Source of the DNA: Macrostomum lignano
Taxonomy: Eukaryota
NCBI GenBank assembly: GCA_002269645.1
Contig: NIVC01003112.1
Span: 54,807-118,806, forward strand
Direction of reading: 5' to 3'
DNA length: 64,000 nt
A program made the translations under genes and the position numbers. Positions within the stretch are counted from its first letter, which is position 1, and every line of letters begins with the position of its first letter. Below, piece by piece: positions 1 through 64,000 of this stretch. The notes under the pieces were generated by a model. It made no database searches. It was not told the origin of the DNA and saw nothing but the letters and a program-made list of their open reading frames with translations.

Positions 1-3000
1 GCCAGCCATGGATTGCTAATCTAGCCAGTCATGGATTGCTAATCTAGCCAGCCATGGATTGCTAATCTAGCCAGTCATGGATTGCTAATCTAGCCAGTCA
101 TGGATTGCTAATCTAGCCAGTCATGGATTGCTAATCTAGCCAGTCATGGATGCAGGAATAGAATGGATTGCTAATCTAGCCAGCCATGGATTGCTAATCT
201 AGCCAGTCATGGATTGCTAATCTAGCCAGTCATGGATTGCTAATCTAGCCAGTCATGGATTGCTAATCTAGCCAGTCATGGATTGCTAATCTAGCCAGCC
301 ATGGATTGCTAATCTAGCCAGCCATGGATTGCTAATCTAGCCAGTCATGGATTGCTAATCTAGCCAGTCATGGATTGCTAATCTAGCCAGCCATGGATTG
401 CTAATCTAGCCAGCCATGGATTGCTAATCTAGCCAGTCATGAGTATTGCTAATCTAGCCAGTCATGGATTGCTAATCTAGCCAGTCATGAGTATTGCTAA
501 TCTAGCCAGCCATGGATTGCTAATCTAGCCAGTCATGGATTGCTAATCTAGCCAGCCATGGATTGCTAATCTAGCCAGCCATGGATTGCTAATCTAGCCA
601 GTCATGGATTGCTAATCTAGCCAGTCATGGATTGCTAATCTAGCCAGTCATGGATTGCTAATCTAGCCAGTCATGGATGCAGGAATAGAATGGATTGCTA
701 ATCTAGCCAGCCATGGATTGCTAATCTAGCCAGCCATGGATTGCTAATCTAGCCAGCCATGGATTGCTAATCTAGCCAGCCATGGATTGCTAATCTAGCC
801 AGTCATGGATTGCTAATCTAGCCAGTCATGGATTGCTAATCTAGCCAGTCATGGATTGCTAATCTAGCCAGTCATGGATGCAGGAATAGAATGGATTGCT
901 AATCTAGCCAGCCATGGATTGCTAATCTAGCCAGTCATGGATTGCTAATCTAGCCAGTCATGGATTGCTAATCTAGCCAGTCATGGATTGCTAATCTAGC
1001 CAGTCATGGATTGCTAATCTAGCCAGCCATGGATTGCTAATCTAGCCAGTCATGGATTGCTAATCTAGCCAGTCATGGATTGCTAATCTAGCCAGTCATG
1101 GATTGCTAATCTAGCCAGCCATGGATTGCTAATCTAGCCAGCCATGGATTGCTAATCTAGCCAGTCATGAGTATTGCTAATCTAGCCAGTCATGGATTGC
1201 TAATCTAGCCAGTCATGGATTGCTAATCTAGCCAGTCATGAGTATTGCTAATCTAGCCAGCCATGGATTGCTAATCTTGCCAGTCATGAGTATTGCTAAT
1301 CTAGCCAGCCATGGATTGCTAATCTAGCCAGCCATGGATTGCTAATCTAGCCAGTCATGGATTGCTAATCTAGCCAGTCATGGGTATTGCTAATCTAGCC
1401 AGCCATGGATTGCTAATCTAGCCAGTCATGGGTTGCTAATCTAGCCAGTCATGGATTGCTAATCTAGCCAGTCATGGGTATTGCAAATCTAGCCAGTCAT
1501 GGATGCAGGAATAGAATGGATTGCTAATCTAGCCTATCACGGATGCAGGAATAGAATGGATTGCTAATCTAGCCTATCACGGATGCAGGAATAGAATGGA
1601 TTGCTAATCTAGCCTATCACGGATGCAGGAATAGAATGGATTGCTAATCTAGCCAGCCATGGATTGCTAATCTAGCCAGTCATGAGTATTGCTAATCTAG
1701 CCAGCCATGGATTGCTAATCTAGCCAGTCATGAGTATTGCTAATCTAGCCAGCCATGGATTGCTAATCTAGCCAGTCATGAGTATTGCTAATCTAGCCAG
1801 CCATGGATTGCTAATCTAGCCAGTCATGGGTTGCTAATCTAGCCAGTCATGGATTGCTAATCTAGCCAGTCATGGGTATTGCAAATCTAGCCAGTCATGG
1901 ATGCAGGAATAGAATGGATTGCTAATCTAGCCTATCACGGATGCAGGAATAGAATGGATTGCTAATCTAGCCTATCACGGATGCAGGAATAGAATGGATT
2001 GCTAATCTAGCCTATCACGGATGCAGGAATAGAATGGATTGCTAATCTAGCCTATCATGGATGCAGGAATAGAATGGATTGCTAATCTAGCCTATCACGG
2101 ATGCAGGAATAGAATGGATTGCTAATCTAGCCTATCATGGATGCAGGAATAGAATGGATTGCTAATCTAGCCTATCATGGATGCAGGAATAGAATGGATT
2201 GCTAATCTAGCCTATCACGGATGCAGGAATAGAATGGATTGCTAATCTAGCCTATCACGGATGCAGGAATAGAATGGATTGCTAATCTAGCCTATCATGG
2301 ATGCAGGAATAGAATGGATTGCTAATCTAGCCTATCATGGATGCAGGAATAGAATGGATTGCTAATCTAGCCTATCATGGATGCAGGAATAGAATGGATT
2401 GCTAATCTAGCCTATCATGGATGCAGGAATAGAATGGATTGCTAATCTAGCCTATCATGGATGCAGGAATAGAATGGATTGCTAATCTAGCCTATCATGG
2501 ATGCAGGAATAGAATGGATTGCTAATCTAGCCTATCATGGATGCAGGAATAGAATGGATTGCTAATCTAGCCTATCATGGATGCAGGAATAGAATGGATT
2601 GCTAATCTAGCCTATCATGGGTGCAGGAATAGAATGGATTGCTAATCTAGCCTATCATGGGTGCAGGAATAGAATGGATTGCTAATCTAGCCTATCATGG
2701 GTGCAGGAATAGAATGGATTGCTAATCTAGCCTATCATGGATGCAGGAATAGAATGGATTGCTAATCTAGCCTATCATGGATGCAGGAATAGAATGGATT
2801 GCTAATCTAGCCTATCATGGATGCAGGAATAGAATGGATTGCTAATCTAGCCTATCATGGGTGCAGGAATAGAATGGATTGCTAATCTAGCCTATCATGG
2901 ATGCAGGAATAGAATGGATTGCTAATCTAGCCTATCATGGATGCAGGAATAGAATGGATTGCTAATCTAGCCTATCATGGATGCAGGAATAGAATGGATT

Positions 3001-3275
3001 GCTAATCTAGCCTATCATGGATGCAGGAATAGAATGGATTGCTAATCTAGCCTATCACGGATGCAGGAATAGAATGGATTGCTAATCTAGCCTATCACGG
3101 ATGCAGCAATAGAATGGATTGCTAATCTAGCCTATCATGGGTGCAGGAATAGAATGGATTGCTAATCTAGCCTATCACGGATGCAGGAATAGAATGGATT
3201 GCTAATCTAGCCTATCATGGATGCAGGAATAGAATGGATTGCTAATCTAGCCTATCATGGATGCAGGAATAGAGC
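1..3275. repeat. Compound satellite: 23/24-bp unit (ATGGATTGCTAATCTAGCCAG[T/C]C) grading into a 40-bp unit (ATGCAGGAATAGAATGGATTGCTAATCTAGCCTATCA[T/C]GG); runs off the window start
   Basis: Directly visible periodicity. 23-mers dominate to ~1500, a mixed zone runs to ~1900, and near-pure 40-mers continue to ~3270. Confidence 0.98.
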
Positions 3276-3751
3276 GATACATAATGGAATGCAGCCAGAT
3301 ATCAGACCCCAGTCTGCACCAGAGTGGCCAGCAATTTTTTGCGAAGCCGCAGAGGTTTGAACAGGTCAGTCGCACTATCAAAAACAGAGCAGTCAGAATT
3401 CGCACTATGCAAGGCGCGAAATCTGGCAGGCGAGCTGCTACCCCCCCCCCACTCCGTCACTGGCTGTCCGGCTCCGCCAATGAAATTTCTGCAGTCTTGA
3501 AGCTTTCAGTCCGGCGCCCTGCTGCCGGGGCTTCATCTCCCAACTTCGGGTAGCAACCAGCAACCTACTGAGGCGCGGTCTTCAATTGCCGAACTCAAAA
3601 CTCAGCCAACTCACGGAAAGCGGCGCTGAAGAGTTCCGACCAGTTGTTGCTTTGTCGACAGTCAGCTGACTGAGGGGCCCTCCGGTTTGCTGGGGTCGGC
3701 AGCGACGCCTGACAGGGAAGATGGCCGCCGGCATGTGACCGCACTGCGAGC

Positions 3752-6700
3752 ATGGTGGACTACATCAACAAGTTCGACATCGAGCTGGCCAAGCCGGTCT
3801 GGTACGCCGGCGAAGAGCTCACTGGTCACATAATCGTGGACAGCACGGAGAACTTCAAGGTGAGTCGATTGAGCTTTGAGAGCTGCAGATGGCGTTTGAG
3901 CAGCTGGCTTTAATTGATGGCTTTCGTCTGTGATGAGAGAGATGGCGCCATGCGTGTTATAAGGCGCCATGCGTGTGTTACAGGGCGCCATGCATCTGTT
4001 TTGAGGCGCCATGCGTGTGCTAGGGGGCGCCATTTGATGCAAAGGAGCGTCATGGGGTGCAGGGGAGTGCCATGGGGTGCAGGGGAGTGCCATGGGGTGC
4101 AGGGGAGTGCCATGGGGTGCAGGGGAGTGCCATGGGGTGCAGGGGAGTGCCATGGGGTGCAGAGAGCGCCATGGGGTGCAGGGGAGCGCCATGGGATGCA
4201 GGGGAGTGCCATGGGGTTCAGGGGAGTGCCATGGGGTTCAGGGGAGTGCCATGGGGTGCAGGGGAGTGCCATGGGGTGCAGGGGAGTGCCATAGGGTGCA
4301 GGGGAGCGCCATGGGGTGCAGGGGAGCGCCATGGGGTGCAGGGGAGCGCCATGGGGTGCAGGGGAGCGCCATGGGGTGCAGGGGAGCGCCATGGGATGCA
4401 GGGGAGCGCCATGGGGTGCAGGGGAGCGCCATGGGGTGCAGGGGAGCGCCATGGGGTGCAGGGGAGCGCCATGGGGTGAAAAGGAGCGCCGCAGGGAAGC
4501 GCCCTATCCAACTGTATCGCCTTCAACTGCCCAAGTGGCATCACCAGTTTAGTCAGAAATTTTCACATCCGGTCTGCAGGTGTGCAAAAGCAGCAGTTTT
4601 GCTTCCACCTCGTGGCAACGCAGGAGGCCTGGATAACCGCGATGCAATCAGCTGCAAGCCAGAAATCAGCACAGGGGGCACAGGAAAGCCACAATAAATG
4701 CCGTTTATGTCTGCCCTACCCTCGGTCGCTCATTTCGGGCCTAGGGCTGTTTGCCCTCCGTGTCGGAGCATTGCAGCTGCTCTGCTTTCTTCTCTCTGTT
4801 TGCCCACCTGCCGAGAGAGTCTGCATACTCGTACCTGTTCGGCTCCCTCCTCAGCAACGTCTCTGTCGTCTTTCTTTCCTTCTTGGCCTAATTTTCTTCT
4901 CTCGCTCTGTCCGTCCGCTTAAGTGGACAGTTGGAACAGAAGGTTTCGCTCTCCGCCTCTCTTCCTCCAGCTGTCTCCTCTCCTCTCTTCTCCCTCCTCA
5001 TCAATTATGCCCTGGTTGGGAGTTGATCCCTACACCGCAAGCCCAGTAGCCAAGCAGGTGCTGCCCCCCATCCTGCTGCCATCGGATGCCCGGCTGCAGT
5101 GAGCGATATTGGGATTAGTTGAAGTTTGGCGAGTGGAAAATCGAATGTCCTTGGACTAGTCACTAATGACTAGGATTAGTCACCCAATGACTTGGATTAG
5201 TCATCCAGTGACTTGGATTAGTCACCCAGTGACTTGGATTAGTCATCCAGTGACTTGGATTAGTCACCCAGTGACTTGGATTAGTCACCCAGTGACTTGG
5301 ATTAGTCACCCAGTGACTTGGATTAGTCACCCTATGGTGTATTAGTCACCCAATGACTTGGATTAGTCACCCAATGGTGGATTAGTCACCCAATGGTGGA
5401 TTAGTCACCCAATGACTTGGATTAGTCACCCAATGGTGGATTAGTCACCCAATGACTTGGATTAGTCACCCAATGACTTGGATTAGTCACCCAATGACTT
5501 GGATTAGTCACCCAATGACTTGGATTAGTCACCCAATGGTGGATTAGTCACCCAATGACTTGGATTAGTCACCCAATGGTGGATTAGTCACCCAATGGTG
5601 GATTAGGCACCCAATGACTTGGATTAGTCACCCAATGACTTGGATTAGTCACCCTATGGTGGATTAGTCACCCAATGACTTGGATTAGTCACCCAATGGT
5701 GGATTAGTCACCCAATGACTTTGATTAGTCACCCAATGGTGGATTAGTCCCCCAATGGTGGACTAGTCACCCCTTGATGGATTAGTCACCCACTGACTTG
5801 GATTAGTCACCCAGTGACTTGGATTAGTCACCCAATGGTGGATTAGTCACCCAATGGTGGATTAGTCACCCAATGACTTGGATTAGTCACCCAATGACTT
5901 GGATTAGTCACCCAATGGTGGATTAGTCACTAAATGATGGATTAGTCCCCCAATGGTGGACTAGTCACCCCTTGATGGATTAGTCACCCACTGACTTGGA
6001 TTAGTCACCCAGTGACTTGGATTAGTCACCCAATGGTGGATTAGTCACCCAATGGTGGATAAGTCACCCAATGACTTGGATTAGTCACCCAATGACTTGG
6101 ATTAGTCACCCTATGGTGGATTAGTCACCCAATGACTTGGATTAGTCACCCCTTGATGGATTAGTCACCCACTGACTTGGATTAGTCACCCCTTGATGGA
6201 TTAGTCACCCAGTGACTTGGATTAGTCACCCAATGGTGGATTAGTCACCCTATGGTGGATTAGTCACCCAATGATGGATTAGTCACTCAATGGTGGATTA
6301 GTCACCCAATGACTTGGATTAGTCACCCAATGGTGGATTAGTCACTAAATGATGGATTAGTCCCCCAATGGTGGACTAGTCACCCCTTGATGGATTAGTC
6401 ACCCACTGACTTGGATTAGTCACCCAGTGACTTGGATTAGTCACCCAATGGTGGATTAGTCACTCAATGATGGATTAGTCACCCAATGATGGATTAGTCA
6501 CCCAATGATGGATTAGTCACCCAGTGATGGATTAGTCACCCAATGGTGGATTAGTCACCCAATGGTGGATTAGTCACCCAATGATGGATTAGTCACCCAA
6601 TGGTGGATTAGTCACTCAATGGTGTATTAGTAACCCAATGGTGGATTAGTCACTCAATGGTGGATTAGTCAACCAGTGATGAATTAGTCACCCAATGATG

Positions 6701-9700
6701 GATTAGTCACCCAATGATGGATTAGTCACCCAATGATGGATTAGTCACCCAGTGATGGATTAGTCACCCAATGGTGGATTAGTCACCCAATGGTGGATTA
6801 GTCACCCAATGATGGATTAGTCACCCAATGGTGGATTAGTCACCCAATGGTGGATTAGTCACCCAATGATGGATTAGTCACCCAATGGTGGATTAGTCAC
6901 CCAATGGTGGATTAGTCAACCAGTGATGAATTAGTCACCCAATGGTGGATTAGTCACCCAATGGTGGATTAGTCAACCAGTGATGAATTAGTCACCCAAT
7001 GGTGGATTAGTCACCCAATGGTGGATTAGTCAACCAGTGATGAATTAGTCACCCAATGGTGGATTAGTCACCCAATGATGGATTAGTCACCCAGTGATGG
7101 ATTAGTCACCCAATGGTGGATTAGTCACCCAATGGTGGATTAGTCACCCAATGATGGATTAGTCACCCAATGGTGGATTAGTCACCCAATGATGGATTAG
7201 TCACCCAATGATGGATTAGTCACCCAATGGTGGATTAGTCACCCAATGATGGATTAGTCACCCAATGATGGATTAGTCACCCAATGGTGGATTAGTCACC
7301 CAATGATGGATTAGTCACCCAATGATGGATTAGTCACCCAATGGTGGATTAGTCACCCAATGATGGATTAGTCACCCAATGATGGATTAGTCACCCAATG
7401 GTGGATTAGTCACCTATTAACTGTGATTAGTCACCTATTAACTGTGATTAGTCACCTATTAACTGTGATTAGTCACCTATTAACTGTGATTAGTCACCTA
7501 TTAACTGTGATTAGTCACCTTTTAACTGTGATTAGTCACCTATTAACTGTGATTAGTCACCTATTAACTGTGATTAGTCACCTATTAACTGTGATTAGTC
7601 ACCTATTAACTGTGATTAGTCACCTATTAACTGTGATTAGTCACCTATTAACTGTGATTAGTCACCCAGCCCCTGCACTGAAGTCGCCACAAAGTGCTGC
7701 TGCAGAGCCTTCAAAACCAGAAGTCGTTTATTGCAATTCAGCATCTCAGCTCCATCAGCTTGCCCGCTCAGAACCCTCATGAAGCCCGATTGGTTTCCTG
7801 GACGCCAAAAAACAAATAATTACAAGTGTCAGGCACTCAGGGGGCGCAGGAGAGGGAGGCGAGCTCTGGAGTGGCCCCGTCATCTACTCGAGGGCGCGTC
7901 ACTTGAGCAGGTGAGAGCCGCGATCCCCAGTTTGACGCGCTGATCCCGTCCGGTTTTGTCACGGCGTGCGGCGAGGCACGAGGATGATGGGCGAGGCCAC
8001 AGCGGACACCTGGGCGTGACAGAACCCCTCCTTCTCTGCTTTTCTCCTCTCCTTCTTGACTCCCCCCCCCCCTGCTTGCCGCAAGATAAGCTGGAGGCGG
8101 GCCCGCCCCCGCTGCTTATCCAGCTGAACTGGGCGGCCATGCGATGGCAAAGCCGATAATAGAGGTGGGGGGGGGGGGCTGGGGAGCCCTGCCGCTGTCA
8201 CGAGCTTGCTGTCGGCTGCAGAGCCTGTTTAGCTGAAGCTGTCAGAAGCCGGCTGACCCCGCCCCCGGTCCCATCCGACCTGACAGCGAGGTCCCTTGTT
8301 TCCCGGTAGAGCCTCGGCCGGAGCTGGATTTCCCAGACTTAGTTTGGGTCCTGGTTGCACTTTAAGCCGCAGAACAGCTATGAAGTTTTCCTACATTCAA
8401 AAGCTATTCAGTTTTTGTCTTTCAGAAATTTCTGTCCGCAATCAATAAAAGCACTTCTCTCCCAACCCACTCTTTGCTCCCCTTGTCTTTCCTCTCCTTT
8501 CTTCTCCTACCTCCTATCCCTACCTCCTCTCTCTACTTCTTTCTCTACCTCGTATCTCTACCTTCTCTCCCTACCGGGAGCACGAGAATTGCCCGCAGAC
8601 GAATTTTGCGCGCCGAGGTTTGTCCGCAATGCTTTTTTTCCTGCAGAGCATTTAGCCACAGCTGTAGCTCGCAAATGAATAGCTGACAGATGCACCCTCA
8701 AGAAGAATATGCGTTTAATGTATGCAGTTACCATCGAAACGTTTTGATTCTTAAATCTTTATTAAGACTTACAAAGCATTAGGGGGGGGACAATGCAGAA
8801 AAATTGCCGCGTGGCCAAATGCACTGCAGGACCTCCCTAAGTCCTTCTAAGTCCCAGGCTCGTATTGTCGTATCCGGTCTCAAACAATCTGCGAAGGTAG
8901 GTAGCTCCGATGAAGCTCAGAATCTGGGACTCAATCAGCTTTGATTTTTCTCTTCGTCGTCCCAGAGCTGATTGGGATTCGATGTCCCTAGAATCAGGCG
9001 GGCCACTGCCGGGGCGGAGATCAGAGATGAAGCCAAAGGCGGTAATTAGTTCTACTCGAATCGCAGCCCCCCAGAAGACACGCGCAGGTATCTCCTGGAT
9101 AAAAAGTCGCACAGCTCCTCGTCCGTTCCGAGTTCCTGTTGCACTGAGAGCAATTTTGGCTGTCTCAGGTGATGCTGCCAGGTCTAATTAGGCCGCCTCC
9201 CCATCCAGCTTCCTCTGTGTCCCCGCGGATCTCCCAGTAGCCGGGGCGCAGCGCATGACACAGTGCAGGATTCAGTGCCGTACCGGCTAAGCATTCAACA
9301 GGGCAGGTGGAAGACAGTTGACAAACTTGGCGCTAATTAATTATTAATGAGCGCAGGACATACAAGAGAGAGTCTGAAACTCTCCATCCTGTCATCCTTT
9401 GCGTGGAAATTCTCTGCTCTGACGGCTCAGCCATCTCTGGCTTGATTGGTGGAAATTTGCCTAACATTTATCCCAAATCTGCCGGATGAGCCGCCCGAAG
9501 AAGTCTGGGCCCGAGTTGATTGATTCCCAAGGCTGGGAAATCAATTAGGGGGGGGGGGGGGGGCAGAGCACAGCAAGTTTGGCGCTGCGAGCCACTTTTC
9601 CCCTCTCTGCCGGCTGCGCGAAAATGCGAATCCTGAAATTCGATTGGGGAATCGACAAGACAAGCGCTGGAGCAGCTTTGAGTGCTCAGCATTGGCGAAG

Positions 9701-11279
9701 CCAGAAGTGACTGCATGAGCGGTCCCCGAATGGATTGAATTGTGTGCTGCTTTGCTGACTGAGAGCCATCTGAGTCAGTGCGGTTCTGTAGCGCGATCTA
9801 ATCTGTGAGATGGATTAGCAATCCATTCCATTCCTGCATCCGTGATAGGCTAGATTAGCAATCCATTCTATTCCTGCACCCATGATAGGCTAGATTAGCA
9901 ATCCATTCTATTCCTGCACCCATGATAGGCTAGATTAGCAATCCATTCTATTCCTGCACCCATGATAGGCTAGATTAGCAATCCATTCCATTCCTGCATC
10001 CGTGATAGGCTAGATTAGCAATCCATTCTATTCCTGCATCCATGATAGGCTAGATTAGCAATCCATTCTATTCCTGCATCCATGATAAGCTAGATTAGCA
10101 ATTCATTCTATTACTGCATCCATGATAGGCTAGATTAGCAATTTAATATTATCATCATTAGCTAGATAAATCTTACTTCCGAAACCTGCTTTCCAGGTGC
10201 GCGGAATTCGCGTGCACCTGCGCGGCCGCGGACACGTCGAGTGGAAGGTAAGCCGCAGCGGCGAGCGGCACTCGGTCAAGGAGGACCAGGTGTACCTGGA
10301 CGCCAAGACCACCGTGTGGGGCATCGAGAAGGGCCTGGAGCCCGGCGGCAACGACGCCCTGCCCATCCTGCCCCGCGGAGCGCACAAGTGGCAGTTCAGC
10401 TTCCCGTTGCCGGAGTCCGCGCTGCCACCGAGCTTCGAGAGCCGCACCTGCACGGTTCGATACTACCTGCGCTGCATCATCGATGTGCCGTACGCCTCCA
10501 ACCCCAGCCACATCACCTACTTCACCGTCATCGGACCCTACTCAGACTGCATGGAGACCCGCTACCTGTGCCCCACCTGCATGGAGATCTCCTCCCACAC
10601 CTGTCCCTGCCTGCCGCTGATGAAGCCGCTCCGCCTCTCGGGCACCCTGGAGCGCAGCGCCTACTGCTGCGGCGAGCACATCAAGCTGCGCTGCCAGGTG
10701 GCCAACGACACTGACAGGCAGCTGCGCATCAGCGTGAAGCTGGTGCAAGACTGCTGCTTCTTCATCAACCAGGGCGTCCTGGGCATCTGCAAGGAGTTCC
10801 AACACGTGGCCTTCGAGTACCGCTCAGATTTGATCCGAGCCCGGCAGTCGGTCGATTGGGATCTGTCCAGCTTCCTCCTACTGCCGCCGGTGCCACCGAC
10901 CATCCCGGAGGGCTTCTGCCGGCTCATGCAGATTGGCTACACCCTGCGGGTGAACCTGGTCAGGGACGGCAAGGCGCCCACCAACCTCTGCCTGGACTTC
11001 CCCTTCACCATCGCCACGCTGCCCTTCCGCATCCCAAATGTTGCCGTGCCGCCTGTGGTGTTCCAGACCGCGGTGGAGAGCGTTGAGGGCGGCATGTACA
11101 TCAGCCCAGCCTTCACCCTCGGCCAGGTGTACGACGGCACGGAGGGCGCGGAATCCGGCCTTCTGTACCAGCCCGTGTACCCCACCGTGATGAAGAATCC
11201 AGCAAAGCTGGAGCGCCAGCGGCTGGCCAGCATCGCCAATGGACTCAACGACTGCGCCGAGAAGGTGTCCTCTGTGTGA
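3752..11279 (+). CDS. Arrestin-domain-containing (alpha-arrestin-like) protein, ~396 aa, 2 exons
   Basis: Exon 1 3752-3859 (MVDYINKFDIELAKPVWYAGEELTGHIIVDSTENFK, donor AAG|gtgagt) joins in phase 0 to exon 2 10197-11279 (ttccag|VRGIRVHLRGRGHVEWK...). Arrestin_N motifs: YxGExxxG, HKWQFSFPLPESALPPSFES, VRYYLR. Arrestin_C: ERSAYCCGEHIKL, IGYTLRV, PFTIAT. Confidence 0.9.
4051..4487. repeat. 20-bp G-rich minisatellite CATGGGGTGCAGGGGAG[T/C]GC, ~22 units, arrestin intron 1
   Basis: Directly visible; source of the many MALPCTPW/GCRGVPW pseudo-ORFs. Confidence 0.97.
5157..7410. repeat. 19/21-bp minisatellite GGATTAGTCACCCAATG(ACTT|GT|AT), arrestin intron 1
   Basis: Directly visible; mixed 21-mers and 19-mers at left, almost pure 19-mers at right. 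Confidence 0.97.
7411..7667. repeat. 21-bp variant block GATTAGTCACCTATTAACTGT, ~12 units, contiguous with the previous array
   Basis: Directly visible; gives the ISHLLTV pseudo-ORF. Confidence 0.97.
9811..10145 (-). repeat. Inverted copy (~8 units) of the 40-bp satellite from 1-3275
   Basis: CCATGATAGGCTAGATTAGCAATCCATTCTATTCCTGCAT is the exact reverse complement of the 40-mer. The array ends ~50 bp before the exon 2 acceptor. Confidence 0.96.
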
Positions 11280-13449
11280 ACTGCTGCGGAGATACCTAGA
11301 AGGCACTCTTCCATCAGAGCAGTTCACTCTAAAGAGCAAAGTCACATTAAGCGCGTATCTCACATATGGTATCATGCTAGACACAAGGAATCAGTGTATC
11401 CGTACTCACGTACAACGCAACTTAATTGAGCGACCCCTCTGTTACTCAATCAGCAAGGAAGGATTAATAAAAATTGAGCACAGACCTGTAAAATATTGAG
11501 CACTCCCAGTTTGTGCCTCGAGTGCGTGTTTTTGCTTCAATTTCTATTTTTCCCAATCGTCTGTTCCTTGCAATCTATCACTTCCCGGTGCAGAGCATCA
11601 GGTGGGCTGAGGTGGGCGATTTTTGCCACCAGGAAATTGCAATCAATATTGCCAAGCTGGCGCCCTGCCCGCCCGATGAAGAATGCTGGACTTGAGGCCG
11701 TGCGAAATCAAATATACAAAAAGGAAACGCGGGAGAGATAAGGCCGGCTGGCGGCTCCCAGGCGGCAGGTGAAGGTCAGCACTGGGATCGGGCAGTCAGC
11801 GGACCAGAAACCGGCTATCAAAGGCCATGAATAGATACTGCAAATGCCCGTCAGCACAGAGCTGCAGTCCCGGACCTTTTGCTTCCAGCCCGCCGGCAGT
11901 TTCATCCGGACCAAGGGTGGAGGGTCTGCCGTGCATCGATCCCACTGGCTGACTGCTGGCGCCTCGGGGCTCCCGGCCGCTGGCTTTGATGGAGAGGGAG
12001 AGGCTAGAGAGGCCAAGCAGCAATGGCTTAGCTTAGCTAAGCTAGCTAAAGTGGAGAAGAGGAAAGTGAGAAGCGGGGAACAAGGAACTGGAATGTAGGC
12101 CTCGCTGGAGACGGTGGGATACTCAGGACTTACTGGGCCGTCCCAGCTCCCAGGACCGCCTGCAGTGTTGAAGCTATTCTTGTTACTGCAGTCTCCTCCC
12201 ACTTAATAGGGAGACTCTTTGAGCCTCGGGGTTTTAGAAGAATATAATCCAGAGAAAGCTACATTTGCCAGGGCAGGCTTTCTTGCTTGAATTGAATACG
12301 AAGCAGCCACTTTCACTACAACCGGAGTGACTTAGTTGAATAGACGATGACAATATGGTAGAGACAGAGAGCTATGATGTCTCTTTAACTGCCCGGCCTC
12401 TAGTTTTATTTATGTATTCGACATTCTCTGGCCTCTCAGCCCCACACAAATCATGTACAATGGAGCAACTTAATTTAGAAAACAACTTAACTTAGGTCGG
12501 AGCAAGTCGGTGGTAATAAAGATTACTAAGCTGAGCGCAAGGCCTAAAACCGGCAAAGATAAGGATTGGGGGTGTTGAGCTAGAGGACGATAAAGGGACA
12601 GAAATTTAGAGGATTTGAAATAAAAGTGGATGGATTGAGTGGCGATCGATAATATAACAATTGTAAATTTTTATAAGGGGCAGAGAAAATTAGAGATGGA
12701 AGGCATGCGTGGGTTTTGCTACAACTGCTATTCACGCCCTAAAAACTCTGCCCCAAGGAATGTACATTTAAGCAATCTAAAAGCAATCTTGTGCAGTCGC
12801 GAATGTACATACTGTTCGTACGCGTTGGAGTCAGTGATGGCATGTCTATTTTTAGAAACGGTCAAGCCCTACAGAGCCATTTTGCCGCTCGCTATTTAGC
12901 CCTAAACTGAATTTTCAGGCAGCAAGCCAAGTCGGCATTGGTAGAGCCTGCCTTAGACTTGAGTGACAGCCGCCTTCAGCCACTAAATTGGATGGAGCCA
13001 TTGCCATGGATTAGCCCAAACCAAGGGGATGAGACTGTTCGGATCCTCGGTTGAGAAATTCGATTGCGGACTCGGAGTGACGGCGCAGGAGAGAGTGAGT
13101 GATCGACTCGATCTCCCATCCCGTGCCAGATTTTTGCTGGGCCCGCGGCCTGAAATCCCGCCAAGAATCTCTCGGACCGCAATTTCTCCGGCTGCGGGTT
13201 ATGCGCGGCCGCTGAAGCTTTTGGCCACTGCGACCCGCGAATCAGAATTTTATTGCGTCTAACACTGTTATGCCCGTCTGGAGGATAGACAGAGGCTGCT
13301 TTGCGCTCTTTGCACTCTTGGGAAATGGCTAATAACTACCAGCTTTCTGGACTGGTACTGGTTCCCATTTGCGCAGTCTAATATCAAATTTATCAGTTCC
13401 CTAATCCCCGTTCACAGAGTCATGGAGTCCAATTCTCACAGTTCACGAT

Positions 13450-13850
13450 TCCTATTCACACAGTTCTAGATTCCTATTCACACAGAACTAGATTTCCTAT
13501 TCACACAGTTCTAGATTCCTATTCACACAGTTCTAGATTCCTATTCACACAGTTCACGATTCCTATTCACACAGTTCTAGATTCCCATTCACACAGTTCT
13601 AGATTCCTATTCACACAGTTCACGATTCTTATTCACACAGTTCTAGATTCCCATTCACACAGTTCTAGATTCCTATTCACACAGTTCACGATTCTTATTC
13701 ACACAGTTCTAGATTCCCATTCACACAATTCTAGATTCCCATTCACACAGTTTTAGATTCCCATTCTCACAGTTCTAGATTTCAATTCACACAGTTCTAG
13801 CTAGATTCCCATTCACACAGTTTACGATTCCAATTCACACAGTTCTCTAC
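13450..13850. repeat. 22-bp minisatellite ATTCACACAGTTCTAGATTCC[T/C], ~18 units
   Basis: Directly visible. Confidence 0.93.
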
Positions 13851-15256
13851 TACACACAATCACACATTTTTCTAACGCCAGTCACACTGTTCTAGATTAC
13901 GTGTACATATTTGGAGGCCCTTGCTGTAGCTGAGGCTGCCAGCTCAGCACTAAGATCGCAGGAGGGCATGCCGGGAGAGGAATTAATATCTCCCTAAGCT
14001 TTCTATTTTTATGGTTCTGGCGTCCCAAATAAACAGGGGGGGGGGGCTGCGACCCCCTTGGCCGGGGGAAAAGGAAAGTGGAGTGCTGGCCTGGCCGCCG
14101 CAGCTCTGGTTATTTACGCCATTTCTGGGAGGAAAACTAATGAGCTTCTGTCAGTCCCAGCCGGACTCCCCGGGCCCGACTGCTTACAGACTCCGTGAGC
14201 GCTTCATCTTAATACCCGGCCCAAAAAGGGGGGAGAACTGGAAGCAGTGGCCGTGGGCTGGAAGCTGGAAGGGAGAGACGTAGGGGAAGGGGCGGGCTGA
14301 CTCCTTCCCTGCCTGCTCCTCCCTCGCATCCCCTCCCAGATGTCCCGCTTCGCACCTCTCGCCGTTCCGCCGGCATAATCCCGCCGGCTCAAGTCCCCAG
14401 TCTGCCCGAAGACTCCCAGAGTTGCTGGGAATTCCTGGAACTCAATTCTAACCGGGAGGAGAAAGAGGAGGAGGGGAAGAAGCGGGAGAGAATGAGGAAG
14501 CAAAAGGCGGGGCAGAGCGGGCAGAATGCAAATTGGCCACTTGATCAGCGGCTGTAGTTTTCACGGCTAAGGCTGGCTCAGCCCCCTCTCCCTAAGCTCC
14601 CGCTCTGTACAACCAAGGAGACCCAAAACCAGAGCATGGATTGGCAACTCAAAATTCTAAGTATTTGAGAAAAAACGTCACTGCATTTTAAGCAACGGCC
14701 TAGGAGGAGCTGGAGTTGACAGAAGTTTTGAAAGCGCCGAGTTTTTTCTGCTGCTCCAAGCTCTGGGTCCTGGGTCTCCATAGTACAATTCCAGTGAGTG
14801 AAAACCCGTACCCAACTGGGCTGACTCCTCACCGAGTGCTCCGCCTTCTGAGTAACTATACAGAAAATCCTACCCCAGAGAGACTGCAGCACACCCGGCT
14901 CACTTGACTTGCAGAGCCGAAAATATTAATTTTTGTTCCTGCGCTCTTCTTCAGGAGCAGCAGCTGGATCCGGGCGGAATGCGCTGCGGCAAGTGGGCCG
15001 TCTGGCCCCCATTTTTTACTCGCTACTGAAGCTAAACTGCTGCAGCCGTCTAAGGAAATTAAAGGTAGAACAACATGAGAGGTCTGTGCTGCTAATCTGC
15101 TCTGTTGCGCACTACCGAATGCTGACTTATTGCGTGTCTGGTAAGACTAAACGTCGCATTTTTCGTCCTGCTGAAAGTCTCGATGGTCCCGTCAGACTGG
15201 TGTGCGCTGAACAAAACTCCAGTGAAGTAGATGCAGACTATAGTCAGATCTTCAGG

Positions 15257-15630
15257 GAGGCCGTAGTCCAGTGGTCTAGCGTGGCGCACTGATGTGCCAG
15301 CGGCCCAGGCTCGATTCCAAGTGCAGTCACATTAATTTGGGGCTGAATTGGAATCTCGGCTGGGCTCTGCTCGTGCAAAATTGACGCACTTGAGACCCCG
15401 ACTCCCAAGGTATAGTGGAGTGTACAAGCCTGACGATAAATAAAGTTAGGGCCGCTGTACACTCCCTGTGTGAGTGTCTGCCTGTGCGTATGACTGCGTA
15501 TGTATCAGCGCGCTTGTGTGCCTGCTCAGGGGAGTCGGCGGAATGTGTCTCTCGCCAGTTGTGTGACAATGTCGCTTAAAGTGTGCCAGGGTGTATGCAG
15601 CCCTCTCCTGCCTTTAATAAAAAGAAAAAG
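15257..15630 (+). mobile_element. Probable tRNA-derived SINE (family B)
   Basis: A-box-like TAGTCCAGTGG (15264) and B-box-like GGCTCGATTCC (15308) at tRNA spacing, without a proper cloverleaf. About 300 bp of body follows, ending in an A-rich tail (TAATAAAAAGAAAAA). Confidence 0.55.
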
Positions 15631-16968
15631 TGCGACCTTCACGAATGGAAAATTGTAGGGTAAAAATGAAGGGTGACTCTGTTGTTATTCTAACTGTGAT
15701 TTTGGAATCGAGCGAGCGGTAGTAGCCAAGTAGGGGGATTCTGTTGTTGTTCACGGGCACACTTGCACCGATGAGCAATCGTCATTCGCAACGATCGATC
15801 TCGTAAGAGACCTTAGTCGCTCGACGCCATTCACCCGCTCAAGTTCCGAAGTCAGTCCGACCGACGGGACGGCGGGGATAACTGTGTTAGTAGGAGGTCA
15901 CTGCGATCACGCCATGTCACAAGCGCGCATTGGCAGAAGACAGGGTGTGGCTGAGTCGCTCACTCTTAACACGGTCTGACATTAGCGCACTTTTTTGATA
16001 GGTTCTGGCGGAAAGGAGAGCAAGATTGGTTTGATCTTGAACCCCTTATCATTTTCTGTTACAGGCTTCTGCCAGTTAGAGTCTGTGCGCTGCAGGACTT
16101 GCTTATGCAGCCTTAATTCCTTTAAGGAGAGCAAAGTCGCTGAATCTAAAACTCAAAATTCGGGAATTAAGCTGTAGCAAAATCGAGAGCTTCGACAAGA
16201 GCTAAAAAGCGCTCAGCTGATCAGGAGTTAATGACTTCTCCCTCGGACCTGCCCATTAGGCCGTGCAGTCTCTCGCAGTGCTCTATCAGTTCAACAACTA
16301 ACTCTCCACGCCTTTCTTGCTTAGCCGATGGCGCAGCTTGCCAAACACACTTTCTCTCTCCTCTTCATTAAGCAAAACTTGATACCTGGAAAGCACTTGG
16401 ATTGAGGAGGCCTGGCTTTAGTTCCAACCTTGGAATAGGACTGGCTTCAATTACTGCACTTATTCTGAGTAGGGTTGCCCGATAGATGATGTAGCATTCG
16501 CAGTGCGCGAGAAATTGTCTCGGGTGATAATAAAATGTGGTGCAGTGCCTGTCAATCAATCTCTTTCTTAGCTGCTCTGTGGGCTGTTGTAGCAGGAAGA
16601 GGGTCCAATTTATCGGTAAGTGATAGGAGAGTCAGGAGGGAGTGTCAACAAGATCAACTGGTGGAGTCAGATTGATAAAATTCTGTCTAACATTTGAAGG
16701 TCACTCTCTCTTTCAGACGCATGCTAAGCTTGATGCAAACTTAGCTTGGAGACAATCGAGCGACAAGCAAGCCTCTGTCCTGATTTCAACCGAAATTCGG
16801 AATTAGAAGTCAGCAGAAACTTTCTGCTAATTAATGCAGGTTGCAAAATAGGAAAGCCGAACTCGCAATCGCGGCTGTGTTGGACTGTCATTTATTGTCC
16901 TTAAGCTCAGAACTGGCGCAATGCACACTGCAGGAAATTGTGACTGGCGCATTTCAGTCTCAACAAGT

Positions 16969-20956
<3,988 letters not shown>

Positions 20957-21410
20957 CTTTCGATTTCGAACGATTGCACCTTCCGATCTCGGTAGTTGCT
21001 AGGAGAAGCGCCCCGCTCCGGCTTATAAAAGGCCAAATCTCTCCCACTTTCCCTCCGTCCGATGATTAAATGGCCGGGCGCGTGTTTGCAGAGCTCTTGT
21101 CCTCTGAGCTCCCCGCCACACGTCTGCGGCCGAATGACCTTCGAAGGGCCCGCGTAAACTGCCTGAGAAATTCTAAATGACACTTTGGTTGAAGGGCTCT
21201 GAGAATATTGACAGTGGGTTGCTCCAAAGTGCTGCTCTGTTACCATGGTAACCGAAAGATAATTAGCCTGAAAGCGACAGTCAGCAACCAGTTGGAGAGA
21301 AAGTTTGAAGTGGCCGTGCGCCCCTCCGGTGAATATTACTTCAGTATTATTGAAGCAACTTTTCCGTTCCTCTTGGATAGTTCCAAACGCAGTTGAAGGC
21401 TCGGAATACA

Positions 21411-22405
21411 GGGAGTGGCGTGTGCCATGGTGCCAGAGCCGCTGTGAACAGGAGGGAGTGGCATGTGTGCCATGGTGCCAGAGCCGCTGTGAACAGGAGG
21501 GAGTGGCATGTGTGCCATGGTGCCAGAGCCGCTGTGAACAGGAGGGAGTGGCGTGTGCCATGGTGCCAGAGCTGCTGTGAACAGGAGGGAGTGGCGTGTG
21601 TGCCATGGTGCCAGAGCCGCTGTGAACAGGAGGGAGTGGCATGTGCCATGGTGCCAGAGCCGCTGTGAACAGGAGGGAGTGGCATGTGCCATGGTCCCAG
21701 AGCCGCTGTGAACAGGAGGGAGTGGCGTGTGCCATGGTGCCAGAGCCGCTGTGAACAGGAGGGAGTGGCATGTGTGCCATGGTGCCAGAGCTGCTGTGAA
21801 CAGGAGGGAGTGGCATGTGCCATGGTGCCAGAGCCGCTGTGAACAGGAGGGAGTGGCGTGTGCCATGGTGCCAGAGCCGCTGTGAACAGGAGGGAGTGGC
21901 ATGTGTGCCATGGTGCCAGAGCCGCTGTGAACAGGAGGGAGTGGCATGTGTGCCATGGTGCCAGAGCCGCTGTGAACAGGAGGGAGTGGCATGTGTGCCA
22001 TGGTGCCAGAGCCGCTGTGAACAGGAGGGAGTGGCATGTGTGCCATGGTGCCAGAGCCGCTGTGAACAGGAGGGAGTGGCATGTGTGCCATGGTGCCAGA
22101 GCCGCTGTGAACAGGAGGGAGTGGCATGTGCCATGGTGCCAGAGCCGCTGTGAACAGGAGGGAGTGGCATGTGCCATGGTCCCAGAGCCGCTGTGAACAG
22201 GAGGGAGTGGCGTGTGCCATGGTGCCAGAGCCGCTGTGAACAGGAGGGACTGGCATGTGTGCCATGGTGCCAGAGCTGCTGTGAACAGGAGGGAGTGGCA
22301 TGTGCCATGGTGCCAGAGCCGCTGTGAACAGGAGGGAGTGGCGTGTGCCATGGTGCCAGAGCCGCTGTGAACAGGAGGGAGTGGCGTGTGCCATGGTGCC
22401 AGAGC
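21411..22405. repeat. 43/45-bp minisatellite GTGGC[A/G]TG(TG)TGCCATGGTGCCAGAGCCGCTGTGAACAGGAGGGA, ~22 units, between the divergent protease and CRAL-TRIO genes
   Basis: Directly visible; explains the 300-500 aa pseudo-ORFs here. Confidence 0.97.
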
Positions 22406-22835
22406 TAACTTGAACAGAGGCAATGGGAGTGCCAGGAACAAACTAGGAACTATTGTATATGAAAAGCAGGCTAAAAACTGCGAACACGAAAATTGATAGC
22501 GGCGCAGAACGTGTATTATAAAAATACTTTTTACTTTCGCGCAACACGGCGTGAGTGCAAAGGCAAACAGACGCAATGGCCGGGTTACCAGCACAAATAA
22601 AGGTATAGTTTCTCTGCTAGCAAGACTAGCCCAATGAAGTCAGACGACCGAGCTAGAAGTTGAGGGGGGTGGGCGCAATACCGAGCTTGCCTATTTGAGT
22701 ACAGCCGTTTGGTTTTGACTCTGTTCGACTCCGCTCTCTAATCTCCGTTCCCACGGGCGGCTGCTCAAGCGGTGAAATTTATCAAGCGGGAGAGGCAATC
22801 TGGCCAGCAGTAGTTTGGCACTGACGCCATCAGAC

Positions 22836-25800
22836 ATGTCCGAAGGCGAGAATGTCTACAACTACGAGGGCGTGGATCCGAAGGACAAGAAGAAGGCTCA
22901 GAAGGAGCTTCATGAGAATCCCGACCAGGTGCGGGCGCACATCGCCTCGCTGAGACGCTGGGTGACCAGCGCGCCGCATCTCACCTGCCCGACTGGTGAG
23001 GCCTGTGCTGGTCTAATTTTGTTGAACAGTATCTTGTATAGCACGATTCTGCAATGCAATGCAACCTAATGATAGTCTAACACTGGCCATTTTGATGCGT
23101 AATGTTTGCCTAATTCTATTTTAATTGTTTTTTAATGCTAGCCTTAGAGCATTTCAGTCATAAGCCGCTTACTTTAGCCTAGGGGTCGACAACTCGGGCC
23201 CGCGGGACACATGCGGCTCGCGAAGCTTCTCTATCCGACCCTCGGGTCCTTTAAACTTCACAATAACTCAAGGTTTGTCTCTTCTCAGCTCTCCTCTATT
23301 TTCTCTTCTCTCTATTCTCTTTTTATTCCTCCAAACCCTTCTTCTCTCCTCTCTTATTTCATTTGCTCTCTTCTCTCGTCTCCTCTCTTTCCGATTATTC
23401 CCTCGCCTCTCTTTTCTCTTATCTCTCTTCTCTATTCCCTCTTCTCTCCCCTCTCCTATGGCCCTCGAAGTCACGCGCTAGGTTCTCTACCTGGACTTTG
23501 AGGTAGGAGTACTCGTACGAGTCAATTAACGGCCGGATACCAACCTTCAATCACAAGGGATCGACTCTCGCCAAGACTTGACCTGAAACCCCAACCCGCA
23601 AATCGCTCTCAGATGACGCGTTCCTGCTGCGGTTCCTGCGAACCGCCAAGTTCGACCAGAGCCGGGCCCAGCAGCTGGTGGACAATTTCTGCACAGTCCG
23701 CAGTTCGCCTCGCGGCTCGCCTGAATGGTTCGAACCGCTGAGACCGGACTTGCCCGCTCTGGAGCACTACTTCACGCTGCCGTGAGCTGGGCCTGCGTGT
23801 CAGAAAGGGATCAGGGCTTGGATGGGACAGTTCAAGGATGCAAGCAGTCATGTCCATGTCTCTGACCCCTGAGAGCACCCGCACACACACAGAGTTTACA
23901 GTGACCTTGAATTTCTCATTGTCATGCACAACAATCGCACATCAAGCCCCAGGCCAATTTTCCTGCTTGAGTCCCAAATGAATTCGATCGTTCACGGAAT
24001 CGAACTCGGGCACTTTGGCCCGAGAGTCAGACGTGTCCCCCGGGGGGCTTTGGTTGGGACTTGGCCTAAAACACAGACAGAGAATGGGTTTTAAACAAAC
24101 TCAACCAAAACTCAGATTGGACCCACGGTTTTGCAAACAGGGTTGGCATGCCAAAAACAGGAGACTGATCCTGCCAAAGAGAATCTTTCGTTCTTTATTT
24201 CAGTCTAGGAGTCCTGCTGGGATTCAATGACGACGGAGAGGCCGTGCTCTACTTTCTGCTCAGAGAGTGTCAGTTTTTTTGCTAGCTGAACTCTGCTAGC
24301 AGGACTCGAGTGTCAAGTTGTAGCTTTTTAGCAAACTAGTTTTTTTAAATAGAATGATTTTTTGTTTTTTGTAAATATTAAATACCAATCAGCGTTTCCG
24401 AGGCTCTTAAATTAGCCAAGTGGTTAAGAGCGCCAGGCTCACAGCTGTAAGGTCAAGAGTTCGATTCCCGATCCGACTAGAAAAATTTGTGTCCTTGAGC
24501 AAGACACTTAACTATGCATTGCTTCAGTTAACCCAGCTGTAAAATGGGTGCCAGCATTAGCTGGGGTAAATTGAGAATGGGTGTAGCGATTCCCCCCCCC
24601 CTCAGTCCATGAACTCAACAGCCATTTGAGACGCAGCATTCAGAGATTTCGAGATTTCGGCTAGAAAGTCTCGTACTCTCGACTAAATGAGGTTTTTTTC
24701 CCGAAAATTTCCAGGTGCTTACGAACCTGACATGTTCCCGTTCGAGGACTTCATTCGGTGCATGATCCGCTCCTCGGCCGAGCGGTTACTCAGCGACCAG
24801 CGACTGCAGATTAACGGCGTCCGCATGCTGGTGGACTACAGAGGCGCCGGGCAGCGGCACTACCGGCCCTGGGAGGACCCCAAGCTGCTGGTCCGCGTCC
24901 TGCGCCTGTGGCAGGATGCACTGCCAATGAGGAATAAGGCCATCATCCACTACAACGAGTCGCACATGGTCGACCTGCTGATGAAAATATTTTTGCCATT
25001 TCTCAAAGAGAAAGTTCGCAGACGAGTAAGCATTGATAACCCAACGACAGGCAGTTATTGGCAGGGCACATTCAATTAATTTATGCTGGTGTACACATGA
25101 CGACAACACCACTGACAGAATCCGGAACGTTGGCATTAATGGTCTTGCTTTTCTGTAAAGCGCCGTCGTTTCGTTCCTATCGTACTCATATTTGGAGCAG
25201 TAGCAACTCCTACACCACCACTTTATGTGCTGTGCAACTCGGTTCGGATATAGGGGCCTGCCAGCTGGGAGTCAATACGGCGCACTTGAAAGGTGCAAAT
25301 CGGGAGGGTTAGAAAGGGCTAAACGGTGGTTCCCTCATGTACATCATTTGACGGGGTAGAGACCACACAACTATGACAGGTGCAGTCTGAACTTCACGCA
25401 ACCTCACCTGTACTCTTGTACTCAGATCATCCGGTGCGGCGCTAACTCTTCCAAGCTGAAACAAGCCGTCGGTCCGGGAGCTGATCGCCTCCTGCCACCG
25501 GAGTTGGGCGGTCAAAACCGGCCAATGGCGGAGCTGATCGGTAAGCTAAGCGAATTAGAAAAGTCCTCTTACAGAATTCAAAAGCCTTCACTAACTAGCC
25601 TATTTTATAAGACTCAAAAAGAAACAGGGAGTGAGGTAACAACCCTCATGGAACAGCCCGCAACCCTATCCTCCCTCCAGCCGACAAGGCCCGTCAGTAC
25701 AATAGCGAGTCAGCGATGCAGGAACGGCGCAGGCTGGACCAGATTCGGGTTGACGAGGCGCTGAGACCGGCGGCCACGAAGAACTACCTGAAGTCCACCG

Positions 25801-25868
25801 AGATCGACTCAACCGATTCGACCTCCGTGGGACTGACGGGCACGTTCACTAAGCTCGACGTCAGCTGA
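22836..25868 (+). CDS. CRAL-TRIO (Sec14-like; alpha-TTP/clavesin/RLBP1 type) lipid-binding protein, paralog 1, 6 exons; intron 3 donor is non-canonical (GA)
   Basis: Exons 22836-22995, 23613-23781, 24204-24262, 24715-25025, 25426-25540, 25681-25868. Motifs DDAFLLRFLRTAKFD, QINGVRMLVD, WQDALPMR, FLPFLKEKVRRR, LLPPELGG, GTFTKLDVS. Exon sizes match paralog 2. Confidence 0.82.
24402..24590 (+). mobile_element. tRNA-derived SINE with CORE-like domain (family A), 3'-truncated, in CRAL-TRIO-1 intron 3
   Basis: Perfect A box TAGCCAAGTGG (24413) and B box GTTCGATTCC (~24459). The following GTCCTTGAGCAAGACACTTAAC...CAGTTAACCCAGCTGTAAAATGGG resembles the MIR/CORE consensus as recalled, and a second copy occurs at 53.6 kb. 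Confidence 0.75.
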
Positions 25869-27352
25869 CGGTCTCAGCTCAGTCGATCTTTTCGATCTTT
25901 GGAGTAACTTTTTCGCAATCAATGACACAAAAACCCGCAACCAACATTTTACTAACTTATTAACGTTTCTTATAACTAACGGATTTGCACCCGTTTAGAT
26001 TCACATGCTCAATTATAATCCATGTTATAGTTGGTTGTTTAAAAGGTTACATAACCAGATATATTCGCTACTTGCATTAATTAATTTCTCCTACGACCGA
26101 CAACTTCAAAAACCGGGTATGAAATTCAAGTCCTGCTTGACGAAGCAACAATTGAGTCAGAATTAGAAACTGTCTGCACTTTGGCCTCCTGAGACAGAGA
26201 GCTCTTATCAGTAGAGAACAGACATGTACGAAGAAAACACACTTGGACTGCATGGCTGTTTTACCTGTGCGAGCATGCAAGTCACTTAAGTTACTGCAGC
26301 ACTATTCATAATCGGATTCATAAACTAATGCATTTAACAAGATGGCTTTGTTGACATTTAGTCAGCATGGGATCATTTTACTACTAGACACAATACTTCA
26401 GTAGTGCCAATAGTACCTTATAATATTTTCTTCAGCCTAAAGTGTAGACCTGCTAACACTGTCGTGCCATCCACCCTCTATCCTGCATTGCCCCATTTTC
26501 TGCACCCCTCCCTACTTCCCTACACTGCGTGTTATCATCTCCTTACCCACACCTCTTTAACATCTTTATTCTAGCAGCATCTCAATCGCTTTAACCCACA
26601 AGACAATGCAAATAATCCAAATATTACGTCGTATATTGCGATCTGAACAGCCTAAGCCCATCTTTCTGAACGTAGAGAACTGCATGCAGTGTACTCGTAG
26701 CACAAGAGTGGGCAGTAATCCAGATGAGCAGCTTGGTGACACTAATGCCACAACCTCGGATTGGGGCTGGGGATTATTAACTTCTCATCAGATCCCTCTG
26801 TGGTCTTCCGCTATAGCAGAATAAGCTGTCCCTTGATCACCTGATCCCGGCTAATGCCTCACACACGGTATGACTGACGTGTTGCTGTCGCAGTAGCCGC
26901 AAAGCCCGCATTTTACAAACTTTAGTAGATTCAAAAGAGATCAACCTCACTCCCGTTTTGGAGAGAGCACCGCGCGGCACCTGCTGTACTGCAGCAGTCA
27001 GAGTATACCGATCTCTCTCCCTCTCTCTCTCTGCTGAAAAAGCGCAAGAGGCAACAATTCTAGCATTAATAAGCGAACGAAGTACTGCTGACGCTCAGTG
27101 AAGGGAGCAATGCAGGGCACTGCTGGGAACAATAGACTATGTAGTTGAGCCGACGGCGGCAAGGCTAAAATAACTGACAAGCAATGAGATACGGAGAGGC
27201 TTCGATTGGTCAGAGACGGGACAGGTTCTGTCGCGCTGTGAGTATTAAGGCTCAGTCTGCAGCTCAGAAACTGCGCGGAGGAACGTACCGGCCTGGACAC
27301 TCAACAGGAAAATTAATCAGAAAAGTACTTCACGAACTATAATAGTAGCAAT

Positions 27353-29327
27353 ATGGCCTCCGGTGAAGGCGAGAATGTCTACAACTACGAGGGCGTGGAT
27401 CCGAAGGATAAGAAGAAGGCTCAGAAGGAGCTTCACGAGAATCCCGACCAGGTGCGGGCGCACATCGCCTCGCTGAGACGCTGGGTAACCAGCGCGCCGC
27501 ATCTCACCTGCCCGACTGGTGAGTTCCATAGATTAAGCTTGTGCATGCATGACTACAAGCTGCATGTCTCAGCAGGTCCAGAATTGACTAGGAATTATTA
27601 AACTAGCCAATTAAACTTCTTCACCAAATGCGACCAGATGACGCGTTCCTACTGCGGTTTCTGCGCACCGCCAAGTTCGACCAGAGCCGGGCCCAGCAGC
27701 TGGTGGACAATTTCTGCACAGTCCGAAAATCTCCGCGTGGCTCGCCCGAATGGTTTGAGCCCCTGCCGCTGGACTCGCCTATCATTGAAGAGGCACTCAA
27801 GCTTCCGTGAGAGACTACTGAAAACTGGTGACCTTGGATGAAATTTTATTCTTTTTCGATTTCAATCGCTTCGCGTATCGCATTGTAGAATGAACATCTT
27901 TCTGGGCTACAATGACGACGGCGAAGGAATTATCTACTCGTCAATGGGTGAGTTTCTGGGACCATCGCCGGTGCTCAACTGCATCATAGTCATGAGACAA
28001 AGAGATTAGAGTCTGTGCCCTTCAATGTTAGAACACTATGAGTTGCCTATGTAACTGCAGGAGCTTTTGAGTGCAAAAAGCAGAAGCATGAGATAATTAT
28101 TAAGCCTGACTCAGAAAGCTTCAGCGGCATAACGATTGCAGGCTGCCTGCTGTCCACTTGTTCTCTTCTTGTTTTTGTGCCTGCAACTTTAAGTGACAGG
28201 TGAATCTTTTGATACGGCCTGTGAGCGCTGCCCTGCGCATTGGCTAACAATGGACTGCGATAGACATTTTGAGCACAAAAAGTAGCAGTGCTCTACAGCG
28301 ACTAGACAGATTCAGCAAGGTGAAAGAGAAGAAAAAAAAGACAAAAGTATTACTTTTTGGACAAAAAAATTCGCTTTGGCCTCTTAATGCTGAAATAGCA
28401 AGAAAATGAGCTATCGAAAGTGTACAGGTGCAGTGACAAGGCAGAAGCAGGCGCAATGAGTTAACTATTGCCTTTCAGACAACTACGACCCCGATCGGAT
28501 CAACTTCAACGACCTTGCCCGGTTCGCCTACATGAACGCCGACACGATGATGAAGCCTGAAAAGATCCAAATCAACGGCTGCCGGTTTATCATGAATCTC
28601 AAGAACGCCAATAAGAAACAGACTCAGGCCTGGGAGAACCCCCGCACGGCCTTCAAGATGATGCGCAACTGGCAGGACGCTTTTCCAATACGCACCAAAG
28701 CGCTGGTTTACTGGCACGAGCCGGCCTTCTTTGAGCTGATGTTTCGGATTATCATGCCATTTATGAAGGAGAAGCTGAGAAAGCGGGTAAGGCAAAGGCT
28801 TGACTCAAGCCTCAGAGACGAATCGTAGATAGATTTACAAGTTTCCAATTGGTGCCAGTTATTAATCCATTAAGTCTGGCAAGACATGCTAAATATCTCC
28901 CTAAAAAACCACACCCAGCTCCACCGGTGCGGCACGGACTTCAGCAAGCTGAAGAAGGCTATCGGGCCGGGCGCTGAGCGCCTCCTGCCGCCTGAAATGG
29001 GCGGACAAAACCGACCGATGGAGGAGCTACTCGGTAGGTAACAGCGCACTTCTGAGTGTACTTTTATAGGAATCCAATAGTTCAAGAAGCAGGATAAGGG
29101 GAGTTACACCGCAATCAACCCTTTGTATTCCTCGCCTGTTCCCAGCTGAACGATACAAAATGTTCAAGAGCGCCGAGGCGCAGGCGGAGCGCGCCAAGCT
29201 GGCCACCATCACGGTGGACGAGTCCAAGCGGCTGCCGACCACCAAGGACTACTTGAAGACGTACGACGATTCGGCCGATCCGAGCATGGGCATCGCTGGT
29301 ACATTTACGAAGCTGGACGTCAGCTAA
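27353..29327 (+). CDS. CRAL-TRIO lipid-binding protein, paralog 2, 6 exons, all GT-AG
   Basis: Exons 27353-27518, 27638-27806, 27889-27947, 28479-28786, 28919-29033, 29146-29327 join in frame. Motifs DDAFLLRFLRTAKFD, QINGCRFI, WQDAFPIRTK, MPFMKEKLRKR, LLPPEMGG, GTFTKLDVS*. Confidence 0.92.
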
Positions 29328-29921
29328 ATAATGAGACGCGTCTGAGATGAGCCAGTGCGCCATGGCAACTAAACTGAACCATTTTATTATTGAAAGCGCC
29401 ATAACTTTTCAGCTGGTAAAATATTGTTAGATTAAATGAACTCACGGGTCCAACTTGGAAATATCAGCTAATCTTAAACGGGATTCTCATCTTGAATTTC
29501 TAAGCTTAAAAAAATTGAACTGTTAGTTTTACTTTGGTATTTATTCTTCCTCTTCTGTTCCTCAAACATTTAATGAGTTGTTTTTTATCATACCGAAAAA
29601 TGCATATCTTATCACTTTTCTTAGAAACAAATCCATTACAAGCTATATTTATTTTCATAGAATTCGAAACATGTTTAGCGATAGCCACCAATGCCCTTAC
29701 TCGAATCGAGACTATTCGTCCTTAATAATTTGTCAAAATAAAACTTGAATACACTAATTCCAACTAGTTCCAACTTTTTTCTTCGAAACTACTGTTTGTT
29801 GGATTACAAAGTAGTAATCAAAGTGTATTATTGTTTGCTAAATTGGCTAGGCAAAATGCTTTGTACTGTTAACTAGACAGTGATGACAAAATTTATGGTC
29901 ACTCAGTCGATCTAAGAAATC

Positions 29922-31017
29922 TCAGTTGCCATCCTTCTCGCTTTCAGTTGAACTTGTCGAAGGCTTCGAACTTTTGCTAGCCGGGGCAGCAACGGAAGGA
30001 CCTGACAGGGGGTTGCGGAACAGGGCCGGGTCGCTGAGAAAAAAGGTCTCCTTGATATTCTGCGACATGTAGCCGAACTTCTGCGACTTCTTCACCAGTT
30101 CGGCCACCCGCTCTTGCATTGGCTGGCACAGCCCAGTGATGTGGCGGCCGTATATTCGGCCCGTGTAAGGCGAGACAAACTGGCTCAGCAGGCGGGCGTT
30201 CTGCGATTGGTCAAGAGCGGAGTGGGGTGGATGCTTTCTGATTGGATTGGTCGGGAGCGGAGTGGGGTGTATGTTTTCTGATTGGATTGGTCGGGAGCGG
30301 AGTGGGGTGTATGCTTTCTGATTGGATTGGTCGGGAGCGGAGTGGGGTGTATGTTTTCTGATTGGTCGAGAGCGGAGTGGGTGGATGTTTTCTGACTGGT
30401 AGAGATCGGAGTGGGGTGGATGCTTTCTGATTGGTCGTGAGTGGAGTATGGGGAGGGAAGGTGATTTATGATTGGTCGGGAGCGGAGTGGGGTGTATGTT
30501 TTCTGATTTGTCGAGAGCGGAGTGGGTGGATGTTTTCTGACTGGTAGAGATCGGAGTGGGGTGGATGCTTTCTGATTGGTCGTGAGTGGAGTATGGGGAG
30601 GGAAGGTGATTTATGATTGGTCGTGAGCGGAGTGGGGTGGATGTTTTCTGATTGGTCGAGAGCGGAGTGGGGTGGATGTTTTCTGATTGGTCACAAGAAA
30701 AGTATGGGGTAGAGGGTTGTGATTTGTTGACAGCATAAAATTTGTTTTGTAAATTGTAACTAGTCAAGAGTGGAGTGGAGTTTGCTTTACAAAATAGTCA
30801 ACAATAACAAACCATAAGGCATAAACAATATAATCACCTTGTAGTCTAGTGGAACATCCTGCCGACAGAGCACACATTTCTTGATTGGCTTCTTGTATGG
30901 ATCAGGCATGTCTGCCAAAGGCATGTCTGGATCGGTCTGTCCAGCAAGGGCAGCCCCAGTGGACAGCCCTAATTTTCCTCTGCCAACTGCAGTTAAAACT
31001 AATCGACACCTTAGCAT
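29922..31017 (-). CDS. MRPS18C: Mitochondrial ribosomal protein bS18m (S18c), 152 aa, 2 exons
   Basis: Exon 1 31017-30838 (basic targeting peptide, DPYKKPIKKCVLC...LDYK|gtgatt) plus exon 2 30200-29922 (NARLLSQFVSPYTGRIYGRHITGLC...Q...KSQKFGYM): the S18 signature. Confidence 0.92.
30203..30695. repeat. Degenerate 35-45-bp minisatellite (CTGATTGGTCGGGAGCGGAGTGGGGTG[T/G]ATGTTTT) filling the MRPS18C intron
   Basis: Directly visible; ~14 ATTGG (CCAAT on the sense strand). Confidence 0.93.
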
Positions 31018-34000
31018 AGCTAGCTGTGGGAAAATGAGATTATTCAGAGCTAAAAATCCTAAAAAGCTAAATGTAGATTTAAATCATCGAATCAAATAGA
31101 ACAAATAATATTACATGTATCTTTTTTCAAATACATCAATACAATATACATGTACTATAGCTATTTTCAAATTGCTCAAATATCAAATGTAAAAATACTA
31201 TTATCTACTTTTTAAGATATAGAAAAAAAACTAAAATACTTTTAGAATTAATGGCTAAAATTTTTAAGACCACTCATAATAACAACTGTTTTCATAACTT
31301 GGAGAAAACAAATTGATCTTATACAAATACTAAAAGTAATTTTTAAGTTTCTTTCAATATTTTCTTATGTATTGATTATATTTGTCTGGTAAAAGTTAGA
31401 AAATTAGAAAATTAAGCAAAATCTATATATTAGGCTAATGCTTTAGGGCTATAAATAGTATGTATTAAAGCCATAAGTAGTATGGCTTATAACTTTAGTA
31501 TTAAAACTATAATAAAATGACAAAAATATTTTATATACTTATTTTAAAGTCTAGGCTACTGGAGTAAAAAAGTAGCAAAGTAAATAACTAAGATCATAGC
31601 CATCAATATGCTAAGCCAATGTTTTTTAGTAAATCAACTATATAATATATTTCTATTTTTCTATATTGCATTTTCTTGGATTTTTTATGAATGCAAAAAT
31701 GCATTATAGATATTTTTAGTTCTAGAATTCTATTATAATATAAATAGATAGGTCTATAATGGCTTAAATAGACGTATAGATATAAGGGTGAGCCAAAAGT
31801 TTCTGGCATTTGAACAATTGAAAACTGTAACACATTGTCTCAAGAACAAACTGTTTATAGCAGTGATGTAGGGCAACTTGTTCCAGTTTGCTGCAGATCA
31901 CCTTTGCATTCAAATCCATGCCATTCGGGATGACCCAGAAAACAAGGCCAGATAAGCAGAGCCAGAAAGAAAACAGCTCCTTGCTACAATGGAAGTTTTA
32001 CATTGGGTAGAACTTAAAAAAGTTTGGCAAACTAGCTTGGCAAAGATTCTAAGTTATGGCAACTTTAATTGCGGCGAAATCCACTTAGCTCTTAGCTGCT
32101 AAGGTGTTAGCTCATGGGGCACTAGAGTTGGCTTCTTTGTCATATCTACCCTAGCTCTTTGCTTTTAGCTACTAAGGTGTCAGCTCATGGGGCACTAGAG
32201 TTGGCTTCTTTGGCACCTTGTCCACAGGATCTAGGCTCTGCTAGACTTTGTCATAGGACACCCCAGTAGCACCTGACAGTTTGCACATGCGATAGTCTAG
32301 ATTATCTTTAAGGGCTTAGAGAATGGCATCACTATTAATAACAAGGGGTTGGCTTGATCTCGGCTTGTCTTGCAGTTCATAGTTTTTCTCAGCAAAGCAA
32401 GATAACTACTTATATATTGATGACTTAGAGGGTGCATATGGTTATAGAAATATTAGCAACAATAACTTACAATGTACCTTACTTACTTTGTGTACCACAT
32501 ATAATGGTAAATATATTTGTTAGCTATTCAATTCTTGGCAGTTCCATTGAATGCATTTGTTGGCTTAAGTAGGCAGGGTCTCAGAAACTGAGCAATGCTA
32601 AGCTAAAGAGTGGTGATTAGGCTAGCTAATAGCATAATATATAGTTGCTGTTTTTAAGCTTTTCCATAGACAAAAAGCTATTATTAAAAAGCATAGCCTA
32701 GTGACAGGATACAAGAAACTTAGCTCACTTTAGGTAATTGTTATTATTACCTTGTAATTTAACAGAAATTTCTTCCACATGACTGTAAAAATAGCCATTT
32801 TGCTTCCTACCTACAGTGACCATAAAAATAACAGTTTTGCTATCAATACGGTTACATTAAGTAAAGACCATAGGCCCACATAGTGTCTTATGCGTTAACT
32901 GTAAAAATAACTGTTTTGTTATTTATACGGTCACCATAACAATAACAACTGCCTAGTTGCTAATGTAAGTTAGGCCTACTTTGCTACTCATACACCAGTC
33001 TTACCATAGCTAAGGAAGCAATAAAATTAATTAAATTTGCTGGGCTAGGCCCTATAATTCCCATTGAAAAATTTAAGCAAATGACAATGTAAAATACAAC
33101 ATTGTGTAGACCTAATCTCAATAAAACTTTAAATGCCAATATTTAGAGAACAGTGAAAAAGTTTAGACCATTTTGTTTTGCACATTACGTCATTAAATAA
33201 TAGTAGCTAGCTAAATCCTGACAGTGACAGGTAATACTGTTATTGGTAATGGTAAGACGTTATGCAGGGTAAAAAAATTATGATAATGTGGCAGCACTGG
33301 CCCAGTGTGTGTGGTGTGATTGATTGGCGAGAAAAAGAAACGATAACAAAAGGCACTTAATGACTTAGTTGTATTCTATTTAACTATTGAAAATTTACTA
33401 TAACTATTAAAGTAAATTGATAGATGCTTGATGCTTTCCTTCCGAATACGACGGGTCTATGCTAGTTTTGTTATTTTTCAGTATCGAGTTTCTCAAATTC
33501 AATTCTTCCAAGAAACTCAAGGCTAATTTATTACAAGGACAGGACTACTTAACAACTCTTGCATTGTAAACTATAAACAGAATAATTTATGATCATGAAA
33601 AAACATGTTTTGAATTTTGATCGATCTGATGCCAACCAAAAATTTTTTTTGGTTTGATGTTTTTGAAATACATAGCTATGTTTATCCGAATATGGAATGC
33701 CATAGAGATGCTATGAAAGTTTAGACTTCAGGTCAACAACATGAAAAATTTAGACGATTTCTATTCCTCTTTTGGCCTAGTATGCTACTCTAGATAATTT
33801 ATCGGATCAGCGCCACTTATAAATGCATGCTTAATCATATTTTATTATGCAAATCAGTAAATTATGTTAGCATATAAGATATACCATTGTCTATTCTTGC
33901 TCAAGACTTGAGTTAAGAGACTTTTTTGGAGTCTTAAAGCAGAATTTTTGGGGTTTGGCAAAGTATGATAAATTTATTCATTTATTATTTATTGATATAC

Positions 34001-34070
34001 TATTGATTCTACTGTTCATAATAGCTAATCTTCAATTTAATTTTTTTCATAAAAACTTTGCACTAATTGC

Positions 34071-35354
34071 ATGCATCCATTTGCCATCACGAACAAGCTA
34101 GTGCAGCTTAATGGTCACCTATGCCGTCAGTTGTGCAGTCAAACTCTCGGTCTCATCGCTGCTCACACTGTAGTCTGCAGGGAACATTTTACACCAGAGC
34201 TGGCGTTGCGCCTCATCACTCCAGAGTGCTCACTTTTCTATGCCAGACCTGGCGAGTCCAGCAGCTTCTCTGAGCTGCCATTCAGCGACCCATTCTGGGG
34301 ATTTTACTGGCCAGGGGGCCAGGCTCTCGCCCGCCACCTGCTAGACAACCCTGGCCGGGTGCGCGGCCGCAGAGTCATCGACGTCGGATGCGGCTGCGGC
34401 GCAGCAGGCATCGCTGCTCTGATGGCTGGCGCTGCGTCCGTGATTTTTAACGACATTGACCAGGGTAGGGAGGTGGCATAGGCGGGGATCGGGAAATGGA
34501 AACGCCAAGTTTGCTACAAAAAGCGATATGAGTCTTCGACATTACTTGACTACTAATAGTAATAAACGATTGTCAAGTTTAAAATTCAGTTCACGTGTAG
34601 GATTTTGTGATTTGTCTCAAAATAAAATTCTATCTAGCTAAGGTCTTAGTTTTTGTCGTGCCTAATAGTTGCCAAAAAACTTTCCAAGTCTTTGAGATTG
34701 CTTACGAGTACGAATTATTATTGACATGAGCATGGGGAGCAGAGAACGAGTTTGTGATCACGTGATAAAATATAGGGTTAGGGTTAGGATTAGGGTTCAC
34801 AGTTTTTAAATAACGATTAACCAAAACTCCAACTCTGACAAAGACTCACTCAAGCATTCTTTAACTTTTTCCCATTCCCGCCATCGCCAGTCGCGCTGGA
34901 AGCGACCCGGCTCAACTTGAGCATCAACCAGCTCGATCACACAGACGGTGCTATCGCAGCAACAGGACAGCGCGTTCAGTTTGTTTCCTACGACTTGATT
35001 GGCCAGTGGCCGCCGCTGTGCACCGCAAACGAGCAGCCGCAGGTGATGCTGATCGGAGACTTGTTCTACTCCGAGGAGGCCGCCGCCCGTCTCGCCGACT
35101 GGGCTCTGAAGGCAGCGGCTGGCGGCAGACCTCGAGGGTCTGCAGCGGCCGAAGTGCTGGTTGGCGATCCTGGTCGCTACTATTTTCGGTTGGCAGCTGA
35201 GCGGGCCAACCTGCGCCTGCTGGCCAGGTACTGCCTGCCCAGCGAGTTCATGTACGAGGCCGGGCCGGGGACCGGGGCAGTGGGAGTCTACGCGACAATG
35301 CCGAAGGCTGCGGATACTAACGGAGCTCGGCCTGAGTTGGGGACTATTGATTAG
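34071..35354 (+). CDS. ETFBKMT: ETF-beta lysine methyltransferase (METTL20)-like class I SAM methyltransferase, 285 aa, 2 exons
   Basis: Exon 1 34071-34464 plus exon 2 34891-35354 (phase 1). Motifs PELALRLITP, DPFWGFYWPGGQALAR, VIDVGCGCG (motif I), NDID, LIGDLFY, VLVGDPGR. Confidence 0.88.
34773..34797. repeat. Short interstitial (TTAGGG)n-like tract, ~4 units, in the ETFBKMT intron
   Basis: TAGGGTTAGGGTTAGGATTAGGGTT. Confidence 0.6.
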
Positions 35355-37880
35355 ACTTTGACATAGCAATCGCTTGTTGATAAAGTCTTGCGCATTTTAA
35401 TAAAACTTTAGAATTGTTTTTCATACGAGAAAATTGATTGCAATTACCGGTTTATCGTATGCTTGTCAGATGCAAAAGTGCATTCCAGATCCAGAAAGAT
35501 CATGCCAGGTTGTTTTTCATTTGTCTAAGTATAGCTTTAAGATGATAGTGGCAGAGGCAGAATCCGAAAATCTGACGATGCTTCAGTGCCAGGTGCACGG
35601 GAAATAAATTAAAAGGTTTGCTAAATTGGTGCTCTGCAATTGTAAATATGGTTGTCAGAGCTATCGTACATTGCTTAATTTCACCTCGGAGCTAATCGGA
35701 TTGCATAGGTGTTTAAAAAATGCTGAGTCTTGACCCGGATGAGCGATTGGATTCAAGGCAAGAGTCTGAAGAGCCGGAATGATGACGTTGGTTATAGCAT
35801 ATTGGAGACATTGTGTAGCAATGAATCATGTACGAGCGCATTTGGTGGAATCTACGACAATTACCCTTACCCTGTCCTATGACCAGTCTCATCCTTGATT
35901 CGCAGTGAAATTCCAGTTAAAATTCTCGCAATGTCGCCGCATGGAGTTGCTGATAATTCGCCACTGAGAATTTCCCACCACGCCCCGGCTATCGGGGTTA
36001 ATTGCTCATTTGGAATTTTTCGCAGTTAATTGGGCAGATGCCTTCGTAATTCTAGCGTCTCCCTGATTGATGGGCCCAGCTGATGCCAGACCATGCGTGC
36101 ACCCGCTCTGTCCCCGTGAAGTGTTGATGCGGTGGAGCAGTTGAATAACTTCTAGCCATGTTATTGCCGCTGTGCAATTCTTTCTATTATATATTGTACT
36201 TGCAATTATGCAAATAAATTCTAGCACAAATTCTTTAGCATAAAATTCATACGCTGTTTGGTATATCTAGTTGCATTAATATTGAACCAATTGTGACAGA
36301 CAACTGCGCGCTGCCTTCAAGATCGCCAATGATAGTCATTATAACGCTTCCCTTTGTCTCCACCGGCCTGCTGACGTCGTCGTCGTGATCCGGAACGAAA
36401 ACCTGTCAGAAACCTGCCAAAGCACCAAATCGCCTTTTTTATAACAATCAGCCAACGAGGTCACTCCAGTGGCGTCCCATCTCGGGCAGAGCAGCCAGGT
36501 CTTTGTCGTCGGGTTGTCCACATTCGTCGCAGTCGGAAGTAGGATCGAGGCTCCCCCAATCCAAGGACTACTAAGTAGAAGAACAGGAAACTACTTTTTG
36601 GGAAACTTTTCGGAGGCAGGTTCTACCGAAATTTTATCATTCCTTTTCATCATGCTTAGCATTTTGATTTTAGGCACTTGAAATGTAATTAGGATTTATA
36701 AAAATTAACAATCCTATTTTTCTAATCGAAAACAATAGCAAAAATCTCTACTTTGACAAGACTTTTACTCGTTTCTATAGACCTTGAGAGATGCCCCGTG
36801 ACACTGCTGATCAGTGTCACAGACTGTTGGTCAAAGGCTCCATTTGCCCTTATGCATATTTCAATTCAAAGGGCGGCGCCTCTCGACTGTTTGTCGGCAT
36901 GTTTTCGTACATCAAAGGTCTTACTCATGCATTTTTTAAGTTCCAACATCAAAGGCATCAATGAATTTTGCTCTAGCCGATCGGACTTGAAGTGTCACGA
37001 CGATAATATCGAAGGCTGGAACTCACTGAAGCATCTGGCATAATATGACGTACATGTAACGGTATTTGAAATGGAATCCAGAAATGAAATGGAGGCAACA
37101 AAGCCTCCCCAACAAACATCCAGTATTTTCTTGCTTGTATTTTCCGTACTTGTTTTCGGCAGTCCAAGGCGTGACTCAGAATGTAATACACAGCCCATCA
37201 AATGCAACTGCTCAACATGAAAATAGTCGCCTTTTAAATGGTAAACATCTCATCAATGGTTTGCAAAACGAACCACATTAGATCAAAAGAACTTTCATTT
37301 TACCTCAGTGATCCGCTCCTCCTTGTTTACGAGTACCAGTTCGAACTTCTTGCCTCAAATCCAGTTAACCTGTACATAATCGCTGCAGTTTCCCGCGCAG
37401 ACGGACGGCAGATATGATTAAGAGCTCCATAATTTGATAAATCAAAGTGGACCCCAACCGGCTAACTGGATCGCTTTGATGGGTGCACTGATTAGCACAC
37501 TCAGTCTGAGCCTGCACTGCGGTTTAGCTAGTGTTGGAATTAATTCCTTCCGCTGTACCAGCTCCGCTCGCATCTGTCCCGTTTCGCCACAAAGCGAGAT
37601 CTTATAATTACGAATTTTGCGGCAAACTAACTGCATCTTCTTGAGCGAACAACTAATTCGTCTTCATCGACCGAGGCGATTCGGCGGCCAGAGAGACCAG
37701 CCAAAGTACATGGGCCTTTGGGGAAATGTATTGTTGATGACAGGCACGTGTCATTGCATTTTCAAGACAAATTTCTCTACATCATCCACTACAGTTAAGG
37801 CGTTCCATAGCATTGAATCAGCTATACCCGTCTGAGGTAGTTCTGAGGTAAACAGTACATTCTGCACTGGCCTTCGCAAG

Positions 37881-37881
37881 C

Positions 37882-37967
<86 letters not shown>
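37881..37967. repeat. (CAGA)n microsatellite
   Basis: Directly visible. Confidence 0.99.
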
Positions 37968-37968
<1 letters not shown>

Positions 37969-38303
37969 GTGACAGGGGAAACGGGAGCACCCCAACCGAG
38001 CTGCATCGTATAGCGCACGCATGCCGACTGCACTGAAGCATTGGAGCCTCAGCCAATTGGATTCAGCCGCATTAATCCCCTGGCGGACCCTGCCTGGAAG
38101 CCCCCATTATAATTACGAACACCCTGCTCCACGCAAACTCGGGTGAAGACTGAAGAAGGACTTGGAGTGTCAGCCCAAACCTGCCGCATAACCACGCCGC
38201 TCGAACTGTGCGGGCGCCCGCTTTTTCATCGTCGAATCTGACAACCTGTAAGTGCCATCCAACTCACAAAGGAAACTGTCAGCAAAGCAGTCCTTATTAA
38301 GAA

Positions 38304-41300
38304 ATGGTAAGTGCAATCAGTGAGATTCTCAGTGAATTTCTGTGCACAGCAAAATAATTTGATTACTAGTTGAGTAAAATATCTTTTCTCAGGTTAAACG
38401 CCGCGTAAACATTCGAGCCCAATCCAAAATACCGACTATCATAACATTTACCTCGTAGAAAGCATGTTGACGTGAATCAAGCTATTTAAATTATCCGTCT
38501 TCCCTTTGATGTGTATTTCTTAGAAAAATAAGCCCGGCCTTCCAGACTTGAGCAGGTGGATCGGTTTATCTCACTGCTGTGAGCAGCTGATTTGCAAACG
38601 GGTCGAGTGCTCTTGAGCTCGGATTTCATTACAGCTGCCTGCCTCTTACCCCCCCCCTGTTTGTTGAATTCCAGTACGGACACATTCACGTCTGCTTCAA
38701 GGAGATGATGCTGGAGCAGCCGTCTAAGAACGCATGGAAGAAGATAGTGTGAGTCTCAGTTTGCGCTCACGAATCACTAGATTAGACTGTCAAATCTTGT
38801 CTTTGTGTTGTAAATTTTGTGCTTTGCACGAGCTTCGTTTGCCGTCGCTGAGGCGAGATATTTTTATTATATTTATAATTTTTATTTCACTGCTCAGGAC
38901 GGCCTGTTCGCTGGATGAGGGTCGCGACTTTCTTATCTTCCACAACTATCCGGATCAGCTGTTCTACAAGATGGTGGAGGCTGCTCAGACTGAGCTCAGT
39001 GAGGCTGGGTGGTTTCGCGCTTGTTTGAATTTGGAAATCGACTTGCTAATCAATATTTACAAGCTGTAGCTAAAAAAAATCAATGTCGTAGCGATGTCCC
39101 AACTAGACCTCTGTGGTGTAGGATGGAGCGTAGCGATGTCCCAACTAGACCTCTGTGGTGTAGGATGGAGCGTAGCGATGTCCCAACTAGACCTCTGTGG
39201 TGTATGGCAGGGCGTAGCAATGTCCCAACTAGACCTCTGTGGTGTAGGATGGAGCGTAGCGATGTCCCAACTAGACCTCTGTGGTGTATGGCAGGGCGTA
39301 GCGATGTCCCAACTAGACCTTTGTGATGTAGGATGGAGCGTAGCGATGTCCCAACTAGACCTTTGTGATGTAGGATGGAGCGTAGCGATGTCCCAACTAG
39401 ACCTCTGTGGTGTATGGCAGGGCGTAGCGATGTCCCAACTAGACCTTTGTGGTGTAGGATGGAGCGTAGCGATGTCCCAACTAGACCTCTGTGGTGTATG
39501 GCAGGGCGTAGCAATGTCCCAACTAGACCTCTGTGGTGTAGGATGGAGCGTAGCGATGTCCCAACTAGACCTCTGTGGTGTATGGCAGGGCGTAGCGATG
39601 TCCCAACTAGACCTTTGTGGTGTAGGATGGAGCGTAGCGATGTCCCAACTAGACCTTTGTGATGTAGGATGGAGCGTAGCGATGTCCCAACTAGACCTCT
39701 GTGGTGTATGGCAGGGCGTAGCAATGTCCCAACTAGACCTCTGTGGTGTAGGATGGAGCGTAGCGATGTCCCAACTAGACCTCTGTGGTGTATGGCAGGG
39801 CGTAGCGATGTCCCAACTAGACCTTTGTGGTGTAGGATGGAGCGTAGCGATGTCCCAACTAGACCTTTGTGATGTAGGATGGAGCGTAGCGATGTCCCAA
39901 CTAGACCTCTGTGGTGTATGGCAGGGCGTAGCGATGTCCCAACTAGACCTTTGTGGTGTAGGATGGAGCGTAGCGATGTCCCAACTAGACCTCTGTGGTG
40001 TATGGCGGGGTGTAGCGATGTCCCAACTAGACCTTTGTGGTGTAGGATGGAGCGTAGCGATGTCCAACTAGACCTCTGTGGTATAGGATGGAGCGTAGCG
40101 ATGTCCCAACTGGACCTCTGTGGTGCAGGGCAGAGCATAGCGTAGCGATGCTTCAACGAAGACCTTCCTCGAAGATCGTGTATCGCTGCCGTATTAGCCT
40201 CCGAAGTGCCGATTGGGTCTAGCAATGAGAAAAAAATGTATTGCGAACCACTACTTTTATTTGCGCTAAGTAAACGCTATGCATTGCAGACAAGACCAAA
40301 GACGAAATGTACGAGATGTTCGGCAGTCACTTCTTCAAGTACTTCAAGAAGCATGGCTACGATAAAATGATTTACACTCTGGGCCAGGACCTGAAGAAGT
40401 TCATCCAGAACCTCGACTCGCTGCATGACTACCTGCAAATCGACAACAAGAGCATGGTCCCGCCTTCGTTCAGGTCAGTCTTGAGGGCGGTTTTAGCTAA
40501 TCTTAGATAAGGATCCTCTAGAGGTAATGGTGACGTGACTGCTGCGTGTTGAGGCTCGCGCGTCGCGGAGACGGCTTGTCTGTCTCACTTCCTCAAAGAC
40601 ACATGACAGTCAGCATTGAGGCGTCGAGCTTCCGGTTCCGGGTTTAGGATGTCCGCTGTATTTGTCCCAGTGGGACAGATGGAGCAAACGAGGTTTGAGC
40701 CGGAAGGTAGCTGTCCCAAGGGGTCAGTGTCGCATTCAATTAACCATTTTGAAGATGGCAGTCCCAAAACTCCTGTTTCGTTACTGACCAGTTTCGACGG
40801 ATGTCCCTCCGACTTGGCGGTTTGATGAAGGCAGCGTCAAAATTCTCTGATGCTGGGTGAAGCTGCTTTTTTATTATTTCTAGGTGAAGAAATCCAACGG
40901 GATTTATTTATCTGGTTCATTTAGCTACGAAGGAACTCCGGGCATCGAGTAGCATTCTTTGAAGCCCAATGCTGCCCTTGCAGACACCTGCGCTTATTTG
41001 ATTGTCCACAAAATGCACCCTGCATGTTGTTGAAAGTTTGACAATTTTGAAGACCTCCGGAACTGTTTTCAGCTGCAACTACGAAGACTCTGGAGAGTTC
41101 ATCTTGCACTATTATAGCGCCCGGGCCGGGCTGGAGAGCTGGATTAAAGGTGAGAGTGGATCTATAATGAGATTTTATTATTATTGAAACACATGAAAAC
41201 AATTTTGCGCTCTATTTAACCTTCAAGTGCGCATCGCTCCTGCTAATGAGATTAGATGTTGGCAGCGTTCAGCTTCCAAATTGATTTAGTCAAACACCTG

Positions 41301-44300
41301 AGGCCCAGCTTACCCATTCCCCAGAAGTGGCAAAAGATTCTCCTTCGGTGAAGTTTTCTAGTTTATTTTTTCCTGACCAACTTCAATCATTCGGCCCAGA
41401 ATCTGGTCCGTAATCGCTCATAATCCATTGAAACTGCGGCTCGATGGGCTTGCTTAGAGACGACGAGGGGACCGTAGGGAGAGACCGTTTCCCCCGGGCT
41501 TCGGAGACTGCCTGTCATCAATGCTAAATAAGGGAAATTTGGACAGTGCTTTGGAAACTACTTTCTGCTCACTGCTCCCTCATAATCCTCCAGCAAGCCA
41601 AAGAAACCGGCAGGTACGAGTAGTCGGCGAACTCATTAGTGCATTCGGACCGAGTCCCGTCCCGGGCACTCCTCAGGTCAGCCCGTTCCCCGTATTTTAA
41701 TTAATTTACCCCTTCATCGGCTTTGTCTTGCTGAGGCTGCTGCTGCTGCTGCTGCTGGATGCGAGCTCGGCTGGTCTGGCCAGCTTACCCGAGGCCTGGG
41801 TGCGCAGCGACGCGTTGCGTAGCCCTCTCAGGATGTAGCTCGTAGTCTCGAAGTTTCGATAGATTCTTTTCGCTAGAAGGCTATAGCCCCCGAGCCCAGT
41901 GCTGAAATGCGCATACTTTTTCCTGTCGACATGTAGCATAGCCTGGAAATCAGGGCGTAGGAGTGCCAAACAGGAGTCAATTAAATTGATGGTCTTTTTT
42001 GGGACACCAGTTGAATTCACACAGACGCTTTGTCGTCAGGCCCCCCATACATGTAAAGTTTCCGTTAAGATAACGGAAGTCTGGAAACCTTGTCCGCTCT
42101 CCGGGGAACAAAAGCAACAAATTTGATGAAGAATATACAGGAGCCAATAGAAATTCATCTGCTCCACAAAGGGCTTGCATAGAGCTCCTACACTGCTGAG
42201 GCCTGAGGCAGACTGTGGGCTGTGGGGAGGGGGGTCGCTACTCCCATCCTGTACATTGCTGCCGCAGCTCAGAGCTACTGGCCAATCACAGCAGGGTAAA
42301 CTGGAGATTAGAGCTGCTGTCCAATCGCAGTAGGGTGAACTGGAGATCAGAGCTGCTGTCCAATCACAGCAGGGTGAACTGCAGCAAGTGGCCAAACAAA
42401 ATTCAACAGAGCTATCAGTTGACAGCAATCAGGTCGAATCAAGTCGAATTGACTTTCTGCAGCAAGATATGATGCTGTGATCAAATTAAAGAGCAACAGA
42501 GAAGCAGGCTGTAATGGATGCCGTTATAAGCTAACCGTCCTTTTGATTTGCTGATGAAAGTGTGGAGAATTTTCTCTTTTTCATGCATATAACAAATGCA
42601 ACAGTATAACAAATTATACTGTTATAAATTCTCTAGACTCAAGCCATTCATCGGCACTGAATCCCATCTAATTTTATCAGCCTTTGGCAGTTTTCTGCTT
42701 TCAAAGCCCATTTGTTTGCCTCATGACTACTTATTTTGCCGTCTGAATTTCTTCCTACCACAGGACGCTAGGCTTTTCACAGACCTGATTAGTTCTCGGA
42801 CATTTAGACCAAATATTTTTAGCATACTGGACAAGACAAATTACGTACAAAAGGCCGGGATGATCTCCCCCCCCCCCCCCGATGCAGGCATGCTCACCAC
42901 AGTGGCCAAGGAGATCTTCAGCACGGAGATCCAGCTGAAGGTCATGGACATCGACACGGACTTTCCCCCGGAGAGCCGCTACCAGACTCACGTGCGCATC
43001 CTCATCAGCTTCGCCTCGCACAGCTCCCTGGCAGCCAGCTTGGACGACTTCGTGCAGCCCTGCTACCCCAGCAAGAGCCTCATCACCGTCAAGTCCTTTG
43101 TGCGCTACTTTCCCTACCACATCATTTTCGACTCGTTGCTCTTCATCAAGCAGAGCGGCGCCGCCATCCAGTCGGTTTGTCAGACTCTGCGCTTCAAGGA
43201 CAGCGTGGTGAAACTCACAGAGGTCTGCGAGCTGGTCAATCCGCCTGTTAACTTCTCGTCTCACTATATTAAGCGGTTTCTGAACTCGTCATTTACGCTG
43301 CGCCTCAAACGGTCCATCGAAGATGACTGTACAGAGAGCTCGCTGCTCATTAAGGGTAAGGGATGGGGCGGGAGATGCGTGTCCAGGGGAGAGCTCTCTG
43401 CTCATCAACGGTAAGGGTTGGGGCGGGCGGTGCGTGTCCAGAGGAGAGCTCTCTGCTCATCAAGGGTAAGGGATGGGGCGGGCGGTGCGTGTCCAGAGGA
43501 GAGCTCGTTGCTCATCAAGGGTAAGGGTTGGGGCGGGCGGTGCGTGTCCAGAGGAGAGCTCTCTTCTCATCAAGGGTAAGGGATGGGGCGGGAGATGCGT
43601 GTCCAGAGGAGAGAGCTCTCTGCTCATCAAGGGTAAGGGATGGGGCGGGAGATGCGTGTCCAGAGGAGAGAGCTCTCTGCTCATCAAGGGTAAGGGATGG
43701 GGCGGGAGATGCGTGTCCAGAGGAGAGCTCGCTGCTCATCAAGGTGATGAGTGGGACAAGTGATGAGTTTTTGCAGAGCTCTTTACTCGTCAAAGGTGAT
43801 GAAGTTTTTACCAGCTGCTACATTTGAATCGAACCTTACGCAGCTCACTATTGAACTTTAGGCCAGATGATATTCATGGAGGACACAAACCTTTTTCTAT
43901 TCGTCTGCTCACCTCGCGTGATGACGCTGAGCGAAATGATGGAGAAGAATATTTTCATGTCCGACCTGCCGCTCTACGACGTGACCCGCGAATTGCTGCA
44001 GGTGGGTCCAAGGGATTTCATGCTGTAGTTTACCGAAGTTAAGGTTCGCTCAGACCGGTATCAAATTGAGCCGTCGAATGTCATGACTAATGTACAAATA
44101 AAAAGCCACAAAAAGTTGCATAAGCCATGTCATCATGCAACAGTTGGCCTGTTTTGATAGCGGTGTGAACGAACCTATAGCCTATCATCTTCACTGTGGT
44201 GGCAGCATCCGGACTCCACCCTTTGCCCCTTGACCGCCGCGCCCCCGCCCTCTCAGGTGAACCAGCAACGCCTGGCAGAGATTGAGATCAGCAAGCACAT

Positions 44301-45511
44301 GGATGAGATGACGAATGAGATGAAGAAGATGACTGCGGAGCTGGAGGACGAGAAGAAGAAGACGCACACGCTGCTGTCCCAGATGCTGCCTTCAAAGGTT
44401 GCCAAGCAGTTGCTGGAGGGAAAGCGGGTCGCAGCCGGTGAGCGAACACGCGACATTCCAAGTGTTTCTCCTTTCTGTTGGACCGCCGCCTCGGGAGGTG
44501 CAATTCTCACATCCGCAGAGAAATACGAGATCTGCACGATCCTGTTCTCGGACATTGTCACCTTCACGGACATCGCCAGCCAGTGCACGCCCATGAACAT
44601 TGTGGACATGCTGAACAACCTGTACTCGCTGTTCGACAAGGCCACGGAGGTCAACAAGGTCTACAAGGTGGAGACGATCGGCGACGCGTACATGGTGGTT
44701 GGCGGAGTTCCGGAGCGCACAGACCAGCACGCGCACTTTGTCAGTGAGCAGGCCATGGACATGATCGAGGCCTCCTGTCGGGTGGCTTCGCCAGTCACTA
44801 ACCTGCCGCTTCAGGTAAAAGAGAGGTTAATACTATCAGCTTCTATCAGAAAAATAACGATTTTCATTCACCAAACCAATTCTACCCCAGATCCGAGTGG
44901 GCATGCACACCGGACCCACAGTGGCCGGAGTCGTTGGCGACAAGATGCCCCGCTTCTGCTTGTTCGGTGACACCGTTAACGTGGCCTCGCGCATGGAGAG
45001 CCACGGGGTGCCCAGTCGAATTCACGTCAGCCCGACCACCTACAAGTGAGAAAGTAGAGAGTGTATTCTGCGTCGTGAAAGAAATACATTTCTACTATAA
45101 CTCCGAAATCTTCCGAAATCTCCCTCCAGAGTTTTAACCGAGAAGTGCGCCGACAAGGGCTACAAGTTTGAAGGTCGCGGCGAGATCAACATCAAAGGCA
45201 AGGGGCTTATGAGCACCTACTTCCTGCTGGGCCACGCCAAGCGCACGCTGAAAGCGGCCACCCCGAACCCCTTCGCTGGCAAAGCGTCAGGCTCGGCCAG
45301 CGCAGCGGCTTCCTCCGGCGCCGTCAAGGTGGCAAACGGAGCCGCCCCTAGCGAAGGCCGGCACCGGCTGAGCGACCCGGTGTTCGAGAAAGACGAGACC
45401 GGGACGCCGCCACCCGAGTCAGCTGATCCGGGCCACCGACAGCAGGCCGGAGCTGCCAACGGTTTGCAGTTTCGGAAGGCGCCTCAGACTGCCACCTGCC
45501 GCCTGTTGTAA
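38304..45511 (+). CDS. Atypical/beta-type soluble guanylyl cyclase (H-NOX, H-NOBA/PAS, coiled coil, cyclase), ~686 aa, 11 coding exons, C-terminal CaaX
   Basis: Exons 38304-38306 (ATG only, then gtaagt), 38675-38748, 38898-38998, 40290-40473, 41073-41149, 42888-43355, 43862-44001, 44257-44437, 44519-44814, 44891-45045, 45130-45511; total 2061 nt, in frame. Motifs MYG start, LDSLH105, [76 protein letters not shown]. Confidence 0.92.
39087..40145. repeat. 42-bp minisatellite GCGTAGCGATGTCCCAACTAGACCT[C/T]TGTG[G/A]TGTA(GGATGGA|TGGCAGG), ~25 units, cyclase intron 3
   Basis: Directly visible. The unit is a multiple of 3, which gives the long stop-free pseudo-ORFs. Confidence 0.97.
43335..43744 (+). 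repeat. 55/57-bp tandem array made of the duplicated exon 6/intron 6 junction of the cyclase (7 units plus a partial)
   Basis: Unit = (AG)GAGAGCTCTCTGCTCATCAAGG|GTAAGGGATGGGGCGGGAGATGCGTGTCCAG. The first unit is the real exon end at 43355. Confidence 0.95.
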
Positions 45512-46602
45512 CTGTCAGATTTCCACCAGAGTTTACAAGGACAAGGGGAATTTCTTATTCTTGGAGTTGCCTGACAATGATTTCTGTAAGCTTACTGGGC
45601 TGGTTATTGAATTGACACAGCATGCGGATCTGCGCGATGCAGTTCTTGGAGCAGCAGAGTGTGCATCAGTTATTTCCGATGAAACTCCTAAATTCTAATA
45701 TTTTTTAACTCTTTTTCCCTTAATGCTTATCCCGTCTGCTCTTATTGGTTGATGTGCTGTCCTTCACCCACATTGTTCCCATCTCGTATTGTCTAGCCGC
45801 TTCGCTTTGCACCTGCCGTGGAGCAGCTTGGTACATTCCGACAGTCCAAGTGCGATTACATTCCCAAGTCACTGTGAAACAGTGCATCTGAAAGCTGTAA
45901 AACCCGCCTATTCAAGGCATTAGGCTAGCGGAGTTCAACACAAACTGTGATGCTACTTTCTGACAAGTAGTATAATCGGGTCGAAAGCATCTATCATCTA
46001 CCTCAGGCGCGGCCCTGCATGAAGCCCTGAGCAGACAATACAGTTATAGTTATTGGTCCAAGCTTAAATGCTCCATGCCTCTAATTCTGCACGAAAGCAT
46101 ATGCAACTTTCTACATCGTGGTTTGTAAATGAAAAATATTTATTTTTGCAACTGATTTTTCCCTAATAGCTTAGCGTAATTTGTCCCCAAATTCGTTTAT
46201 TTTCAAAAAATTGAATTTTTCCTCTACCTTTGTCCGACTCATGCCGCTTACCTGTATCAGATATGAATTCGTACAATGTTTTTATTGTCTTGTTCTGCTG
46301 GCTACAATTTCTGCTACAATTTCGCACAGTTGGTTTACAGCATACAATCTAGCAAGCATTCCGCCGCTGTAATTTACTGTAAATCAAAGTGCACGCCGAA
46401 CTTGAGCTTCTGTTGCATTGGAGCTTCAGCGCCGTTGTTATCAGCCAGGGCTGATCGGGTATTTCGGGCCGGCGTCTTATCGCTCTCCGGACAGGCCCAA
46501 TCAATGTACACTGCGGGAGTAAATGTACATCCCGGCCCACCACCCCAGTTGCAACAGCGGACCGGAGTTAAGGGCCCGCCTCTTCGCCGCCCCCAGCCAG
46601 GC

Positions 46603-46674
46603 GGTCCCATGGTGTAGCGGTTAGCACTCTGGACTCTGAATCCAGCGACCCGAGTTCGAGTCTCGGTGGGACCT
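46603..46674 (+). tRNA. tRNA-Gln(CTG)
   Basis: 72 nt, GGTCCCA...TGGGACC acceptor stem, CTGGA-CTCTGAA-TCCAG anticodon arm, GTTCGAG T-loop, A and B boxes intact. Confidence 0.95.
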
Positions 46675-46680
46675 TAATTA

Positions 46681-46685
46681 TTTTT
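46681..46685 (+). terminator. Pol III T-tract terminator after tRNA-Gln
   Basis: TTTTT 6 nt past the tRNA end, with a further T7 tract just downstream. Confidence 0.75.
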
Positions 46686-48063
46686 CATGTTTTTTTGTCT
46701 TTTTTAACGCAACGGACTGCTATTTTTCTGCTATTTTTCTGCTATTTTTCGGACAGAAACATTCGAAATATAAGGCAAACAAATCAATCAATCTCAGTGA
46801 GAAAATGTTCCATTTTCCCCAAATTTTCTGCAGTTCAAATTTATGTCTGTAACGTCAGTAGTATGGACCGAATCGCTTTTCGATTTTTTTCTCGCGGCTT
46901 CGTGACGGCAAAATTGCAGCTCTCCCGCCATGCCAGTGACTCACCCGGCGGGAAATTCTTCCCAAAGCCTCTCCTCCCCTGTTGGGAAATGGGCAATGCG
47001 GTCGGTGCGCTGGCCTCCTCTGATTGATTTCAATTCGCTTCTGTTCCCAGCTTTGATGCCGGGGGATTCGGAGTGGGGGGGAGGTTGGGGCAACAATCGA
47101 TGCAGTTCCCCGGGGAGGCAGCAGGGAGGTTATAAGCTGAGCCGGGCCGCCACTTACTTTGATCGTGGAGAAGACTGCAGAGAATGGAATGCTCAAGAAT
47201 GGTTTGCTCTCTCTCTTGTCTCGGTTTCCCAGTTTTTCATTTTCTCTCTCGTTCAGGGCTCAATTGAAGTGGTCCAATTGTTTCTTTGGGGAAAACTGTC
47301 CCCTCACCCTTTCTACAAATCGCTCCGCGCGCCACAGCTGAACTCCTCGCCTCTCCTCGGTCGTCCCGGGCCTTCTCAAGTGGTTGAAAATGGCCATAGG
47401 CAGCTCGCGCATTCTGCTCAAGTGGGCCCAGAGGCAGCACAAGCAGCCGAATCCCCCATTCTGGTTCAGTGCAGTTTCAGAAATCCCCAGATGGCCCGGC
47501 TGCGGCCAAATCCCGGCAAGCGGTTGGAGAATTTCGGCCTGTTGCAGAATTGCAAGCCGGAGGGCTTGGGCTTGAGGAAGGCTGCTCAGGGCGTTGCTAT
47601 GCGGCCCGTGCAATAAATACATTTTCACATTAGCCAAGGCTGGCTTTACACAACCGAGATACGAGATTTGATCTTCAGGATATTTTCAACAAGTCCCATG
47701 TTGTCCTAATTGTTTATCCTTTTCTGGCATGCATCTCTGTCCAGTACGAGTGAAATGCGCGGTTCAAAGCACTGAAAGCTTATCGCAGCAGGTGCACTTC
47801 TTATTCATCTCGATAGGGCAACAGTGTATCGCAGATCGCGATAACAACTGATGCAATAAATTACAGATCAGAAATTGCCAGTTGGTGAAACATGGGTGAA
47901 CAGGTCAACAATCGGCACTGACACTGTGTAGCCAGGCGGTGGCTTCCTGCAGGCAGTCACGGCTTGCTCTCAGAGATTTGGACGATTAACTGACCACATC
48001 GGCCAGCTGTTAATAGATAGAGGGAGAGCGGGATAACCCCGTATAAAATTACACCCTGCAGAA

Positions 48064-48653
<590 letters not shown>

Positions 48654-50731
48654 CTTTTCTGGCAGAGCCCTAAAACCCTTCCAAGATGGCCTGACACAAT
48701 ATAGCAGATAAAGAAAGAATATTCAATGGACGGTGAAGAGCGCAGATGAAGCAGGGCGTGTCAATGAGGCGGCAGCGACTGACCGACCACGGGCGCGCGG
48801 ACCCTCTCCAGAGGAAATTCCCAGAAGCAGCTGAGGTGTAGAGGCAAAGCGAGGCTGGGCATGCTCTCAACTGCACGTCGCGGAGTCCCTCATTTCTGCC
48901 TCATTCCCGAGGCAACAGCCTCTCCGTCTCACCTGGGACAGGTCGGCGTTAATTAATTTTTGCCGCTTCTCACCTTCCCACAGGGACAAACGCAGTTGCT
49001 GTGTGGCTGGAGGTGAAGCGCACTGCATTGAGAAGGTGCTTGAGTTGGGCCTGGCAGAGAGAAATGAGTAGGCGCCAGCGCCGCGGGGGATCCCGTAGAT
49101 GAGGTCCTCCGCCTGCCTTCGGCAACGCGACTCCACTGGCCCGGGGGGGGGGGCTTCTCGAGTGCCAAATGAATATTTGATATTATTGCTACGTGAGCCT
49201 CGGTCACGCGTATTCGCTGATAAACAGATTTTCTACTCGTCATTTTATGGCCAGTTGCAATGCCCAGCTTCGATCGAGTCAGTCAGTCAATGCTTGAGAA
49301 TGTTTAGAATTTATTATTTAACCTGTTCTGCTGCCGCTGTTGGTGTCGGGTATGAATTTATGCCCCCCACCATTCAACAGCCTCGAGCTCTTCAACTGTC
49401 AGTCATTCGATTGTCATCCTTCAACCTTAGCGGAGACAAGAGCTGTCATTCGTATTTCTCTCCGACTCCTCTCCCCACCTGCGCCTCCACGGCCTGACAT
49501 TTGATACGCCCATTGTTCGGCAGTGCAGCGGCCTGTCAATTGCATAATCAGTGAGTCTGAGCCTGAGGGACTGCTCATTCGTTTGCTTATTGAGTAAGCA
49601 GATTTTAGCATTAACGAGCTGCTAATAACCAAGCTGCTAATGAGTGAGCTCTAACCCCATACTGGCTTCATATGCTATTTGGCAAATTGAAAACATTGCT
49701 AAAAAGAATTGATATCGCAGATCTCGAAGTAAACAAGTCAAGACGTCAAAGGAGTCGAGGGGTTCATTGCGCCCCCCCATTCCAGTTGCTGCCGCTGCAA
49801 CCAAATTCATAGCTCCTATTTTGGGGTTTCAACCAGTCAAAATTTTAGCCACAAGGACGCTAATTAGGATTGGCCGAGTGTCGCGGAGGAACATCTGTTC
49901 AGCCCAATAAACAAACTGCAAATCTTTCAACGTTTTGTTGTACTTTGGATTCACCCTACCGGCTAGAGATCAAATGTCTTCTGTTTGCTTCGGAATAAAT
50001 ATACTAACATCCTTGCCTAATCAGAACACAGTTGGCTAACAGCAAATTTGTTTTATAAATAGCAGGTGCAGTCCAGCTGCAAGTGAAGACTAAAACATTT
50101 CAGACAGGTCTATCAACTAGAAAAGCTTCGCGTTTTACTTTCAGTGCAGAGTGTGCAGTTCCATAACACAAGTGCGCTGGAGGTGAATGCATAAATCATG
50201 CAGGCCTGGCTCGGACAATCTGCGCAAAAAGGCACCCCACGACCATTGCAGCATTTGGAAACAGTTTGCGAACATTGGCTTTTGCTGCTCGAAAATCTTG
50301 GCCCAGAAAGCACAGAAACCCCTGCTGCGCCGTTTCCGCCCCCCTCTCTCTCCTCTCGTGGGCTTCGCCCTCTCCGCGCCTCTCACTTTTGCTAAAGTCA
50401 GTTCTATACTGGCCGCACTGGTCAGGTAACGATATCAAGTCAGACCGAAGGCCATGCTGAATCATCGTTAGCTTAATACGAGTAGTTAATGTAATTCAAG
50501 TAGTTAAAGGCAAAGATAATTGGGAGCAAAAATTCACAGGGCGATACCGCAAAGCTTACTGTGATTAATAGAATCGAGGCGCACATCAATTTTACAATAA
50601 GTACTGTTCATTTTGAATCGATTGAATGATGAATAGTTATTTATAGAGGCATCAAATTATACCGAGATTAACTACAGTCAAATTTTGTAAAAACTCTCGA
50701 TGACAAGGCGCACCTCCTCCGCGTGCTTGGC

Positions 50732-51106
50732 TCACTTCTCAGAGTACTCTGGAGGCGGTGGCTGTTGCAGGTACTGCTGCGGGTACTGCTGCGGGTACTG
50801 CTGTGGGTACTGCTGCGGGTACTGCTGTGGGTACTGCTGCGGGTACTGCTGCGGGTACTGCTGCGTGACAAACACCTGAGCATGTGGGCCAGCATGGTTG
50901 GGATTCTGCACAGCCCTGGCCGCGGCGGCCTGCGGACTCCGGCCGAACAGGTTGGAGCCGAGCTGCGGACGGCAGGCCTCGCGGCAGCAGCAGTAGTAGG
51001 CGCACAGGATGCCGATGCCGCCAATCAGCGGGATGACGATCACAACCACGGCGACAATAACCCAGTACACGAGCACGTACGTGTCTGCATAGCTGTTGTA
51101 AGACAT
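50732..51106 (-). CDS. Small Cys-rich single-pass membrane protein, paralog 1 (124 aa; QYPQ repeats; PPEY)
   Basis: Intact ORF; TM VLVYWVIVAVVVIVIPLIGGIGIL; family motif CAYYCCCREACRPQLGSNLFGR; TATAA-like element ~100 bp upstream (51203-51207). Confidence 0.82.
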   Translation of the reverse strand: MSYNSYADTYVLVYWVIVAVVVIVIPLIGGIGILCAYYCCCREACRPQLGSNLFGRSPQAAAARAVQNPNHAGPHAQVFVTQQYPQQYPQQYPQQYPQQYPQQYPQQYPQQYLQQPPPPEYSEK

Positions 51107-51704
51107 GGCTTCGGTATTGAGGGCTCAGGATACGCTAGTGTGCGGAGATTGAAGCCCAGCTCAGTCGGTCCTCTGCTCGCTTAATTTATTCAAGCACAGA
51201 AATTATAAACCCCCGCTCTTATCGCGTACAGCGCACTCCGCCCTGCTTTACTGAGGTGGAACGCTCCTTATCTGTCCATGTGACTTCTCACAAAGCAGCT
51301 CACGAAGCAGCGTGCAATGGAAGTCTGCAGTACAGTGTGCGTACAATACCTCTGGCCCCGAAGCGGATGTCGCCTCGATGTAATACCAAGCCGAGTTTAT
51401 TTAGCCAGCGGCTCAGACGATAGCTCAGTTCAACCCATTATGTTTTACTTAAAAAGTCTTCTGAAAAAGACTTCACGTGCTGTTTGTATTGCGTTCCAAA
51501 ATTTTATGTAAAACACTGAGAATTGGCAATGAATAATATTTACTTTGACTATGGCTATTGCGGAAGGCAATTATACATTTATTCATAATCGAGCAGTCAC
51601 AAAATTAGTAATTATCGTGTATGTGTAAAAGTATATGTACTTTTAAAAATAAGTCTAACTATTGGTTGATGTAAATCTTTGTGTTACGCTCGTAACTTCG
51701 GGCA

Positions 51705-52019
51705 TCAGATCTTCTCTGTGTACTCGGGCGGGGCGGGCTCAGACTGCGGCTGCATCTGAGGCGGCTGCAGCAGCACATGAGGCTCATCCTCCTGCCTGAT
51801 GACGATAACAGTCTCAGCTGGTCCGGTAGTGACGTTGCCACCTTGCTCCACCGCCTGAGCTCCCCGGCCGAACAGGTTGGACCCCATCTGCGGCCGGCAG
51901 GTCTCCTTGCAGCAGCAGTAGTAGGCGCACAGGATGCAGATCCATCCGATCATCATGATCGATCCGTAGGTCAGGTTGATCCATAATCTGATTGTTTCAA
52001 TTTCTTCTCTGCTTGACAT
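51705..52019 (-). CDS. Small Cys-rich single-pass membrane protein, paralog 2 (104 aa; PPEY)
   Basis: Intact ORF; motif ILCAYYCCCKETCRPQMGSNLFGR; ends PPEYTEKI; TATAAAT at 52109-52103. Confidence 0.82.
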   Translation of the reverse strand: MSSREEIETIRLWINLTYGSIMMIGWICILCAYYCCCKETCRPQMGSNLFGRGAQAVEQGGNVTTGPAETVIVIRQEDEPHVLLQPPQMQPQSEPAPPEYTEKI

Positions 52020-52102
52020 GGCTTCGTTGCGCTCAGCGTAATGTTACGTTTACCAGAGTTTTCTAAGTCAACGGGCAGACCTGAGCGCATTCGACAGTGA
52101 AT

Positions 52103-52109
52103 ATTTATA
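52103..52109 (-). promoter_or_regulatory. Candidate TATA box of paralog 2 (similar elements at 51203-51207, 53178-53184 and weakly 54850-54855)
   Basis: TATAAAT ~85 bp upstream of the ATG, at a comparable position in the paralogs. Confidence 0.5.
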
Positions 52110-52791
52110 AAAGCAGCACTTCCTGTTAATGTTTATATCATCAAAGTTTTGACAAATTGGGTTATAACGCCTTCGCTTACCTAATATGACCTGGCATCAC
52201 TGGCATTCCAATCACGAGTGCTTCCATGGCAACAACAACTGACGCACGAGATTTCTAGCAGGGCCCATTAAAACAACAACAACAACAATGGGACGAACCG
52301 ACAAGTGATAGGTGACAATTTGTTTAACGATAACTTGAACCATATAGACAGCATCAGGCTCAGGTCTCGAAAGTGGGCCGATGTCGTGGAAGGCATTGCG
52401 CCTGGATGACCGCAGCAAATGTGTCGCAGCGAGTGTTGCAAAAAATTTTTGTTAATAGTGTGGGAGCGAGCGCCACTGTGTACTGAAGATGTTCAGTTCT
52501 TAGCTGTTGGAGAACTGATAGGAGCCACTGTAGCGACTGCAAATACTGCGATAAATTCACAGTGTTATCATAGTTAATATTATCTCAAAATGAAGAGTAA
52601 CTGAGATTAAGGAACGGGAATGTCCTGTACTTTTGCAGCATGCAGCACAGCAGCCACGTTTCATACACAAAATCATAAATTAATATCTAATGCGCTCAAT
52701 GAGCTTGGGAATATTCGTGTAATTTTACTGCACAATACATATTTTAACACATTGTTTGATAAGTACAATACAAAATTTTAACAAAAACTAA

Positions 52792-53085
52792 TCAAAGCAC
52801 TGGTCGACAGTCACTAAACCATGGCATCAGTGCTGTTTCCCAATGGCCTGTAGCTCCCAGGCGGCTGCTTTGGTTGTTCTTCTGTGGCAACCAGCTCTTT
52901 GGTCTCTGGCCGAACAGCTTTGAGCCCATCTGAGCCCGGCACTGCTGCTGGCAGCAGCAGTAGTAGGCGCACAGAATGCCGATGCTGGCCACCAGTTTGA
53001 TGGCCAGAAAGATGCCGGGCACCCAGTTTCTGATGTATATGACTTGTTCGCTGTACTGTGCATCCGTAGGGGTCGTGCCTCCCAT
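52792..53085 (-). CDS. Small Cys-rich single-pass membrane protein, paralog 3 (97 aa; C-tail possibly frameshifted)
   Basis: Motif ILCAYYCCCQQQCRAQMGSKLFG; TATAAAT at 53184-53178. Confidence 0.72.
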   Translation of the reverse strand: MGGTTPTDAQYSEQVIYIRNWVPGIFLAIKLVASIGILCAYYCCCQQQCRAQMGSKLFGQRPKSWLPQKNNQSSRLGATGHWETALMPWFSDCRPVL

Positions 53086-53468
53086 GCTTGCTCACCGAAT
53101 TCTCCGAATTAGTCTTCTGAGTCCAGCTAACTTGGGGACTTATAAGGCTCTGGTCGCTGTTACCAGCGGAGCCGGTGATTTATACGGTAGGGATGCCGCG
53201 GTTTTCTTTTGCTTACTAGTTTGATAAAGTTTATAGCGAACTCCAGATCCGCCTGAAGAGCTTTTAGGAAAAAGATTATCAGTTTACTAGGAAAAAGTCT
53301 CCAAGCTTGTTGGCATAAGCGTGAAATTAGCGTTCGATCATTCACAATGGTTTTTAGTGTATTCGACATTGCCTCCCCGCTGTCGAGAACACAGTGCGGA
53401 AGGATTCTCTCGAGCTCTATGAAAATTATGATTAAACCCAATGGGAACTGGATAGTAACCTAATGATA

Positions 53469-53690
53469 GTAATAATAATAATAATAATTGATTACACCTG
53501 CCCTAATGGGCAATGTGCAACCGACAGCTCAGCCGCAGCTATTGTGCGGCGCATCTGAAGGCTGCGTACGGCTGTTCAGTCCAAGGACTGGGGGGTCGCC
53601 ACACACCCTCAGTTACCCCAGCTAATGCTGGCACCAATTTTACAGCTGGGTGAACTGAAGCAATGCAGATTTAAGTGTCTTGAGCCCTTT
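53469..53690 (-). mobile_element. 5'-truncated copy of SINE family A with its 3' end and (ATT)n tail
   Basis: The reverse complement of 53609-53684 matches 24498-24575 (CAAGACACTTAA..TGCATTGCTTCAGTT.ACCCAGCTGTAAAAT.GGTGCCAGCATTAGCTGGGGTAA). It continues ~120 bp to an (AAT)n tract at 53471-53487. Confidence 0.8.
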
Positions 53691-53724
53691 CAGTGTCTTT
53701 CAGTCGTGAGTCCACAAGGCTACA

Positions 53725-54195
53725 ACTGGATGATAAACCCAATGGGAACTGGATGGTAACCCAATGGGAACTGGATGATAAACCCAATGGGAACTGGATG
53801 ATAAACTCAATGGGAACTGGATGGTAACCCAATGGGAACTGGATGGTAACCCAATGGGAACTGGATGATAAACTCAATGGGAACTGGATGGTAACCCAAT
53901 GGGAACTGGATGATAAACCCAATGGGAACTGGATGGTAACCCAATGGGAACTGGATGATAAACCCAATGGGAACTGGATGATAAACCCAATGGGAACTGG
54001 ATGGTAACCCAATGGGAACTGGATGATAAACCCAATGGGAACTGGATGATAAACCCAATGGGAACTGGATGGTAACCCAATGGGAACTGGATGGTAAACC
54101 CAATGGGAACTGGATGGTAAACCCAATGGGAACTGGATGATAAACCCGATGGGGACTGGATGATAAACCCGATGGGAACTGGATGGTAACCCAAC
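53725..54195. repeat. 22/23-bp minisatellite CCCAATGGGAACTGGATG(GTAA|ATAAA), ~21 units; one orphan unit at ~53435-53465 on the far side of the SINE
   Basis: Directly visible. Confidence 0.96.
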
Positions 54196-54563
54196 GAAAG
54201 TGAATTCTGAAGTCAATGATGGTAAATTATGGGCTAGGAAATATTTAGGGAAAAAATTTCACGCAAAAAAGATTCATTTTAGAGCAGTTAGCCTTACAGA
54301 TATGGTAGCTATAAGCTCAGTCTGAACTTAAAACAGAATTTAAAATAAAACACCATCAATTGATTCACTTCTCTCTGTGAATATATATTTGGAGATAGAT
54401 TAATGTATTATTCGTACTTTATAAAACTGTAACTGTCTGCATATCCATCGTATTAATACGTAGGTACAGCAATGATTTTTGTTCTAAGCTGTTCTCAGGG
54501 GATGACAGTTAGGCTGATATACAATACTTGTAAAATCACAGTTCTTGAGCACTTGAATATCGT

Positions 54564-54785
54564 CTAAACTTTGTTGTCATTTCGGAAGCCGCCGCCCGAG
54601 CCGATCCGGCTGTACTCCTGGCTGCTGGCCCGGCCGAACAGGTTAGACCCCATCTGCGGCCGGCAGGTCTCCTGGCAGCAGCAGCAGTAGGCGCACAGGA
54701 TGCAGATCCACCCGGTCAGAAGGACCGATCCCCAAACCGCGTAGATCCATACTCTGATTTTTTCAGCGTCTTCAGTGCTTGACAT
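54564..54785 (-). CDS. Small Cys-rich single-pass membrane protein, paralog 4 (73 aa)
   Basis: Motif ILCAYCCCCQETCRPQMGSNLFGR. The N-terminus and 5' flank align with paralog 2 (MSSREEIETIRLWI vs MSSTEDAEKIRVWI). Confidence 0.8.
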   Translation of the reverse strand: MSSTEDAEKIRVWIYAVWGSVLLTGWICILCAYCCCCQETCRPQMGSNLFGRASSQEYSRIGSGGGFRNDNKV

Positions 54786-57569
54786 GACTTGGTTGCGCTC
54801 TGCCTTAGCCTTACGATTACCAAGCTTGTTACAAGTCGATGCGCGGATGAATATAGCACTTCCGGTTTGTTTTTAAAATCTCGAGTTAGGCTACGAGTAT
54901 TTGCTGTAGCCCTCTCACCTACCTTTTAGCGCCTGGTCACTGCTCCGATGTTTCAAAGCTAGAGCCACCGTGCACCGGAAGTCTTTAATATCTGCTAGCT
55001 GCGACAAGCGGATGTCCCCATTTAATCTTGTCAGCAGCTCCAACTATAAACTTGTGTGTGCATCTAAACATTTTGCACTAATAGTACTTGACAAAATATT
55101 GAATGGCAAATATGCGCAGAAAAGATGGATACATCCACACAAACCTATCAAATTACCCCCAAGAGCAAGCATAACATGAGGCCGCTTGAGATAGTTGAGC
55201 AGGCTCGAGGTTAACCTAATACAGCTGACGACAGGCAACAAACAATAAATCTAGACTAATGTACTTGGAGCTGAGTTCGACAATGCTCAGTAAGCAGAGC
55301 GTAAATCAAAGCAGTCTGTCCTTGGCTAGCGACTTGCCGTCAGAGATTTGCTCCACGCCTGGCTGAGAAGACGGCGTTTTTCAGCTGAAGATGAGATTCG
55401 ATTTTTCTGATACGCAATCACAATGGAACACTCGAGCGTAAGCACCCGCGGGAGGCTGGGCTGGTTCTGGGTGTCTACACTGAGTTGATAGCGAAAAAAT
55501 ATCACCCGCCATGCAGAGAACCAGCATCCAATCTTGGCGGCATCTGCTTCTGGGAACTGGAAAATCTGTCAAGGTCCCCCGTCCTCTTGGCCGCGTCTCT
55601 CCCATCTTCTCCGTAAGCTCCGATATGCCAGGCCGGGGGTGAGACGGAAATGACTGATCGACCGACTCAGAGGCAGACGTTTGGCGACCAGGCCATGGAT
55701 ACAAGAAATCTCAACCAGCATCGAGGCGCCACCCCCAAGAACGGAGCAGACCCCGGCCCAACTCCTGCAGCCCCAACCAGCTATTTCCCAGCGAGCCTGT
55801 CAAGACGGAAATTAAGTTTTTGATTGAGCTCGAACGGAGCCAGCCGCCTCAAACTCCCCAGTGGTGATGAATGCCCCCAGCCTCTGATTCGGCTGGGAAG
55901 TTTTGAGACCGGCACGCCTGGTTGAAAGAATACGAACAGCTAAAATCATCATCTGTGTTGTAGACTTTTAATTTTTCATAAATAATAACGTGATCTAACT
56001 AATTAACTCTTTAATCATATAACTGCTACTTTAACAGTTACCAGACGTCCTTCCACTGTCACTGCCTGTAGCTCATGGATTCGTCGAGTTTTGTGTTCTT
56101 AAGTTGTCCCTGGATTCAGATTGAGCCGGCAGCATCACGTGTGGGAATATTCAGCCAAAGTCGCAGGAGTGCTGCTGCACAGAGCTTAAACAATTCACGA
56201 CTGCCAATTACAATTGCCAATTGCATCTCCCGGCGACCAGCTGTCAATCAAGTCTCAAATTTCACTCCTCGTAGATTAATATCTCTGGCTGCCTTCAATT
56301 TATTGCACCGCCGCTCTCTGCATTGAAGCAGCGAATTTTTATCAGCTAAGCGCGAGCGTACAGGCAGGGAAACGCAGACAGAAGGACAGAAAGAAGAAGA
56401 ATGATGACGGGGGGCTATCTGACAATGGCCGCTACGCAAACAGCGGCAATATCAGGAATCTTTACAGCCAGTGCAAATGGATGGGCACGCAGACTCGGCC
56501 CTTCCCGACTGACCCGGCAGAGCAAACACCTGGCGGGCACACCTCGGCCGCCTGGCAAAAAGCCTCCCAAGAAAACCTGCGGCCCTGTCGGCAAACCGAA
56601 CTGAGAAATCCTATGCAGTGCTTTGAATTGACAGAAATTTTCCATTTCGTTTGCAGATACTGCTAGCGGCTTCAAGGCTGGTTTTGCTCAGCCTTACCAG
56701 ATAATTCCAAACGATTGTGAGGATTATTTCGATTGGGATAAAACCGTTTCTCTTCCCCGCCGGCTGGTCTCAGCGTTCTCAGACTGAAATTTTGCGCCAA
56801 ATTAGCCAAGGGCGGAGTCCAGCCCCAGCCAGCTCAATGACTTGTGCATTATTAAAAGGCACTCAAACTTTATTAGCCCCGGCACACTCTCTCTCTCTGT
56901 CCGTCCGCCAGACAACCCCCCCCCCCGTATCGCACGGATCCTCCCGGCCCGGTCTGACAAAAGCTGCGTCCCAGCGGGGCTCCCTGCCGCTCTCTGCTCA
57001 GCGCCCCAGCGAGAGGAAAAAAAACTTCAAGCCGAAAGCGCCGCCGAGCAGCGATCGCAAAACAAAGAGATTACGTAACAAAGATTGGGTTCCACAGCGG
57101 CCCAGACGGCTTAGCAAAACATATGGAGCGGATCGGGGAGGAGAGGGAGAGGCGACAGTGGAGGAAAGCAAATCGAAGGATTTGAAAATGGGCGAATTCT
57201 GATGCTGCCGACGGCTGCGGTTTTCCCCTACCCAAAAGTTTTCCCACTCCCCCAGAAATCAGCCCCCAAATCCCGCTTTCTCTTTGCTTTTGTGCTAGCG
57301 CGCGTGCGCCAGGGGAAATTTATCCCCACACTTCCCCCTCCCTCCCAGACTTGCCAGCTGCCTTCAATGCTGGGAATAAAGATAGGACAGAGAGACTCGA
57401 ACGACAACGAGAAGTGGATGAGAGCACAGACGATGCAGCTCTATTTGGCTCCCGGGCAGAATGAGTTCAGGGGATCAGGGAAGCGCAGCACGCTCGATAA
57501 ATATAATTTTGCCGTTTCAGCTTCCAGCGTCCAGTCCGCGTGTCTCCGTTTGCCGGCGGATCAGTAAGG

Positions 57570-57572
<3 letters not shown>

Positions 57573-57600
<28 letters not shown>
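57573..57600. repeat. (GA)n microsatellite
   Basis: Directly visible. Confidence 0.9.
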
Positions 57601-57606
<6 letters not shown>

Positions 57607-60446
57607 GAGGGAAAGCCGGGGCTCCGGTCGGAATTAATAGAGGCTGATGGCGAGCCCAGCTCTCCCGGTTTGAGGCCTGGGGAGAAGAAAAGCGGGGAAT
57701 TAGGGATAATTCTTTTTGGTTGCCGAGCGGCTGTGCAGAGCTGATCCGCTCTCTCAGTCCGTTCCAGGGGGGGGGGCAGATGGCGCTTCATCTGAGATGC
57801 AGGAAGCTGCAGCGCGTGCCGTCCGGACTGCCGCTTGGCCCCAGAGAGAAAACAGAGCGGCGAGCCAGAGGCTGAAAGCTGGGCTTGAAGACACGATTGG
57901 ACTCGAGTGGCTTTCGAAATGGCCTATTTTTGCTTTATCCGCTGTTTTGAGGGGTGGGGGGAAGCGCTGGGCCCGGCCGGTTGCGCAACTCTCGGCCTCG
58001 CCAAACACGGGGTCGGATTGCAACCGAAGCTCTCCTAACTAATGATGACCCTTGTCCCGCTCCGCCGAGTGGTGCTGTGGAAAGCAGGCCGATTCAAGTT
58101 GCCGTGTAGTGGGGGGGGGGTGGCTGGGTCCAGATAAGGCAGCTCTCCGTCTGATGCTTGCAGCGACTCTGGGCGGCAAGAATTTTAATTAAATTCCAAT
58201 TAGCGCAGCCCGGCGGGGCCGCACAACAATCGGGGCCGGAAGCCCGCAGCGTCTGAAATGTTTTTGTTGCAATGGCCGGTCGGTGTGAAAATTGGAACTG
58301 CAGGGCCCGCGCGAGAGTGAATGAAAGAGTTGAGGCGGATCAGGAATCATTCATAGCGAGTTGAAAAGCTCCCACGGCGTTGGCAACAGTGGCGGGAGAG
58401 GAAGCTCCCGCAGACAGCTGGGAGACCGGACCGGCCCTTCCGACTGTCCCTGACTGGACTGTCTCTGCCCCACAATGTCCGCCTGCCAGTCACCCCACAC
58501 TGCAATTCACACTGGAGACATTGAGCCAGAGCCGCTGCCAAAAACTCCACCTCTCCTCGCACTTCCCCCTCTTGGAATCCTCGCGCCCTCGGCTGCTCAG
58601 GGATCGGAAATGCCGGCAATTAAGAGGGCCAGAGAGGTGAGCAAGAGAGGGGTGGTGAGAGGGACTGTTTAGCAGGGCTTCCACACCCACAGTGAGCAGT
58701 TCCACTTTGCTCCCCCCACTGTCTAGGGATGCCAAAATTGGAGAAAATCCCACCGATGTAGAATGAGAACTGGGGAGAGAGAAAGTCAGGCAGGTGAAAA
58801 CCCATTGTCCCGTCAGGATCCCCACATGCTCTGCTTCTCCCCAACTCCCCGCCAAGCCTGCAGTGGCTCGCATTGCACTTGGGACCTGCTGAAAATGCTT
58901 TTAACGGGCTCTCGGCTTTGGCACACAGCAACCGGAGCGCCTGGCCGGGAGAGCCCTCAGTCGATCGGCTTTCAAAGACTGACTGGAGCGGCTCGGGCAG
59001 CACTTTTTCCCTGCCGTGTGTGAAAGCTTGAAAAGAATGGGCAGCCACCCCCGTTGCGGCTTAAACTGCAGGTGGGGAGAGGGTTGGAGAGGAGAAGTGA
59101 CGAGAGACCTCTTTTTTACTTCCTCTTTTGTTTGTTGCTGCCTTCATTTTCCTCCTCCCGCTGGGGGTGTTAACTGCCCCGGTTCACTGCAGGGGAGTGG
59201 CTCTGCTGAGAAGCGAGTGATGAAGCGCGCAAAAATGTGATGCTGCTGAATGCAGTTTACTGTTGCTGTCTGTCTGTCCGCGTCTCGGTGTTTAACACCG
59301 CGGCAGGCGGGGATGCCGGGACAAACAGAGGAATGCGGCGGGGTGTCCGATGGCTGCCGGGAGCTGCCAGCCAGGGCTGTTCACTTCGCATCGGACTAAT
59401 GACTTTTCTCTTCACACGTCATCAGGCAGGGGCGGGCAGTGGCATTGCTGAGTGGAAGCTGGGGAACGATGGGCAGAAGGTGTCTCATCTTGCACGCTTT
59501 AATGAGACTGCTAGTTGGGTGGGGGTGAAATGCGAGGATCCGGGGTGAATTTGGTCCCCCTGCACTCCCCGCCGGCCCAAGTGGGAGACCCACCTGTCGA
59601 TCAGCGAACTGGCACTGGGAGAGGGGATTTTGTTACATGACGATGATGGGAGCGGAGGCTGAATGGATTCTTGGCGGATAAAATTAAAGCAGGTGGGCTC
59701 TGCTGGGGAGAGGCGGTTGTTTCAAATCCCATGACACGATTTCGCACCAACCCCAGCTTGAAGAGGTTGAACGGCGGGCTTGGCGGGGAGGAGCGGGGAG
59801 AGGAGAGGCCGCGGCAAGGATGACGGAAGCGCGGGAAAGGAAATCGGGAGACACTAGGATTTGGCAGGAAGCGCGGAACACAGGACCTGAGCTTCCAGTC
59901 GGTCAAATGCGCTTCTGCTTCCTTCCTGGCGGCGCCAAAAAATCCCCAACACTTTTTTCTCCCTTCGTCATCTTTCTCTCCCGGGCTTGTCTTCCTGTGC
60001 GCGACTCGCTCAGATCCTCTTCACCTGGAGCTGAATTCCCTGCCGTTCCTGAGCTGCCAGATAAGGAATCCCCGATTCCCCAGTGAACAATGGGAAAGGG
60101 CAGGGCCGGAGACAAAGCGAAGGGAGCCTAGGAGTTGGAGCGCATTGCTGAAACCAAACCGAGCTAAAAAACCTTTCCATTCCATTTCAGCCCGTGTAGA
60201 TTTTGGAGCTGAGGCCAAGAAGAGAGAGAGAGAGAACACGCGGAGTGCACGGAGGCATTCCTGCGTTCCCCCGGCCAGCCAATAGCAGCTTGTGGCCCAC
60301 CGTTCCTTGGCCCGCTCACCCTCAAACGTCCAACCCTCCTGGAGGAGCGCCAGGCCCGGCCAGGAACGTTAAGAGAAGCCAACTGAGGCATCAAAGAGCA
60401 AAACTCGCCGGCTCTCTCCGTCCTTCTCTTCTCCGTCTCCGGCCAG

Positions 60447-61656
60447 TCGGCGATGGCAGATGGAGCTGCTGTTTTATCTCGGCGTCCTGCTGCCCACACT
60501 CGTGGTTATCGTTGCCTTCATCGTTTTCCTGCTGTGCTGGTTCCGGCTTGCCGCTCGCCTGCCATTCTGCAAGGACAGGCGCGGGAGTCAGACGGCGGAG
60601 CAGCAGCAGCAGCCGCAGCAGCAGCAGCCGCAGCACACGATGCCGCCGTTGCCTCCTGTTCCGCAGCAGCCGACTCTGGCCGCCGGTCAGCACCGCGGCC
60701 CGCACCAGACCATCAGCTTGGACCAGCTGCACCAGCAGACGCAGCAGCACCCCGTGTACGCTCTGGATGAAGATGGCCGGCTGCTGTGGGACAAATACAC
60801 TGTGCGCGACTCCATGCACTCGCTGTACTTTGGCGACCGGCCCCAGCCAGCGATCCCGGGCTCTGTCACTTTCCCGGCTTTGGCCGGCTTCCCAGCGCTT
60901 CAGCACCACAGTCAGATGCTTTATCAGCAGCAGCAGCAGCAGCAGCCGCAGCAAAAGCAACAGCAGCAACAAAGTCAGCAGCACCACTCGTCGAAATTCG
61001 CCAAGAGTGCCTCCTGCCTGTTTCAAACTGGAAGGCAAACAGTTCGACAGCCGCCTGGCATGGTTTCGTCGACTTCGACGTCGTCAGCCTTCGGATTTCG
61101 CCAGACGCAGCCTCCGCCCCCGCCACATCATCCTCCGCCGCCGCCACCACCACAACCGCCCCCGTCGGTTCCACAGCAGCACCCGGCTTCAACAATGATC
61201 ACAGCCATCCCCGGTGGACGGCGCCGACTGCAGAAGAGCAGCTCCATGGAGCAACCCGGGGGTCATGGCGGTGGCAACGCGCCAGACGACGAGGAAGACG
61301 GCACGGGCCAGTACCAGCTGACCTATTCCGCCTTCGCCCGCACCCGCACCACTGCAGGCCGCGATCACTCCGACCACAGACTGTTCGGCGCAGCCGCAGG
61401 CAAAGGTGGCAGCGGCAGCGGCGGCGGCACCTCGCGGGACAATTCTGCGGGAACCTCGGATCCGCGGACGCCCTCCGAGTCCGCGTCCGAATCCGAGCGA
61501 AGCCATCTGGTCCGGCCGCTGCCGCTGAGGACATTGCAGCACCAGCACCGCTCCAGTTCCAGCCCCAGTTCCAGCACCCGTTGCCACCTAATCGAGCGAA
61601 CCCGGCGAACGTTCTGGACGACGTTCACTCCAGTCCAGAGTCCTCGCCAGTCATCG
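60447..61656 (+). CDS. Large coding exon of an unidentified single-pass membrane protein with a Q/P/S-rich cytoplasmic region (ORF track 60460-61719)
   Basis: Pyrimidine tract plus CAG acceptor at 60446; strong GC3 codon bias; TM LLFYLGVLLPTLVVIVAFIVFLLCWF followed by a basic stop-transfer; poly-Q and poly-P tracts; strong phase-0 donor TCG|gtgagt at 61657. Start and remaining exons not established. Confidence 0.6.
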
Positions 61657-62997
61657 GTGAGTCATCGACCTGACGGGAGGTTCAATCATCGCTGGCGGAG
61701 GGAGGCCTTGAACTTTTGACTATAGCCGGCCAAGACACTGCACAGTCCATCCATACAGCTTCTATCGCGACTGTCTCCTCTTTTGATGTTGGCGCCAATT
61801 ATCTGTTTTAATCTTAACCCATTGTGAGTGTCTACCTCTCGCATACGAGCCTGGATGCTGATTCGTGTTGGTCACAATCGCTGCACTGCTTGTAATGAAC
61901 TGTTTAATTTTGTATCCTATTGATGTCCTGTTTAAGGGTTACAGAATGGCGTGCGATCTCTTGGGAAGTTAATAAGTATATATTTTCTGAACTGTATATA
62001 AAGCTAGACAAACATGTGAGCCTAATTAACACTTTCTGAGTCCTCACTAGCAACTGCATCTTAGCCTTAACCTTTGAAAGCCCTGCCTAACTCAAAACGC
62101 TTTCAAGATTTGAGAAGTGCCGCGTCGTTCTACTTAAACAGTCCTTCGCCTTTCCTGCTTAGGTTAAATAATCTCTAGCTCTGCTCTAAACTCGGAATAC
62201 CGTATACGTAGAGAAGGGAGTTTTGATGCACAGACAATGCATGGTTAGCTCAGCTTTATATTATTTTCATTACACGACTGACTCCATACGGCTGCTCCAG
62301 CGACACCTCTTCAGCCTCTCTGCTTCATCTCTGCTCTATCTCCCTTTCAATAGTCTATTAGTGCAATCCGCCCACCGGCTCGTTCAGTCCAGCCCACAGC
62401 CTCCCTGCTGCCTCTCTTCGCACCCTCTCTCTCTGTCAAGAAGGTTTTATTTACTCAGCGCCGTGTCTGTGCAGTGCGCAATGCCTAACAACTAATTATG
62501 AGCGTCTCGGCACCCGCTGTCTGCTGTAGCTAACTGTACTCGGAGCGCCCTGCATTTGCCGCACCTCTCTCCCTACCCTCTCTATCGCTCTCTGTCTCTT
62601 CTAGTAGCAGAAATTTTTTTTAGTCGCAGCCGAGTGCCATATGGGCTGGTAGCAATGCTATGCTAGCCCCTCACTTTCCCACAGTGCGCAGTTGCTGCTG
62701 CTGCAACCGATTCGTTTCGAGGTCGGGCCGCATCAGTTGCAACTGTAGACTGTGCTAGCCTGCAAATCGTTGATCCCCATTGGCCCCTTTGTCTCTCCCA
62801 GTCTCTGTACTGCTGAGCCTGTGTACAAATATATTAATATATCATACTGTGCGCAAACCGGCAGCTTCTTCATTTGATGGCCTATTTATGCTGGTAAAAA
62901 TATTGAGCAAATTATGACTGTTGAAGAGATGAGAGTGCCAATGAGTTTTTAGAGTTGTAAACTTTTCATGCGCTCTCGCAAAAATCTGCCAGTCGGC

Positions 62998-63565
62998 TCG
63001 CATGCCCGATGCATGAGCTCACTGAGATCCACACTGCATTGAATGCCCGATCCATGAGATCCACACTGTATTGAATGTCCGATCCATGAGCTCACTGAGA
63101 TCCACACTGTATTGAATGCCCGATCCATGAGATCCACACTGTATTGAATGCCCGATCCATGAGCTCACTGAGATCCACACTGTATTGAATGCCCGATCCG
63201 TGAGCTCACTGAGATCCACACTGTATTGAATGCCCGATCCATGAGCTCACTGAGATCCACACTGTATTGAATGCCCGATCCATGAGCTCACTGAGATCCA
63301 CACAGTATTGAATGCCCGATCCATGAGCTCACTGAGATCCACACTGTATTGAATGTCCGATCCATGAGCTCACTGAGATCCACACTGTATTGAATGCCCG
63401 ATCCATGAGCTCACTGAGATCCACACTGTATTGAATGCCCGATCCATGAGATCCACACTGTATTGAATGCCCGATCCATGAGATCCACACTGTATTGAAT
63501 GCCCGATCCATGAGATCCACACTGTATTGAATGCCCGATCCATGAGATCCACACTGTATTGAATG
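62998..63565. repeat. 41/31-bp minisatellite CCCGATCCATGAG(CTCACTGAG)ATCCACACTGTATTGAATG, ~15 units
   Basis: Directly visible; the two length classes differ by a ~10-bp internal module. Confidence 0.95.
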
Positions 63566-64000
63566 GTTTACAAAGCAGAGTTCACCTGGACGTCGCTGCT
63601 GATTTTTGGTCTGTTTTAAAAGCTGCACTCGGTGCCCTGAAAGCCCTTAGAGAAGCAAAATGCGAGTCCCAGATTACTAAATTGACACAATCCATTGGCC
63701 AGGTTAACCCTGAGACCCTGCGTCGCGTGGAATCAGTGAAGTGGGTGAGCAAACAATTTTTGAAACCGCGGCTGAGTCATCGCAGAAGTTTTTTTCAAGG
63801 CAAGAATTCCTACTGAAATTCCCACTTTTGTTTGCACCTCCGGTTTCCTAATCTTTCATTCTCAATTCATATCGACTGGGAAAACCTCTAGGCGTGCTGC
63901 CCGACTCCGACTCGCTGACCTCAGGAAGTTTTGATGACCCTTCCAGATTCATAAGCTCATCATTTAGAAGCTATTTTTCAAATACACCACCTTGGCTTGT

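What the first reader, a model, noticed from the sequence alone, without database searches (positions are those of the whole stretch)
50732..54785. Tandem cluster of four intronless Cys-rich membrane microproteins: candidate undescribed family
Seen: four same-strand ORFs (124, 104, 97, 73 aa) within 4 kb. Each has a short N-terminus with no signal peptide, one TM helix, and then a near-invariant ILCAY(Y/C)CCCxxxCR(P/A)Q(M/L)GS(N/K)LFG block, while TM and tails diverge freely. Each has a TATA-like element 65-100 bp upstream, and two end in PPEY. Established: juxtamembrane Cys clusters are S-palmitoylation sites and PPxY binds Nedd4-family WW domains. Shisa-like/WBP1/CYYR1 proteins have TM-Cys-PY tails but also a signal peptide and luminal Cys domain, and CYSTM proteins have the Cys-TM at the C-terminus, so neither layout fits. 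Inference: a lineage-specific family of palmitoylated adaptors or channel/receptor auxiliary subunits, with GSNLFG as a conserved binding motif. Such short ORFs are often missed by annotation.
Basis: partly seen in the sequence, partly recalled or inferred. Interest (0 to 1): 0.82.

Follow-up and report, generated by a model that had tools for sequence, protein, structure and literature searches.

The report
Flatworm-only cysteine-rich membrane microprotein cluster
Four neighbouring small genes of the flatworm Macrostomum lignano encode single-pass membrane proteins that share a sharply conserved cysteine-rich block and have no detectable relatives in any other organism; the family is real but uncharacterised, in a species where such orphan genes are common.

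Summary
Four minus-strand ORFs (124, 104, 97, 73 aa) at 50732-54785 share I-x-ILCAY(Y/C)CCCxxxCR(P/A)Q(M/L)GS(N/K)LFG after a single hydrophobic helix. Two end in PPEY. Each has a TATA-like hexamer 70-101 nt upstream of its ATG.

The window is Macrostomum lignano contig NIVC01003112.1. Three of the four ORFs are already called as genes in the assembly's transcript-derived annotation; two of them are named "hypothetical protein" in GenBank. ORF3 is never called and is deleted in a divergent haplotype.

Coding status is supported by:
- GC3 of 0.67-0.80, against intergenic GC of 0.32-0.46
- dN/dS of about 0.2-0.5 in the block
- only synonymous haplotype differences in ORF1 and ORF4

No Pfam hit was found. 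Profile searches of 1.84 billion and 5.8 billion proteins, the PDB, and metagenome and viral contigs returned only the species' own copies. The cluster is therefore a lineage-restricted orphan family, not a Shisa-like, CYYR1 or CYSTM member.

The most likely working is N-out/C-in type III membrane proteins with an S-acylated juxtamembrane Cys cluster, with two paralogs recruiting Nedd4-type ligases through PPEY. This is inferred, not shown. Orphans make up 35-45% of M. lignano genes, so interest is modest.

The parts
50732..51106 (-). O1, a 124-aa paralog: 9-aa N-terminus, long TM, Cys block, (QQYP)n tail, C-terminal PPEYSEK
   Evidence: ORF; called as a 124-aa gene in L001 and L002; GC3 0.80; 2 synonymous and 0 nonsynonymous differences from haplotype L001
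51705..52019 (-). O2, a 104-aa paralog with C-terminal PPEYTEKI
   Evidence: the exact protein is in NCBI, in the same 90% cluster as PAA83760.1 (BOX15_Mlig003630g4); GC3 0.73
52792..53085 (-). O3, a 97-aa paralog and probably a decaying or dispensable copy: Lys inside the TM, and P>A, N>K and R>Q changes in or next to the block
   Evidence: never called as a gene in L001-L003; in haplotype L001 an in-frame 198-nt deletion leaves a 31-aa remnant without TM or motif
54564..54785 (-). O4, a 73-aa paralog with a short tail and no PPEY; closest to O2
   Evidence: the identical protein on NIVC01000406.1 is deposited as the 5'-partial PAA83761.1 (BOX15_Mlig011417g1); 2 synonymous and 0 nonsynonymous differences from L001
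50942..51016 (-). Conserved 25-codon block of O1 (IGILCAYYCCCREACRPQLGSNLFG)
51867..51941 (-). Conserved block of O2 (ICILCAYYCCCKETCRPQMGSNLFG)
   Evidence: 96% DNA identity to O4 over an 81-nt island with sharp edges
52909..52983 (-). Conserved block of O3 (IGILCAYYCCCQQQCRAQMGSKLFG)
54633..54707 (-). Conserved block of O4 (ICILCAYCCCCQETCRPQMGSNLFG)
50744..50755 (-). PPEY codons of O1 (residues 118-121)
   Evidence: Read from the sequence and the translation
51720..51731 (-). PPEY codons of O2 (residues 97-100)
   Evidence: Read from the sequence and the translation
50762..50865 (-). 12-nt tandem repeat, 8.7 copies, encoding the (QQYP)n tail of O1
51202..51207 (-). TATAAT, 101 nt upstream of the O1 ATG
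   Evidence: no upstream ATG in between
52104..52109 (-). TATAAA, 90 nt upstream of the O2 ATG, preceded by GGAAGTGCT, which O4 shares
53179..53184 (-). TATAAA, 99 nt upstream of the O3 ATG
54850..54855 (-). TATATT, 70 nt upstream of the O4 ATG and 31 nt upstream of the 5' end of the deposited transcript-derived model

Best explanation
SHOWN: this is a tandem array of four single-exon paralogous genes of Macrostomum lignano. Each has its own TATA-type promoter and encodes a 73-124 aa protein with one hydrophobic helix near the N-terminus. The family is restricted to this lineage as far as current protein databases can tell.

The conserved module is the C-terminal half of the membrane helix plus about 20 residues after it: five to seven cysteines in (C..)C...CCC...C, then R-(P/A)-Q-(M/L)-G-S-(N/K)-L-F-G. 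The N-terminal segment, the outer half of the helix and the tails evolve fast.

INFERRED: the helix is an uncleaved signal-anchor that places the short acidic N-terminus outside or in the lumen, and the Cys block and tail in the cytosol (type III topology). The juxtamembrane cysteines are S-acylated, which pins the invariant GSNLFG segment to the inner leaflet, where it forms the family's common interaction surface. The disordered tails add paralog-specific outputs. In O1 and O2, the C-terminal PPEY recruits Nedd4-family WW-domain ubiquitin ligases, so these two act as small membrane adaptors, or are themselves sorted by ubiquitination. O4 lacks that output. O3 is probably on its way to loss.

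CONFIDENCE BY STEP:
- real expressed coding gene family with no known relatives: about 0.9
- N-out/C-in topology with acylated Cys cluster: about 0.55
- Nedd4-adaptor role of O1 and O2: about 0.3
The overall figure of 0.5 is for the statement as a whole.
For: Coding and real:
- Four in-frame ORFs share a 25-codon block.
- GC3 is 0.67-0.80, like bona fide genes in the window (0.58-0.89), against intergenic GC of 0.32-0.46.
- Block dN/dS is 0.37-0.54, or 0.17-0.26 without the three variable codons.
- Between haplotypes, O1 and O4 show 4 synonymous and 0 nonsynonymous differences, P=0.0025.
- O1, O2 and O4 are called genes in the GCA_002269645.1 annotation, which is built only from RNA-seq and transcript evidence (PMC5730564).

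Promoters:
- TATAWW lies 70-101 nt upstream of every ATG, with no upstream ATG downstream of the predicted start.
- The 5' end of the O4 model lies 31 nt after its TATA.
- The O2 and O4 upstream regions are homologous.

Orphan status:
- No Pfam hit at E<=10 apart from noise.
- Only the species' own proteins turn up in 5.8e9 clusters and in an exhaustive hmmsearch of 1.84e9 representatives.
- Nothing was found in the PDB or in metagenome or viral contigs.

Topology:
- There is one TM-like segment per protein. The N-flank has net charge -1 and the C-flank 0 to +2 in all four.
- The hydrophobic stretch is too long for a cleaved signal peptide and is preceded by a long acidic segment (inspection).
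- AlphaFold2 gives one helix (residues 4-37) and a disordered tail.

Precedent for the mechanism:
- WBP1L is a palmitoylated single-pass adaptor that binds NEDD4-family ligases through [L/P]PxY (PMC6991692).
- Comm, Rcr1/2, PRRG4 and CYYR1 are short single-TM PY-motif proteins that control trafficking of surface proteins (PMC5578492).
- PPEY(S/T)EK at the extreme C-terminus is kept between O1 and O2 although the rest of their tails is only loosely alignable.
Against: - There is no direct expression, acylation, topology or binding evidence. The gene identifiers were not found in the supplements of four M. lignano expression papers.
- The charge bias across the helix is small, so the opposite orientation is not excluded.
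- Only two of the four paralogs have PPEY, so ligase recruitment cannot be the family's core function. In P/Q/Y-rich tails a PPxY can also arise easily.
- Selection tests rest on very few substitutions. Individual pairwise tests are borderline (P 0.04-0.38).
- Part of the synonymous conservation of the block is explained by codon preference and could also reflect gene conversion.
- dN/dS in the N-terminus plus outer TM is about 0.6-1.7. Most of each protein is therefore weakly constrained, as expected for young, possibly marginal genes.
- O3 is lost in one haplotype.
Confidence: 0.5

Rival explanations
1. Cysteine-rich membrane proteins for metal or oxidative-stress handling. This would be functionally like CYSTM proteins, but with the module at the opposite end. 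The cytosolic CCCxxxC cluster would bind or buffer metals or act as a redox sink, and tandem duplication would reflect dosage or environmental adaptation.
For: There are five to seven clustered cysteines next to the membrane. The O1 tail is a Q/P/Y repeat, recalling, from my own memory, the low-complexity regions of CYSTM proteins. CYSTM proteins are small, Cys-rich, membrane-associated and implicated in stress and metal resistance (PMC2804304, PMC10217909). Fast-evolving tandem arrays are typical of environment-facing genes.
Against: There is no sequence relationship to CYSTM. The invariant non-cysteine residues (R, Q, GS.LFG) point to a protein-protein interface rather than simple metal chelation. 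Yeast CYSTM cysteines themselves turned out to be palmitoylated (PMC10840359), which favours the acylation reading.
Confidence: 0.15
2. Small oligomerising membrane proteins that form or modulate ion-conducting pores, or regulate a pump or channel through their TM helix. This would be viroporin-like or phospholamban-like. The layout (short N-terminus, long TM, juxtamembrane acylated 'LCAYCC'-type cluster, short tail) resembles nidovirus envelope (E) proteins.
For: The layout and size (73-124 aa) match. The conserved part includes the inner half of the TM helix. The resemblance to E-type proteins is recalled from memory and is a lead only.
Against: No Pfam family, including the coronavirus E model, scores even at E<=10. 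There are no viral-contig relatives and no PDB sequence match. The outer TM half is poorly conserved and O3 has a Lys in it, which is unusual for a pore-lining or tightly packing helix.
Confidence: 0.1
3. Young, marginally functional or non-functional ORFs. On this view the conserved island reflects recent duplication, codon bias and gene conversion rather than protein-level function.
For: There are no homologs anywhere. Outside the block dN/dS is near 1. The block is conserved at synonymous sites too (block dS 0.07-0.43, against about 1 or more in the N-terminus plus TM for all pairs except O2-O4, where it is 0.22) and has sharp edges. O3 is deleted in one haplotype. 35-44.5% of M. lignano genes are species- or genus-specific.
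Against: Coding-type GC3 extends over the whole ORFs, not just the block. A TM-like hydrophobic segment is retained in all four despite sequence turnover. The synonymous-only haplotype differences in O1 and O4 (P=0.0025) and block dN/dS of 0.17-0.26 argue for constraint. Each copy has its own TATA promoter. Three copies have transcript-based gene models.
Confidence: 0.12
4. Terminal exons of Shisa-like/CYYR1-type genes whose signal peptide and luminal Cys domain lie in unrecognised upstream exons; or, alternatively, secreted Cys-rich peptides with a cleaved signal.
For: There is a superficial resemblance: a Cys- and Tyr-rich stretch, a single TM and PY motifs. O2 and O4 have six Cys in the pattern C*C*CCC*C, somewhat like the Shisa-like C*C*CC*CC pattern (PMC5578492).
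Against: The Cys cluster follows the only hydrophobic segment instead of preceding it. No Shisa, CYYR1 or WBP-1 Pfam hit was found. The transcript-based models are single-exon and start at these ATGs. An in-frame TAA lies 90 nt upstream of the O4 ATG, and there is no 3' splice context. TATA boxes sit 70-101 nt upstream. The hydrophobic segment (19-27 aa after a 10-20 aa acidic segment) is not signal-peptide-like.
Confidence: 0.03

Closest known systems
WBP1L/OPAL1 and the wider Shisa-like (STMC6) group: Shisa, WBP1, VOPP1, TMEM92, CYYR1
   Same: Small single-pass membrane proteins with a disordered, proline-rich cytoplasmic tail carrying PPxY. WBP1L is experimentally palmitoylated and binds NEDD4-family ligases (PMC6991692). 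CYYR1 also has Cys/Tyr-rich sequence around the TM (from memory).
   Different: Shisa-like proteins have a signal sequence and a luminal C*C*CC*CC domain before the TM (PMC5578492). Here nothing precedes the TM except 10-20 residues, the Cys cluster lies after the helix, and no Pfam model of these families matches. Only two of the four paralogs have a PY motif.
Commissureless, yeast Rcr1/Rcr2, PRRG4: short single-TM PY-motif trafficking adaptors
   Same: Short proteins with one TM, some without a signal sequence, with cytosolic L/PPxY motifs binding Nedd4/Rsp5, and very low conservation outside short motifs (PMC5578492). This is the best model for how O1 and O2 might work.
   Different: There is no sequence relationship. 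Those families lack the juxtamembrane CCCxxxC-GSNLFG module, which is the only strongly conserved part here.
Palmitoylated type III transmembrane adaptor proteins of leukocytes (LAT, PAG/Cbp, NTAL, LIME, SCIMP); from general knowledge
   Same: A very short exoplasmic N-terminus without a signal peptide, a single TM, juxtamembrane Cys acylation motif, and a disordered cytoplasmic tail carrying short linear motifs.
   Different: They have CxxC/CxC rather than a 5-7 Cys cluster, their tails signal through phosphotyrosine motifs, they are vertebrate-specific, and no homology is detectable.
CYSTM (cysteine-rich transmembrane module) proteins
   Same: Small, Cys-rich, membrane-associated eukaryotic proteins (PMC2804304). 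Their low-complexity P/Q/Y-rich regions (from my own memory) recall the O1 tail. The cysteines of the yeast members are palmitoylated (PMC10840359).
   Different: The CYSTM module is at the extreme C-terminus (tail-anchored), whereas here the module is N-terminal and followed by the tail. There is no Pfam PF12734 match.

Membership tests
Shisa-like / STMC6 (Shisa, WBP1/VOPP1, TMEM92, CYYR1) | Signal sequence followed by a luminal six-Cys C*C*CC*CC domain N-terminal to the TM | tested here: not met
   The only hydrophobic segment starts after 10-20 residues and the Cys cluster follows it. An in-frame stop lies 90 nt upstream of the O4 ATG. The transcript-based models start at these ATGs.
Shisa-like / STMC6 (Shisa, WBP1/VOPP1, TMEM92, CYYR1) | Sequence match to the family profiles (Pfam Shisa, CYYR1, WBP-1 and related models) | tested here: not met
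   hmmscan against Pfam-A at E<=10 gave no such family for any of the four proteins. The profile search of 1.84e9 proteins returned no member of these families.
Shisa-like / STMC6 (Shisa, WBP1/VOPP1, TMEM92, CYYR1) | Cytoplasmic PPxY/LPxY motifs | tested here: inconclusive
   PPEY is present at the C-terminus of O1 and O2 and absent from O3 and O4. WW-domain binding is not testable here.
CYSTM (PF12734) | Cys-rich TM module at the extreme C-terminus (tail-anchored), matching the CYSTM profile | tested here: not met
   The module is N-terminal and followed by 22-69 residues. There is no Pfam hit.
Palmitoylated type III transmembrane adaptors (functional class, not a homology family) | Short exoplasmic N-terminus without a cleaved signal peptide, one TM, juxtamembrane cysteines, disordered cytoplasmic tail | tested here: met
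   Hydropathy and flank charges; AlphaFold2 single helix (residues 4-37) with a disordered tail. The orientation is predicted only.
Palmitoylated type III transmembrane adaptors (functional class, not a homology family) | Actual S-acylation of the juxtamembrane cysteines, and motif-dependent recruitment of partners | not testable with these tools
   Needs acyl-biotin exchange or 17-ODYA labelling, and pull-downs.
Nidovirus/coronavirus envelope (E) viroporins | Sequence match to the family profile; pentameric channel | tested here: not met
   No Pfam hit at E<=10, no viral-contig relative, no PDB sequence match. Oligomerisation is not testable here. The layout resemblance is recalled from memory.
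Taxonomically restricted (orphan) protein-coding gene family | No homolog outside the lineage, combined with evidence of coding constraint and transcription | tested here: met
   Only M. lignano proteins were found. Block dN/dS is 0.17-0.54, and haplotype differences in O1 and O4 are synonymous only. GC3 is coding-type. Gene models come from a transcript-derived annotation. Other Macrostomum species could not be searched.

The most novel reading that the evidence does not exclude
The conserved TM-half plus CCCxxxC-R-P-Q-M-G-S-N-L-F-G module defines a new class of S-acylated type III membrane adaptors that arose within Macrostomorpha. GSNLFG would be a previously unknown juxtamembrane interaction motif, the tails would be interchangeable outputs (Nedd4 recruitment in O1 and O2), and the rapidly changing exoplasmic N-terminus (six clustered nonsynonymous haplotype differences in O2) would reflect diversifying selection on an extracellular recognition function.
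Probability: 0.2. Interest if true: 0.45.

Novelty: new variant of a known kind. Interest (0 to 1): 0.3.

Why it matters
If the inferred working is right, this would be one more independently evolved example of the 'short single-pass adaptor' design (Comm, Rcr, PRRG, Shisa-like, WBP1L). It comes with an unusually crisp conserved juxtamembrane motif, in an animal where transgenesis and RNAi make it testable.

It also illustrates how young membrane microprotein genes are built. A small constrained core (inner TM half plus Cys block) is duplicated in tandem, while the N-termini and tails are swapped or decay.

In practice the cluster shows inconsistent annotation across the redundant M. lignano assembly. 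O4 is called on one contig only, O3 on none, and O1 and O2 are called on the window's contig. It does not open a long-standing question, and orphan genes are too common in this species for the existence of the family to surprise a specialist.

Tried and rejected
- Pfam scan of all four proteins at E<=10: only noise (Prominin, two DUFs, all far below their cut-offs).
- Profile search of 5.8e9 protein clusters at E<=0.01, and again at E<=10: only two M. lignano proteins.
- Exhaustive hmmsearch of a trimmed profile against 1.84e9 representatives: the same two proteins.
- PDB profile search at E<=10: only TM-helix noise (PsbJ, CALHM1).
- Degenerate-pattern scans of metagenome and viral contigs: pattern hits but no tblastn-confirmed relative.
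- AlphaFold2 of O2 with the five-sequence alignment: one helix plus disorder, mean pLDDT 59.7. I did not run a structure search, because a single helix gives meaningless matches.
- Searching for the gene identifiers (Mlig003630, Mlig011417) in full texts and in the supplements of four M. lignano papers: nothing found, so there is no expression pattern.
- I first read the '.g4' suffix as position in a polycistronic unit. I rejected this because the suffix numbers near-identical loci of one 95% cluster (PMC5816591).
- Upstream-exon and Shisa-like idea: rejected (see rival explanations).
- A frameshift relationship between the O2 and O4 tails: the DNA alignment shows homology simply ends after GGCCGG.
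- bacterial/archaeal genome-contig collection: not scanned, because it holds no flatworm sequence and so was irrelevant.

Full report
**What is in the sequence**

Region 50732-54785 holds four minus-strand ORFs of exactly the reported sizes:
- O1: 50732-51106, 124 aa
- O2: 51705-52019, 104 aa
- O3: 52792-53085, 97 aa
- O4: 54564-54785, 73 aa

Their alignment has 19-20 invariant columns, almost all within I-x-I-L-C-A-Y-(Y/C)-C-C-C-x-x-x-C-R-(P/A)-Q-(M/L)-G-S-(N/K)-L-F-G. A permissive tblastn of all four against the window finds no fifth copy.

Each protein has one TM-like hydrophobic segment that runs directly into the Cys cluster. This segment follows 10-20 mostly acidic residues. The N-flank has net charge -1 and the C-flank 0 to +2. 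AlphaFold2 models O2 as a single helix (residues 4-37) followed by a disordered tail.

O1 ends in (QQYP)n...PPPPEYSEK, encoded by a 12-nt repeat with 8.7 copies. O2 ends in ...APPEYTEKI. O3 and O4 have unrelated shorter tails without PPxY.

A TATAWW hexamer lies 101, 90, 99 and 70 nt upstream of the four ATGs. Its background density is 9.3e-4 per nt, so a hit in such a span has about a 4% chance for each gene.

**Origin and annotation status**

A profile search returned only two proteins, both from Macrostomum lignano: PAA83760.1 (BOX15_Mlig003630g4, 104 aa, 95% identical to O2) and PAA83761.1 (BOX15_Mlig011417g1, a 5'-partial 86-aa form of O4).

The window is 100% identical over 18 kb to contig NIVC01003112.1 of assembly GCA_002269645.1. 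A second contig is 99.7% identical, and a third (NIVC01000406.1, locus L001) is about 97.5-98% identical, so it is a divergent haplotype or subgenome copy.

Gene calls differ between these copies:
- O1 and O2 are called on the window's contig.
- O4 is called only on L001.
- O3 is called nowhere.

The annotation of this assembly is derived purely from RNA-seq and transcript evidence plus TransDecoder (PMC5730564). The existence of these models is therefore indirect evidence that O1, O2 and O4 are transcribed. The '.gN' suffix numbers near-identical loci of one cluster, not genes in a polycistron (PMC5816591).

The deposited O4 model begins at window 54824, by my reading of the sequence. That is 31 nt downstream of TATATT (54855-54850), the classical TATA-to-start distance. 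An in-frame TAA lies 90 nt upstream of the ATG, and no upstream ATG intervenes.

The O2 and O4 upstream regions are clearly homologous: GGAAGTGCT, then TATA, then GAGCGCAAC-AAG-C immediately before the ATG. The duplication unit therefore included the promoter.

**Are they genes?**

Composition says yes. GC3 is 0.67-0.80 in the four ORFs, like the arrestin-domain, guanylate-cyclase and S18 coding regions of the same window (0.58-0.89). The spacers have 0.32-0.46 GC.

Between paralogs, the 25-codon block has dN 0.03-0.16 and dS 0.07-0.43, giving a ratio of 0.37-0.54. Leaving out the three free codons of CCCxxxC, the ratio is 0.17-0.26. Counts are small, so single comparisons are only borderline significant.

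Between haplotypes, O1 and O4 differ by four substitutions, all synonymous (P=0.0025 under neutrality).

The codons of the block are the locally preferred ones (TGC, TAC, TTC, CAG, ATC, GCC, CTG, GGC). This explains part of its synonymous conservation, and gene conversion may add to it. O2 and O4 are 96% identical over an 81-nt island, 70% identical in the preceding 75 nt, and unrelated after GGCCGG.

Outside the block, dN/dS is about 0.6-1.7. Hydrophobicity is kept but sequence is not.

O3 looks like a copy in decline. It has a Lys in the helix, P>A and N>K changes in the block and R>Q just after it, and no gene model. In L001 an in-frame 198-nt deletion reduces it to a 31-aa remnant lacking helix and motif.

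**Relatives**

None were found:
- Pfam at E<=10 gives only noise.
- Profile searches of 5.8 billion protein clusters, even at E<=10, return only the species' own copies.
- An index-free hmmsearch of 1.84 billion representatives returns the same two proteins.
- The PDB gives only generic TM matches.
- Scans of metagenome and viral contigs give no confirmed relative.

Other Macrostomum genomes and transcriptomes could not be searched with these tools. The defensible statement is therefore 'restricted to Macrostomum lignano or its close relatives'. In this species 35-44.5% of genes fall in that class (PMC5816591).

**How it most likely works**

The layout is a short acidic N-terminus, a long uncleaved hydrophobic segment, more positive charge after it, and no second TM. 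This predicts a type III (N-out/C-in) signal-anchor protein.

That places the 5-7 cysteines and the invariant R-P-Q-M-G-S-N-L-F-G at the cytosolic face. Clustered juxtamembrane cysteines there are typical S-acylation sites (general knowledge). WBP1L is an experimentally palmitoylated example that also binds NEDD4-family ligases through PPxY (PMC6991692).

The constrained unit is the inner half of the helix plus the next 20 residues. This argues for an interaction surface at the inner membrane face that all paralogs share, with the disordered tails as variable outputs.

PPEY(S/T)EK at the extreme C-terminus of O1 and O2 is retained although their tails are otherwise only loosely alignable. It fits a group I WW ligand, as in Comm, Rcr1/2, PRRG4 and CYYR1 (PMC5578492).

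All of this is inference. Nothing here shows acylation, orientation or binding, and PPEY is absent from half the family.

**Comparison with known families**

By working, the closest are the short single-pass PY-motif adaptors and the palmitoylated type III adaptors (LAT/PAG type).

By membership it belongs to none of them:
- Shisa-like proteins require a signal sequence and a luminal C*C*CC*CC domain before the TM. This was tested and not met.
- CYSTM requires a C-terminal module (PMC2804304). This was not met.
- No family profile matches.
- A layout resemblance to nidovirus E-type viroporins is noted from memory only and fails the sequence tests.

**Verdict**

This is a real tandem family of membrane microprotein genes, still uncharacterised, and three of its four members already have gene models. 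It has a clean conserved Cys-rich juxtamembrane module and no detectable relatives.

The claim that annotation missed the genes is only partly true, and the interest was overrated given how common orphan genes are in this genome.

I rate it a new variant of a known kind, with interest about 0.3.

Noticed in passing
window 51984-52010 (O2 codons 4-12), compared with L001 10010-10036: Six of the eight nucleotide differences between the two O2 haplotypes fall within 27 nt of the predicted exoplasmic N-terminus, and all six are nonsynonymous (SREEIETIRL against SEEDVEKIRF). Poisson P is about 4e-5 at the local 2.2% divergence. At three of the sites the L001 allele matches O4. This points to fast or diversifying evolution of the N-terminus, or a small conversion tract.
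   Followed up: partly
window 52842-53039, compared with the L001 9094/9095 junction: An in-frame 198-nt deletion in the divergent haplotype removes the TM and the whole conserved block of O3, leaving a 31-aa ORF (MGGTTPTDAQYSEQVRETALMPWFSDCRPVL).
   Followed up: yes
window 53724-54194 (plus a solitary unit near 53430-53460): A 23-bp minisatellite (AACTGGATGATAAACCCAATGGG, about 21 copies) lies between O3 and O4. The window as a whole is packed with 17-55 bp minisatellites, for example at 1-3273, 5150-7668, 21410-22405 and 39087-40129. These create long spurious ORFs on both strands.
   Followed up: no
L001 11326-15125, compared with window 50574-50683: The divergent haplotype carries an insertion of about 3.8 kb just 3' of O1, replacing about 108 bp of the window. 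Its content was not examined, and no family member lies in it by tblastn.
   Followed up: no
window 60460-61719 (+): The neighbouring, divergently oriented gene encodes a 419-aa protein (404 aa in two other copies). Its TM helix sits at the very N-terminus, followed by juxtamembrane Cys residues and a long Q/P-rich disordered tail. It has no Pfam family. It is another orphan N-terminal-anchor membrane protein but is not homologous to the cluster.
   Followed up: partly
window 52111-52121 and 54856-54864 (-): O2 and O4 share a GGAAGTGCT element (with an ETS-like GGAA core) just upstream of their TATA boxes, and a conserved 5'-UTR end, GAGCGCAAC(C/G)AAG(T/C)C, before the ATG. O1 and O3 lack the first element.
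   Followed up: no
window 10197-11279 (+); 42596-44970 (+); 29922-30767 (-): Conserved genes elsewhere in the window: an arrestin N+C domain protein (E 1e-22 and 2.5e-20), exons of a guanylate cyclase (HNOBA plus cyclase domain), and an ORF with a ribosomal protein S18 domain. The arrestin-domain gene is about 40 kb from the cluster, and no link to it is implied.
   Followed up: no
window 48059-48653: A (CAGA)n microsatellite of about 149 copies explains the strong AT skew of the 48-50 kb bin.
   Followed up: no
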